Program-made: the position numbers and the translations under genes
Source of the DNA: Schizochytrium sp. TIO01
Taxonomy: Eukaryota; Protista; Bigyra: Labyrinthulomycetes
Length of the DNA stretch: 64,000 nucleotides
Direction: 5' to 3'
NCBI GenBank assembly: GCA_004764695.1
Contig: SMSO01000033.1
Location: 806,001 to 870,000 of the forward strand
The notes under the pieces: generated by a model
What the model was told of the DNA's origin: nothing
Databases searched by the model: none
The model's input: only the letters and a program-made list of their open reading frames with translations
In this document: positions 1 through 64,000 of the stretch, in pieces
Layout of the letters: every line of letters starts with the position of its first letter
Numbering within the stretch: position 1 is the first letter of the stretch

Positions 1-2
1 AG

Positions 3-614
3 CTCCCTGTAAAGCCCTCAACAGCACCCTCATCAGGTGCAATGCGACGGAGTACGCCATCGCCGAGCCCTCCCACTCCATCGATAAATTCAGCTCAAGA
101 CTCTGAGCTGGCCCCAAGCTACCCGCTGACAAATTCTGCACCTGGAATATTTTCTGGAGCATCTCCACAAACTTTGCTCGTGAACCAATCTGGACAAGAG
201 ATTGTAAACAGCCCATTATCAAGCGCTTTGACAGTGTCTACCGGTCATGAACTGTCCTCAGTTGAAGAAGAGGAGCAAGTGTCTTCTACGCCTCCTGCAT
301 TGTTTTCTAGTACCGTATCGCCCATACAGAGTGGTGCGCTCCAAGATATCGATTTAAGCGAGGTTCCCTCTGTGGACCAGGTTGCAGTAGACAGCTTGAC
401 CCCACCAGATATTGCTGATCACTTCCTTTATGCAGAGGATCTAAACAATAGTAGGCCAGTAACAGCTTCACACAGTATGGATACACCCGTGCACGTATCA
501 GAGCTGGAAAGTACTCCGAATGCATCTAGCAGCAACCTCCACAAAGAGGAACCTGATCGGGGTGATCAGAAGCCTCCTACACCAACTCTCGAAGATGCAA
601 TGGCTTGGGTTTAA
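3..614 (+). CDS. 3' end of a gene running in from before the window; Ser/Pro/acidic low-complexity C-terminal tail, function unknown
   Basis: Frame is open from position 3 to TAA at 612-614 and is followed by an AT-rich spacer; no recognisable domain. Confidence 0.6.
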   Translation, partial: LPVKPSTAPSSGAMRRSTPSPSPPTPSINSAQDSELAPSYPLTNSAPGIFSGASPQTLLVNQSGQEIVNSPLSSALTVSTGHELSSVEEEEQVSSTPPALFSSTVSPIQSGALQDIDLSEVPSVDQVAVDSLTPPDIADHFLYAEDLNNSRPVTASHSMDTPVHVSELESTPNASSSNLHKEEPDRGDQKPPTPTLEDAMAWV

Positions 615-867
615 ATAATGTTGATTGTGTTTAGTATTTTCTATTCAAACTAACCTTTGTGTGTCTTGACCAACATTAATATTAGTCGCAGATGTATTTC
701 AAATTCTTGATGTTCTCCAATGACTATTAACAAATAAATCTGAGGAATAAACTGACTATTCACATGAATAATATTTCTCTAGGAAACAATCATGTATAGA
801 AACAGAATATGAGATACTCGGAACAAGAACGAAGTCGAGATTTTTCATATTAGTAAATTATGTTTGT

Positions 868-3222
868 TTAAACGCGCTTTTGCGCAGCAGCGGGGCGATG
901 CTGTCTTCGACGTTCTCGCTCACGCTGCGCCTTGGTAGCTTTAAAAAAGGCGACACTATCAGGCTCCTCTGCTTGTACGCGCTCAATTTCAAGCTTATCA
1001 AACTGCTCGCCGTCATCCAAAATATCTTCATCATCAAAAGCAAGCTTTTCCTCGCGCTGACGTTGCGCCTCAAGAAACCAGGATTGAAAACTTTTAAGAA
1101 GGTCCACCTTGATCACATCGCGGTCTTCAGCCAACCCTTCCTTTGTACGGCGCAGCTCATCATATTCATCACGCACAGCTCGGAATTGCTTCTTAAGCTC
1201 CTTTGCTTTCTTCATAAGGATGAATTCCTCTTCATCAATAATGCGCTCTTCATCTGCAGCTAGCTTACCTTCAGCCACCTTTTGCTCCTCACGAATGGTG
1301 TCGATTCTCGCTTGAGTTTGATCCTGCTCCTCTTGAAGAGAGCGCAACAATTGACGTTTTTCTTGCATCTGGGCCATGCATGCCTTTGACTCACGCTGGT
1401 TCTGTTGCAATTTTCCTTGTTTCTCTGTTGCCACGAGATTAGTATACATCTTGAACGCAGCCTCACGGTTTGCAGGTACTTGTGATGGGTCAATTTCGCG
1501 ACGAACAAGATTTTGGTGTTTTGCATCATGCGAAGGCTCCTCAGTGTCCTCCTCATTGGCTCCATTATCTTCCGTATGATGTTTAGATGCACCATCATCA
1601 GATCGTTGATTGAGGACAGCGGCTGTGTCGCCGAGTTTAGATTCTTCATCATGCCCATTTGTATGTTTTGGGCTGCTAGCCCCCCCTGGCAAATCCATAT
1701 CCTTTGGACGAGCCTCTGCAGGGGCTCTACCGAGCGAAAAACCGTGATCACCCTCTTCCTCTCCTACAAAACCATCTTGGTCCTCTCCACTACGTCCAGA
1801 TTGAGACAGGTGAGCGGCACTTGCAGCTTGCGAAAGTTGCCCTTCACGAGACTGAAACTGGAATTGTTGCCGCAGCTTTTCTTCAACCCGTGCTTCTGAG
1901 CTCTGAATTAGTAATTTGAACTGACGGAAGCACTCCTGCACGTGGCGGACACTCTGGATCTCTATTGTATTCTCTTCTTCCTGTTCAGGTGATGCATCCA
2001 CAAATCTACGAACCTGCTGAGCAATAGAACGGCACTCTTCTGGAGTATACTCTTCATAAGACACACCAGATCGCTTGGCAAGGGCGTCATGCATCATCAA
2101 CTCTTGTTTGAGCTCTCTAATCTGTCTTTCGTAGCGACGTAACAGCATCCCGTCATCACTCTGTACGTTTGCTGTAGCTTGATTCTCAACTCTCATCATT
2201 CGTTGAGCCAGTTTGAGCGTAGATGTGGACTCCTCAAGGTGCTTAGCTTCACCCCAAATGCATGCAATAAGGGAGGTATTGCAATTGCCTCCAAGAGAAT
2301 CTTTCAGTACGTTTGTAAGTTTCGTCTGGCGGTAAGGAATGTGCGAGCGGCTTCCTGAGGTAAGGGCTACTACAACTTGCTCGAGGTAGGTGAGAGACTT
2401 ATTGATGTAGCGAGATTCCTTGCGAAGCTGTTCATCCATTTTCTCTCCAATCGCCTTTTTAAGACGCTCTGAACCAGCTAAATCAACAAGGTTGAGCTTG
2501 CTCACAATAACTTCTTCAGCGCGGAGTCGGGACTTTTGTTCCACGTGCAGCGTAAATATAGAGTGAGAACGGTTAGACTGCTTATTAAGCTGATGCTCGG
2601 CAACAATTCGATTTTCCTCGCCACGGAAAAGAGCGCGCAAAGCTTCTTCTTCATTGGCTACTTCCTCAACGGTGAGTCCGCGAACTTGCATCGTGTGCGT
2701 ACGTGCATCTTCGGTTATTTGGAAATCCTTCTCCGCGGTTGCACCAGCATCATCCAGAAGGTCAAAGATTTTTTCGTTATAAATCTCCATGAACGACACC
2801 GAAACTGTAAAATCCTGCTGCGGATGGTTCTCAATCTCTGCAAAGAGGTGAGTCACAGCCCGAGGGATGATACCACGCTGGGCAAAATTTTGCGTATCAC
2901 CAGTCATTGTAAATGTTTTGCCGGCTCCGGTTTGTCCATATGCCATGACCGTACCATTGACTCCTTCGATCACACCATCAACAATATGGTCAGCAGCTTC
3001 GGCGTAAACAGATTCTTGAGCACTATTGTGGAGGACTTTGTCAAATTGGAATCTCCACGTATCACGGCGGTTGTCCATAGCAGAGCGGTCCGCATTATGA
3101 TCTATCTCGCGACGCTTGATGCAGACCGTGTTTTTATCAGCATCGACCTGAATCTGGTCTTGGGAGAAGTTTGCCGTAGGTCTTGTCCGTACGAGCACTT
3201 TGATACACTCTTTCCGAGCCAT
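868..3222 (-). CDS. KIF9: Kinesin-9 family motor (KIF9/KLP1-like)
   Basis: N-terminal motor with P-loop AYGQTGAGKT, switch II LVDLAGSER, HIPYRQTKLT; kinesin-9-type neck LKQELMMHD...SY and C-terminal coiled coil. Confidence 0.9.
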   Translation of the reverse strand: MARKECIKVLVRTRPTANFSQDQIQVDADKNTVCIKRREIDHNADRSAMDNRRDTWRFQFDKVLHNSAQESVYAEAADHIVDGVIEGVNGTVMAYGQTGAGKTFTMTGDTQNFAQRGIIPRAVTHLFAEIENHPQQDFTVSVSFMEIYNEKIFDLLDDAGATAEKDFQITEDARTHTMQVRGLTVEEVANEEEALRALFRGEENRIVAEHQLNKQSNRSHSIFTLHVEQKSRLRAEEVIVSKLNLVDLAGSERLKKAIGEKMDEQLRKESRYINKSLTYLEQVVVALTSGSRSHIPYRQTKLTNVLKDSLGGNCNTSLIACIWGEAKHLEESTSTLKLAQRMMRVENQATANVQSDDGMLLRRYERQIRELKQELMMHDALAKRSGVSYEEYTPEECRSIAQQVRRFVDASPEQEEENTIEIQSVRHVQECFRQFKLLIQSSEARVEEKLRQQFQFQSREGQLSQAASAAHLSQSGRSGEDQDGFVGEEEGDHGFSLGRAPAEARPKDMDLPGGASSPKHTNGHDEESKLGDTAAVLNQRSDDGASKHHTEDNGANEEDTEEPSHDAKHQNLVRREIDPSQVPANREAAFKMYTNLVATEKQGKLQQNQRESKACMAQMQEKRQLLRSLQEEQDQTQARIDTIREEQKVAEGKLAADEERIIDEEEFILMKKAKELKKQFRAVRDEYDELRRTKEGLAEDRDVIKVDLLKSFQSWFLEAQRQREEKLAFDDEDILDDGEQFDKLEIERVQAEEPDSVAFFKATKAQRERERRRQHRPAAAQKRV

Positions 3223-4064
3223 CTTGAAAGATTAGAACGATTATTTCGCAAGCACAGAGTCGCAGCCACCAGTGAGAGTCCTCCACGTTGGGGGGCTTTA
3301 ATTTTGCTCTCTCCCAACTCCTATCTGTTGAAGGACCCCGCTTCTACAAAGCTTTGTAGTCGCGTCTAGTTTTGTTGCTCCTCCAATACTCAGTACGGAG
3401 AATGAAGAACCTGAGTATTGTAAATGTTTCAATACTTCGCTTGTATGAGACCGTGATAACGTTCATTAAAAGTTAGTGGTGCTGATATTTGTCTATTTCT
3501 TCAATCATACCTGTATAGGTAATTAAGAGTTCCGTGCACTTGCCTATCTTAATATTAGTTCATCAAAATATAATATATGCCAATGCTCCTTATGCTTTAT
3601 TAAGATGATTACTTCAAGTAATGCCAGTTTATATTGTAAGTCCAACGGCTCAAAGTGCACACCTATGAAGTTCTATGAAACTAGGTCATGATTGACTTGA
3701 ATAATTTATTTTCTGATATCTGAAGACTGTAAGAGGGGGAACAGGCAGCTTGAAGAGAAGATATACTTTATTAGACTGTGTTAGGCTAGCAAGTGCTCCC
3801 AAAATCCAGCGAATGTATCTTTTCCAATAGCCCTACAGTTCTAAACATTTGGCTAATTGATCTATGTTTATCACCTTCTTGAAGTAATAGTATTAACCAG
3901 ACCGAAGCAAAAGTTGATACGCAAGATCTCTCTATGAGAAATCCAAGCGTGACTCAGAAGGATTAAAACGAGCCTGATACAATTACTATGACGACTAACA
4001 TACCATAGCTTTTCTGGAAATTATGATACTTGTATTATGACTTCTTCTCTGAGTCGGCATCCTC

Positions 4065-7000
4065 TCAACTATCTGCATCCCGGATGTTGTAGTTACGAAT
4101 TCTATGCTGCCCTATCTGAAGCTGCCCAGGTTTTGAAGTAGTTTGAGTGAAAGTTCGCGATAGGGATGACTTTGTCGCAGGCGGAGCTGCGGGAGGAGCT
4201 TGCGAAGAAGCTGCCGGGGAAGAACGTGACAACAGTGGTGGCTGGGTTCTTTCAATTGCTGAGGATGGTCGACCAGCTTGTTGTAAGCGCTGTCTAGCTT
4301 CTTCTAAGCGTTCTCTTGCAGATGGACGATATGACTCAAATGATTGGCCCATTAAGGACATAGCATCTCGCTGACGAAAAGAATCATCACGTTGATGATC
4401 GACATAAGAAGATACAGGAGGAGCGGTACCAACAATCTCAAGGGAAGTACTGTCCTCCTGAGAGATGGAAACATGCGTGTCAGATTTGTCGTTAAGATCC
4501 GTGTGAGAATTTTGGACTTCACGCAGAGACTTTTTCAAAAGACGATTCTGTTCTACTAGTTGCTCTAATGCTAGCTCGACACTGCGGATTTTGCTCTGAA
4601 ATGTCGCAGCAACCTGTTTTTCTACTTGCTCAAGTTGTTCATTTGTCACACTGTTGCCTGATGCGTGCTTGAGTTCGGCCCTCAGCTTGTTTGACAAGTC
4701 TGCAAGCCGGTCTCGTTCTTCAGTTACATGCTTCAACTCCGCCCGCAAATGGATGACCTGCTGCTTGAGACGGTCATTCTCTTTTTCAAGAACTGAGTCC
4801 CCAGAAGAGACACCGTTTGGAGTCCCGGTTTTGGTATGGCGACGCTCTGGAGACTGGGATTGACTCTTAAACGGACCACTTTGGCCACGTTGACTTCGCA
4901 AAAACTCTAGTTGCTCTGATTGCGTGCGCATGATATTGCGCAGAATTTTAATTTCCGCTGAGACTGCATCATTGCTGTCCTTCGCGGATAAGGAAGTGAA
5001 GGGGCCTGCATCAACGACAGACTGAAGGTGCTTCACATAAACCAAGAGCTCTTTACACTGTTCATGCAAAAGCTTATTCTCGGCTGTGGAATTCTCGTTA
5101 TCATTTGCATCATTTGCAGGTCGAGATATGATTGCTTTATTTTCTGCATACATAGACGGGGGCATTCGATGAGACGCAGGAGTTGAAGGTTGCAGCTGCA
5201 ACGACATATTTTCCATTTCAGAACGCATAGATCGAAGTGCCGAAGCGAGAGCATCCTTTTCCCTGCGCAACGTCATATTTGCTTCTTGAAGTCTCACAAT
5301 CTCAGAGTTTCCTGTACCGCCAAGACCTTTCGCCGAGGGGTCGGTCATGACGGATCCAAGAGGCGAGTCAATTGGGGAAGGAGGTCCGAGGTCCCCATCG
5401 AATAAAGATGTAGTAGGTGCTGGTGGGGGTGCAACCGCTCCAGATGAGACGTATTCTCTCTTAGCCCACAAAGATCGTAGCTCACTTTGAACGCCATCAA
5501 CCTTTGCGCGCAACTCTGTGACTGTAGATTCAAGTGCGGCGATTTTAGTTGCCTGCCTGTGGTTCTCCTGTAAAAGTTTGTCACGTTGATTTTGCAGAGA
5601 AGTGACAATTTCCCCTTGAGAAAACTTCGTTTGAGCATCTCTTTGATCTGATTCGTGTTTAAAGGTAACCTCGCGCTCGGCAAGAACCCGTTCGGCTTCT
5701 GCAGTCGCGTCTCGAGCCATCTCAGCCTCGCGCTGAGCAGCAACAGCACGCTCGTGATGTTTTGCCATGTCTTGCTTAGCAGCTTCGAGAAGATTTTTGA
5801 TGGACTGAACTTCGCGGTCCCGCTCTGATAGATCTGCACGAAGTTTTGACACATCAGTTTCAAGTTGCGAATCGCCGCTTTCTAGTTTGCGTTTTAAGGT
5901 ATCTAGTTCACGCTGCTTTACATTAAGTTGATCCTCGTAATCCCATTTAGCTTTAATAAAGTCAGCTCTCGACGCTTCAAGTTGGTCTTCTGCAGCGCGG
6001 AGTTTGTTTGCGAGAGCCTGCAAGCGCTCCTCGAGTCCTGTAGTTTGTGATTTGAGAGCGTCATTTCGCTTTTGGGTTTCTTGTTGCAATTGAGACTCAT
6101 AATGGTTTTTTTGTTGCACAAATGCTTGCTCTACAGAGTGCAGTGAGCTGAGCAGATCAGTCATTTTACTTTCGTGATCATCAAGAATCTGTTGCTTTAG
6201 ATCCTTGAGAGACTTGTTTTCTTCTTCTAGCTCTTCAATACGTGCGTCTTTGAGGCGCTGCAAGTCTTGCACTTCCCAAGTGAGTTGCTTGCAGCGCTTT
6301 TCGCTTGCAGCTATTTGCGTATCCAACTCCTTAGTCCGGCTCTCCGCGCCCTTCCTGGCAGATTTTTCACGCTCCAACGAAGCGATTTGGTCCTGAAGGC
6401 GGCTTTCGAGATCTTTAATAGTTTTCTCTAAGTGTTCGATACGGTGCTCATAGTCAGCATATTTCTGCCTCGACAGTTCATCGTATGTGTCTGCCATTTC
6501 ACGTCGTTGTACTTCAAGCTCGTCATCTTTATCACGTAAGCGACTTTCCAGCTGCAGCCGAGCCTCCTCAAGTGCGAGTCTTTCTTTGCGGTGTTTTGCT
6601 TCAAGAGCAGCTCGTGCGCCCTCCATATTAGCCCTTAGATCGCCAAGTTTGCGTTCGTGAATTTGATGTGTCTCTTCCGCCTTCTTTGCAGCTGTCTGCA
6701 ACTGGGCTTCCAGGTCATCAATGTGCATGCGTAAATCGCCAATCTCTGCCTCCTTATCGTGCATGATATTCTTAACCTTGGCAAATGCTGTATCGTATTT
6801 GTTGAGTTCTGCATCGCGATCAGCAATGAGCTTCAAGTTATAGTTGAAGTCTTCGCTCAGCTTTGCAAATTTACCTCGAAGGCTCTGAATTTGGTCATCT
6901 TTCGAGCGTAAAGCTTGTTCCAAACCACGCATACGGTACTCGTTCATCTCTTGGAGCTCACGCTCTTTTTCCTGGATAAGAATTTGGAGATCCCGGTTTG

Positions 7001-7379
7001 CTGTGAACTCTGTCATTCTTGTCGACCCCAAATCATTTCCGGCCTTGGTGAAATTAGGGATTGCATCTATTTCGTCTCGCATCATTGTCGTCGCAGTGTT
7101 TGTGGCAGCTTCTGTCAGCCTCGGGCCCACTCTGAAGGTCTCTTCAGGATGAGGTTGTCTTGCTGAGAACACTGAAGGTGACGAGGATAATTTGGAGCCT
7201 GTTTCGCGAGGCCCTTCAGCTCCGTGGTGAAGGTTGTTTCTGTGAATCGCCTGTTGCGGTTGGCGCGATACTTGGCAATGAAGAGGACCTGACTCAAAAG
7301 AGAGCCCGCCTAGAACAGAATCCTCTTCTCCCTCTCCTTCCCCTTCTTCTCCCCCTCCACCTCCTCTTCCTCGCTCCAT
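4065..7379 (-). CDS. CCDC57: Coiled-coil centriolar protein, CCDC57-like
   Basis: KFAKLSEDFNYNLKLIADRDAELNKYD matches the CCDC57 N-terminal signature (L.EDF.YNL..L.ERD.EL.RYD) and the C-terminal RIRNYN matches the CCDC57 tail; first ATG at 7379. Confidence 0.75.
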   Translation of the reverse strand: MERGRGGGGGEEGEGEGEEDSVLGGLSFESGPLHCQVSRQPQQAIHRNNLHHGAEGPRETGSKLSSSPSVFSARQPHPEETFRVGPRLTEAATNTATTMMRDEIDAIPNFTKAGNDLGSTRMTEFTANRDLQILIQEKERELQEMNEYRMRGLEQALRSKDDQIQSLRGKFAKLSEDFNYNLKLIADRDAELNKYDTAFAKVKNIMHDKEAEIGDLRMHIDDLEAQLQTAAKKAEETHQIHERKLGDLRANMEGARAALEAKHRKERLALEEARLQLESRLRDKDDELEVQRREMADTYDELSRQKYADYEHRIEHLEKTIKDLESRLQDQIASLEREKSARKGAESRTKELDTQIAASEKRCKQLTWEVQDLQRLKDARIEELEEENKSLKDLKQQILDDHESKMTDLLSSLHSVEQAFVQQKNHYESQLQQETQKRNDALKSQTTGLEERLQALANKLRAAEDQLEASRADFIKAKWDYEDQLNVKQRELDTLKRKLESGDSQLETDVSKLRADLSERDREVQSIKNLLEAAKQDMAKHHERAVAAQREAEMARDATAEAERVLAEREVTFKHESDQRDAQTKFSQGEIVTSLQNQRDKLLQENHRQATKIAALESTVTELRAKVDGVQSELRSLWAKREYVSSGAVAPPPAPTTSLFDGDLGPPSPIDSPLGSVMTDPSAKGLGGTGNSEIVRLQEANMTLRREKDALASALRSMRSEMENMSLQLQPSTPASHRMPPSMYAENKAIISRPANDANDNENSTAENKLLHEQCKELLVYVKHLQSVVDAGPFTSLSAKDSNDAVSAEIKILRNIMRTQSEQLEFLRSQRGQSGPFKSQSQSPERRHTKTGTPNGVSSGDSVLEKENDRLKQQVIHLRAELKHVTEERDRLADLSNKLRAELKHASGNSVTNEQLEQVEKQVAATFQSKIRSVELALEQLVEQNRLLKKSLREVQNSHTDLNDKSDTHVSISQEDSTSLEIVGTAPPVSSYVDHQRDDSFRQRDAMSLMGQSFESYRPSARERLEEARQRLQQAGRPSSAIERTQPPLLSRSSPAASSQAPPAAPPATKSSLSRTFTQTTSKPGQLQIGQHRIRNYNIRDADS

Positions 7380-8453
7380 CACGCAGTGCTAATCGTAGTT
7401 CACGATTTTGCCATCACCTTTGGAGTCGTCAATGTTCTCGCTCTCCAAAACTATTTGTTTTATTGAAGTAATAGATAGTAATCACTATGTACCTATTATG
7501 CAGGTACAGTCATCGCGAGGGATAAAGTTTTTACTTTAATTTTAATTAAAAGAAAGTTAACATTTATAAAAACAATTTGAAGTGAAAAAACACTATACAT
7601 TCAACTTACTACAAACTATAAGAAAGCTTTGGAGTTTGAAGAAGGGAGGGCCATAGGAATTACTAATGGTTTATTATGGGAGACTCACCATTTAGATAGA
7701 TAGGCGGCTTTTTCTAAAAGTTTTTTTTAATTCGTAGGAATGTCATGAAGGGAAAAATGAATGACAGTGCAGACGAACAGGAACCGAGACTGTGATGGCG
7801 AAAGAGTAAAACAGTCGCAGAGGGACCTAACGTGTAGGTGATCTCACTAGCCCAAGCCACTGTATATTTTTGAGTTTTTAAATCAGTATGAGAGAGGCAC
7901 AAGTACAGTTCATGTCGAGGAAAGATGCATTTGGGGTCCAGGTATAATGCATTTTTATTCCTAGAAAATTGAAGGAGCTTAATGCCGTTAGGGAGGAGGA
8001 ATTTACAGGCGAAAATACTTGCTGCAAGGTAAATAGAAGGTACATAAGCCTACGCGGAGTAGATAATTTGTTTACCTGCGTAGTGATAGAAAATTGACTG
8101 CCTCTGGCGAGGTAACAGATCTTTTACTAGCACTAGCAGATTAAGTTTTACTATCAATACGACTAGTGCAGGAGGTGCTGTAACCATGGTTTCGGGTGCT
8201 TGGGTCAGGGGTCAGTGAAAATTTAATTAGTTTGACGCGACTCGATGAAGATGAGCCTCGTACAACAAATATTAAGAAAACGAAGGTGTTGAAGATATAA
8301 TGTGTGACACTATTCCTTTGGAGAGAAATACAAGTTCTCGCGCCCAATGAGTATCCCTAGGGCATAAAATTAGTGCGGCCAGATATAGTAAGAAGCGCTA
8401 TTGTATCAAACCCACTTGCTTAAGACTGTAAGCATATGCGCAATAAAATTAAT

Positions 8454-9269
8454 CTACTGAAAGAGAGAAATATCTGGAGCTCCACCATCGAGATACTGCC
8501 AGCAAGCAGGCGGGCGCCACGCCTTTGGAGGTATTTGGAAAAGATTTGTCACTGCTTGTAGCGCCCCGCCCATCATACAAGCCTCAGGTACATTGAATCC
8601 TTCTTTGCAAAAGATGATCAAACCTCTCATAGGTACTTCGGCATCCTGACAAGCCTGAAACAAGGGAGATAAAAGGCCAGCCTTGTACACGGGAAGTCTG
8701 ACCATTCCAGGCTGCATCTGGAGCTGCGGCATTCCAATCCGCTGCAAAACCTCCGTGTCCTCTTCTGCCACTGCCCCAGTGGCCACGAATCGAAACTGGT
8801 GCAACATAACCTCCTGCTCGAAGTTGGCGCTCGAGTCTGAACCTGCAAGCACCAGGAGCCCGCTGAAACCACAGTCTTTCGAAAATCGCACGATCTCGTG
8901 CGCAAAATTCAATGCAGCACCTTCAACGATCGGGGCTCTGATCTGCAAGAACGTAATCTTGGCAGATTCCAAGCGGTAAACCTCAAGATTACTGCACAGC
9001 TTTCCACTTTTTGCGTCCTTGGCTACGTCCAGAGGGTCGGTACCTGCCATGGGCAAGACATTCGCAGATCTCAAGACGCCAATTTTCTCCACCGCATCTC
9101 CTGCAGCAGTTTCGACCTTCTCCGTGGATTCCAGCTTTGCCCATGTTTCATGGTTCGCTGTGTTCATGATGAGGTCGATAGCCATCTGGCCCACGTTACC
9201 TAGTGAGACAGCTGGGAGCACCAAAAGGTCGCCCCGCACGCGGTTGCATACCTCTCCGGGAAGCTCCAT
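8454..9269 (-). CDS. PSMG2: Proteasome assembly chaperone 2 (PAC2 family)
   Basis: LVLPAVSLGNVGQMAIDLI, FCKEGFNVPEA (cf. EGDN.PDA), W.PP..W; ATG at 9269. Confidence 0.88.
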   Translation of the reverse strand: MELPGEVCNRVRGDLLVLPAVSLGNVGQMAIDLIMNTANHETWAKLESTEKVETAAGDAVEKIGVLRSANVLPMAGTDPLDVAKDAKSGKLCSNLEVYRLESAKITFLQIRAPIVEGAALNFAHEIVRFSKDCGFSGLLVLAGSDSSANFEQEVMLHQFRFVATGAVAEEDTEVLQRIGMPQLQMQPGMVRLPVYKAGLLSPLFQACQDAEVPMRGLIIFCKEGFNVPEACMMGGALQAVTNLFQIPPKAWRPPACWQYLDGGAPDISLFQ

Positions 9270-11075
9270 TGTGAAGTCGGGTTTCAATACCCTGTGTTGC
9301 CTCTCCTATTCTCCCAATCACCGTCTGTGACAGCGCTGATCGTGATTTGACGAAGAAAACGTTGCTCTGTCTATAAAGGCGTAAATTTTGATTTAAAAAA
9401 TATTTTTAAATAGATTTATACGCTTCTAATTTCTTCCCTTATGTTCGTTCTTCTTCTTCGTCCGTTTGGACTCTCTCTGAGTGAAGCGCAATCAACGAAT
9501 CTGAGATGATAAATGCTTGATGTTGCGTAAAGACGATCATAGTAGAGGGCGTTGTAATGTCAATAGTAAAGATTGTATTTCGGCAAGTCTTATTTCCAAG
9601 CTATCTTTATACGGTTGAAAATCTTGGTGTTGAAATTGCGTGCCTGTATATTTTTTTCAGCTAAAATGGCGAGCAAGGCAATGTGTCTAATATCTCAAGC
9701 GAAGATCTCTTGCGATTTCTTATGCTTTTCAAAGTGAAGTGAGGTATAAACACCCTTATCTTTATCTCCCTTGCTACTTGCATGTAAGTAATTCTGAAGA
9801 AGTGACCTCTTCTTGGATTGTATTGTGTTTGTACGCTTCAGGGAGCTTTAGAGCTAGTATACACACTACGAACATGACAATAAAGTAATCAATCAACCTC
9901 AATTGTTATTTGCCTGGAGATCTTGCAAGATGGTTCTTGTATACCATCGTATCACCTCATTCACTGCATTTTCTGAATTCTTGGCTAGGCTTTTTTGGTA
10001 CTCTCAACTTTCCATTCAACTTTCATATGGTTGACCACCTCGGTACCCTTCCCTATACACGAGTTCATAGCTACATTCACGATCGCACCAACCAACCAGA
10101 CCAATCCACCGTTTTACACATTAGATAAGCTCAATCGTGGCCTCATTTCCATTTCCTGAGCAAGAATTGATCTACATGAGTTATAAAGGTATCTTGAGAA
10201 GAAGCTGCAAGTTTTCGTGTCCAATCGTGTTCTTCCTACGCCTCTACCTGTATATAGCAGACTTCTACCTCCCTCGTTTCATTCATTATAGTGTTCTTTT
10301 TTTTTTCTAATAGACCTAGAGGTACCTCCAAATAATCATAGGTCTATATAATAGAAACTCTATCACTTTCCCGAAGAGCCTCGCTTAATGAAAGAAAAAG
10401 ATGACCCAACTTCAAGAATGTCAATCTTTAGCGCCACATCGCATGGCAACGATCTTGGAAAGCTCCAGTTAATCAAAGACAAGGCAGTCTCAACTTGTTT
10501 AGGGCCAAACCTAGCTCGGAAGGCACTAGGCAGGTGCAAGAATCATGAGGTGATTGTTGGAGAGGTTTTAATCAACTTTCCTCAACCGAGTGTTCCATCC
10601 TTAAAATGCCAAACTTGGCTCTCTATTATCACGTATATAATCTACATGCTATTGTAACCTTTTAGAGTCAACTTCGATGCCCAATAGAATAAGCATTATC
10701 AAAATGAAAGAAGAAGAAAACCCCATTCATCATTAAAGAGGAAGGAAGAGAGAAAAGCAGAGAAGAAGAGAGAGAGAGCAGCAGACCTCTATCGACCGCT
10801 CGCCGCGCGACCCGCTGCCGCTGACCTTGTGTGCAGCCCGTACGGCGACTCGTACCACCCTTCTTACTCTGTCTCACCTTCCTGAACCCGCCCAGCAGTT
10901 GTCCTGCTAGAAGAAGCGCTGATCGCCTGTGCCTTTGGTGCTGGTGGTGGTGGAGAACGCCGACGAGGCCGACATCAGCCACAGACATAGAGATTTTGAT
11001 TGAAGTTTCTGTGGAAACTAAAGACAGCTGATCATCGAACTTACCTGCTGTTGATTGTGGAATCTTCTTGACATC

Positions 11076-11687
11076 ATGGGTGACGAAGCTGATGAAGACC
11101 GTGAAATTGCGGAGATGCAGGCCAAGCTGCTCGCCATGGAGGAAGAGGCTGCCAAACTCGTTGCATATGATGGCGAAGACGGCAATAACGGTGTAAATGA
11201 CGGTGGAGACAATGGCGATGGAGGTGAAGATGACAATGGTGGAGATAACGCCGACGGTTCTGGCCAGCATGGAGCTCACAACCGTGGAGCTGATGGCAAT
11301 GGTGAAAATGATACCACTGTGCGCGAGATCTTCGTAGGAAATCTCCATGATGATGTTACACCAGATGACCTTAATAACTTCTTTAAGGATTGTGGCACAG
11401 TAAACAGGATCACTATTCTTTGTGACAAGCACACTGGCCAATCCAAGGGATTTGCCTATATGGAGTTTGAGGAACCTGAAGCAATTGACTTAGCGTTGGA
11501 GCTTAACGAAACAGAACTAATGGGTAAAGCTATCAAGGTCTCCCGCAAGCGCCAGAATGTCCCACGCCACATGTTGAGTCGTGGCCGTGGACGCGGTCGT
11601 GGTGGCTTTCGTGGTCGGGGCCGGGGTGGCTACCGCGGTGGCTTTCAACCTCGTGGACGTGGTCGAGGACGCTACCAGCCGTACTAA
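11076..11687 (+). CDS. PABPN1: Nuclear poly(A)-binding protein (single RRM, RGG tail)
   Basis: Acidic coiled N-terminus (EIAEMQAKLLAMEEEAAKL), RRM with CGTVNRITILCDK.TG.SKGFAYMEF, RG-rich tail ending YQPY; ATG at 11076. Confidence 0.92.
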   Translation: MGDEADEDREIAEMQAKLLAMEEEAAKLVAYDGEDGNNGVNDGGDNGDGGEDDNGGDNADGSGQHGAHNRGADGNGENDTTVREIFVGNLHDDVTPDDLNNFFKDCGTVNRITILCDKHTGQSKGFAYMEFEEPEAIDLALELNETELMGKAIKVSRKRQNVPRHMLSRGRGRGRGGFRGRGRGGYRGGFQPRGRGRGRYQPY

Positions 11688-12714
11688 TTTGATGGGCTTT
11701 GTCTAGCTCTCTCGTTTGTTTACCCTTTTGCACGTCCCTCTATGCTTGCTGTACGATCCACTCGTGGCCCTTTGCGCTGATGATTATGGCAAGCATAACT
11801 AAGCTTGTACTGCTTGAATTTGTACGTGGTGCTTCAAGAATCAAATACCATTCTAGCCACTGTAGCAGCAAGAATCCACAAGACCGACAGTAAATACACC
11901 ATCACCAACCATTCTTTGAAAAGAAACCTGCAATGATATCACCGATCTTTAAAAACCTTATAACTGCGCTACAATCCCATACATAACACAATGACCTGTT
12001 TCTTGGTTCTCCTTTTCGTTTTCCTTTCTTTGTTTTAAAACAAATTCATTTGGCAGTATTTTCGCTTTTCTGCAGTGAAACTACTTTTGCCCTGCTCATG
12101 ATCATGAAAAAAAGTCTTGAGATATATTTAACAGGCATTCACTTTCAGTATGTGCCAATGGAGGGTAAGAGAGATGAGGGAGATTTAGAAGGAACTTATA
12201 TGTTCAGCAATAGAAGTACAAGTTACACTTGTGCAAAATTACAACTTAGGCCCCAAGCGAATACTTAAGATATCGAAATCATTAAGTTATATGGAGTATT
12301 GTTTTAGATTCTTATTTTTATTCTTTGTATTTTATTTTTACTGTCCATGGTGGATCTTAAATCCATTTGCATGAGTGTAATAAATTTACTTGTGACCTCC
12401 TTTATCAGTTGTTGCAGAGATGACACCACAGATGGAGCCATCCCATGTACTGGATTGCACAAAATCAAGGAAGCTAACACCAACAATAACAAGTACAGTT
12501 CGGTTGGAAAAAGCTCTTCAGGAGAAACACGCGCTTGCATATGCAAAACCTCTTCCTCTCTTCATCCATCCAAAGTACACATCACACCCTAGCACTCAGC
12601 CAGCTTACACGCATAAGATTTTGCTCAAACTCACATTGAGCATCCCTGGCAACCTCAGCCGATGTGGACAGAGTGCAGTAGGACAATGATAGTTGCTTTC
12701 TGCACTTGTCGGCT

Positions 12715-14991
12715 TTAAGTAAAGGTTTGAAAAGATGGAACTGTGGCACGTCGCGGGGCACGTAAACTAGCAGAGCGCTCCTTCATAGCACGATCGAGTG
12801 CAGAAGTAGGTCTATCCAAAGGAATGTGCATTTCATTATCTTCCTCATCATCAGTCGCATCCTGGTCATCAGCATCCTCGTCTTGGTCGTTTTCCTCCTC
12901 TGGTTGGGGCTGTGTATCGTGCCATTGGCGTGCAGCAGTAGAAGACTTGTCTTGTACATCGTTTTGTTTGCTGGTGGTACCAGCATCGCTCTGGGCAACT
13001 CCATTCATAGCCTGCTGATGCTGTTGGCTCATCATAGCTGCTGCTGCAAGATGCTGCGGCGAAAGCATTGCCGGAGCACCGTACATCGGATAAACAAAGG
13101 CGCCAGATGCGGCTGCAGCGGCAGCTCCCGCGTAAGGAGAGCCTGGAGCAACTACGGACCCCATAGGTGAAGAGGGCGGAGAAGAAGGCTGAAAATAGGT
13201 ACCATAGTACGCAGCGTGCAGGCTGAAATCCATGGCCCCTTGTTGGGCACCGGGTGTTGAGCCTGGGTAAAACATAGCAGGCATGTGCTGCCACGAAGGT
13301 GAAGCCTGACCTGCGTACATGATCGGTTGGGGCATGGGGAGCGCCCCGGTGTGAACGACGTTTGAGCGTGGGTTATTGGAGAACTTGCCCCAATCCAGAC
13401 GAATAGCCTGAGCTCCTAGCATCGTTCCTCGCAACGTATCGATTGCACGGCGAGCCTCTTCACGAGTGGAAAACTTCACAAATCCACAACCTTTGTTTGG
13501 AGGGATCTTAATGCTTTCAATGGTACCACAACACTCAAAATGGGATTGAATTGCTGTTGCATCTACCTTTGGGTCAAGGTTACCAATGAAAACTGTAGTA
13601 CGAGGAGGTGGCCTTCCACCATATAGAGCCGCAGCCGTAGCTTCATCAACGTCAGTTTCTTCATCCTCTTCATCGATGCGATCAGCATCCTTTGCTTCAT
13701 CAGTAGAAAGTTTCTCAGTTGTGCTATCAGTTACGATCTTATCAGTTGCAGATAAATCCGTGGCAGTGATGGCATGTGAAGACTTGCTTGCTGCAGAGGA
13801 CGAGCTAGTGACGGAGTTATGTGTAACATTTGTGACATCAACTTCGTCAGACTCGTGCGAAGCTTCCGATAGCGGAGAGCGGCGACCCTTCGCGGGCGAC
13901 GAACCTGCCATAGACATGCTACTGGAGGACGTTGAAGATGTACTTGCCATATTTCTAAGCATGTGCTGGCGGCGTGGACTATCAACACGAGATTCGTTGC
14001 CGCCGTCAGGACGTCGCGTAGCAGGTCCTACCCGGACCCGACGACCTGCAATCGATGTGTTTTGCATATTGTTAAGTGCATGTTGATAGTCGTCGTGTCT
14101 ACTGAAGCGGACAAATCCGTACCCCTTGCATGCACCAGTGTTACTGTCAAGGAGCACGTTGGCATCAACGCAGGAGTTGTACTTGCTTGCAAAGGCCTGT
14201 TTGAGAACTTCATTTGTTGTTTCGGGGCTGAGATCACCCACGTAGAGCGACAAATTGTGCCGAGAGCGGGGCTGCGACACAGGATCAGCCGTGGTGTTGA
14301 TATGGGGCATAGAGCTCGTAGACATCGAAGAGGTGGCTGAGGAAGCACTCCTAGACTCGATAGTTGGCTCTTCGGGGCCTGACTGATGCTGCTCATCTTG
14401 TTGTGGCTGGCTGTTAGCAGTGTTGCCATTACTATTGATGCTTCTACTGCTACCACTGCTCTGAATACGGCTGCGCAATCCCCAATTGAGCCTGTAGAAA
14501 ATATTCGTGCCAGGGATAGGGCTTCCGTTCAAGCTCTCAAGGACATGCTTCGCAGCTGCGTGGGTGCGAAACTCAATAAAGGCGTATCCAGAGGGAAGAC
14601 CGGAGGTGGCGTTACGCATAAGCCGCACGCGCACGACATCACCCGCACTTGCGAAGACATTGTACAGTTGCGCTTCGCTCCAAGAGGACTGAATTGAGCC
14701 CATCCAAAGCGTGCGAGCCTCATTGGAAGGCTGTTGATTGGTGTTGGTATTCTGATTTTGATGGGAACCACGATGGTGGTTGCTGGAGTTGCGTCCATTT
14801 CCATGATTGTTCTGTCTCGACCGGTTACGGTGGTGACTTGAGCCGTCACCACGGGCAGGCTGAGCTCCCTTGCGGGGCTGCGCCGCTGTCATTCCTGAAG
14901 CGGGTGGTACTGCTGTTGCTTTCTCTTGCTGTGGTTCTGTAGTTCCTACGTTTGCTGATGCTGATGTTGACAGTGATTCTTGTACGCTCAT
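12715..14991 (-). CDS. Three-RRM RNA-binding protein, Nam8/Ngr1/RBP45-47/TRNAU1AP family
   Basis: RRM1 TLWMG...GYAFIEF...YRLNWG; RRM2 LYVGDLSPE...CKGYGFVRF; RRM3 TTVFIGNLD...KGCGFVKF...IRLDWGK; low-complexity linkers. Confidence 0.88.
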   Translation of the reverse strand: MSVQESLSTSASANVGTTEPQQEKATAVPPASGMTAAQPRKGAQPARGDGSSHHRNRSRQNNHGNGRNSSNHHRGSHQNQNTNTNQQPSNEARTLWMGSIQSSWSEAQLYNVFASAGDVVRVRLMRNATSGLPSGYAFIEFRTHAAAKHVLESLNGSPIPGTNIFYRLNWGLRSRIQSSGSSRSINSNGNTANSQPQQDEQHQSGPEEPTIESRSASSATSSMSTSSMPHINTTADPVSQPRSRHNLSLYVGDLSPETTNEVLKQAFASKYNSCVDANVLLDSNTGACKGYGFVRFSRHDDYQHALNNMQNTSIAGRRVRVGPATRRPDGGNESRVDSPRRQHMLRNMASTSSTSSSSMSMAGSSPAKGRRSPLSEASHESDEVDVTNVTHNSVTSSSSAASKSSHAITATDLSATDKIVTDSTTEKLSTDEAKDADRIDEEDEETDVDEATAAALYGGRPPPRTTVFIGNLDPKVDATAIQSHFECCGTIESIKIPPNKGCGFVKFSTREEARRAIDTLRGTMLGAQAIRLDWGKFSNNPRSNVVHTGALPMPQPIMYAGQASPSWQHMPAMFYPGSTPGAQQGAMDFSLHAAYYGTYFQPSSPPSSPMGSVVAPGSPYAGAAAAAASGAFVYPMYGAPAMLSPQHLAAAAMMSQQHQQAMNGVAQSDAGTTSKQNDVQDKSSTAARQWHDTQPQPEEENDQDEDADDQDATDDEEDNEMHIPLDRPTSALDRAMKERSASLRAPRRATVPSFQTFT

Positions 14992-15810
14992 TCCTTCAAC
15001 CCTATGAGGCCCAACACGCTCGTTGACTTTGGCGTTTAGGATTCGAGAGAGAGCTGGAAAACGTAGTTTGTGTCACAGTTTGTGCTGTTCAAGAAAGGTT
15101 GACAAGAGTCCACAAGGAGCAACCTTCGTGTGCAGGAGCCCAACTTAAGATAGCACTCTTGTTCCCAGGGTCAACGTTTTCAGATAATCTTCTCCACGCT
15201 ACGGCAAAAGGATCCGCGAGCTAATTCTCTTCACAAGAACCCGTAACCTTTTATAAACGAGAGATCTATCGTCACAATCCAAGCAGTACGAATCAAAACC
15301 AAGCTGGCGCTTCTATACTTGGCCAAGACACGTCGTTTTGCCTTTGAGCCTTCCTTGCACAGCTCACAGCTTCCGGCCGAACCACACTGCTTCACAACCG
15401 GTTGATTGTTGCAACGAGGATAACACGAGAGTCAAGAGCTTTCCAATTGATTGAGTGATCGATCGATGATCAATCTATCAATTGTCGATTGCCTCAGCAA
15501 ACGATCGAGGCAATGTCCTGACTGAGTGAATTAAAGCTATGTATGCAGTAACAAGGCAGCACAAGCACAGGTGCAGAGCTATACTCTATAGTACTAGCAG
15601 TACTGCGCGTGCACACCAAGGCAATGACGGCGGTCGCCCTCTTGAGTCCACAAGACCTTGCTCAGTTGCTCTTACGGCTGACAGGCGCTCAAAGGCTTTC
15701 ACAGCCTGATTTATTGAGCTCTATGGCCTCTGCCCGTCTCCACCAAGCTCCAGCAGGTGCTTGCGAGCGTGTACGGGGGGCGTCGAGGACGGTCGATTTG
15801 TAGTACTAGA

Positions 15811-15894
15811 AGTGAATGAGTGAGTGAGTGAACGAGTGAGTGAATGAGTGAATGAGTGAGTGAATGAGTGAATGAGTGAATGAGTGAATGAATG
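15811..15894. repeat. (TGAG/TGAA)n compound tetranucleotide microsatellite
   Basis: Direct reading: agtgaatgagtgagtgagtg...tgagtgaatgaatg. Confidence 0.95.
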
Positions 15895-17443
15895 CCGCGC
15901 GTGCAGGAAAGCAAGCGCGAACTTGTGAAGAGGTCAGCAAGACCTCCGGCCTCGAGGAAAGACTTGGGGTTTGCAAGTGGGCTCAAAACCGTTTTCCTGG
16001 ACGCTCAACTTTCCTTGACTAGAGGAGGATTGCGCGATGACTGAGGTTGCGAGAGAGGCACGAGTGCAGATTGCGCGATGATGATGTGCACCACATCGAG
16101 TTAGTTAGCTATTGTTAAAGAAAAGTTTTTAGGTACTTAATCTAGAGTGCACAGTACCAATAGAAATTGATGATACACGTGTGCTCGAAACCACTGGAGA
16201 AAGTAGCAAGAATATTATGATATACCCTGTATAGATCCTGTCAAATCATTTCCTTGACTTATGGAAACGAGAGGTGGACGAATGTTGAGAGGGAGGTAAG
16301 TATGGCTTTTTTCAATTTTGTACTTTCTATTCTTTCAGAGTCCCTTTTTATTTGATTTGACTACATATTTATATATTTATTTATTTTTAAATTTCATTTT
16401 TTTTTATATAGGCCCTGCTAAATATGTAAACTTAATAATAATAATGTAATAATAAATATTTAAAACTTGACATAATTTAAAAATAGACTATCATTACACG
16501 TTCTATGTAAGAATATGGTAAGTATAGATTTAGATTAAATTATTCTTCGGTTATTTTTATCTTTTCAAATCTTTATTTTTATTTTTGTATCAATAGGTTA
16601 TTACGTAGAGATAACTTAGCCAGAAAAGAATGTACAGAGACAAAAGATGTACTTGCGATTGGGCACACAAAGAATCGACGGCAAGATAGTTATGCTATTA
16701 TGTGCCACTTGCCTTGTTGAACTCGACAGTAAGTAGCTTTACTCCTTCACTATGCCAAGCTACAATGTTTTCATAAATGGGTATGGTATTTGGGTGAGCC
16801 TTGATTGGGTCCGATTCGAGGTCAAGAAGTAGTCACCAATGTTGCAAATGTTAAATTTCAAGGCTGGGCTATAAGGGAGGACATCGACACAATGCATCCA
16901 ACAACATAATACGATGTCATTCTCCTACTACAGAGCAACGCAGTTGTCTTTGAATTGAGCTTCTTCAGCTTCTGCAGGGCGACAATTTGGTTGAAAACAC
17001 CTCTCTACCTTCTCTTAGGCAGGTACGTACCGTTTTGAAATTTTTAATCCCTAGTCCCTGATCCCTATAATTCACATATGTTTCAAAATAATAAATAAAA
17101 CTAGCATCACGAATCCAGGTAATGTGGGTTAAAATTAATTTTAAAAATTATGATGAAGTAGAAAGAAAACAAACCTTTTCACAAATGGCAAGAATTTCGC
17201 TGTACACAGCAAACGAGCGTGAGGAATTGTAAATCCATCCCACTGCCTATATTGCCAGCAAATTTGAATAACACAACCAGTAGGGAGTGAAGAAAGCAAG
17301 AACAGTAACGTGAAGCTCATATCTACCGTTACCTGTCTTCTTTGTGTTGAGAAGTTGCGCGGTGGAATGCACTTTCCAGATATAAATTCATTAAAACCTG
17401 GAAACATCACAGTACCTACCAGTATTATTTAAAATTAAAATAA

Positions 17444-17445
<2 letters not shown>

Positions 17446-17483
<38 letters not shown>

Positions 17484-17519
17484 CTTATCTATTTATTTAT
17501 TTATTTATTTATTTATTTA
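17446..17519. repeat. (TA)n followed by (TTTA)n microsatellite
   Basis: Direct reading. Confidence 0.95.
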
Positions 17520-19446
17520 GAGTATTTAGAATATTTTTAAAAGCAATGCCTTGAAGCAAAAGTCAAACCCACAGTCTCGAGTGGAGGGCCGCACCTTGAA
17601 AATAAGAAAGGAATTCACTCCTGCTCTCTCCTGGCAGTCTCGTTCGTGTTTCTTCACAGAACAGAACATTGCGTAGATGATACCATTGCTTGCGTTGTAG
17701 AGGTGAAGAGCACCACACATAGGACGGGCATAACCATCACTCTGGTTAACCAAAAGCTTGTTCGTGTGCAAGTATAGCAATGTTTACTCCACCCTGAAGG
17801 ATTGAAGCACAAATTGTCTCCAAAGTACTTTAAGATGGTCCTTTAAAAGAATTTACCTCCTAGCACGAGTGATCAATGTGCACAGCATTTTTAGCCCTGG
17901 TTTTACATACTAAGTATGTGTGACTCGATTGCATTCTTGATCTTAAGGGAGGAAGAAACGAGGTTTGATAAAGAGCTATGCATTTGTGCAGGTTGTTCAA
18001 TTTCACGGAGACGTGCACGCGCCCAAGAATTATCCCACTAAGGCCGCACAAGAGCCTCCTTGGTGTGCAACTTAGCAGGACCTCGAACAGGATTGCAGGG
18101 CCAACTGCAGTGATATTGCTGATAAATTGAAATGTCTGATACCGCCGTCTTTCATTCATCGATTGTGTATTCTTCTCTGCTTGCTTAAATGTCGAAGCTG
18201 AGCTCATCGCTGTAGTCAAGCGATATGCGTTTCTTCGTCATGAAAATTCTTTGCCCTAATTTTGGGCTGCTCCTCTGCCAGCCTGCAATGTTCACCATTC
18301 ATTGAGAACAATCTAATCCAGAGCATCTCCGTCTTGGCTATTGTCGTACTCGTACTCTGCAACACCTCAACAGCAATATATGAAACGAACGAAAATTGGG
18401 TCTCGACACCTTTTTAGACACCATTTGCGTGGCATCGCTTCCTGACAGAGATCGCTGGGACTTTCCTACGCTCACAGAGCTGTCTGTCAGCTTCTCCAAA
18501 TAAAAAATATTAGTTTGGCTTCAGAATCAGGCTGCATTTGAGAGATTTGATCTCTCGAGTTGAAATCCAATGAGCTGCCTAGAGATACGTTCGCGTATAA
18601 GTGCCTATAATATTTTACGAGCCCAAGGGGAACTTACACGCGTGCTGCAAACCTCCGAGGTCTGCGTGTGTGGACAGTGTGTACCTCCCTCCACCCTGCA
18701 AGTTGAATTTCATGATTATTCAACTCTTTGAAATGATTTCCTTTTTTCTTATTTTCTTTTTAAATTAATTCATTATAAATAAATGAATAAATGGATATTT
18801 CAAGATTAGAATGAGATATAAAGATATGAAGTGATACATGTTGATTTTAAAACACCGCCTATATGAGACAGCTGTCTGCATCTTCGTTGCATAGCTCATT
18901 TCTGATCGCTTCAGAGAATTGAAACTTAGACAGTCAAAGCTGAAAACTAAAGGGAATTATAGATTTTGAAGTTTCAAACTGGCGGTGGATAAAGAAAAGT
19001 GAGATTTGATAAAGTGAGAAGTTAAGGTGTGAAAGAGCAATACAGCGTAGTAATACTACTATTCTAAATAGAGAGATAGAGAATGCATAATACTTTAGGA
19101 TTAGGTAGAGAAAACGACATGTACTTCAATGATAATAAACTGAAAGAACATTGCGATGCCATTGATGCTCTCTTTTAAATTCTAGCTTTACTTATATATC
19201 ATATACCTTTCGAATTGATGCCGCGAGGCTGCACACCAGTTAAGCAATGGTGACAATCCTAACTAAGAGCTCTTCAGAGTGCGTAAAGTCAAAATTGCCG
19301 CACGCGGCTCACTTTATGACAATAAACGAACATCTACTTACAAAAACATGGTTCTAGCACTTTTAATTCAATAATTATTTTTATTTACTTATTTCCTTTA
19401 TATTTGAATAGTCATGGTGTTTATGACGATAAAAACATATTTAAAG

Positions 19447-19472
19447 GAAAAGAAAAGAAAAGAAAAGAAAAG
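19447..19472. repeat. (GAAAA)n short tandem repeat
   Basis: Direct reading. Confidence 0.85.
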
Positions 19473-21681
19473 GTCTGATGAAAAACTAAAAGAAAGGAAT
19501 CCATAGGTACCAGAAACAGATAAGGTTCAGACACACACGTGTAGAATACCCCAGTCGTGCACGCGCGGAGAGATATCTGGTGCCATATATTAGCAGTTTG
19601 GTGAGCTGCGGCTCCCGAAGGGGTATAGAAGCTATTTTAGTGGCACGAGCCTCAAATCTCAGAATGGGGTGTTACTAGGAGGTATGCTACTGTGAGTGCT
19701 AATAGTACGAAAGAGAAACCCAGAGTAACTTCAATATTTAGTATCGGTAATCATGTCAGTGTTGCTCCAGCAGAGCACTTCGAAATGGAGGTACTAGGCA
19801 CTAGGCACTACTTATTGCGCTTCCGCTGGAGGTTGCAAGCTTGTGTGAACACAGGAAGCTCTGTTTCAGAGTAGCGGAGCTCCCTTTAATTTTTAAAGCC
19901 GCTGAGTCTTTGAAATAGGATGGAGGTTTAAACTCTATGACCTCATCGCCTTTATCAGATAACTGCTAAGACTTAGGTTCTCCCAACTTCCGGCAAAGCT
20001 CCACTTGCACCTCTCACTTTTGCACACACCCTGATCTGGACAATGGGCGGTATCAACATTGTTGCTGAGTCTTTTCTGTAGGTGAGAACGATTTGGTATA
20101 CGCGATTGCTCAGATTAGCATGGGAAGCGTCATTTTGAAATATATTTGGAGTGGGGGGGGCAGAACATAGCCACCGGTGTGTAGCAAATATCTAGCTAGA
20201 GTAGCTAAAATTGCACATCAATTTCTTATTAGATGAGAAAAATAGAAAATACTCAAGCACATTATTAAGGAAGCAATGATCTCATGTTACTGACTTTGCG
20301 TTGTTCAATGTGATTATCTTTCAAGGTAAAATCGATAATAACAGGTGTGGCATCTATCGATGATGAGATGCAATCTTTCATTGCATTCTAAAAGGAGCCA
20401 CTCAATTCTGAGACTTACAGAGAATGACGTATCGGTTTACGCTGACGTCACAGACGATGATTACAACACCTTTACCTGCGGAACCTAGCAGTACACATAG
20501 CTTCAAAAGCAAGGGCAAAGCAAAGAACTATAGATTCAACAGTTGCCATGGCTAAGCATCAATTTCTCGTTTCACACCTTAGAGATGTTACAAACTTAAA
20601 TGTATTCCCTCGCAGTGTAGAGGACCATAGAAACAGATTTGTTGATATTCCAGGGTTCTCATATGTCTTCTGTGCGATTAATGACAGATAATTAACTGAT
20701 CTTTGCCTTTAGGCCAAAATACTGTAGTGAATGAACTGCTTCGCCATCAAAAGTTCTAAGAACTGCTCAATAAAGACAGCTTAGTGCTATTAGATGAATC
20801 TAATCATCTTGCAGATTAAATGACTCCAAGCAGCGCTATAAACCGTTAAACCCCTCTAGACTTACCTCCAGCATGGTCATGGTAAAACTTGCTATCATTT
20901 CAAAACATTGGAATTCTTCGGAGCGTATGCGATTGATAAATAAGCTTCCCTGAGGCACTATTAAGTAAGCGTATCGCGGGCCCTAGAGTAAAGATACAAA
21001 TTAGATCATGTTCGTACTCCAGATTTTGCGGAAATTTGTTTAGTAAAGTAAAGGAGCAAGACGAAACGTAATTAGCCTCGGAGAGGAAATATAAGAAACT
21101 AAAGACGCGAGAAAAGTAAGATCAGCTTGGTTATTTTGCAGTTTACAGTGATTAACTAGGATGCACTCCTTGGGGGGTTGGAAATGTGCATATATTTATT
21201 CAGCGAAATACTCTCAATCGCCTGTGCTGAAGTCTGAAGCACGTAGATTAAGGCATTGAGCGTTTTCGCATCTCAATAAGGTCCTTAGACCTGATATTCA
21301 CTCTAAAAGTATAGTGGTAGAGATAAAGTGGGGATCTGAGCAGTACCTCGCCAAACTCCAAAAGCGGAAAAACCTGTCTATTTCTGGTGAGAGAATTTTC
21401 TAGCCATTCAGTTAAATACTCATAAACTATAACCTTCGAAGGATGGTTAACTCTAATCGTTCTAGTTTCAAGTCTGACATTTAAAAATATTGACAAGAAA
21501 CAAAAGGTAGATGCTGATTTTTTTAAAAACAAAGATTGGAAAAATAATAGACGAAGAAAGAGAAGAAAGAGAAGAAAGCGACCGTTCCAGGGCGAAACTT
21601 GGCCCGACAAACTTAGCCAAGTACAAAATGCTGCCTCACTTGGTACAACAAATAAAATGGGGATGAGACATGTTAATCTCC

Positions 21682-22444
21682 TTACACAATTGTACAGCAG
21701 CCACCATTAGACCCGGCCTCTGATTGAGTGGATGCCGTCATATATGGAGAAGATGCCTTCTTCGAGAGTGCATTGACAGGGTCTTTTAACTCCTTAAGTC
21801 TCTTCTTGTCATGCAAGCATGTGTCTGCAGCAAGATCAAAGATCTTGTCAATATTATACATTTCCTTTGCAGAGGACGCTACAAACCCTACAGCGCCTAG
21901 CTCCTTGGCTAATTTTTCGAGTTCTGCGCGTGTATAGCCCAACGCCTCTTCGTTCAACAAATCATGTTTTGTACCTACAAGAATAAATGGGGTGTCTGGA
22001 CAATGGTGACGGATTTCTGGGTACCATTTGTTCTGCGCATTAAACAAAGAGCGGTCTCCTGTGAGTGAGAAACAAACCAGGAAAATGTCTGTTCCTGGAT
22101 ACGAGATGGGCCGCAAGTGCTATTTTTATACAAGATATAGTGGTCCCTGAACAGTCAGCTCCCTATTTAAATTTGCTATTATTTCCGTCAAGCAGCAGCA
22201 TGTAAATTAAACTTACATCATATTCTTCTTGCCCAGCAGTATCCCACAAGGTCATCAGGTAGTTATCGCCATCCACTTTGACAACTTTCTCAAAATTGTC
22301 GAACACCGTCGGAACGTACTCCGAAGGGAACCTTCCCCACGAATAACTAATTAAGAGACTTGTCTTGCCGATCGCGCCGTCTCCAACAATCACAATTTTT
22401 AGACTACCCAGAGGGTCTTCCTCTTGCGCAGGAGGGGAATGCAT
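21682..22444 (-). CDS. Rho/Rac-family small GTPase, two exons: join(22444..22217, 22119..21682), about 221 aa
   Basis: G1 GDGAIGKT, effector loop YVPTVFDN, G3 [10 protein letters not shown]|HLRPISYP restored by splicing, G4 GTKHD, G5 SAKE, C-terminal CCTIV CaaX box. Confidence 0.92.
22120..22216 (-). other. 97-nt phase-0 spliceosomal intron in the Rho GTPase gene
   Basis: Minus strand donor GAT|GTAAGT at 22216 and acceptor AATAG|CAC at 22120; removal joins EEYD to HLRPISYP, matching the family consensus EEYDRLRPLSYP. Confidence 0.9.
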
Positions 22445-23364
22445 TTTTAGAAAGTATCAGGGGAATGATTGAAATAGAGAATGACAGAAGTAAAAGTCTT
22501 CGTCGCCGTGCGTCTATGCAACTTTCACGGAACAATAACAATTCGCTTCTTCAGATTTTCAATCAGCACCTCCTCTATTGTGCAAAACCTCAGTAAGCTT
22601 GTTCCAGCGTCTTGATCTTCTAAGCGCTTCGGCTTTTCCCAGCCTTTTCAGAAAAAGTTGTACCTAAAGTAAAGCACTCTTCTAGCACGTGCAGCCTGGT
22701 GTGCATGCGACTCACACAACACGGAAACTTCTGAAAGCCCCGTAGCTGCACCTAGCGTGAATGAAAACCACGAGACGAGAGCAGTGTCGCAGAGTCCCCG
22801 CTTCTTGCCTGAGAAAATGAAACCTTATTCTAGTCCAGACTTCCACCAGTTCTCCTGCCTTCACGCGATTCGGATTTGCTTTTTATGGAGGTGCTTCCTT
22901 GCCTCCCTTTTTCTTTTCCTTAGTTTACTTCCCTTATAGCTTTGAATGTATCATAGAAGGTAGGTGCCTAGTAGTTAATAGGTGAGGTTAGCGTGACACT
23001 GTTTGTACATTTTTTACTGCACTTGTCTCAGAAATAGTCTACTTTATGAGATTATATCCTATTATATTTCTGAACTGAGTATCCCAGAATATTACAGTCT
23101 CTTACAATAAAATAAATGTAAAATAAATGCTCTGATGTATGATTATTAAAAATGAGCATGAACTCGAAGGGAAATTAACTAACGATCGTAGTTGACACAG
23201 GCACAAGCAAATTAGAAAGCACGAGACAAGGTCTCGCTGCAGGTACTAAATTTGTCATTCGTAGTTGTGGATTTCGCCTGTCTTGGAGATCGCGGTAGAA
23301 CGCTCGTCAATGGGTTTCAACGGGTGGTAATGCAGGCAGACGAAGCAGCGGTTGGCAAAGGACC

Positions 23365-26091
23365 ATGACAACCACGCCTTTCTCCTCGACAAGCCCTGTA
23401 CTACAGGGCTTGCCTTCGAGGATGGCAGGGATTGACGCATCCTTAGCAGAAATTAGGCGCGGTCGAATGGCGTTTCAAGAGCTTCGCAAGGCTGCGAGAG
23501 AGCAGGACCTAAGTCAATCGCAATCAAGCCATTTGCACGAGAGTTCGCATCTGGTGTGGCAACGAAATCAAGGTGCAGAAAGAGCCTTAGCCACGGGATC
23601 TCTGGATCATACAACAACGCCAAAACGTCGAGAACGTCTCGATTCAGGTGGTTACCGTACTGTAGAGCGTGCTTCAGATGCCAGTTTAAAGGCGTACACT
23701 CCACATTTAGTGTCGGAGCTTGCAGGAATTAAGGAAATGATCTCTAGCCTAAAAATCCAGCATACGAATCAAGAAACCAATAACATCCCCCACAAGGGGC
23801 TAGCAAATTCTTATCCTGGTACAAGCAATAGATCGCGGCCTACTTCTGCGGATGGAGCGCCACAATTTGACTCAGAAGGAAATCAACACTTACGCTATCG
23901 CTCACCATTTCAGAATGAATCTTCTTCAAAGGTTTTTAAACAACATACTAGCCCTGAGCCCTCGCACGGCAAAAGCGCCCAACACCATAGCAAATCTAAA
24001 GGCGCCGACCATCAGGATAACAAAGCCATCCAGTTTGAACTAAAGGAACTGAGGCGACAAGTTGAACTTCTCCGTGTTTCTACCCCGCCTCATCGTTCAG
24101 GACGTAAAAAACATAGGGCCAAATCAAACTGTGACGATGATGACACGCAGGTTGTGTTAAGGTTGCAAGAAAGTCTGCAGCTCAAACTTCGCAGACTCGA
24201 AGATCAAGAGGCTGCTTCTCGCCAAGCCGCAGACAAATCGCAGAAACAAGCAGAAGAGGCGCGTGCTAATCTACGTTTGATTGAGCATCGAAACCAAGAG
24301 CTCACTACAGAAGTCCATAACATACGCCGCCAACTTCAAGGAGTAAAGAGAGAAGGCCAGGAGGAAATTGAGCGTGTGGAAAAAGAGCTTCAGGATGCTC
24401 GTGCTCGGCTTGCTAACCGTGAAGCAGAGGAACGTGGTGCTCAGGCTGCTTTGAAGAGTGTCCGCTTACAGATATCCAAGCTCGTTCCCACGATATATGG
24501 TTCAGCTTCCAAGATGAAAGCACGCAGTAGAAGTCTCGAGGATAAATCGAGCGCAAAAGATAATAACGACATCACCGTCAACAAGGCAACCGAGGAAGCC
24601 TTGACTGCGTTGCAGGATTTGCGCGGTCTCCTGGAACGCTTGCGGCTTGCAAAAGCTCAAGCTCGTGACAAAGAAAATATCGTACGCAAAGCAAAGAAGA
24701 ATGTTGCACAACTTTGCGAACAAATCCAAACACAAAGCCAGACGCCAGTAAGGTGCCCTCCAAGTGAGAATAAGAAACGACTTGGCAAAGAACTTCGAAA
24801 TGCACAAGGGAGTCTTATTCGAGTTGCCGAGGCAATCCTTAGAGAAGGTACTCTTTTACGCCATGCGACAGAAAGGTTGCAGCAATTTCATGCCGCTGAG
24901 AACTCTAGAAGTGAGCAACACAACCGTATTCAAGGTTTGCAGGAATCTAGCAAACAGTGTCAGACGATCAACGAAGGTCTTGCCAGTAAAGTTGCTAAAA
25001 TGCAAGCAGCCTTAGCGCAAGAGCGCAGGCGATTTGCACAGGAGATGTCAGATGTGCAGCAGGCTATGGAAAAAATAAAATCCTCGGCTTCAGAACACCG
25101 TACCAAAGCCGCCCGCTTTATTGCTGAAGCGCCTCAACTTGAAAATAAAATCGCGACCCTGAAGAAAGAGATTGAAGACACAGAAGCTGGTTTACGACGC
25201 ACTCATGATCGTACAGAAGCTCTCAACTTCCGCACACAGTCCTTCACGCGTATGGTGTCACATATGAATCATCCTGACACTCAGAATGGTTTAGATGGAG
25301 ACCTTGAAGAACTTGAAACAGAAACTAGAGAAGCAGTACAGGAAGCATCCAAAGCACGGAAGGGATTAGCCAAAGTGAAGAAAAATCTAACTTTGGAAAC
25401 GGGGCGTCTAGAAAGCCGTCGTATAGCTCGAGCTGATCTAGATCGTGCCATACGAGGGCTTACTGATGAAGCAAGTTATTTGCGAGAACAGCTATCAGAG
25501 CTTGCGCAGTCTGCTGCCTCAAATGAACAGGCAGCAGCTCTGACAGGTGCACTTACAGGCTCTAAAGAGTTCGGCGATATGAGTTCAAGGCTCCATTCTG
25601 CTAAGCAGGAGAACTCGAGGCTTCAGGAAACTGTAGTACAACTTCGACAATCTGTTGAAGAAGCTAAGGTGCAAAATGTAGCCCTGAGTCAAGAGGTCGA
25701 ACATCATCATGCAACTATTAAACAACTCAAAGAACAAACCCACAAACAGCACGAGCGATTTGCTGAGTTCCAAGCTGCGATTGAACAGAATGACCTCATG
25801 CGGGGGCGTTTAGTTTCACTCAGCCATGACGCAAATGAGGCGCAACATGAACTTCGAACGCTCCTTGAGCAAGAGACTCAACACAAGGAAAAATTCAAGC
25901 ATATTGATTCTCGCATTGAGGAGCTTAAGAGTCTTGTTGCTCGTTTGCATAGGGCAAAAGCAGCAAAGTCCAAAGAAAGTAACATATTACCACAATCAGC
26001 GAATTCCCCTTCACACAGGAACCGAATTCGGGCCTCGCCCTCCCTTGAGCGAATATTTCAGGATCAAACTTATCAACAAAAATTCTTTTAA
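23365..26091 (+). CDS. Uncharacterised long coiled-coil protein (908 aa)
   Basis: Long ORF; disordered N-terminus followed by heptad-rich E/K/Q/R/A/L sequence; no catalytic motif seen. Confidence 0.8.
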   Translation: MTTTPFSSTSPVLQGLPSRMAGIDASLAEIRRGRMAFQELRKAAREQDLSQSQSSHLHESSHLVWQRNQGAERALATGSLDHTTTPKRRERLDSGGYRTVERASDASLKAYTPHLVSELAGIKEMISSLKIQHTNQETNNIPHKGLANSYPGTSNRSRPTSADGAPQFDSEGNQHLRYRSPFQNESSSKVFKQHTSPEPSHGKSAQHHSKSKGADHQDNKAIQFELKELRRQVELLRVSTPPHRSGRKKHRAKSNCDDDDTQVVLRLQESLQLKLRRLEDQEAASRQAADKSQKQAEEARANLRLIEHRNQELTTEVHNIRRQLQGVKREGQEEIERVEKELQDARARLANREAEERGAQAALKSVRLQISKLVPTIYGSASKMKARSRSLEDKSSAKDNNDITVNKATEEALTALQDLRGLLERLRLAKAQARDKENIVRKAKKNVAQLCEQIQTQSQTPVRCPPSENKKRLGKELRNAQGSLIRVAEAILREGTLLRHATERLQQFHAAENSRSEQHNRIQGLQESSKQCQTINEGLASKVAKMQAALAQERRRFAQEMSDVQQAMEKIKSSASEHRTKAARFIAEAPQLENKIATLKKEIEDTEAGLRRTHDRTEALNFRTQSFTRMVSHMNHPDTQNGLDGDLEELETETREAVQEASKARKGLAKVKKNLTLETGRLESRRIARADLDRAIRGLTDEASYLREQLSELAQSAASNEQAAALTGALTGSKEFGDMSSRLHSAKQENSRLQETVVQLRQSVEEAKVQNVALSQEVEHHHATIKQLKEQTHKQHERFAEFQAAIEQNDLMRGRLVSLSHDANEAQHELRTLLEQETQHKEKFKHIDSRIEELKSLVARLHRAKAAKSKESNILPQSANSPSHRNRIRASPSLERIFQDQTYQQKFF

Positions 26092-26405
26092 GTAACATTA
26101 GTATTCAATATGTTCAAACGCAGGTATCTGTTTTATTGTGATGGAGGCACGAAAAGTTGGCACATACTTGCTAGCAGAGTCCTTTACTTATATGTATTTA
26201 ATATGCAAGGGATTTCTCTTGCTGCCATATGGCAAGTACATCATCACTATACAGTGTTCTATGCGAGAGGTGATGGATTGGAATCGACCTAGACTTTGAT
26301 TGGCAACAGCTCGTTGATCGTGTTCACCAAAGCTTCAGGAACAACTTCAGCCATTTCTAAAATAAATTCTACCAAATTTTGGAAAACAAGAGCCTCGAGG
26401 AAAAG

Positions 26406-27962
26406 CTACTTTGAAGAACCTCCAACTTGTCGAGTTTTTGATTTACGGGTTGGTAACGGGGGTGGGGCGTCGTTGGTAGGATGTCGCAAAATACTAGTGC
26501 GTGCCGGGGGGGCAAGCTCTGCAGGAGAAATCTGCAGGATACCAGGTGGGCTAGCCGGCTTTTTGATAGGTTCAGAAGGCCCTGATCGACCCCTTTCACG
26601 ATCTGTTTGACATTTATTTTTATACCTATTCGAAAGTGTACGGGTATTCTCATAAATATCCTTTTCTACCGCTACAATACAGCCAAGCAAGAAAAACGCA
26701 CTGATGTCGCTACAAACTGCTGGAGCACAAGCACGGCTATCTGGTCTACATACTTGCCTTTCCCCAACAGAAACTCCAATTATTGAATAGACTGCAACGA
26801 CTGCAAGCAAACAAGAACCAGAGAAGAGCATTTCGAATGTCGTTCTGCGAACCTTATTTAGAACATGAAGATACTCACTTCCCCGCTCTCGGCGCTGCTT
26901 GAATGTAAGCTTTTCGAGTGACACTGTTCGAGTTCTTATCTTTGTTTTGGCTGCCATCATTGAATTGCGGACACGGGACCCGACAGAGTTGCTCATACTT
27001 GTGATAAATTCTATAGCTGAGTTGTTTGACTTTGGTCGCTTATGTGGTTCTCCTCCATTACCATCCTCGAGTGACATGGATGTCGTTGGGATAGGAGAAG
27101 CTGATGCTGCAGATGCGCGCGTATTTGGATCTTGGCCGTTGTCTGCGTTACCATCCAAATGTAACTCTGGAGGGAGCCCGACAATACTTTGTGAACGGTT
27201 CATAGCTGAAGCAGTTGGCGAACTCAAGGCGCCGCTAATGGCAATACTTTCGTCTAGCTGGTGAATAAGATTATTCATACGTCGGAGTCCATAGCCATAT
27301 GTGACTCCAATCACAACCAAAAATGGGATACTAAGGAGGGCAGCCAAGCTTGTTGACGCCTTGGCAGCAGCAACAATGATCACAATAAAAAAAAGGAACT
27401 CAAAGGCATATACTTGTTTCCGGAATCCACCCCAAATAGAATCATCAGTGTTTAGTAAATGCGCTGTTTTTTTAGCCACTTCTAGCCAAAATAATGACAC
27501 ATTAAGTGAGGCGAGCGTTGTGAAGACGATCGCAATGCCAAGGAAGACTTTTTCGGCCATCACCGCAGGGTGAACTTTTTCATCAGTGGTAGCAATGTGT
27601 AGGATATAAGCTTGAGGTGTCAGCGTGATTGCCATTGTGGAGATACGCCAACCCAGGATCCCAAGAAGCGAGAGTAAAGTAAAAGTCAGCGTGGCTGCCG
27701 AGATGTCCCATTTACGCTGCTCGGGAATCTGTAGCAGTCGCCAAACTGCGCCTATATTGTACAGGAGCGCAAGTACAGCGAGAATAGCAGCGATTGAGCA
27801 CAAAGCAATACTCAATTTCGTCTGTACCCCGCGAACCTCGCAGTTGTCCCCCGACCATCCATAATACGCAGAACACAGGCACTCAGATTCACCTTCGCCG
27901 ATCCAACTTACATCTCGATAGCAAACGAGAGATCCCGGACAATCGAAGTCTGTCTCGCACAT
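26406..27962 (-). CDS. Seven-transmembrane (GPCR-like) protein with N-terminal Cys-rich EGF-like module
   Basis: CETDFDC...C...CLCSAYYGWSGDNC (EGF-like CxC..G+.G..C), about 7 hydrophobic segments and a long loop between TM5 and TM6; first ATG at 27962. Confidence 0.7.
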   Translation of the reverse strand: MCETDFDCPGSLVCYRDVSWIGEGESECLCSAYYGWSGDNCEVRGVQTKLSIALCSIAAILAVLALLYNIGAVWRLLQIPEQRKWDISAATLTFTLLSLLGILGWRISTMAITLTPQAYILHIATTDEKVHPAVMAEKVFLGIAIVFTTLASLNVSLFWLEVAKKTAHLLNTDDSIWGGFRKQVYAFEFLFFIVIIVAAAKASTSLAALLSIPFLVVIGVTYGYGLRRMNNLIHQLDESIAISGALSSPTASAMNRSQSIVGLPPELHLDGNADNGQDPNTRASAASASPIPTTSMSLEDGNGGEPHKRPKSNNSAIEFITSMSNSVGSRVRNSMMAAKTKIRTRTVSLEKLTFKQRRERGSEYLHVLNKVRRTTFEMLFSGSCLLAVVAVYSIIGVSVGERQVCRPDSRACAPAVCSDISAFFLLGCIVAVEKDIYENTRTLSNRYKNKCQTDRERGRSGPSEPIKKPASPPGILQISPAELAPPARTSILRHPTNDAPPPLPTRKSKTRQVGGSSK

Positions 27963-30900
27963 CTTTTGATTCAAACGAAAGCCTCAACCCCAGTCAGATC
28001 TTTTCTGATGTATGCAAGAATTCACTAGAAAGTAAGGTAAATGCTAGGGGATCAGAGTTTCACTATTTTTGAGCCGTAATTTTCTTTCATCAATTCCAAA
28101 TACTCAACAGCTTTAGGAATGCCAATTGTGCCACTCGACTTTCGGTCTTGTTTTTCCGCTCACAGCGTGAGGCCGAGGCTGACCTCCGTTGTTTTCGCAA
28201 GTGCAAAGTGACGCACAGATGTACTAGTTGTAGCAACACGTGAAAACTCCGGCACGTGCTAAACTCTTGCTCCCTCGTTCGCTTGCTCGCTCCCATGCAG
28301 CAGCTAGAACCGTGACCCAAGGTCTAGCTGACCGCAGCCGGGTCGCGGTAGCGTCCCTCACTCGCAGATAAGCTGATGTACGTAGCTTTGGGATTTGCAG
28401 AGCTCCAGAGTGGGTTTGATTTTAAAGAGCCCATTGATCTTCTAAGTGGGTACGCATTTTTTCGCTTACTATCTCCGTTTTTACTTAATCATAATTATGT
28501 CCTATTGGGCGCTACTACCGAGTAAAGAAAAATTACGAGTCCTAGAAAATAAATAACAAGCACCATTCACGGCACACAGGTGTGTACGCGCTGGGCATTT
28601 GAAGTTGAACCTTTAGTGACAGAACTCCGAGAATAAATGCGGAGTTTGCAAAAGTTCAACTTGCTCATAGTGCGTTATGTAGGGCTTCAAAGTTGTGTTG
28701 GCAAAGTTGATGCTTGGGATGATCTTGCGATTGGAACTTATTCTGCGACCCTTATTTGGGATGGCGATGGATGGTGCATACTCGAAGTTCTTCCAGCGAC
28801 AAATTCAATGTAGCGTTTCATTTCAGGGCTACCTACAATTTAACGACGAGCAGTTATCATATGGACCAGGTAGGCAAACAGCGGTTCGTAAACTTCGAGT
28901 CGGAGCTGGAGCTGCGCAGTGGGAGGACCAGTGTGGCTGTGGTGAGATGGGTAACTTGAACAGGTGGTGGGTAATAGGTTTAATAGTCATGGTGGTTGTA
29001 GACACTGCTTCTAATGATCCCAAGCCTTCAAGCTGCCATTTGACAGAAAGCAAATCTTGTATCTTGGGAGAGGGCCCGCGAGTCTTAAGACTAAAAACTT
29101 CTATCAGAACTTGAAGCTGCAGCAGACGGAGGGGGGCAGCCTCAATCTAGAGACCCGTTGCTTCTATCGATCGAGCATGCGCCTATCAGGGTTCGGGTAT
29201 GGTCTGAGGCATCGCTGGCTGGATAGCAAGATGAAAAAAAGCACGAAACTTCAAAAACGGGCGTGCGCTCCTCGCTTTTGAGCAAAAGCCAGCCTCATAC
29301 TAATCGCTGATCTCGAGTTTAGTTTTCCGATTGCTCGCCTACGTTTATGTTCTTTGATTGTGGAGAATGTCTGAGATGGTGACATTGGTGAACCTAAACA
29401 AACTTTAGTCATGTCCCTTGGAGGCCAGCAACCTTGTCACGGGGATTTTAAGGTGTCGCCACTTTGTCATCGTCATCATCAGGCTATTATAGCCATATGC
29501 AGATTTCCGCCGTGGCCAAGTTGCTATCGCAGAACCTTGTTTACCATGGGGTGTGCACTCAAAAGGTTCCATCAACAACGAGAGGTAGGCTACCACAACA
29601 AATTTCATTCTTTAGCTAGAGACTGAATATTATATATTTTTATAATTAAAATATATAATTTAAAAAAGTCATGATTGAGGACACGGTATAGTATGCTGTG
29701 GACTACTATGGAGGTCATTGTCCAACAGCCTGAACTTATTCATTTGACGGGGGCGGCCCAAGGTTGTTCCAAAATAAGCGAGGGTTGTGGTTATAGCTAT
29801 TCTTACAAATGTATGTTATTTACTACTACTACTACAAGATCCCTAATATCTCAAAAAACATCTCGTCTGTGTTGACACTTTGCCCAAGTATGTGAAAACC
29901 GGTGAATGCTTTAGTTCTTGGAGACATTTTAGGGTGTAGTGCTGTTATACCAGTATTTTGGGTTTTGAGAATCATGCTGTTGGGACATGATGGATACGCA
30001 TCAATATTATCCGGAACAACACTTTTGATAAGTCACATTTCATAAACCCGAAACAAATATGGACAGGTATAATACAGTAAGTGTTACCTTCTTTTCAGAT
30101 AGACCTTGCGTAGCGGAGTGTGCTGATAACTGTAGATACCGCATAATTTTTAATATCTCTCCACTCACCCAGGCACATAATGGTTTCATAATTCTTATTC
30201 GTATGAATGTGTTACAACACATCGTTTCAAGATTGCAAGCCATTGAGCATGCATCAAGTATCCGCAGACAAAGTTAGAATTTACTCGTACATGGTTTTTA
30301 TAGCAAAGCCAAACCCAATAAGATCAAGGCCAAGGTGTCATTGCTGAGACCTGTTGGAACCTAGATTCTCGATATATCCTAAAAGATAAATTGAAACCAG
30401 TGCACTCATGTAATGTTATATGTGCGAATAAGTCATCGTCATGAAGCTAAAATTTAGCTGAAAGTGTTCAGGCTTCCTCAGTACCCGTCTAGTAAATGGG
30501 TTGAAGTAGTCCGCTATGAAGATTGAATAGCTAACTTTCTAGATGAGCCTAAAAATAGGGTATTGCACAAGTATACTGTTCTATAATTTTAGTTGAGGCT
30601 TTCATACGAGCTTCAGCACTTTTACTTGTGTAGCTCCTGTTTCTTTGTGCTACCGTTTAAATAGCGTCATGTCATTCCTCGTCATTTGCAAGATTCTTAC
30701 TATACAGCTGATAAGTAGAATGGTTAGCTATAGTTTCAATTCTAGGAAATTCTTTTGCAAGAGTCATTAGTTTCACATGCAAAACGGATCTTAAACTGAA
30801 TGTTAAGATGAAATTTGTAGCATGGCTCCTGTTTGAGTTGGCGTTCGAACAGACTGCCTCTCCCTTCGTCAAGTAGGCGAGTTCTACTAAATTTCCCGTC

Positions 30901-31968
30901 CTTGTTCGCAAATAATTACCCAAACGAAAGAAAATAGAAAACCTTTTTTTTCTTTTCTTTTACTGTTTGAAACCTCATTTCAACTCACCTTTTGCTTTCT
31001 TTAAACTTGGCTGCCTCATCCTATTCTCAGATATCTGACTTCTACCCACCTCTTTTCATCCACTTCTACGGGGTGTACTTTGTACAATTTATCTACAATA
31101 CCTCAGTTATATATTGGAAGTCACTGTTGAAAGTTTTAGTCTTACTTCCCCTTATACCCCCCAAGCTCATGGCTGCACTTCTCTTCCAGACCAAAGAAAC
31201 TTATCGTATCATCTTTAAACTGCCTGATATCGTTCTAAACACCTTTCAGTTATTCAATTATGACCTCTATGTGTTCCAGATCGTTCTAAATGTGTTTCAT
31301 AGTACCCTGGTAAGACGTCAACGTCGTTCCAGAACGTTTATTGTTACCCTTTAGGGTTTCTTGTTTCTATGGTCGCTCTGCGTTCCCTCAATTACTCAGC
31401 TCTTCGTTCACTGATTGCTGTGATTGCACGCAAAGCAATGCATGCGCTGTATGAAGTCTGTATGACCCTGAAATGCTTGCTGCATCAGCTTCCCGCAGAT
31501 TGCAAAGTGGCAGCCAGGTAGGTACCTAGGTAGCAAGAACCTAGGAATGACCTCTTCGTTCGCAGTGGCAGTACATTAGTTTCTCCTTCTCGCTCATATT
31601 CACCCATTTTGGCCCCTATGATTATTATTCTCCTTTCCTTTCCAATGAGGTGCGCGTTAAACAGTGGAGAAAACAGTGGAATAAACAGAGCTATACAGTA
31701 GAACAAAATGGGACAAGTGGGAAATAAAACTGAGGCAAGTAGAGCAAAATTCAAGCAAACAGTAGAGTTAAACAGAAGGAGTAACATAAGAGAGAAAGCA
31801 GCGAAAGCAAGCCAAAGCAAGCCAAAGCAAGGCGACCGAAACCGCGAGCAGACCGCTCAACCCGCCGCCTCGTGACCCTGCTGTCGCAGTCGCTCTCCCT
31901 GAGCCGCGTTATTATCTAGCTGTGTGCTAAGTACCGAATATCGTCGCGTCGTTTGCTTCGTCCTCGCC

Positions 31969-32436
31969 ATGCTCGCCTCCATCGTACAGCGCCGCAGCGG
32001 CCTCATGAGCCGTCTCCCTTGCGCTCTGGCACAAGTGGCTCCGTCTCAACAGCAGCGTGGGTTTGCGAAGAAGGCCAAGGGCGGCAAGGGCGGCAAGAAG
32101 TCCTCCGGCCCGGCCGGCATTGAGCTTCCCAAGGCCAACCGGCCCGAGGATGAGATGCTCGTGCGCATGCTCACCGCACAGCCCCCTCACGGTAAGCCGG
32201 ACCTCAGCGCTGAGGAGCTTGAGAGGCGGCGTGTGATTGCCGAGAAGTACATGAAGATGAGTCAGGTGCGTGATCTTCGCGACTCTGCTGAGGTTGACCG
32301 CCGCGAGGTGCTTCTTGAGTTTGGCCTTATGGCACTTCCGTCTGATGAGGAGCGTCAGATCGCTCTGAAGGATCCTGGCTTCGTGCCGCCGCTGCACAGA
32401 CGCGTGTGGACCTGGACCCCGCCGCGTGATATCTAA
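31969..32436 (+). CDS. MRPL40: Mitochondrial large ribosomal subunit protein mL40-like
   Basis: Arg/Ser-rich presequence ending RGFA, Lys-rich start of the mature protein, helical middle, C-terminal P..R..T.TPP motif; GC-biased codons. Confidence 0.6.
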   Translation: MLASIVQRRSGLMSRLPCALAQVAPSQQQRGFAKKAKGGKGGKKSSGPAGIELPKANRPEDEMLVRMLTAQPPHGKPDLSAEELERRRVIAEKYMKMSQVRDLRDSAEVDRREVLLEFGLMALPSDEERQIALKDPGFVPPLHRRVWTWTPPRDI

Positions 32437-33688
32437 GTGTAAATGCTTCCATGGCTGGCTTCTAGCTCGAATGCATTTAACGAACTGGTGGACGAAGGAT
32501 TTGATTATTTGAGTTTTTCTTGGGGAGGGGTTTTAACTAGCAAAATTGTTGGGTTTAAATTGATGATTTGCAAGTTAAGATCTGCTTGCACGTGGTCGTT
32601 TCATTGGGCACGGTAAGAGGTTGTACCTTGGCAAAGGGTTTTCTCTTCCTAATGTCCCCTTTTTTGTTTAACAGAAGGGTGGATAGCAGACGACTACATT
32701 GTGGTTGTTTGAAATCGATGCAACTGTCTATTTGAGAAGCAAACTGGGATTAAACTCGAACTTGACGGCCTCCAAGCGTGCGAAATTGAGACTCATCAGA
32801 TATTCAACTCTTCAGTCAATCAAAATGTTGATCAAGCGAGCGGTCAGCTATTTGGCTTGTTACTATTCCTTATGCTTGTGGGCATGTGTCAATGACAATA
32901 GTTGCCATACTGCGATCTTTGACTTGGCAGACTCCGCCAGCAAGCAGAAGGTAGTTTTCAAAGGCATTATTTAGATTTTATTTTACAACATGACAGACAC
33001 ATCTCTGACGCAAACCTGAACACATGCGGATGGGTTGAGGTTGTGTCTTCTTCACGAGCCGGTTGTCTGCTGTGAGAACAGCGACACTGGCTCTGTTTGC
33101 AGCACTACACAATTAATGGACTTGCAAATAAGCCTTTCGATCACACGGGGGCGATATGTGCTTCCTCTTCTACACCGAAAGGCCTTTTTCTTCGAGGGAA
33201 CGTGCAATACATTGTACAGTTATGGTTTGGAAAGGCGAGCTATGCCAAGAATGTAGTATGCGTCCGTGAGACCAGCCTATCTTCATATGCTCACCGAAAC
33301 TTATCAGCTGCCTCGAAAAATTGGTTTTGTCTTTTTCAGTGAAAAAGCAAGGGAGTTAGCTCGACTAGAAAGGTGCATTGCAAGTGCACTTACAACTACG
33401 ACTATTCGATAGAAATCAAACCAGAAAGTATTAAAAAGAAACAGAAAGTAATGATTACCTCTTTAATCTTATCCTATCTATATCCAGATCAAATATAGAA
33501 ACTATCGACCCCCCCAAAACTAGTCTCTATATTTCGTGAACAAGTTGAGTTCGCCTTTTCTTCCCCCACCCCCCTCAAATACAATAATATAAAATAATTC
33601 CCACAGGCTCTTGCATCACTCAATAGAAAGTAAAATTATGGCATACAAGAGCTACTTGAACAAATTGTTATATTTGTCTAACGCCATT

Positions 33689-36364
33689 TCATTGGCGTTG
33701 AGGTTCGACAACAAACTTTGGTCTCGGGTCTTTAGACTTGGGTTTTCGAGGCGAGGACTTCTTTGGAGATGCAACTCGCTGACGCAAGGACTCGAGCCTC
33801 TCCGCGTTACTTGTATGGCGCAAATCGGCGGCACCACTGGCCCCAGTAGCCAAAAATTTACTGTGCCGTGGTGAATTACTTTGAGCTGCGCTATAAAGTT
33901 TGATCCCAGATTCTGGAGGCCGAGGCTTAGCACCAGAAGCACGTGCAGCAGTCAAAGCTTTTTCAAAATTGGAGTAAATATCCTTTCCAGCATATAAATC
34001 ATTATCTTGACGCCCGGTAATCTCAGTGTGCAGATGGAGCATGTTTGCCTTTTCATAAGACCCAAAGTGATTACTCTTATGTTTCTCAGCAATGGGCAAT
34101 CGAAATGTACCATCTGCATAGGCTGCTGACAGCTGTTTGAACTTTTGAAGGTATTTCATACCTCGTGCTAGCTCTAGAACTTCAGCACGATCAACTAGCT
34201 CTTCTCTGCCATCCAACACTGCTTGAATGTTGGACGGGGCCTGGAACTTTACCTTAGCTTCATTTTTCTTCGACCTTTTGCTCTCACTCGTGTTAAGGTT
34301 TTCTGTGTGCTCATGCTCAACTTGCTCTCTTGTTTCGTCATTCGCAAGATTTTGCGAGCCCGTATATTCTTTTGCATGCTCACCATCCAGAACCTGCTGC
34401 AGGGTTGCGAGTGCATGCCGAAGACTCCTAGGATCGATTTCCTTCTCGCCTCCCCGGGAAGACTCTGTGTTTGATGTTGCTAAAGAGGAATATCTATCAT
34501 TAGAACCAACATTTGAATTTTCATCTGTGCGAAAGGCAGATCGGATACGAGAAAATAAAACTCGAGAGAACGTGCGGACCATGTCGGTAAGCTCCTGTTC
34601 TCGAGCCTGTTTGAGCGAAAGTGCACGATCAAGCTGCTGCTGCTGTAATATGTTCTTCTGTTCAACTAATTTGTGCTGTTTTACAATGAACTCATAATGC
34701 CCCATTAGTTTATTATATTTTGCTTTCAGCGAAGCTGTCTCCAAAGACAGTCGCTTGACAAGGTTTGGGAGCGTCTCTGCACCCTCACCCTTTACCTTAA
34801 TTTTCAGTCGAACAATACGGTGCCTTAAATCTTGTTTTTCCTGGTTGAGTTTCTCCTGGGCACGATGTGCAGTTTCCAAAAGATCTTGGATACCTTGTAT
34901 CTCCTTCGCATGTTTTTGGTCACGCTGTGCAAGTTGATCAAGTCTCCTCTGATTTAGTTCATTGGCTTCTCGTAAGCGGTCGTCAGCTTTTGCCAAACTT
35001 TCCTTCAATTTGGCATGTGTCATCGCGCTCGCATCCAGTTGTTTATGCAAGCTGGCAATTGCGTCTCGCTGTTCCATCTCTGTGCGTTGACGCATTGCTT
35101 GCAGGTCGTCTGCATGAGATCTTCGAAGTTGTTCAATCTCTTGCTCATGTTTGATGAGGATGGCCTGTAAATCAGTACCCTCAATGAGGTTCATAATCTT
35201 CGCGTCCTTTGCGGTCATCATAGTATCAAAGTGTTGATCTTTCGCTTTGATGATATATTTAATCTCCTCTTCGTATTTGGCAGATTGCATACGCAATTTA
35301 TCCTCCCATTTGGTAACTTCTGTCATGAAAAGGTACTCTGCTGTTTGCCTGTATTCTTCAAACTGAGTTTGCAACGCCTTAACAACCTCGCGTTGCTCTC
35401 TTAAAAGCTGCTGTTTATCTTCAAATTGCATAATCTTGAGATTGTCCAACTGTTGCTTTAGCTTGTTGTAATCTTCCACTTTAGCTTTGCGATCCTGATT
35501 CCACTCCGCTCGTACGAGTTCAGCGTGTTCTTCGTATTCGACTTTAAGTTCCTCGAGGAGTTTTTGGTGAGCCAGTAAGGAAGCGTGCATTTCACCTTGG
35601 ATGCGATTGCTGTTTTCGGCCAGCAAAAGCACTTGGCGCGTTGATCTATTTTTTTCTCTTCGAGCTGCATTCATATCAGACTTTTGCTTGCCGATGAGTT
35701 TAGCTTCCGTCTGCAAGCTGCCAAGAATATCATCTTTGTTTGCCAATGAATCTCGAAGCTCCGCCTCTACAACACGCATATCTCGAATCTCTTCAAAGAG
35801 TCTCGTACACTCATCCTCAAACTCATAAGCTACAGATTTAACACTTTCCAAAGACTCTTCAAGTCCTTCAATTCGCAAGTTTTGGCGGTCGATTTCTTCT
35901 CTAGCTTGTGCCTCTCGGATTTTCCTGTCATCTACATCTTGAACAAGTGCCTCCTTCTCAAATATTGTTTTGTCAAGGAGTGCTTGCAACTTATGAACCT
36001 CATGTTGCTCATGATCTAACTGTTTGCGAAGGTTCTCAATTGTCGCCTGTGGCCCTGCATTTTGACCAAATCCATTCTCGCCACCTTGATGGTCCACACG
36101 TAGTTTCCTATATTTAATTTTGAGCTCTCGCAGCTCGTCCTCAGTGTCTTTCAGGAGTACGCCTTGACTGTCATATTTTAGCTGTAGCTCTCGTAGCTGG
36201 CCCACAGCTGCATTTACTTGCTGATATAGTCTTTGCTGAAGGGCAGATCCCAGTCCTTCCCCATCGTCGTGCTGCTGCATTTCAAAACCCCGGCAAAAGT
36301 CATCAAGACTACTTTGCTTCTTCTTATGTCCTCTTGCAGAGGAATCGCGCGGTGTTGGCACCAA
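33689..36364 (-). CDS. Uncharacterised long coiled-coil protein (first ATG at 36280; true start uncertain)
   Basis: 891-codon ORF with extensive heptad pattern; no enzyme motif. Confidence 0.8.
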   Translation of the reverse strand: MVPTPRDSSARGHKKKQSSLDDFCRGFEMQQHDDGEGLGSALQQRLYQQVNAAVGQLRELQLKYDSQGVLLKDTEDELRELKIKYRKLRVDHQGGENGFGQNAGPQATIENLRKQLDHEQHEVHKLQALLDKTIFEKEALVQDVDDRKIREAQAREEIDRQNLRIEGLEESLESVKSVAYEFEDECTRLFEEIRDMRVVEAELRDSLANKDDILGSLQTEAKLIGKQKSDMNAARREKNRSTRQVLLLAENSNRIQGEMHASLLAHQKLLEELKVEYEEHAELVRAEWNQDRKAKVEDYNKLKQQLDNLKIMQFEDKQQLLREQREVVKALQTQFEEYRQTAEYLFMTEVTKWEDKLRMQSAKYEEEIKYIIKAKDQHFDTMMTAKDAKIMNLIEGTDLQAILIKHEQEIEQLRRSHADDLQAMRQRTEMEQRDAIASLHKQLDASAMTHAKLKESLAKADDRLREANELNQRRLDQLAQRDQKHAKEIQGIQDLLETAHRAQEKLNQEKQDLRHRIVRLKIKVKGEGAETLPNLVKRLSLETASLKAKYNKLMGHYEFIVKQHKLVEQKNILQQQQLDRALSLKQAREQELTDMVRTFSRVLFSRIRSAFRTDENSNVGSNDRYSSLATSNTESSRGGEKEIDPRSLRHALATLQQVLDGEHAKEYTGSQNLANDETREQVEHEHTENLNTSESKRSKKNEAKVKFQAPSNIQAVLDGREELVDRAEVLELARGMKYLQKFKQLSAAYADGTFRLPIAEKHKSNHFGSYEKANMLHLHTEITGRQDNDLYAGKDIYSNFEKALTAARASGAKPRPPESGIKLYSAAQSNSPRHSKFLATGASGAADLRHTSNAERLESLRQRVASPKKSSPRKPKSKDPRPKFVVEPQRQ

Positions 36365-37054
36365 GGCTCGGGCTGTAGCCGTCCCTTTGCCAGGTATTTA
36401 TGAAGAAAGACCGCTGGCCCAAGGAATAGTAAGTCACTTATGGGCTAGAACAAAATTGTTAAGTAGGTAGATAATACCCTACTACCAGCTAAAGGTGAAA
36501 AGGTCATTAATAACCTCACCAAGGCTTTCTCAACGGTAACACTATATGTATAGTATATATGTATAGTTTATTCATAGGCTTGCTTCAAAACAAAGTTAAG
36601 AATAATAACAATGTTTCTAAAAAGCACATGGAATCCTTCTTGCCAACGAGTCAGCATCATTGTGCAATAATAATCATTCTTATCAATGGTAAATGTTATA
36701 AATCAATTTACATATTCTAGTATGTTTGAAAGAAAGCAAAGGCATGAATTCCTATTTACCCAAATCAGGGGGGGGCGGAATATGTTGCCATGGTCTCTCA
36801 TTTGCAGACGAAAGATGATAAAACAATGTACCTCAGCTTTATTTAATTTTAATTTTATTTTATTTTCTCTATAGTAGTAAGACAAGAGTACTTCGCCTAC
36901 TGCAGGTTGAGTTTTGAAACATGTTCAGTAATTTACTTCCCGGTATGTGGCATTCTGGTTTGCGGGATTATAAGCTCTGCTACTTTGCAGGGCTTGCATG
37001 AAAGCAAACATGTTGTCTCACTGACATAGCCAACTTCATGTGCAGACCTGCAAG

Positions 37055-38983
37055 TTAATTTGATTTCTTAACCTTGGGATCAAGGGGAGTCGGGGGTGGC
37101 GGGATAACAGGTCCATCAAAGCTGGGAAGCTGGGAGAACTTGACTTTGGCAATTGCAGAGTTGATAAGCTCAGGAAACTCCTTGATAAGATCGCGGAAGA
37201 GTTCCCATGACAAAAGTGGTTCACCATCTTCGTTGGTTTTAGCACCATTCATTTTTGCCCTTTGGAACATATCCTCAATAGCCGTTTCGACGGTTGTTGC
37301 GTCGGTATATGCACCTCCAGAAGAGATTTCTAGCAGATCTCGAATATCTTCACCAGATACAAGGCCGTCCTTGTCAGTATCAAATATACGAAAAGCAAGT
37401 TTCGCTTTCTCTTCGTTTGAGGTTTTAGGTGAAGTCAGAGCCATAGAAAGTACAAGATCTCTGAAGTTGATTGCGCCAGAGTTATCGCGGTCGCAGAAAT
37501 CAAAGAATAGCTTTGATAAGTCAGACTCAGGAGGGGTACCAGTAGCCTTGCAAAATTCATCGTAGCTGATTGTGCCATCATCGTTCGTATCAAACCCTTC
37601 GAAAACTTTGAGCGCATTTTTTATTTCACTGAGGGGAGATCCCGACCCACCGAATATATCCTTGATCTCCTTCACTTGCAAGCCATGAAGGCGGACATCA
37701 TCAATATGCTTTCGTTTCTCAAGTGGTGCGAGCACATGTTTTGCCTGGCGACGATCGAGAGCGGCTTGGAAGAGTTTGCAATCCTCGAAGTAGTGATCGG
37801 TCATCTGAGCGCCAAGTTCGCGAGCAATTTCTTCGCGAACTGTATTGGCAAAAATCGTTGGATCTTCCTTCTCTTCTGGAGTCGGGTAGTGAACAGGTAG
37901 AAAAGTAACCTCCATATGTTGCACGAATTGTGTCCAATGACGGCGATGGAAATAGTCTTTCTTGCGCGTACAAACATAGGCCGGATTGAAGTAGCGATGC
38001 GGATACTTGATTGCCACCGGTTGCACAGGAAGCCCGGGCAAGAAGGCCCCCCGCTGGAACATAGTCACGCAATCGTCCTTGGTGCAAGTGCCCTGCGGGA
38101 AGATGAGGACTTGAGGGAAGCGTTTAGAGAGGTCTGGATTTGTGTGTGACTTTGCGAAAAGGTCCAGGATACGTTTAGTTTCATCACGACCCTCTTTTGA
38201 TTCACGGGCGACTGGGATAACCTGTAGACCCCGCATGATGCGACCAAGAAGAGGTTTCTTAAACAGCTCAGCCTTGGCCACAGCGCTTGGCATGGTAAGC
38301 CAGTACATGACTAAGGCATCAAATAGTGAGCAATGATTGGGCGTAAAGAAAGCGGCATCCATGGACGGCTTGCCCTTAATTTTGATGTGATAAAACCCAA
38401 GCAAAAAGAGAGCCGCACGACACAGCCACGCTACTGGTACAAGAAGAAGTCTGCGCCACCTAGGAAATGGTTTCTCATAGCATTCTTTCTTATTTAGGCC
38501 CAGATTCGCTAGTGACGAAAACATGAGCACTAGAAATAGAATGATCATGAAGATCACAAATCTCACGAGCGCAATTCCACTCGCAAACATGAAGACCATT
38601 TTGGCCAGCTCGTATGGAGTCACCGGCGTGTCATACTCAAAGGGGTTGTACTCATGCTCATCTTCACCCTCGATAGTCTCCTCTTCTTGCCCACGTTCCT
38701 GCGCAAACTCCCGATTGCCATATGCTGAGACATTTTGCATATGAGTATCCTTATTCTTTTGGGCTGCTCGAAGCTCCGCCTCGCGTTCTTTGCGGTGTGC
38801 CTTGGCTGCATCACTTGGCAGAGGAGGAGCGTGCGTAGGCAACGGCTTGGGGACAGAATCATGATGATGTAGAGATCTCCTCCGCGTCGCAGAGGTCGAA
38901 TTCGTACTCATGTTTACTGCTCCTGTTGCTGCGGCGCCACTAGGCCCCTCCTGGGCCGCTTCGGACTCGCGTCCCATGGCCAT
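37055..38983 (-). CDS. LPCAT: Lysophospholipid acyltransferase, LPCAT1/2 type (PlsC domain + EF-hands)
   Basis: N-terminal TM segment; motif I NHCSLFD, motif III FPQGT, FQRGAFLPGLPVQPV; EF-hands DTNDDGTISYDE, DRDNSGAINFRD, DTDKDGLVSGED. Confidence 0.9.
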   Translation of the reverse strand: MAMGRESEAAQEGPSGAAATGAVNMSTNSTSATRRRSLHHHDSVPKPLPTHAPPLPSDAAKAHRKEREAELRAAQKNKDTHMQNVSAYGNREFAQERGQEEETIEGEDEHEYNPFEYDTPVTPYELAKMVFMFASGIALVRFVIFMIILFLVLMFSSLANLGLNKKECYEKPFPRWRRLLLVPVAWLCRAALFLLGFYHIKIKGKPSMDAAFFTPNHCSLFDALVMYWLTMPSAVAKAELFKKPLLGRIMRGLQVIPVARESKEGRDETKRILDLFAKSHTNPDLSKRFPQVLIFPQGTCTKDDCVTMFQRGAFLPGLPVQPVAIKYPHRYFNPAYVCTRKKDYFHRRHWTQFVQHMEVTFLPVHYPTPEEKEDPTIFANTVREEIARELGAQMTDHYFEDCKLFQAALDRRQAKHVLAPLEKRKHIDDVRLHGLQVKEIKDIFGGSGSPLSEIKNALKVFEGFDTNDDGTISYDEFCKATGTPPESDLSKLFFDFCDRDNSGAINFRDLVLSMALTSPKTSNEEKAKLAFRIFDTDKDGLVSGEDIRDLLEISSGGAYTDATTVETAIEDMFQRAKMNGAKTNEDGEPLLSWELFRDLIKEFPELINSAIAKVKFSQLPSFDGPVIPPPPTPLDPKVKKSN

Positions 38984-39347
38984 CAGAACCGAAGGAGAAA
39001 CTTTGCCGCTAGCAGACCTTCTCGTGCCAGCTTTCTCAGCAAGTAAAACCAGTAGCAGCAGGCACTATGTCTTTTGTTGTGGCGATAATCTCTCGAGCCG
39101 CCCGCAGAGCAGACCTGCTGCTGCTGGGAGTGAAATGATTTGAATCAATTTTGCTCGTTCATCTGAAATGAAATGAATAGTCGAATGAACGATTTATCCA
39201 ACACGAAGCTCAGGTCCTCTAGATACCATAAACTATAGGACTTGGGCGGTCGTCCTATGCACGCATAGTACCCAGTAGGGGTTAGTAGCAAGAACTGTTG
39301 TACATGAAGGATTAGTCGTAAGGCACCCGACGTGGAACAAAATATTA

Positions 39348-39844
39348 CACATCATTGCCTTGGACCTGGGAGTTCGCTCATTTCAGATCATGTACGACGC
39401 CATGTGGCTGTTTTGGCTTGTGTTTTCTACCCAAACTGAAGACTCAAACTCAGTACCTTGACTAGTGCGAGTGGTATAACCCTGATGACCGAGCCTTTGC
39501 ATGGAGACAAAAACCAAAGTCTTCTCTGTCGCCGTACCGACACAATTCAAGGTAAACAGGCTCAAAAGAATAAAGACAAAACTGCCTTGAGACGTGCATA
39601 CCTACGCGCACTCCTTAAGATTAAGAACAAAACTCCCGAGATTCACCGCAAGCTTGCTCTTTGGTTCTGTGAAAACTACTGTGTTATCCTGTTGCCTAGA
39701 TTTTGAAGCCTCTCAGATCGTCACCACGTGGACAAGACGGGTCAAAAGCAAGATAACTCCAATAGAGCGTCGTTGAGGGCACACTAGCTTCTGCCAAGCG
39801 CTTATTCCTAAAGCCGAGCTTCCCCCTGGTGTAGACTTGTTATT
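39348..39844 (+). pseudogene. Decayed Fanzor2/TnpB-like nuclease fragment (RuvC-I to just before the Zn finger), IS607-type element relic
   Basis: Across frameshifts: HIIALDLGVRSFQIMYD (39348-39398; cf. IALDPGVRTF..YD), LRRAYLRALLKIKNKTPEIHRKLALWFCENYCVILLPRF/EASQIV, RRVKSKI....*GHTSFCQALIPKAE, PWCRLVI; 52/66 nt identical to 59566-59631 by manual alignment. Confidence 0.85.
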
Positions 39845-41277
39845 GCTCTCTCAGAATTTAATTTGATAGATCAGGCTGTTTGCAATGACTTGATCTGGAT
39901 AGACTTTCTAAGTCACGTTGAATACCTAAAGAAGAGTGGAAAATGCAATTTGATCACCAGGGAATTACTTTTTACATGTATAAGCTTTATGAAGATAGTA
40001 ATAGAATATAAATAATTAGGGAAAAGGCTGTGCAACTGCATCGAAAGGTTTACTCTATCTTGCTTCTTCATGAGTACTCCTGTTTGAAGCTTACACAACT
40101 ATATCGTTGTGCATTCTCTTTGTTGAAGTGCCTGCCTAACCATTTTCTTTCTGTCAGTGTCCTGGTCCTTTGGTAATGCTCCTCTTTCTCTGTTTGACCT
40201 TTCTATTCCTTAGTTCCGATCGGGTGGTGGAGTGTATTGTTACATAAGTGATCTGTTCTTGATCAATATTACATGTTTACTACAAAAATAATGGGAAACC
40301 CCACGATCAGAAATGCTCTTTTTTGCTTGCAATTTTGAGTAGGATAATTGTTTCTGCTACGTTCATGGTAAATGAACTAAAGCATGAAATAAACAGCATC
40401 GTTCGTTACATGATACTGTGACCGTGCTTTGGATTAAGAATAAATAGCCTTCACTCGTCTAAATGTTGAACATTTGAATGCCTTATTTTTAGCTAAATGA
40501 GAACAGAACGATCAAGGAATAGCGTTTTTCAGTAGCACAGAAAACTGAAGTATATGTAAATGTAGTCCAAAGGCACTTGTAGGTAGTAGCAAAGTTGTCT
40601 CAGAACCAAAAAAGAAAAAGAGCGTTAGTAAAAGTGGGGAAGAACAGAACATGCATGTAAGTAGTATTTATTAGTATATCTGTTCTGTATTTAGAATAGA
40701 ACAATTTTTAACTTTTATATATATTTTTGTTCTTTTAGAGAAATAAAATAATAAAAAGTTCATACTACGACTTGTTCTTTTATTTTTTTATTTTTTAAAT
40801 TTAAAATGTAATCATGTGGATTCCTCTGAGACGCCCTACAATGTAATTGCTCCGTAGAGCTCCCCCCCCCAAAGACTAGCAATGGAAGCACTAAGTACGC
40901 ACACTTCAGAAAAGCACATTAAGGCTTAACTATTTTGTTTTGAACCAGCTTTACTACGACTATTATGTACTTTTGGACTCTGCGTTTACTACCGAGAACA
41001 TCTTTCCTGATCTGTTCTGTTCTTCGTCAAAACTAAAATATTTATAGGAATAACCTTGACTCGTGAGGATTTCAAACCAAAGCATAGTCACAGTAATATG
41101 CAATGATTGAGACTGCTTCTTCATGCTTTAGTTTTAGAGCTCTTCATTCGCCGTGAACGTAATAGAAGCAATTATCCTACTGAAAATAAAAAATAAAAAG
41201 GTGCACTTGAGATCGTGGGGTTTCCTAACCTGAATATTGTATTTTCTTCCTCTCTTTTGGTTTCTTTCAACTCTGTG

Positions 41278-41316
41278 TATTTTTATTTTCTCTTTCTTTT
41301 GGCTTGGCGGTTGCAG
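41278..41316 (+). promoter_or_regulatory. Probable 3' splice site of a 5'-UTR intron upstream of GCP4
   Basis: Long polypyrimidine tract ending in TTGCAG, 57 nt before the conserved ATG at 41373; matching donor not identified. Confidence 0.35.
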
Positions 41317-41372
41317 AAGACAAGTTCGAAAGCCCGCAAAATCTCAAGCTTGTCAGCTCTTCAAAAGTGCCG

Positions 41373-44300
41373 ATGCTGCACGAGGTTCTCTTGGCACTCC
41401 TCGGCCACGAGGGTTCTCTTATATCCCTCCACGTTGGCCGTCTCAACCGTCGTCGTGCTCCCAAAGCGTCGCTTCTCCACGGAGGTCACACTGGCGACCT
41501 CGTCAAACATCTCAGCGACGCCAACGGCGACGTGCAAAGTGGCTCTGAAAATGAATCTGAGATTGCCAACACCGATGGTGATGTTGGCGATGACGAATAC
41601 GGTGTATACGCTCGCGTGAGTCGCCTGCTTGTGCCTTCAGCCTTGTCTGGGGCCGAGGCAGCTGCTCTCGAAGCATTAGCGAGGCAAGGCGCCTTGCGTT
41701 TGGCTCTCGAGGACTTCGTGCAGGGTGTGGAATCTTCGCAGGTGGCTTCCCAGGATGGAGGCTCACTCGTGCTGAGGGCCTTGTGCGAGGGAGTTCAGGA
41801 TACACTAGCTTGGCAGCATGCCAAGGTCGCCGAGGTCGAAGAAGAGGCTCGGCGCACTTCTGGGATGACAATTTCTAGGGTGAGATATCTCATGCAAGAC
41901 TCAGAGACTGTTCTCGACAGAGTGTACGTGTTGTGCTGCGAGATTGAAAAAAAGGATCTCAAAGGAGGCCAGGTGCTTGAGATTGTGCACGAGATGCTCG
42001 CCAGGTGCGGTGTGCAGGCGGTACGAGAGCGCCTCGCGAAAATTCTTAGAACGTGCGTGAGGGTGCTGCTTAACCTCGTCGAGGCTTGGACAGTGCATGG
42101 TATTTTACTAGATAGAGCTCACGAATTCTTTGTGCAGGAAAGGACTCACAAAGTACATGTTCCGGGCCAGTATGCATCAGGACTCGAGGATATGGACGAA
42201 TGGGCAGACTCAAGAGGACACCATCCACTCATTGCAGAGTACGAATGGAAGTCGCGATTTCGGATTCGGGAGGCTATGCTTCCAACCTCGTTCTTCCCCC
42301 GAGACCTTGCAGACCTCGTGCTGTTTGTGGGCAAAGCAACACGAGTCCTGCGCCGATCCCAGCTCATGACTTCAGATTCACAAGATTCAGCTTCATTATC
42401 ATTATCACTATTATCATCTACAGCAAATTCATCTTCAGAAGAAGAGGATAAAGAGGATGGCAAGAAAACAAACCATGGTCAAATGGCTTTGCAAGGATAT
42501 CTGGATGCCTTGCATCAAGCCCGCGAACGCGACCAACTCGACATGGTCTTTGTGACGCAGGCGATTCGCAGTTATTACAAGGCCGTAGCCAGGGACCTGC
42601 AAAACCTTGTCGTGAACCATTCAGGGCTTAAGGAGCACCTCTCCTTCACGCGGGACTTCTTTTTATTGGGTCAGGGTGCCTTCTATTCATTCTTTATTGA
42701 GCTAAGCCGATCTCTCTTCGCTTCGGACCCTCGCGCCGCTCTGCCTCAAGCTGAGGCCGCCGTTAACAGCGGGCCATGGCGAGAGGCTGCTGAACAACTT
42801 GGCAGTGATGCATGGCCAAATATCCAGGAGCGTCTCTTTAAACAGCTTCGCATTGTTCTACTACGTCCTCGCGTGGATTTTCGCGCAGGTTTTGGCCAGG
42901 CACACCATGTTCCTGTTGGCACATCGCTTGCAGATTCCTCCTCTGCAAACCTTCGTCATTTTCACAACCATCGAAACCACCAAAATCAAAGCATGGACTC
43001 CGCTTCTGTGGTTTCCTCACGAACTCGCCGTTCCCTGTATTCCGGTAGCGCTGCAAGTTCTTCAACTACTGAACCTCACGCAAGTTCATCTGGCCGCGGA
43101 TCCCTTTCAGACCTTGTTCTTGTAGGACCTAGCTCAATTCGAGGTAATGCTATTGCCGTTGAAGGTACGAGCGGAGGTCTCTGGCACGGCCGCAAGTTGC
43201 CCGTGGAGCGCGGTTTCCAAACCTCTGTAACCTTTAGGCATAGAGTCAATGACGAAGACACGCTCAACCAAAATGTAAACCACATACGACCTCACGATAA
43301 CAACAATATCGCACCGGACTTTGAGGTTGCCATCTGCGTTCAGCATGATGCAAGTTTGGGCCCTACTGCGTTATGTGCTCTAGATGACGCCGTGGACCTT
43401 GACCACCAGGCGCACCTGAACTCTGATCAATCACGAACTGCCTACGGAGGGCTCCGCAATAGCGTTTCATTCGTAGCAAGGGTAGCCGCAGATCTTTCGG
43501 CTGTGCGGGTGATGGTCTGTCGCGAGGGCGAGACGCTCTTTGCTAGCGATCCTCGAGAACTAGTGCATATGGAGGGGTTACAAGAAAGAACACATCGTAT
43601 GAACGTCGCATACAAACTGCAAGGGCAAGACCGCGTGAAGATGGTGGCGGAGATCGACCTCCGCGACGACGATGACCACGTGTTGGCACAGGTGAAGGTG
43701 CCGCTAGAGATTGGTGCCGAGATGCAACTGGAGCGCGGTAGTGGCAGGGCGTGGGTTGGCGTGCTACTCACAGGACCTGGCAAGGTTCTTGCGTGGTTCT
43801 TGAGCGCCGATGAGGCCGGAGACAAATCTCGCGCCGAGTACGACCCGTGGAGGTCGCTCTTAAATCTGCACATGCATGTTGAGTGGCCGCTACACCTCGT
43901 TCTGACGCAGAACGCGCTTGACCAGTACGGTATGCTATTTAGGTTCATGCTGTGTCTGCGTCGTGTGGAGACCGCGCTCAAGGAAGCCTGGGCAGCACTC
44001 AATCAGACACAGTTCAAGGGCGTAGTACTACGAGGTGACTCCGCACAGACAGCTCGCCTCATGACACTCTGGCGTTTGCGCTCAAGCATGGCATACCTCG
44101 TGAACAACCTACAATACCATCTGCAAGTGGACGTTGTGGACGCCCTGCACAAACAACTACTTGACCAAATCAAAACGGCATCGGATTTCCAACTTGTGGA
44201 GGAAGCTCATGAATCATTTATGGAGGCGCTTATCACGCGCTCCTTTCTGCACAATAAGGTTATTCGGAACACAATTGACACCGTTCTGCGCAGGTGTCTG

Positions 44301-44609
44301 CGTTTCTGCAGCCTTGTCGACCGCTTCGTTCGCCTTGAAGGCCTCAAGGCGGGCCAAGCATCAGGATCAGCAGCAACAGGATCACAACAACAGCGACTCG
44401 ATCCCGACAAATATGTGGAGCTGGATAAGGCCTTTGACGATCTGGCCGTATCATTCTCAAGGGATGCGACCTTCCTGTATGCTCTTCTCACACGCATCAA
44501 CTCTAACCTGCTCCTTCGCGTCGACTTCAATGGTTATTTCTCCAAACTCGCACAAGGTGACGTAAAGTACACAAAGAAAAAGCATCAATCAAATTCGTCG
44601 TCTTCTTGA
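41373..44609 (+). CDS. TUBGCP4: Gamma-tubulin complex component 4 (GRIP1/GRIP2) with an inserted lectin-like domain
   Basis: Start MLHEVLLALLG, W..HG.L.D.AHEFFV, LP......A..VLFVGKA, RDFFLLGQG, WPLHLV....L..Y..LFRF.L.LRRV, MAYLVNNLQYHLQVDVV, LLLRVDFNGYF. Confidence 0.92.
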   Translation: MLHEVLLALLGHEGSLISLHVGRLNRRRAPKASLLHGGHTGDLVKHLSDANGDVQSGSENESEIANTDGDVGDDEYGVYARVSRLLVPSALSGAEAAALEALARQGALRLALEDFVQGVESSQVASQDGGSLVLRALCEGVQDTLAWQHAKVAEVEEEARRTSGMTISRVRYLMQDSETVLDRVYVLCCEIEKKDLKGGQVLEIVHEMLARCGVQAVRERLAKILRTCVRVLLNLVEAWTVHGILLDRAHEFFVQERTHKVHVPGQYASGLEDMDEWADSRGHHPLIAEYEWKSRFRIREAMLPTSFFPRDLADLVLFVGKATRVLRRSQLMTSDSQDSASLSLSLLSSTANSSSEEEDKEDGKKTNHGQMALQGYLDALHQARERDQLDMVFVTQAIRSYYKAVARDLQNLVVNHSGLKEHLSFTRDFFLLGQGAFYSFFIELSRSLFASDPRAALPQAEAAVNSGPWREAAEQLGSDAWPNIQERLFKQLRIVLLRPRVDFRAGFGQAHHVPVGTSLADSSSANLRHFHNHRNHQNQSMDSASVVSSRTRRSLYSGSAASSSTTEPHASSSGRGSLSDLVLVGPSSIRGNAIAVEGTSGGLWHGRKLPVERGFQTSVTFRHRVNDEDTLNQNVNHIRPHDNNNIAPDFEVAICVQHDASLGPTALCALDDAVDLDHQAHLNSDQSRTAYGGLRNSVSFVARVAADLSAVRVMVCREGETLFASDPRELVHMEGLQERTHRMNVAYKLQGQDRVKMVAEIDLRDDDDHVLAQVKVPLEIGAEMQLERGSGRAWVGVLLTGPGKVLAWFLSADEAGDKSRAEYDPWRSLLNLHMHVEWPLHLVLTQNALDQYGMLFRFMLCLRRVETALKEAWAALNQTQFKGVVLRGDSAQTARLMTLWRLRSSMAYLVNNLQYHLQVDVVDALHKQLLDQIKTASDFQLVEEAHESFMEALITRSFLHNKVIRNTIDTVLRRCLRFCSLVDRFVRLEGLKAGQASGSAATGSQQQRLDPDKYVELDKAFDDLAVSFSRDATFLYALLTRINSNLLLRVDFNGYFSKLAQGDVKYTKKKHQSNSSSS

Positions 44610-45976
44610 GTTTCCTCATATTCATTCTCGTTGACCTCTTGAACATGGGCTTTGGTTCCGTTCGTCGGTGGCACCAGAGGCGTCTGGTTCTGGCCTGCAC
44701 CAACTGGCGATACGGCGTTTTGCATTGCTTGCTCCATGAATGCACGAACAAGGTGCTGCATTTGGTCTCCGGAGAAGCCTTGCTTTGCTGCAGTTTCGTC
44801 TTGATACTCGTAAGCGGCTTGACCAGTAGCTTTAACGTCGTTCATGGCTGAGAGAAAGTCACGGATGTTAAGCTTCCGCAGCTGCGTTGTCTCCTCCTGC
44901 AGATCTCCATTAGTGCGGCACTCCTGTGCAAACTCACGGAATGGTAGCATGGCTGCAGCCTGACAGAGCTCCTTAATGTCACTACCACTATACCCTTCGA
45001 GGAGCTGCGAGAGTTTGCCAAGATCTTTTGCGAGTGAAGGGTCAAGATCTTCATCTTGCAGATAGATGCGCAAGATTTGTTTGCGCTGCTCTGCACTTGG
45101 CAGGTCAAGCTTGAAAGTACGTGGCATACGCCGCAGGATCGCCTGATCCACGTCCCACGGCCTGTTTGTGGCGCCCACCACGATGACTCCGTAGGCACGG
45201 CCTGCGCGTTGGATATCTTGAGTGAGCAAGCCATCCCAGAGAGCCATGAACTCGGCCTTCATGTTGCCCTGTGCGGCATGGTCATCACTAGTCCGTTCGC
45301 GGAGAAAAGAGTCAATCTCATCAATGAAAATCACACACGGCGCCAGCTTCCAGGCCAATGAGAATGTCGCACGCACGAGTTTCTGCGACTCACCAAACCA
45401 CTTGTTCATTGTAGTAGACATTTGCAAGTTGATGAAGGCTGCACCGGACTCGCGAGCGATGGCTTTGGCCATCATAGTCTTACCTGTGCCGGGAGGACCG
45501 TACAGCAAAATGCCCTTTGGGGGGCACAGGAGCTTGCTGCGGCCCTCAAAGAGATCCGGGCGGCGAAGGGGTAGAGCGACAATGTCGAAGATCTCCGTTT
45601 TCACATGATCAAGGCCACCAATCATGTCAAAGTTCACGTCAATATCCTCAGGGTAGATAAGATCGCTCGAGACAATTACTTCGTACTCATTCATCTCAAA
45701 CGGTTGCCTACCATTTGCAAGGAGTTTCTCCACAAGCCTGCGCTTGCTTGCTTTGGCTGCGTCTTTTTGTTTGCGCATCGGGTCCATCTCCCGCATAAAG
45801 TATTTGATTCCGAAGAACAGCAGTGCATATGAGGCCGTCATGGAGACCAGCTCAATTGCCAAATTTTGCAAAACTGCTGCTGTCGAAGGCGACGAGCCGC
45901 CATTCGATCCTGCTGTGGAGTCCTGCGAACCACCATGAGCTTGTGGCCTGCTCCCCGATTCACCTCCTGTATTCAT
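44585..45976 (-). CDS. ATAD1: Msp1/ATAD1 membrane-anchored AAA+ ATPase (dislocase)
   Basis: N-terminal TM anchor then DP..KQK, NEYE.I....I.PEDI.V.F..IGGL, Walker A GPPGTGKT, KWFGESQKLV, Walker B IFIDEIDS, MKAEFMALWDGL, AILRRMP; ATG at 45976. Confidence 0.92.
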   Translation of the reverse strand: MNTGGESGSRPQAHGGSQDSTAGSNGGSSPSTAAVLQNLAIELVSMTASYALLFFGIKYFMREMDPMRKQKDAAKASKRRLVEKLLANGRQPFEMNEYEVIVSSDLIYPEDIDVNFDMIGGLDHVKTEIFDIVALPLRRPDLFEGRSKLLCPPKGILLYGPPGTGKTMMAKAIARESGAAFINLQMSTTMNKWFGESQKLVRATFSLAWKLAPCVIFIDEIDSFLRERTSDDHAAQGNMKAEFMALWDGLLTQDIQRAGRAYGVIVVGATNRPWDVDQAILRRMPRTFKLDLPSAEQRKQILRIYLQDEDLDPSLAKDLGKLSQLLEGYSGSDIKELCQAAAMLPFREFAQECRTNGDLQEETTQLRKLNIRDFLSAMNDVKATGQAAYEYQDETAAKQGFSGDQMQHLVRAFMEQAMQNAVSPVGAGQNQTPLVPPTNGTKAHVQEVNENEYEETQEDDEFD

Positions 45977-46585
45977 GGTGCTTTCTCGAATTCTTGCTAC
46001 TGCTGCCTGCAACCACAATGAATATCTTCCTCACTTTTATGCAAACTTGCGAAGCGTGCAACCAAAAGGATATGTCTGTATAATCTCTATTCCCAAGCAC
46101 AACCTAGCCAAAGCTTAGCGTGCACAAAGACCTGTTTCTTCAGCCCAAATACAATGTGGAATATGAAATCTGCAGCGAGTACCGAAACTCTAAAGAGCTT
46201 CCTATTTTTGCAGTTCAAGTAGCTCTATTTAGGCAAGCAAGCAAGTCAACAAGCCAAGCTGAGCCCTTCGCTGCCTCGCTCAAAGATACCTCAAGATTTG
46301 TTAACCTCTCAACTCCAACAGCGTAAACAGTTTATACTAGGAGGTATATACGTGAGTAGATGGATAGATAACTGGATGGGCCTCTTCAGGCAGCCTGGCG
46401 ATCTCGATCTCGAGGCTAATCCGGTCGGCTGTGCTTCGTCCTCGCCCAGCCCGATACACAGTGACGTGGAATACACCACGTGGGCTGCTGCCAGTGGCCT
46501 TTCTCCTTCCAGCCGCACTCGCGGATCGCAGAGCGGTCTTTGGAGGCGATGGATACGGGTCTGCTGTCTTGCTTGCTTGGTATGT

Positions 46586-46683
46586 GTCTGTCTCTCTGTC
46601 TGTCTGTTTCTCTTTTCTCCTTTCTCTCTTTTCCTTCTTTTTCTAATGCTTTTTCTCTTTCTCTTTCTTTCTCCCTTTCTCTC
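46586..46683. repeat. CT-rich (GA on minus strand) low-complexity tract upstream of Msp1
   Basis: Direct reading: tgtctgtctctctgtc...tctttctctttctttctccctttctctc. Confidence 0.85.
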
Positions 46684-47065
46684 ACTACTATTAGTGGCGC
46701 TACTCCTCGATGGACTAGCGCTACCCTACCAGCCGCTAGTTGAAACTAGAGGTAGGTATTCATTCTCCAGAGGCGTCCTTTCTTTCCTTGTGCGGAATGG
46801 CCACAGAAGGGTATTTGAGGTTCTGCAAGTGGGCTATGCGCAGTACAAGTGAGCTATTTTCGCAATAGTCTACTTGTCGGAGTTTAGCCAAGTGCCGAAA
46901 GGACTCTCTCCTCAGGTTCTTCGCCGCCTCTGCCATAAGCGAGAAACGTGCCGTTCTGGAGGCTCTGGCTGGCCATGACCGAAACGTTTCCTAAGACGCT
47001 CTCGTTGAGCCAGTTGGATTTCCATACGCATGTGCTGATTGACAAGGAGCCCAAGAACGGTCCTT

Positions 47066-47985
47066 GAAGCCAGCAAATGAATGGAGTTTAGCAATTAAAT
47101 AAGTAAGCATGAATTTGGAGATGGTCGCCGACGCTGTTGTGATGTTCGAGCTTGGCGAAATTAGCTCCAAAGATGGGCTCCGAAACGGAGTGATCTAAGT
47201 TCGCACTGAGGTTGAGAAGTAAGTAACGACACACACTGGGAGCCACGAATTAAATGGCCAAACTCTCTCCATGTGGTCGAGGAAGTCCATAACGGTAAGC
47301 TGGAAAAGCTCGTCGTTCCGAGTGCCATCGTGGCATAAATCTCGCTATTACTTCGCAATTGTCGAGCTGGTTGAGAATCAATTTCCTTTCGGTCCTCTCA
47401 AAATCAACTTTAACGCGGGCAGGGAGTGGACACGAAAGCTCTCTTCTGGTCAAAGCGAAAACTTGTCTTTTGCCGACAGCACGAGTCCCACGTTGAGGAT
47501 ATCGGGGTCTGATTCGCCCTCCAATTGAGACTTGAACACCTGCGAAATGTGAAACACGGAGAAAATGTGGTGCTGTCTACTTTTGCTGGTTAAGACTTTT
47601 GGGATTCTGAGGAAATCAGAATATTGGCTGTTCAACAGACGAACTCGATGGCGTGATTGAGGAGAGGCTCGCAAGAAGTTCGCGATACAGGATGAGGGAT
47701 GTGTACCAAAACAAAGCGGCACGCCGGTGCCACGAAATGCCTGGTTTTCCTTGCTTTTTATAAAACCTGATTCGCTTCAAAGGATTCTTTTTCTTTAATC
47801 TAAAAGAGATATAAGAAGGCATAAAGGATGGTTTGCTCTAAAATCTTATCCAGCATGCTGGGCAAGAGAGTTTGATTGTCTAAGAAAGGTGTTTTCAAGC
47901 CATGAAATAGTTGGTTCTTTGTAACCTGTGAAGAACCAAAACTTTCACAGCCTTTAAAAAAAAACATTGTATGTGTACAATCTTC
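47066..47985 (+). pseudogene. Tentative, heavily decayed IS607-type TnpA followed by a TnpB/Fanzor N-terminus
   Basis: Motif remnants in the expected order: EASK..GV / GDGRRR (MerR-like HTH), VI*VR, KWPNSLHVVEEVHNGKLEKLVV..HR..SRYYFAIVELV, VLSTFAG*; then ARSSRYRM..VYQNKAAR...WF..CFL*NL. Requires many stops and frameshifts. Confidence 0.4.
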
Positions 47986-48235
47986 CTGGTTCTCCGGTTC
48001 CTTTTCCTTGCACCTGTAGAATGTTGTATCATATGCAACATTGTATCGTAGCTCACAAAATTCATAACTTCTTGCATGTATATGCGAATGTGAAATCGTG
48101 TACTCTCGTCACGCGTGTGCAAAGCCTTGATTAAAATCTAAAACTATTTGTAATAGTAAAGTACCTAATACTATCTTTATGTTTTAAAATTTTTTAATTC
48201 AGTTTTTTATTAAAATTAAAATATATATCATATAC

Positions 48236-48268
<33 letters not shown>
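48236..48268. repeat. (AAT)n microsatellite
   Basis: Direct reading. Confidence 0.95.
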
Positions 48269-48275
<7 letters not shown>

Positions 48276-48726
48276 ATATAATTCTTGCATTTGAGAGATT
48301 TTGCTCTGTATCACCACAACTTTTCCTTTGCGAATTCTTTCCCGCAAAACTACATAAGCACCCATGCCTTGCTTCTGGACATGTGGGCTCTACATAGAGC
48401 ATGTCAGGCAAACTACTCTTCTAAAGCTCACCTTCACTGGTTCCTCTGAATAAGTCACATAGTTGGATGGGTGAGCTAGAACACCCCTAAGCCAGAACGC
48501 TAGTACCTAGTGCCTTATTTACTGTATTGGAAAGAATGGAGTCGTAACGGACTCATGCAAAGCTATGTCATTCTTGGGACTCGATGGGATTCGCTTCTCG
48601 AGGTACTTGCACTCGCAGCCAAAGCTGTGCTACCACTGCACTAGAGTCTTCTTGGGCAAACCCTGCTCTGTCGCCCTCAGGGCGAACTGAGTGCTGGCCT
48701 TGAAGATTGTCTTGCACTGAAGCACG

Positions 48727-51700
48727 ATGCAACGCAGTCGTGCTGCAGCCCAAGGTGAGGGCCATAGACCAGGAGGAGCACGGGAATTGCCGCGGGTTGC
48801 CAAGGTGAAGTTTCGTTCTCCTAAGAAAGGCCGTGGAAAGAGGAACAGTTCAGGAAGACCACCAAGTGCAACACAAGTGCAGAGACGGAAACGTCAAAGA
48901 GAAATTAAAGTTATTGATAATGCATTAGTCGACCATGCTCTGCTGAGGGACGGCGAGCACAACTATTTGCATCAAACAAGCAACAACAACAGTCATGAAA
49001 GCGAAGATGTTGGCTATAAAATTGGCAATAAAATCGGTGAATATAATTACACGAGTGAATTTGAACAAAATGACCCAAGCTTTGAATCTGGGCCGGACAC
49101 GGACCGCAAGGTATCAAAGTTGGATAAGGCCGCACGGAGAAGTGGCTTCGTGTCCGCAGCGATGCACTCTCCAACCATGAGAGCATCTCCCCGAAGGCTT
49201 CCAGGCCTTAAGTTTGCGAGACCACCTGGTTGGGATACGCAGAAGCAAGCAAAACACTATGTAACTCTTCGAAACTCAGTACCGAAGGAGGACTTCCCTC
49301 GCCACCTTGCAGACGGTATTCAGCATTTGGAAGACTATGAGCGCGTGCGTAGTCCAACAAGTCCCCCTCTAGACCAAGGGCTCCACCAAAGGCTTCCTTA
49401 CACTAGCACAAAGTCAATTACTCAGCAAGAGGCTATTGCTCAGTACCACGAGCTTTTGCAAAAGGTTCATGCGCTTTCACAGGCAGAGAGGCTTCGAAAA
49501 GAGAGGCAAATGACTCCTGGTAGTCATGGCGATATTCGTGACGATGACGGCTTTGGTGAGGAGGAAGCACTCTTGGGAAGAGGAGAGAGCGCTGGCGCGA
49601 CCTCAAACCGTGCGCCTCATCCATCTGAACTTGAAGACTTGCCGTTCGGTCACTTGGCATTTCATCATTTGAGCTGCGAACCTGCAGAAGAAATTGATTT
49701 GCGTCACTGGCGAGAAGAGATATCTGATGACACACTTTGCAGACTACTTTCGTGTACTTTAGCATGCCGTGTACTTGATATCCGTGGTGCAAAGCTCATT
49801 TCCGATGTTGGATTGATTCGTGCAGTTGGCTTTTGCCCACATTTGGAAATTCTTCGGATCGCTGGTTGTGAACGTCTTACGGATGATGGTATAGAGTCAG
49901 CTCTTAACATCTGCGGACACAATCTTGCCGAGTTGGACTTGGCAAAGTTTGCTTCTCCTCCTTTACAACATGAAGATTCGCTGAGTGGTATGAGCACAGA
50001 ATTATGGTGTAACTGCTGTCAAGGTCCGCGCCTTCGTTGCGCAGACCAACCACGTAATGAACTCTTTCGCTCTGGAGAAAGGTCAACCTCTCTGAAAATT
50101 TCAACTAAAGCTCTTTACTGTCTTGCACAGATATGTATACGTTTAGAGGTCCTTGTGCTAAGAGAACAACATGAAGCTGTAACAAATGACACTATGATAG
50201 CTATAGCTTCAAGCTGTGGTGACTTACGACTTATTGACGTCGGAGAATGTGATCGTTTAGGACAAGAAACAATGAAAGCCCTTGGTCGGAAATGTGGACC
50301 GAAACTCCAAGATGTTCGAGTTTCGAAATGCAAATACATCAACGATCAGGGGCTACGATCTCTTATCGGGAAAGCTTTTCATCTACGTTGTATTGATTTA
50401 TCAGATCTACAAAAAATTTCTGATGATGGTGTGAGGATATTTATGGACTCAAAAACAATGTGGGGCCACATTGAACACCCTGGGTTTCATAATGTTCATG
50501 CTGTCTACTTGCGTAATTGTCACGAGTTAACTGATATATCTTTAGGCTGGATTGCATCAGGTTGTTCCCAACTTGAGACTTTAGACGTTCAGGGTTGCGA
50601 AAATTTAGGGGACTTTGGTCTACGAAGCATAGGAGGACTCAACCATCTGAAAACTCTCAATATGCAAGGTTGTGATGGTATTTCTGACTCGGGGATATTA
50701 CAGCTCAGTTCCAATGCTAAAGTGGAATTTGGACTTGAGGCTCTCCCGGAGCTCCACACAGTCATTCTTTCTAGATGTAGCAGAATATCTGAGAAAGGAC
50801 TTCTTGCTCTAGTTCAAACTCTCAGTGGCTCGTTGAGTCGCCTTGAGGTATGCTACACAGGCCGAATATCGGACGATTTTATCCGTCATCTCGCCCTGCT
50901 ATCGAACAATCGTCTACGATGTCTGCGTTTATCTGGGCATAATAACATTACGGCTGCCGGAATTGGTGCTTTGGGACAAAGATGCAAGTACCTCGGAGAG
51001 CTTGATGTAGACTGCTGTGAAGGGTTCGCAAACGACAGCCTCGTTAGTTTGCAAGTACTCCGGCATGTGCACTCCTTGAATTTATCGTATTGTCCCCAAC
51101 TTCAAGGTGTACTTGCAGTTCCAAACTGGAAACTTCAAGTTTTAAGCTTGCGGGCTTGCACAGCCCTGGATGATGGTGCCTTACTAACCCTTCTAGGTCT
51201 GTGCCAAGAGCTCCGCACCATTGACCTAAGTGAATGCACAAACCTTACATCTCGTGCATTCTCATCCATTTTACGACGCCGAAAGGAAATGCCACCAAAT
51301 CTGGATATGTTAAACGTCAAATCTTGTCCACATGTCTCAGACGCTATTATGAAAGAAATTGCATCTGCCTGGAGAACCTCGGGGCTAGAATGTGAATTTG
51401 TAAATGCGGACAGATTTCGAGGAATTCGCCCCAATCTTGCATATCAGATGGCTCTTCATTCGAAAAATCAAGTTGAAGCCAAACGAAATGCTACTCTTGC
51501 ATCAATCATGATTCAGTGTCGAGTTCGTCAGCGTCAAGCATACCAAAAGTTACTCATCTTGCGCCGAGAGGACTACATGCGCAGGACTACCGCCGCAACC
51601 CAAATTCAGCGCATAGGACGGGGTTTCCTTGCTCGGACTTTTTATTATGAATTGCGCCATGTATTGAATTTTTTGGCATTACGCACACAATATCTGTATC

Positions 51701-54700
51701 GACAATATCGCATTGCAAAAATCACAAAACGAGCACTTGCGATTTGGAAGTCTCGCACGATTTCCCGTGCTTTTTTTGCATGGTATGAGAACGCCCAAGC
51801 ACAAATTGACGAACGGCGAACGGAGGCTATTCGCAAGCTTGTTCAGCAAGCCGCCGATTTCTTTGCAAACACTCTTTTGAAAAATAGTTGGGCTTCCTGG
51901 CAAAACCATGTAGTGCACCGGCGTTGGAAGAAGGTTCAATATCCGAAGGCAGACGCATTTTATACTGAGCGGGCAACCTGTCGATATTTTGACTTATGGA
52001 TAGATAATGCAAGACCTGGAATTCTGCGTCGCAAGAATTTAGTCAAAATCTTCCTTTTGTGCCTTCCTTTAGAAGTGCGAAATGCACAAGTCTCTAGGAG
52101 TAATATTTATGCAGCATCGCGCTTTTATAGGCGCACGCAACGTTCATATGCATTTTCTGCTTGGTTTCAAATTGTTCTGCAGGCAAGAGAAAACATTAAA
52201 CTTGCTGATCAGTTATGCTATAAGCATTTTCTCGCAAAACCACACGGCCCAGCCCATGAAATCTTAACGTACTGGCGTAGATTTACAGTGTACAAAATGG
52301 AGATTAAAGAAAAAGAGCGCGTATTACGTTCTCATATTGTTACAATGAGACAGGCTCGAGTAGTCGCTCATTTAGCATATTTGGCAGGTCGACGAGCGCT
52401 TCATGTGAAACAAACTGCAGTTGCGCGCACGCTTTTCTCAGCACAGGAATCCCGAAAAGCATTTAGACGCTGGATAGAGTATCAACACGAACTTCGCGAA
52501 GCAAAAGCAAAAGCGCAGCGCGCATTAGCGTTCATGCGAAACGCTAGTTTGGTACGATCTTTGCATGCATGGAGGCAGGCGATTGAAATTCGTAAAACCT
52601 ACGACGTTAAAATCGAGCGAAGTATTGCACGCATGCTCCAGCGGTATGTTGCAAAATGCTTTCATACATGGAATTATGTCGTCCGACAACAAAGGGCTTT
52701 CAAAGAACGATCACTCCGACGAATTGCGTCTCGGCGTCTAGCTCATGTCTTAGATTGCTGGAAAGACTTCGTAACTGAACATCGCATTCGCCGGCAGTCG
52801 CAACTGCAGAGTTGGTATCTACTAAATAAAACAGTTGTGAGAATCCAAGCCCGATGGAGAGGTGTTCTTGGACGCGAACAGATTGAAGATATGCGTCTAT
52901 TGAAACAATTTATGGCTATTAAGATACAGCAATTTTGTCGCATCGTACTTGCCAAGAAGAGAGCATTTCGAGCCGAGCGCATGAAAATCTTGCGCCTCTA
53001 TATATCTGAAGAACATGAGCGAGATCTTATGGCTTACGAAGATATGGTAGCACAAGACATGCAAAAGGAGTTTAAAGCTGCTCGGTTGGTACAACAAAAC
53101 TTTCGTGCTCGACATGCACGGGATATGGTATATTTTGCAAAGCGAGAACTTGCACGTCAAAAAGAAATTAAGCGACGCGAACATCAGCATCAACTTTTGC
53201 TGGAGCATGAAGCGAAGATGGAGGAAAGAAGACTTGAGCAGGAGAAAAAAGACCACCTCACAAGCAAAATTCAAGGTGTTGTGCGAGGTATGATTGCTCG
53301 GAAAAGGTACATGGTCGTTTGGGCGCGTGCTTACATGGATCGCCAAGCTACGAAAATCCAAAGTATCAGCCGCTTACGTGCTGCTTTGCATAAACTTGCA
53401 GCAGAAAGGCGATGGAACGCACTAATCAAACAAACAGCCAAGCAACAGCGGACAAATGCCCGTATCTTACGCGCAATGAGGCTGAAGAACCGTTCTCAGC
53501 AGAAAATGGCGATGGTGCCACTTGATATGCTTGGTATCCACCCTGATACGTTTACATTGGACCTGAATCAGCTTCGTAAGGAAGTAATGTATGATTTTCG
53601 GGACTGGACGAGGTTTGCTCGCAGCCAGTTTGACGCTTATCGTAGAGCCGGAATGAACACTAGCCAGCGCCAAGAAATTATTCGAGCGTTCTATGAGCGG
53701 GTGAAAGACGAACAATGGATTACCAAAGGTAACGCTATTAAGATTGTGAGTAAGCAGAGCCCTTATCGAGGTGAGACAGGATATGTACTAAATGTACAAG
53801 AAGTTTCCACTGTTCCTGGCGGTGCTCAAGCCTCTATTCGTCTCGATCGTACTGGCACTATCATTCTTTTGCCTTTGATGACAACTCCAACCGCCTCAGA
53901 GGATAGTGTAAGCAGTATGATTCGCGTGAAGAAGATGGACAAGGATTTCGCCAAGACAAAGTTGACGCCAGAGCTTGTACATAGTAACAGAGAAGCACTT
54001 ATTGAATATGCAGAAGGCTTAAAGGAGGAAACTAAGCAGCGCAGAGCTGCTTTACTTATACAACGGCACTTTCGAGGTAAAAAGTTCCGTAAATATTTCA
54101 AAGAAGCATATGCTAAGCAAGTTGAGATTGACAAGGCCAAACAAGAGAAGCTACTGAAGCTTCTTCGAAAACTTGGTCTTGAAAATGCTCGTACAGGGCG
54201 TTTGTTGGTAGCTTTGGGACTTGTATGGCCACGTTACGTGCCAGAAATGCCAGATAAACCATTTGCAGTTGAGACATGGGCAAAAAAGAGACAAATGTAC
54301 TATGAAATGTGGAATTATCGGCGCTTTCAGGTTCTACTTGCACGTGACGAGCGTAAACTCCGCGTGCGCGACCTCAAAAAGAAGTTCAAGAAAGATGAAG
54401 ATTTTGCTGAAGACTCTGAGGAATTGACAAAACCTACCTTGTTATTGCAGAATGGAGAGAGTCGACCCGGGACTAACATGAGTGTCCGAGAACCAAACAG
54501 CGTTACTCATATTCCCGCAGATGTGATTGATGAAGCAGGGGGCGGAGGAGGTGTTGAGGCAAACAACACCAGCATTGTTGCCTTAGAGGTACCTAGCCTT
54601 CCAGATACTCATGTCTCATTGTTTCGAAGAAGCTTGTTGGACTCGTTACTCGCTGCGGAAGGTCATATGTCCGAGGAACAAGAAGCGGTCATGCCCTGGC

Positions 54701-57700
54701 GTATACGAAACCCATTCAAAGCAGCCTTCTGGCGTGGCGTGTATGCGATGACAGATCTCGCACTAGCGCCTGCAGCAGAAGCCATCCTTATTAAATCTCA
54801 AAAGAAACGCGAGAAAGGAGAAATTCCCCTGGCAATTCTTTTGCAAATTCTTGCCAAAGCAGTAGGCGGTCCTCAATGGCGCCAAAGTCCCATCAAACGA
54901 CTTACTTGGGTGGGTGTGTATAATTTTGACCAATTGCATGAGAGTTGTCATGTCACAATGGGTGGTGCTGCTGTATTTCACGGCACATGGAATACACGAG
55001 GTGTACCGCATGGTCTTGGGTTTTTGGAACTGCCGGAAGGAAGGGGTTTGGAACGAATTCGTGAAAAATATGCTATATATCTTTTGCCGAACAAAGACGA
55101 TGATGAGGAGAGTGAAATGTATCGTAGCTTAATGGCATCTCGAAAACAGCTTCGCCATGACAAGTGGGTTGAAAAGACTCGACGTAAAATTAGAGAGGTG
55201 TCACGCAGTCTGAACGAAATATCCAAAAATACTGATGAAGAAAAGAAAGAAGAATCCGATGACGATGATGGAGAGGAGTACCAAACAGATACTGATGATG
55301 AAATCGTAGCAGACCCTGAATATATTGGACGCAAAGGTATTTCCGGGCGTCTGCAAATGAGAGAAGACATTGTCGCATCTGAGAGCGCACCAAGTACACC
55401 CTCTATGACAATGCGCCAAAACTCAGACGACAGCTTTCGAATTTTTGGGGACGCAACTGGTCCTAACGATTTGCTTTATGTTACCATCGCAGCAAAGGTC
55501 AACAATGGCGAAATTGTTGGCAATGTGAAAATCCATTTTAAGACTGGTGACACTTATGAAGGTGGGTACTTTGGAGAGAAAAAGCACGCTTGGTTGGATG
55601 CTTCACGCGCAAGTGTGGATTTTGTCAAACTTGCTTACGATGACGATGTCGAGGCTTGGATGCCGTCTGAAGAAGAGTTTGATGCTTTGGAGACAGTAAA
55701 TCGCTGGACAACTCAAAGCAACATCGTGTACGAGGGAGAAAGTGTGACACATCACTTTCGTCCGAATCACCTGCAAGGTGTAGTGCGGGTCACCTGGCCA
55801 GAAGATGAGGTATACTTTGGTGAAATGAGGGAAGGAAAGAAATATGGTTTTGGGCGGCTTAGTATGCCAACTGGTGACGAGTACAGAGGGCAATGGAAAG
55901 ATGACCAGCCCCATGGAGTTGGTATATATTTTTGGGAAGAGAATCGAACAGCATATGCTGGAGACTTTCTCAATGGTTTTCGTCAAGGTTTGGGTAAGCA
56001 GACCTTTCCCGATGGATCTCGGTACGAAGGAGAATATAAACAAGATCAACCCACGGGTACAGGAACTATGATGAAGCCTAATGGCGATGTGTACGCCGGA
56101 GAATTCTTGGAAGGTAGCTTCCACGGAAAGGGTCTTATGAACTACGCTGATGGTTCAGAATACGAAGGATCATGGAAGAAAAACCGCCGACACTCAAGCA
56201 TAGGAGAAACCAGTCGATACATCAATACAGAGGGTGACGTCTACCACGTGACGTTTGTAAACGATGAAATGGATGGGCAGGGTACCTTTTTACAGGCTAA
56301 ATTGAATCCATGGAAACTCGTGAAACATGGTGTTTGGAGACATGGGAAGTTATCTCACTGGGTAGGCGTGAGTATCAATATTGAAAGTACCAATGAATTC
56401 TGCTCAAGGTTTGTAATATATGGTGACTATAGTAGCCAATATGCAGCTCTGGTCGCTCAAAATCTTCCTGAGCTACCATCGGGTGTTGATCCAGATGACA
56501 GACGAGTAGAACAACATGTCAATGGAATTTTGCGACGGGCCGGGCCTTTGGCAAGTGCCTCTGTTGTAAGTCGATCTGAGAAAGCACTTGCGGAATTTCA
56601 ACCCAAATATGATGCACTCCTTGAGACAAAGGAAGCAGCAGACGAAAGTCTTGCACGCGCAACAAAGCAATGGACCGCCGATAAAGAAGCCCATGATGAA
56701 CAAGACATGCTTTATGAGAACTTGAGTGCAGAGCTAGAGAATCTTCGCTTAACCTTAAAGGGATTTTGGCGCAGAGGCACAAAGGAACATCGCCTGAAGA
56801 GGTCGTTCAAGCGTGCTTACAAGCGTTTGCGAAGTTTCGACACCTTGGAATGGTTTGCTTGCAAAATGACAACTTTTACACCTCCACTCTGGATCGGCCT
56901 ATGGAGAGCAATTGCAAAGATACACCTCCCAGAACTAGACAAACGAAGCTACCAATCAAACGATATGGAAAGGCTTTGCAACAGTGCAGCGATCAATCGA
57001 GACTATGGCGAACACTCGGCTCTTCTTCGAGACTACAATATAAAGCTTCTTGATGAAATTGCTTTTTACAATGTTTATGAACGCACCAAGCAAAAGCAAA
57101 TGTTGAAGGAGGTTGGCAGTATCGTTCATCAACGTGACTTAAATCCTCGAAACAGTGAGCTAACCCAAATTTGCCCTCTAGCTGGACCCTTAATTTCTTA
57201 TGTGAAAGCGGCATATAATTACACCGTTGCAGCTCGGCCACTAGCGGAAGTGATGGAGAAGGCCTTAATGAAACTGGATGAAGTTGAACACGCAAAGTCG
57301 TTATTACAGACACGAAAAGAACAGCTACACACAAGCGAGACTAAGTTGTATGAGTGCGATCGCGCTGTGCAAATTGCGACCATTGAGCTCGAAAACTCCA
57401 AGGTACGCCTTCATGAGATTCAATTGAATCTTCAGCGTGCTCGTGAATGCCAGGCGGTGGCTCAAGAGGCAGCTGAATCTGAGCGCCTCCTTCATAAATT
57501 TACGCGAGCAGAGGAGCTTGATGATAGCCCTATTGATCCTTGGATGAGCCGAGAGGACGAGGTTATTTTTAATCACTGCCTAGACGCAATTGAGTATATG
57601 ATAGACCTATTGGAAAACGTTGAGCCTGAAGTATGGGATTGTATGTGGACAATGAAAGAGTTGACTGTCGCTCGGTTTCAATATCAAGAAGAATATCAAA

Positions 57701-58911
57701 TGCTAGAGGACGACCCGCATTTCGTGCCACCAGAAGTGCGGGATGCGATGGGCGCTCTCGTGAATTGCGTCGCAGGTTTCGATAAAGACGGCGCAGAAAT
57801 TGAAGTGCAAGACGCTTTGAACGAGATTCTGTACAAGGTTCAAGGTGGACCTGAACCCGAGGTTGTCGAGGTCCTGGATGCTGCGATTACACAGGGAGTG
57901 GAGATTTTTCTCTTCGAGGATCGGGCTGAGAAGAGACAAGCAAAGTTCCAAGGTAAACGTGTGGTGGTGACAATGGCCCCGGAGAGGGAAGGCGCACGAG
58001 TGCCACGAAAGTTTGGAGTTTGTGAAACAACTTACGATTATGATGTACCTATCCAAGCCCCACCAGAACCTGGGACTGGTGTAATATATTGTGAAATGGG
58101 GACTACGCAAGTCTATGGTTTTGAAGACACGTGTCAATTTCTGGCAGAAATTCGCATCGGGGATCTACTGTGTCTTCCCGATCCTAATGATTCTGCTGGC
58201 CTGGTAGAGCGTACGGTCGTGAGTATTTGGTATGACTATCACTTAGAAATTGATTTACCTTTTCCGGATGAGCTGGTCATGGAAGGTTGGACAAAGCAAT
58301 GGGCATTTCGTAAACCAGATGCAGTTCTCGAGTACGTGCCGAAACAATTTGCCACTGTTGAACTTGATGAAGGAGGCACGATTGATGTTGAGATTGAGCA
58401 AGTGGAGCTTGCCGAGGAGGAGATTCAGGCAATGGCAACTACGAGTGGTGAACTGGATTCAGAAACTAGTGATTCTGATGATTATTCTATCTATTCTGGC
58501 GATGAAGATTTTCCATTGGATGAGGACACACTTGGTGATAGCACGGGCAGTGCGAGACCTGGAGGTAGATCTTCAATGTCCGTGGGCACACGGCGAACAC
58601 GAGTTTCGCGTGTCTCTGGCAGATCTCAAGGTCGCCGGGGCCGGCGTAGGTCCTCGTCTGCTGCTTTGCAGATTTGGCAACGCTTTGAGGATGAGCAAGG
58701 AAACTCATATTGGGCCCAGATGAATGCTACAGACCCAGGAATCACAACATCCTGGCAAGAACCTTCGTACGGACCGAACGTGTGGTTTCAGTTTGAGGAT
58801 GAGGGCACCGGGTTTTACTATTTTTTCAAACCAAGCACCGGGGAAACAACATGGATCGAGCCCACCATATCCAACTCGAGCACTACCTCCAGCTCCGCCA
58901 TTAGCAAATAA
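48727..58911 (+). CDS. Giant 3394-aa multidomain protein: Cys-containing LRRs, IQ motifs, Sfi1-like repeats, KOW-like motif, MORN repeats, dynein stalk/MTBD-like hairpin, tandem WW domains
   Basis: Uninterrupted 10.2-kb ORF. LRR-CC (L..L.L.GC..LTD.G) about 49690-51370; IQ (IQRIGRGFLAR, IQARWRGVLGR and others); Trp-ending helical repeats 51730-52800; MORN (Y.G.W....PHG.G) 55725-56350; two WW at 58675-58863. Confidence 0.88.
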   Translation: MQRSRAAAQGEGHRPGGARELPRVAKVKFRSPKKGRGKRNSSGRPPSATQVQRRKRQREIKVIDNALVDHALLRDGEHNYLHQTSNNNSHESEDVGYKIGNKIGEYNYTSEFEQNDPSFESGPDTDRKVSKLDKAARRSGFVSAAMHSPTMRASPRRLPGLKFARPPGWDTQKQAKHYVTLRNSVPKEDFPRHLADGIQHLEDYERVRSPTSPPLDQGLHQRLPYTSTKSITQQEAIAQYHELLQKVHALSQAERLRKERQMTPGSHGDIRDDDGFGEEEALLGRGESAGATSNRAPHPSELEDLPFGHLAFHHLSCEPAEEIDLRHWREEISDDTLCRLLSCTLACRVLDIRGAKLISDVGLIRAVGFCPHLEILRIAGCERLTDDGIESALNICGHNLAELDLAKFASPPLQHEDSLSGMSTELWCNCCQGPRLRCADQPRNELFRSGERSTSLKISTKALYCLAQICIRLEVLVLREQHEAVTNDTMIAIASSCGDLRLIDVGECDRLGQETMKALGRKCGPKLQDVRVSKCKYINDQGLRSLIGKAFHLRCIDLSDLQKISDDGVRIFMDSKTMWGHIEHPGFHNVHAVYLRNCHELTDISLGWIASGCSQLETLDVQGCENLGDFGLRSIGGLNHLKTLNMQGCDGISDSGILQLSSNAKVEFGLEALPELHTVILSRCSRISEKGLLALVQTLSGSLSRLEVCYTGRISDDFIRHLALLSNNRLRCLRLSGHNNITAAGIGALGQRCKYLGELDVDCCEGFANDSLVSLQVLRHVHSLNLSYCPQLQGVLAVPNWKLQVLSLRACTALDDGALLTLLGLCQELRTIDLSECTNLTSRAFSSILRRRKEMPPNLDMLNVKSCPHVSDAIMKEIASAWRTSGLECEFVNADRFRGIRPNLAYQMALHSKNQVEAKRNATLASIMIQCRVRQRQAYQKLLILRREDYMRRTTAATQIQRIGRGFLARTFYYELRHVLNFLALRTQYLYRQYRIAKITKRALAIWKSRTISRAFFAWYENAQAQIDERRTEAIRKLVQQAADFFANTLLKNSWASWQNHVVHRRWKKVQYPKADAFYTERATCRYFDLWIDNARPGILRRKNLVKIFLLCLPLEVRNAQVSRSNIYAASRFYRRTQRSYAFSAWFQIVLQARENIKLADQLCYKHFLAKPHGPAHEILTYWRRFTVYKMEIKEKERVLRSHIVTMRQARVVAHLAYLAGRRALHVKQTAVARTLFSAQESRKAFRRWIEYQHELREAKAKAQRALAFMRNASLVRSLHAWRQAIEIRKTYDVKIERSIARMLQRYVAKCFHTWNYVVRQQRAFKERSLRRIASRRLAHVLDCWKDFVTEHRIRRQSQLQSWYLLNKTVVRIQARWRGVLGREQIEDMRLLKQFMAIKIQQFCRIVLAKKRAFRAERMKILRLYISEEHERDLMAYEDMVAQDMQKEFKAARLVQQNFRARHARDMVYFAKRELARQKEIKRREHQHQLLLEHEAKMEERRLEQEKKDHLTSKIQGVVRGMIARKRYMVVWARAYMDRQATKIQSISRLRAALHKLAAERRWNALIKQTAKQQRTNARILRAMRLKNRSQQKMAMVPLDMLGIHPDTFTLDLNQLRKEVMYDFRDWTRFARSQFDAYRRAGMNTSQRQEIIRAFYERVKDEQWITKGNAIKIVSKQSPYRGETGYVLNVQEVSTVPGGAQASIRLDRTGTIILLPLMTTPTASEDSVSSMIRVKKMDKDFAKTKLTPELVHSNREALIEYAEGLKEETKQRRAALLIQRHFRGKKFRKYFKEAYAKQVEIDKAKQEKLLKLLRKLGLENARTGRLLVALGLVWPRYVPEMPDKPFAVETWAKKRQMYYEMWNYRRFQVLLARDERKLRVRDLKKKFKKDEDFAEDSEELTKPTLLLQNGESRPGTNMSVREPNSVTHIPADVIDEAGGGGGVEANNTSIVALEVPSLPDTHVSLFRRSLLDSLLAAEGHMSEEQEAVMPWRIRNPFKAAFWRGVYAMTDLALAPAAEAILIKSQKKREKGEIPLAILLQILAKAVGGPQWRQSPIKRLTWVGVYNFDQLHESCHVTMGGAAVFHGTWNTRGVPHGLGFLELPEGRGLERIREKYAIYLLPNKDDDEESEMYRSLMASRKQLRHDKWVEKTRRKIREVSRSLNEISKNTDEEKKEESDDDDGEEYQTDTDDEIVADPEYIGRKGISGRLQMREDIVASESAPSTPSMTMRQNSDDSFRIFGDATGPNDLLYVTIAAKVNNGEIVGNVKIHFKTGDTYEGGYFGEKKHAWLDASRASVDFVKLAYDDDVEAWMPSEEEFDALETVNRWTTQSNIVYEGESVTHHFRPNHLQGVVRVTWPEDEVYFGEMREGKKYGFGRLSMPTGDEYRGQWKDDQPHGVGIYFWEENRTAYAGDFLNGFRQGLGKQTFPDGSRYEGEYKQDQPTGTGTMMKPNGDVYAGEFLEGSFHGKGLMNYADGSEYEGSWKKNRRHSSIGETSRYINTEGDVYHVTFVNDEMDGQGTFLQAKLNPWKLVKHGVWRHGKLSHWVGVSINIESTNEFCSRFVIYGDYSSQYAALVAQNLPELPSGVDPDDRRVEQHVNGILRRAGPLASASVVSRSEKALAEFQPKYDALLETKEAADESLARATKQWTADKEAHDEQDMLYENLSAELENLRLTLKGFWRRGTKEHRLKRSFKRAYKRLRSFDTLEWFACKMTTFTPPLWIGLWRAIAKIHLPELDKRSYQSNDMERLCNSAAINRDYGEHSALLRDYNIKLLDEIAFYNVYERTKQKQMLKEVGSIVHQRDLNPRNSELTQICPLAGPLISYVKAAYNYTVAARPLAEVMEKALMKLDEVEHAKSLLQTRKEQLHTSETKLYECDRAVQIATIELENSKVRLHEIQLNLQRARECQAVAQEAAESERLLHKFTRAEELDDSPIDPWMSREDEVIFNHCLDAIEYMIDLLENVEPEVWDCMWTMKELTVARFQYQEEYQMLEDDPHFVPPEVRDAMGALVNCVAGFDKDGAEIEVQDALNEILYKVQGGPEPEVVEVLDAAITQGVEIFLFEDRAEKRQAKFQGKRVVVTMAPEREGARVPRKFGVCETTYDYDVPIQAPPEPGTGVIYCEMGTTQVYGFEDTCQFLAEIRIGDLLCLPDPNDSAGLVERTVVSIWYDYHLEIDLPFPDELVMEGWTKQWAFRKPDAVLEYVPKQFATVELDEGGTIDVEIEQVELAEEEIQAMATTSGELDSETSDSDDYSIYSGDEDFPLDEDTLGDSTGSARPGGRSSMSVGTRRTRVSRVSGRSQGRRGRRRSSSAALQIWQRFEDEQGNSYWAQMNATDPGITTSWQEPSYGPNVWFQFEDEGTGFYYFFKPSTGETTWIEPTISNSSTTSSSAISK

Positions 58912-59221
58912 GCTCACCAGATTTCTGGAACAGCTTCAGTGATGAACTTCTCTAATTTTGTGTCTTTTATTGTAAATAAATTTTGCCTACCTTTAAAAGC
59001 CTGAAGTCCAAATTCTCTGTCTACTTAGACTCACGCATCAATCGAATGCGATTAAACGAATCCGTTTCTACCAGTACCTGGGTACTTGTTTGGCCTTGAG
59101 ATTCTAGTTTAACGGATTGACAGGACTGACAAGTGAGCGAGAATTCCAGATAAATGATATATTCTCATTATTTAGGTCTTTGTGAAGAAGTGGAGATTAG
59201 GTAAGAAACTGGAATGATCAA

Positions 59222-60060
59222 GGGACCACCAAGTTCCAAGTACTACAAGTGAAGCAAATCTTCAATTCAAGTTATCAAAGTACTTCAACCAGAGGTTTGG
59301 GGGCTCAGCAAGTGCCCTTTGGACGCTTTCCCGAATGACAACGTTGGGCGCACCTAAGGCTTCGGAATGTTCCGGCGGCCGCGAGCAGCGCAGAATTGAC
59401 CGTACCATTATCTATGCTGGAGTGTCTTCCGCCAAGCAAAAGGAGAATTTTAAATGATACATTGGTGATCTCCAGCGTACCTATTCAGACGGCTCTGCTG
59501 TCAACAAAGACATTGGCAGCAGGGTCAACTACAGAAGGGCGGGCTTCCGGACCTGCTGGACCACCGGGATTCACCGTAAGCTTTCGCTTCGACCCTGTGG
59601 AAACTACGGTGTTATCCTTTTGCCAAAATCTGAAAACTCAACAAGCTAACTTGATCGTAGATCAAATCCAAGACAGCTCGAATGATGTATCATTCGTTGG
59701 CTTTCGAGAAGCTCTCATTCACAAAGACGAGTTCCCCACCCCCCCTGCCAGTGGTGTAAATTGTTTAGTTGCCGAGAGTATTCTACTTCAAAACCATACA
59801 ATGAATGTGGTACCATCCACGACGAGCTGGGAACATCCAAGATTTCCCAAATGCCCCAAAAAAATGCAAACGCGTAGCCTATAGTGATAGATACATACGC
59901 CTCCAGAGATATCCTTTTTTGCTGCCTATCCAAGGGCATGAATAAAGAGTTGTCAAAGAGTTGTCTTTGAGTCCCGGGTTGGTCTTTACCCGCGATTGGG
60001 TCTTGGCCTCACTTTGTCACCATAGGAAATGCAAGTTTTGCAAATTTTACAGTTTAGTCT
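59222..60060 (+). mobile_element. Internally deleted, decayed IS607-family element: TnpA serine recombinase 5' part joined to Fanzor2 (TnpB-like) 3' part, with candidate ends
   Basis: TnpA: IIYAGVSSAKQKENFK*YI.DLQ..Y......KDIGSRVNYRRAGFRT(LLD) at 59407-59560. Fanzor: IHRKLSLRPCGNYGVILLPKSE/TQQ, IKSKTARMM, FREALIHK, WCKLFSCREYSTSKPYNECGTIHDELGTSKI/KCPK/CK.VAYSD/ASRDIL at 59569-59970. Boundaries approximate. Confidence 0.88.
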
Positions 60061-60753
60061 CTCAGTGTCTACTACTTAATGTTATTAGTACCTACTTAGA
60101 TAATACTGGTAGGCCTACAGTCAAACGTATGCGAGTCTTTCACAGGAACCTCAAGGGGCATTGTATAACTTTTATTTTTTTCCCGTTCCACATAACTTCC
60201 TCTGGTATATAGAGAAAAGGAATTCCAGTCCTTTGTCCTGGGGCTCTATCCATACTTGGCACCTATTTGTGTGGGGGTATACTGGAACTCCTACACGCCA
60301 CTCGCGCGCGGCCGACTCGTAGTATGGACTCCTCCAAAGCGACTCGGAGAAGAGGCTTTGGTCAGCAAGTGAACAGTTGCGGTGCGCGAGCGTGGCGTGA
60401 AAGGTCACCTCCGGCGCGGGAAAAGCTTGCAGGCTGCTCTGGGGGGAGGAAGAACTACCCCCCTTGGCGGAGATCTCTTGTGGTTTGGCCTGGCGGACGC
60501 TCGCTCGTCCTCGGCGCAAGATTGCCAGCTCTAGAGAGCAGCGACAGCAACAACGTTGCGATCGTCTCCGCTGGCCCTTGCTGAGAATTCGATCTCTCTG
60601 AGATCTCTTGGGTCTGATTTCCATTGATCTCTTAAACTTCTTTTGCGACCGAGTTATCGCTGCTGGGATTCGGCTTCGCGTATCAAAAGATTTATAACAA
60701 CGGCGGCTTTAGTGTACTTGATTGGACCCAAAAAGAGATACTAGACTCAAACG

Positions 60754-62952
60754 ATGCCAAGTCCCAACGAAGAGGTACAAGACGTGCAAAACTCAGCTGG
60801 TGAAGGGGTAGGACACGAGAGCGGTGCACATGATCACCATCATGAGCACGATGACATCCAGCGCCACATGGATCACCATCATCAACACGAACATGACCAG
60901 CACAATGGAACCCATGAGCTCATATCTCAAGCGGACCACCATGAAGATGTTACAGAAATAGAGCGTGACGCGTCTACTCGAGCAGGTGGTTATACCACAC
61001 CTGTGCCGGCGCAGCTTACGCAAGGACGAAGTCCTGTTCCTGGAATTGCAGGCTCAGGTGCTTCTGCCACACTTACTGGTCTACACGAAACTGACCCAGG
61101 GATGACTGCTCATAATAATGGTAATGGGGAAACCGATGACTTTGATCTTAGTGCGAGCACACAGGAGCATCAGCAGCAACAACGCCGCCGAGAAAACCAA
61201 GGACGTGGAGGAGACCCGGATCATCATCATGAGCACCAGGACAGTGTCGCTGGCCAGCCGATGGCTGAGGACATTGTTTCTGCAGATGATTCTTCGTCAA
61301 TCCCACCGCTGCCACGAAATACAAGGCCTGGTACTACTCGTTCAAATGGTGAACGTCTATTTGTAAATGGCGAGCCGTTCTCGAAGCGACGCTGCCTCTG
61401 CGAGCGGGTTGATTTGGTGAGCATCAAGGGAGAAACATCATGGTGTCGGTACGCGGAGGAGCTGATGGGTGAAGAAAAGCATGAGTGTTTTGACTGGATG
61501 GTCACCTTGCCACCAAAGGGTAGTCCAGGTGAAATTCGTCATGGTGTGAATATTAGGGAGCGTTGGCTTCAACACCTTGGCTTGACGGAAGCTATGATTG
61601 AGGGTGTGAAGGACCAGCGGATCCGCTGGACTCACTTCCCTGCTAAATGCTGGGATTCTGCAGTCAAGGCTCGCCAGGAGCTTCGACAGCAGGCACAGAA
61701 ACGAATTGAAGATCTCAGAGCAAAGGCAACGTTGGCGCACAACTCTGCTGATGCCCAACCTGATACGGCAGCAGGTCGCGCACAAAGAGCAGCCGCTTAC
61801 GCAGAAGTGAAATTGCTGTTGGCAAAGATTGAGAGTATTCAAGAAGAGGCTGACAAACCCAAAAGAACATTGCGGCGACTCACCTGGTTCGTGGACCGGG
61901 ATATGGACGACTCACCTGAGGATTATATTATGTACCGTCGACGCCGTGATCGTGGCGAGCTCGTCCCTAAGGCTTTAGCTATGCCTAATGTAAAATGGGA
62001 TGATCTCAAGCCCAAGTTGCAGAAAGCTCCAGCCCCGGCATCAGAAGTATTGTCTGATTTATTCACCTGGACCAAAAACCTTGTAGCAGATGCGTTAACG
62101 GATTCAGATGCAACAGAACAGAAGACAAATGGTGAAGATACAGGAGATGGGTCTTCAGGTGAGGCGAAAGAGGAAGATCTTGAGAAAGCACCTGTGATTT
62201 CGTCATTTCAACTTTTTGGTGTTTCAGGTGCAGATTTACAGAAACTAGAGCAAAGTTTAACACCTGAAGAGCGCGCTTCACTTGATGAAAAGGATCGCCT
62301 CGCTTTTGTTGAACATGAGAACGAATTGTTGAGACGAGTACTAATGTCAATGAAGCCAACATTTGAAATGGTCATGCAGAAATTTGCTGACAAGTTGCGT
62401 AGGAACGAGGTATCCTCTGATGTGGGTTCAGGCTCTCGAAAGGGTGGCCAATCTAAAACTTTGGGTGATTCAATAGATCAGGCCGGTGAGGTGCCGTACA
62501 AGCACAGGGGAGGCTCTGAGGATACGCTAACCCGCGAAAATCCAATGAATCCATCTGAGCGACGTCATTCTGCCACTTTGCTTGGAGACGGACCTCCTCA
62601 TCAGGAAACAGGAAATGAAGATTTGGACTCTCGTTCTCTAGATCCGACCCGAGGCGATGAAATGGATGAAGATGTGAATGAGCGTCCGACGAAACGGGCA
62701 CGCCGAGAAGAGGCTGAAGATATTGAAGAAGATGTCAGCAATGTTGATGGGCAACGAGCTGCAGGTAACGATGCTATTAGGGCTGAAGCAGGGTCGGGAA
62801 TGGTTGTGGAGAATGGACAGCATGGTGGAAATGAAATTGGGCAGGTTCATGGACCCGGCAATGACATCGTCAATAGTCAAGTTCAAGACGAAAATATGTC
62901 AAAGCAGGAAGGTGACGATGTTGATGTCCAAGCTGAAGAAACCTTGGAGTAG
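60754..62952 (+). CDS. Uncharacterised His-rich/acidic protein with a central divergent THAP-like module
   Basis: 732-aa ORF with disordered His-rich N-terminus and acidic C-terminus; core RRCLC...C...LP...RERWLQHLG...RIRWTHFP. Confidence 0.7.
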   Translation: MPSPNEEVQDVQNSAGEGVGHESGAHDHHHEHDDIQRHMDHHHQHEHDQHNGTHELISQADHHEDVTEIERDASTRAGGYTTPVPAQLTQGRSPVPGIAGSGASATLTGLHETDPGMTAHNNGNGETDDFDLSASTQEHQQQQRRRENQGRGGDPDHHHEHQDSVAGQPMAEDIVSADDSSSIPPLPRNTRPGTTRSNGERLFVNGEPFSKRRCLCERVDLVSIKGETSWCRYAEELMGEEKHECFDWMVTLPPKGSPGEIRHGVNIRERWLQHLGLTEAMIEGVKDQRIRWTHFPAKCWDSAVKARQELRQQAQKRIEDLRAKATLAHNSADAQPDTAAGRAQRAAAYAEVKLLLAKIESIQEEADKPKRTLRRLTWFVDRDMDDSPEDYIMYRRRRDRGELVPKALAMPNVKWDDLKPKLQKAPAPASEVLSDLFTWTKNLVADALTDSDATEQKTNGEDTGDGSSGEAKEEDLEKAPVISSFQLFGVSGADLQKLEQSLTPEERASLDEKDRLAFVEHENELLRRVLMSMKPTFEMVMQKFADKLRRNEVSSDVGSGSRKGGQSKTLGDSIDQAGEVPYKHRGGSEDTLTRENPMNPSERRHSATLLGDGPPHQETGNEDLDSRSLDPTRGDEMDEDVNERPTKRARREEAEDIEEDVSNVDGQRAAGNDAIRAEAGSGMVVENGQHGGNEIGQVHGPGNDIVNSQVQDENMSKQEGDDVDVQAEETLE

Positions 62953-63664
62953 AGTAAAATAGTTGATCACACACAAAAATGTTTGTTTCCTTATTATTTT
63001 GATTGATCGCTTCGATTGTAGGAGTACTAGCAATACCCCCACAGCAGTTGCTTGCGTCGAACTCGCGTTGAGCTCCCCATCGAACAGAGGACGATTAAGC
63101 ATCGCGAATCAGATGCAACGTTACGTTAGCTTCTCTCAATAAAGTTGTTTCTTATGCCCCCACCAGGGGATTCGAATATTTCCCTTCAGACATGAGTCAA
63201 ATCAAGGGTAGGCAGATCGGCTTGGAACTGGGAAACATAAGGTTGTTTGTAAAATAGCTGTAGTATTTGAATTATTAGATGAGTGAAAGAGTATATGAGG
63301 TATGTAGAGCCTAGTATGGAGTACATATATAGAAGAACAGAGGTGATATTTAATGACGTTGACTTCGGCGAAATAATTTGCGATAACGATGAACAACATA
63401 TACGAGCGTTAACCCGCAGAATTATAAAGATGCGCGAGAAGGTAGATGATGAAAGGTAAAAAAAAGGGATCAATCGTCTTGCTTTCTTTTCAGAAGAGCA
63501 GGACATTCGTTGTGATAAGAAGTAGCGCAATATGAGAAAGGAGATCTTTCACAACAACAAAAGACGAAACAAGATGTATTCCTCTTAGTCAGGAGCGAAC
63601 GATTGCGCTCTCCAGCAAGAGGTCAACAGTCGTTATGCTTTCATATAAGCCTAACTATGAAGAC

Positions 63665-64000
63665 TTAAGCTTGGGCCAAAGCTGCATTGTTATCGTTGTT
63701 GTTATCATCGGTTGGGTCGTTTTTAGCCTTCTCCTTGGGCGGGTTGGCATAAGAAGAATGGACGCTGTGAACAGAGCCGTTCTGGTTTGAGTAAGTAGAG
63801 CGTGAGACATCCGGGAAGAAGTCGGGGTAGGCATGACCACCGTGGGAGCTGTTATCAATACCAATCTCTTCAGCCTGTGCACTAATGCGAAGGAAGTTGA
63901 GCTTACGGAGGACAAAGAAGTAGGGGAAGATCAAGGCGGTGACCCAGGGGACAATACAAACAATTTCAACAAGCTGGCATCCAAGAAGAATTCCATTGCC
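63665..64000 (-). CDS. AMT: Ammonium transporter (Amt1 family), C-terminal part; gene starts beyond the window
   Basis: Open from 64000: GNGILLGCQLVEIVCIVPWV...FFVLRKLNFLRISAQAEEIGIDNSSHGGHAY, matching the Amt TM11 and cytosolic LR+..E.E..G+D...HGG.AY motif. Confidence 0.9.
   Translation of the reverse strand, partial: GNGILLGCQLVEIVCIVPWVTALIFPYFFVLRKLNFLRISAQAEEIGIDNSSHGGHAYPDFFPDVSRSTYSNQNGSVHSVHSSYANPPKEKAKNDPTDDNNNDNNAALAQA

Follow-up and report, generated by a model that had tools for sequence, protein, structure and literature searches.

What is the broken stretch of coding sequence found towards the end of the 64,000-nucleotide piece of DNA analysed here (the window), how did it arise, and does it still have a function? 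The mechanical ORF list shows a 162-aa ORF at this place (59396-59884) that is mostly out of frame, and an earlier note had taken the locus for a relic of an IS607-type transposon carrying a Fanzor2 nuclease. We conclude, with a probability of about 93%, that it is a dead copy of a non-autonomous IS607-type transposon, which was derived from an element encoding tnpA and Fanzor2 by one deletion and was then amplified.

The window was read in all three forward frames and the motif coordinates were recovered by script. Every peptide string quoted in the earlier note was found at its place:

59290-59322, forward strand: QRFGGSASALW, MerR-like HTH region.
59407-59445, forward strand: IIYAGVSSAKQKE, with the catalytic-serine motif YARVSS mutated to YAGVSS.
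59509-59547, forward strand: DIGSRVNYRRAGF.
59563-59583, forward strand: TGIHRKL.
59611-59628, forward strand: VILLPK, at the canonical RuvC-II position without the Glu.
59661-59687, forward strand: IKSKTARMM, in another frame.
59702-59725, forward strand: FREALIHK, in the third frame.
59770-59793, forward strand: CREYSTSK, which holds the shifted Glu; the first zinc-finger Cys is changed to Tyr.
59803-59820, forward strand: ECGTIH.
59849-59888, forward strand: KCPKK and KKCKRVAYSD, in two frames.
59896-59916, forward strand: YASRDIL.

Seven stop-to-stop pieces of the window gave no relevant Pfam match, even at E ≤ 10, because the copy is too decayed and fragmented, and its assignment therefore rests on homology to intact copies. 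While this profile search of the window itself returned nothing, tblastn of the whole window with the two proteins that an intact element elsewhere in the genome encodes gave significant matches: TnpA aa 5-128 aligned to 59221-59544 (47% identity, E = 2e-21) and Fanzor aa 366-491 to 59563-59940 (45% identity, E = 1e-15), with both E-values scaled to a 128-Mb search space. At the sequence level, the similarity of the window to TnpA and Fanzor is far above chance. The 5′ half of the copy corresponds to the N-terminal 134 aa of an IS607-family TnpA. The 3′ half corresponds to the last ~127 aa of Fanzor2, a section that comprises the RuvC-II region, the shifted Glu, the zinc finger and RuvC-III. 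The two meet at ~59557-59562, in line with the division made in the earlier note. Together with the alignments to other copies described below and to the intact element at locus L045, this gives the following parts:

59074-60067, forward strand: the entire non-autonomous IS607/Fanzor2 deletion derivative, ~0.99 kb (blastn against 19 other copies and terminal alignments).
59074-59220, forward strand: left-end non-coding region, full-element positions 1 to ~115, the presumed TnpA-binding end (aligned to the left ends of short copies and L045).
59221-59556, forward strand: TnpA remnant (IS607-type serine recombinase), aa 5 to ~134 (tblastn as above).
59557-59562, no strand: internal deletion junction, where TnpA codon ~134 abuts Fanzor codon ~366 (the same in all 20 aligned copies).
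59563-59940, forward strand: Fanzor2 C-terminus remnant, aa 366-491, spread over three frames (tblastn as above).
59941-60067, forward strand: 3′ non-coding stretch including the right end, what is left of the predicted omegaRNA scaffold (aligned to intact elements and other copies; folds).

The left edge of the window copy is uncertain, being secure from 59143 and probable at 59074. Blastn homology between the window and the 19 other copies spans 59141/59143 to 60062/60069; in other short copies the homology continues ~65 bp further left, up to the terminal GTACCTATGAAAACG, and GTACCT at 59074 of the window matches this family terminus, followed by a ~20-bp insertion or divergence. The right end of the short family reads ...CTAAGTG and that of the window ...CTCAGTG, which ends at 60067 with unrelated flank beyond. 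The size of the element in the window is thus ~0.93-0.99 kb, and the extent first proposed for it (59222-60060) lies inside the element but is too short on both sides. By DNA alignment to the 2204-bp full-length element, 59144-59528 corresponds to positions 50-482 and 59559-60056 to positions 1708-2193, with ~1225 bp of the parent absent. Lost in the deletion were aa ~135-232 of TnpA and aa 1-365 of Fanzor, the latter including HTH/WED, REC and RuvC-I with its DPG, in agreement with the losses of the TnpA C-terminus, Fanzor N-terminus and RuvC-I suspected in the earlier note.

What remains is heavily damaged. The TnpA remnant carries a stop at 59455-59457 and a 21-bp deletion plus a 1-nt insertion near 59331, and it lacks 1 nt near 59551. 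In the Fanzor remnant there are stops at 59647, 59683 and 59875, the second zinc-finger Cys pair is split by a frameshift at ~59859 and 4 nt inserted at ~59886 break up the RuvC-III 'RD'; a further 11-nt insertion (~59942) lies in the 3′ non-coding region. In total, the window copy has four in-frame stops, seven frame-breaking indels and 14.6% substitutions relative to the family majority. It is dead, without a function of its own, and is decaying neutrally. A domesticated chimeric gene, in which the host would have kept an in-frame fusion of a TnpA N-terminus with a Fanzor C-terminus, could be read from the single frame in which the TnpA remnant (starting at 59221) and the Fanzor remnant (59563 onwards) lie in the window. 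However, the two parts are out of frame in the family majority, and their agreement in the window is due to the private 1-nt deletion near 59551; the shared frame in addition contains four stops and is shifted at further points, neither catalytic centre is complete and the decay is uniform, so we give this explanation next to no chance. The apparent in-frame passage from TnpA into Fanzor in the window is accordingly a later accident of this copy, and a designed in-frame TnpA-Fanzor fusion was ruled out on the same two grounds, the frame of the family majority and the private deletion.

The neutrally decaying transposon copy is one of many. A DNA search with 59200-60060 against its own genome (64 Mb, 37 contigs) returned 49 matches of 67-75% identity, most of them spanning the full query, and a short repeat of ~0.93-0.99 kb was found at at least 40 genomic sites. 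An alignment of the window copy with 19 other short copies and their flanks (n = 20) showed the deletion junction to be common to 20 of 20 copies, all collinear, on many contigs and with unrelated flanks. One junction in all 20 copies points to a single deletion followed by multiplication. Pairwise identity among the short copies falls in a narrow band (72-81%), and the match to the family majority is uniform at ~86% over the whole element, with the ends and the 3′ region no better kept than the rest, as expected if the family spread in one old burst and then decayed neutrally. The short element corresponds to ~480 bp at the start and ~490 bp at the end of the 2.2-kb element, and several of its copies match PF07282 and PF00239 directly. 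The view of the locus as a non-autonomous, internally deleted copy was hence correct as to the deletion, which is not private to this copy but shared by an amplified family of at least 40.

These observations also bear on whether the locus could be a privately degraded full-length insertion, or an artefact of assembly or contamination. Private deletions do occur in this genome: two other relics, L052 and L053, were considered as further amplified deletion families and rejected, since both are lone relics whose deletions are private and which have no collinear matches elsewhere (searches with them yielded dozens more old fragments, bringing the total to well over 100 loci). Against such an origin of the window copy stand the junction that it shares with copies on many contigs in unrelated flanks and its position on a 2.9-Mb contig, where it is flanked by host genes, 163 bp past a 3394-aa ORF and adjacent to a kinesin gene whose product is 77% identical to that of the thraustochytrid Hondaea fermentalgiana, the next named matches being stramenopiles. 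Both a private decay and an artefact are therefore extremely unlikely. Judged by this kinesin, the host is a thraustochytrid-like labyrinthulomycete, and the Fanzor2 elements are encoded in a eukaryotic genome. Two records labelled 'Durusdinium trenchii' were also seen among the matches, one with 61% identity to the kinesin and one, annotated as 'transposase A625R', with 46% identity to the nuclease. Viral contigs scanned with two peptide patterns contained no relative, which says little because two peptide patterns alone were used.

The genome also holds the full-length parent type. The Pfam models PF07282 (TnpB zinc-ribbon) and PF00239 (Resolvase) were searched against the same genome, which revealed ~15 places with a zinc ribbon inside an open frame of 615-682 codons and at least 20 Resolvase matches ~1.5 kb upstream of zinc-ribbon frames on the same strand. 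At L045 the repeated unit is 2204 bp long (L045:2756-4959), with copies that are 94-99% identical, and carries two genes:

2870-3568 of L045, same strand as Fanzor: tnpA.
Downstream of tnpA, running to 4850 of L045: the Fanzor frame, with the element ending at 4959.

The L045 TnpA (232 aa) matches PF00239 at aa 83-216 (5e-20) and shows a weak similarity to MerR/HTH_17 at aa 28-66 (E ~ 0.003, below the Pfam cut-off); its best matches in a PDB sequence search were catalytic domains from TnpAs belonging to the IS607 family (6dgc, 3ilx, 6dgb). The nuclease carries PF12323 (HTH_OrfB_IS605), PF01385 (OrfB_IS605) and PF07282 (Cas12f1-like TNB, 2.6e-13). In the PDB sequence search it matched the mimivirus L79 Fanzor2 best (9b0l, 3.7e-19), with no Fanzor1 chain at E ≤ 1, and Foldseek with its AlphaFold model (mean pLDDT 72.5) again placed 9b0l on top (1.9e-17), followed by ISDra2 TnpB and Cas12f, with the Fanzor1 SpuFz at rank 33 (3e-6). 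In sequence and in predicted structure, IS607 TnpB and the mimivirus Fanzor2 are therefore closer to the intact nuclease than Fanzor1 is. The published Fanzor signature (PMC10711439) asks for DPG in RuvC-I, a Glu placed six residues ahead of the zinc finger, and RD. The intact copies match the published Fanzor regular expression with ALDPGVR (DPG in RuvC-I), have VILLPKF at the canonical RuvC-II site without the Glu and QESYTSKTC before the zinc finger, and continue with a C4 zinc ribbon and RuvC-III (...ADRD). The reading of the window remnant as a rearranged RuvC site fits this definition.

The earlier note had proposed a genome-wide search for intact copies and had supposed that a Fanzor2 family is or was active in this lineage; 2.2-kb elements with both frames open were indeed present in the genome. 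Both ends were covered for 11 young full-length copies (94-99% identical), and in 8-9 of the 11 the 232-codon tnpA and the 646-codon nuclease frame are both open. Across 15 copies, the per-site substitutions in the nuclease were 0.31, 0.25 and 0.58 at codon positions 1, 2 and 3, which is a signature of purifying selection. Two ORFs of MMETSP transcripts (601 aa and 617 aa) were found in the protein database, the 601-aa one being 91% identical to the nuclease. Judged from these sequences, the full-length elements in this genome are probably still active.

A further feature of the intact elements concerns the start of the nuclease. At L045 the +1 frame of tnpA contains no stop, the +2 frame contains five, and the nuclease frame is open across all of tnpA. 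The closest nuclease homologues from other sources are 578-692 aa long and have the same ~200-aa N-terminal extension. We surveyed the overlap in 51 loci, namely L045 and 50 metagenome loci (28-52% TnpA identity, GC 0.33-0.64), not all of which are independent. The +1 frame of tnpA was stop-free in 35 of them, and the mean number of stops, compared with the expectation from synonymous-codon shuffling, was 0.76 against 3.3 in the +1 frame and 11.3 against 13.7 in the +2 frame. Within the copies of this genome, substitutions at tnpA codon positions 1, 2 and 3 were 0.25, 0.19 and 0.27, so that the wobble position is as constrained as the others, compared with 0.58 at the nuclease wobble position and 0.42-0.46 in the non-coding ends. 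Residues 88-190, encoded wholly within tnpA, are folded in the long-form AlphaFold model (pLDDT up to 85) and match, by position, the structured N-terminal domain known from the mimivirus Fanzor2 (PMC11832414). No description of a Fanzor2 N-terminal domain overprinted on tnpA was found in the literature searched, to which access was partial. The overlap offers a testable idea of how two proteins could be obtained out of one compact element: through overprinting in the +1 frame, a bacterial element with two genes could obtain both of its proteins from the compact transcripts of a eukaryote.

Which lineage gave rise to the short family can be narrowed down. An old, decayed full-length relic, L051, has the same right end (...AAGTG) as the short family, and short copies are 70-74% identical to it compared with 65-67% to the young elements, making it the closest full-length relative. 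On the basis of the shared right end and the higher identity, L051 probably represents the lineage that generated and mobilised the short family.

No inverted 9-mers were shared between the element ends, and no target duplication was present in the flanks of 11-20 young copies, nor in those of the short family. In the young copies, the flank before the left end closes with AG, usually as CAG, at ~10-11 of 14 distinct left junctions, and the right ends finish with ...GAG in 20 of 20 and with ...AAGAG in 19 of 20; the dinucleotide signal is blurred in the old short family. The AG at both junctions of the young copies suggests a crossover at AG, where bacterial and mimiviral elements use GG, and AG as part of the TAM. 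Since the short family has neither terminal inverted repeats nor target-site duplications, both of which were looked for as hallmarks of MITEs, it is not a MITE in the strict sense but a non-autonomous deletion derivative.

The 3′ region of the element is predicted to be an omegaRNA from its position under the published IS607/Fanzor2 architecture (PMC10711439, PMC11832414). In an intact copy, none of 200 shuffles folds as well as the 3′ 220 nt (z = -3.0), with z = -4.3 for the 3′ 115 nt, and three predicted hairpins recur in the intact copies and in better-preserved short copies. Between the old and the young lineage, the second hairpin shows paired changes (GGGC/GCCC versus GGAG/CTCC), and the right-terminal AAGTG/AAGAG difference is mirrored by an upstream CACTT/CTC(C)TT difference, both of which are anecdotal. 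From 19 right ends, RNAalifold recovered no more than two short helices, in a set in which MAFFT misaligns the first hairpin between the lineages and decayed copies add noise; given this weak result on a mixed alignment, we make no claim of covariation. Rfam searches with the full element and the window locus returned no family at E ≤ 1.

A guide-RNA gene could have outlived the proteins, in the window copy or in the short family at large, if its omegaRNA still loaded the Fanzor2 of the young elements and directed cleavage or homing at its own flank. The portion kept by the short element (its last ~490 bp) exceeds the ~205-nt omegaRNA scaffold of the mimivirus Fanzor2 (PMC11832414), the three-hairpin fold of the intact elements is found in several short copies, and intact Fanzor2 genes exist in the same genome. 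In the window itself, a predicted hairpin at ~59973-59998 is partly kept and a UGCAA/UUGCA hairpin at ~60030-60042 is kept. However, the 3′ region is conserved no better than the dead coding remnants, that of the window is ~33% diverged from the young family, with the 11-nt insertion and a degraded first hairpin, and it folds no better than shuffles (z = -1.05 and +0.61). A guide-RNA gene still at work is thus very unlikely.

On the preferred reading, an amplified deletion derivative that has since decayed, the course of events was as follows. An autonomous element of ~2.2 kb, with tnpA followed by Fanzor2 and a predicted omegaRNA at the right end, long ago lost its central ~1.2 kb. This left a ~1-kb element that had both ends, tnpA's 5′ portion, the 3′ portion of Fanzor2 and the predicted omegaRNA region in full. 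Because the short element encoded no working protein, it was presumably mobilised in trans by the TnpA of full-length relatives; it reached at least 40 sites in a single burst, its copies decaying since. By homology to IS607 elements already characterised (PMC6188088, PMC10711439, bioRxiv 10.1101/2023.11.20.567912), the TnpA of the parent would excise the element as a double-stranded circle and insert it by crossover at a short dinucleotide, apparently AG, from which neither inverted repeats nor target duplications would result; Fanzor2 with its omegaRNA would then cut the vacated donor site, and repair would restore the element. While the homology, the shared deletion, the copy family, its decay and the intact relatives are observed, the trans-mobilisation, the AG crossover and the omegaRNA function are proposed on these grounds.

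A bolder joint proposal, which we regard as tentative and somewhat doubtful, is that the ~1-kb derivative was a guide-carrying double parasite and that the same family expresses its two proteins through a Fanzor2 N-terminal domain overprinted on tnpA in the +1 frame. Short copies that kept the ends recognised by TnpA and a complete omegaRNA gene may have borrowed TnpA to move and Fanzor2 for homing after excision. If true, the short copies would be the first non-autonomous IS607 family with its own guide to be described from a eukaryote.

Since 2013, protists and giant viruses have been known to harbour IS607-type elements with Fanzor2 (PMC3627910, PMC3673617), Fanzor nuclease activity has been documented (PMC10530073) and the structure of the mimivirus Fanzor2 is available (ApmFz2, L79; PDB 9B0L; PMC11832414). 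What is new here is the host lineage, the amplified deletion derivative and the dual-coding overlap of tnpA and Fanzor. In the Fanzor/IS607 papers and supplements that were read, no link to thraustochytrids was found, although one further paper contains both 'Fanzor' and 'Aurantiochytrium', and an amplified deletion derivative of a eukaryotic IS607 element is described in neither 2013 survey (PMC3627910, PMC3673617). Compared with the eukaryotic and viral set of these surveys, comprising ACa-1/-2 (Acanthamoeba castellanii), ISvMimi_1/2 (mimivirus), ISvNY2A_1 and ISvAR158_1 (chloroviruses), the present elements share a serine-recombinase TnpA upstream of a TnpB-like Fanzor2 on one strand, the lack of TIR and TSD, a compact size of ~2.2 kb and the HTH_OrfB_IS605 and zinc-ribbon domains. 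They differ in their thraustochytrid-like host, in a copy number above the 1-22 IS607-like sequences per genome reported in 2013 (PMC3627910, PMC3673617) and in the amplified deletion derivative of at least 40 copies, of which the window copy itself is only a dead representative.

The window feature is an ordinary fossil, and the interest of the family lies in its intact copies, the amplified derivative and the dual-coding overlap. The fossil points to an IS607/Fanzor2 lineage that has persisted for long and left well over 100 relics of varying age, along with at least eight copies with both genes intact. Relatives of the host are grown industrially, and an apparently active Fanzor2 in a eukaryotic nucleus is a candidate compact genome-editing enzyme. 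The family also bears on the adaptation of a bacterial-type transposon to eukaryotic gene expression, and the amplified derivative shows which parts of the element are sufficient in cis for spread.

Similar to the mimivirus Fanzor2 (L79, 9B0L), the best match of the intact nuclease in sequence and structure (~17% identity over the structural alignment), the present nuclease has the shifted RuvC-II Glu beside the zinc finger and a structured N-terminal extension after a basic NLS-like stretch, and its omegaRNA is expected at the right end. Unlike the mimivirus system, it is encoded in a cellular nuclear genome instead of a giant virus, and the apparent crossover and TAM-side dinucleotide is AG instead of GG/GGG. 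Among bacterial IS607 elements with TnpB (ISXfa1, PMC10711439; the C. botulinum IStron, bioRxiv 10.1101/2023.11.20.567912; IS607/IS1535 TnpA structures, PMC6188088), the families represented by 6dgc, 3ilx and 6dgb match the TnpA catalytic domain best, and the life cycle would be the same, with a circular intermediate, a dinucleotide crossover, scarless excision and a TnpB-omegaRNA cut of the empty donor. The eukaryotic setting, the apparent AG in place of GG and the lack of a group I intron (none in Rfam) set the present elements apart, and their combination of DPG and shifted Glu is rare among bacterial TnpBs. The short family finally resembles MITE-like elements, and the PATEs of IS200/IS605, in being short and internally deleted, with both ends kept, no functional protein and a copy number above that of its parent; besides lacking the TIR and TSD of MITEs, it differs from them in that large coding remnants and the whole presumed guide-RNA region have been kept.

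The main element, the dead non-autonomous IS607/Fanzor2 copy of about 1 kb, is situated downstream of a very long open frame. The window also contains a second Fanzor2 relic that is unrelated to this element:

48727-58911, + strand, uninterrupted ORF of 3394 aa
39352-39844, + strand, second Fanzor2 relic, matching Fanzor aa 286-447

With 163 bp separating the stop codon of the 3394-aa ORF from the main element and about 690 bp separating the element from the next ORF (60754-62952), the element sits in short intergenic or 3'-UTR space. The second relic, for which no TnpA part and no element ends were detected, carries stops and frameshifts and spans the Fanzor from the ALDLG region of RuvC-I to the RuvC-II region, the counterpart of positions 1473-1921 of the full-length element.

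Around 15 young full-length copies of the transposon (94-99% identity) were found on many contigs of the genome, for example:

C32:2840755-2842958, young full-length copy
C33:2521380-2523579, young full-length copy
C36:677064-679266, young full-length copy

Both ORFs were intact in 8-9 of the 11 young copies examined. A single TAA inside tnpA was common to several copies, in which the nuclease frame was still open; in the one TAA-bearing copy examined it was located at codon 167.

In the full-length element (locus L045, positions 2910-3568) and in related metagenome loci (L059-L137), the Fanzor2/TnpB frame was open over the entire tnpA in its +1 frame. Zero +1-frame stops were found across tnpA in 35 of these 51 loci, compared to 3.3 expected from synonymous shuffling, and the +2 frame contained roughly 11 on average. 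Constraint at the wobble positions of tnpA was equal to that at positions 1 and 2, and Fanzor2 residues 88-190, whose coding sequence lies inside tnpA, were folded in the AlphaFold model. Together, these three lines of evidence point to an N-terminal domain of Fanzor2 that is encoded by overprinting on the tnpA gene, an arrangement for which no prior description was found in the literature searched.

Among the closest named matches were two database proteins (P0013 and P0124) that carry the name of a dinoflagellate, Durusdinium trenchii: one was 46% identical to the Fanzor2 of this genome, and the other matched its KIF9-type kinesin at 61%, behind Hondaea alone. These matches could be caused by labyrinthulomycete-like DNA in the D. 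trenchii assembly, or they could reflect a real relationship.

Three relic loci are older layers of the same IS607/Fanzor2 lineage:

C13:1238000-1242500 (L051), decayed full-length relic with right end ...AAGTG as in the short family
C24:3420500-3425000 (L052), single relic with a private internal deletion
C36:2016800-2021300 (L053), single relic with a private internal deletion

Counting dozens of further fragments, the lineage amounts to more than 100 loci in this genome.
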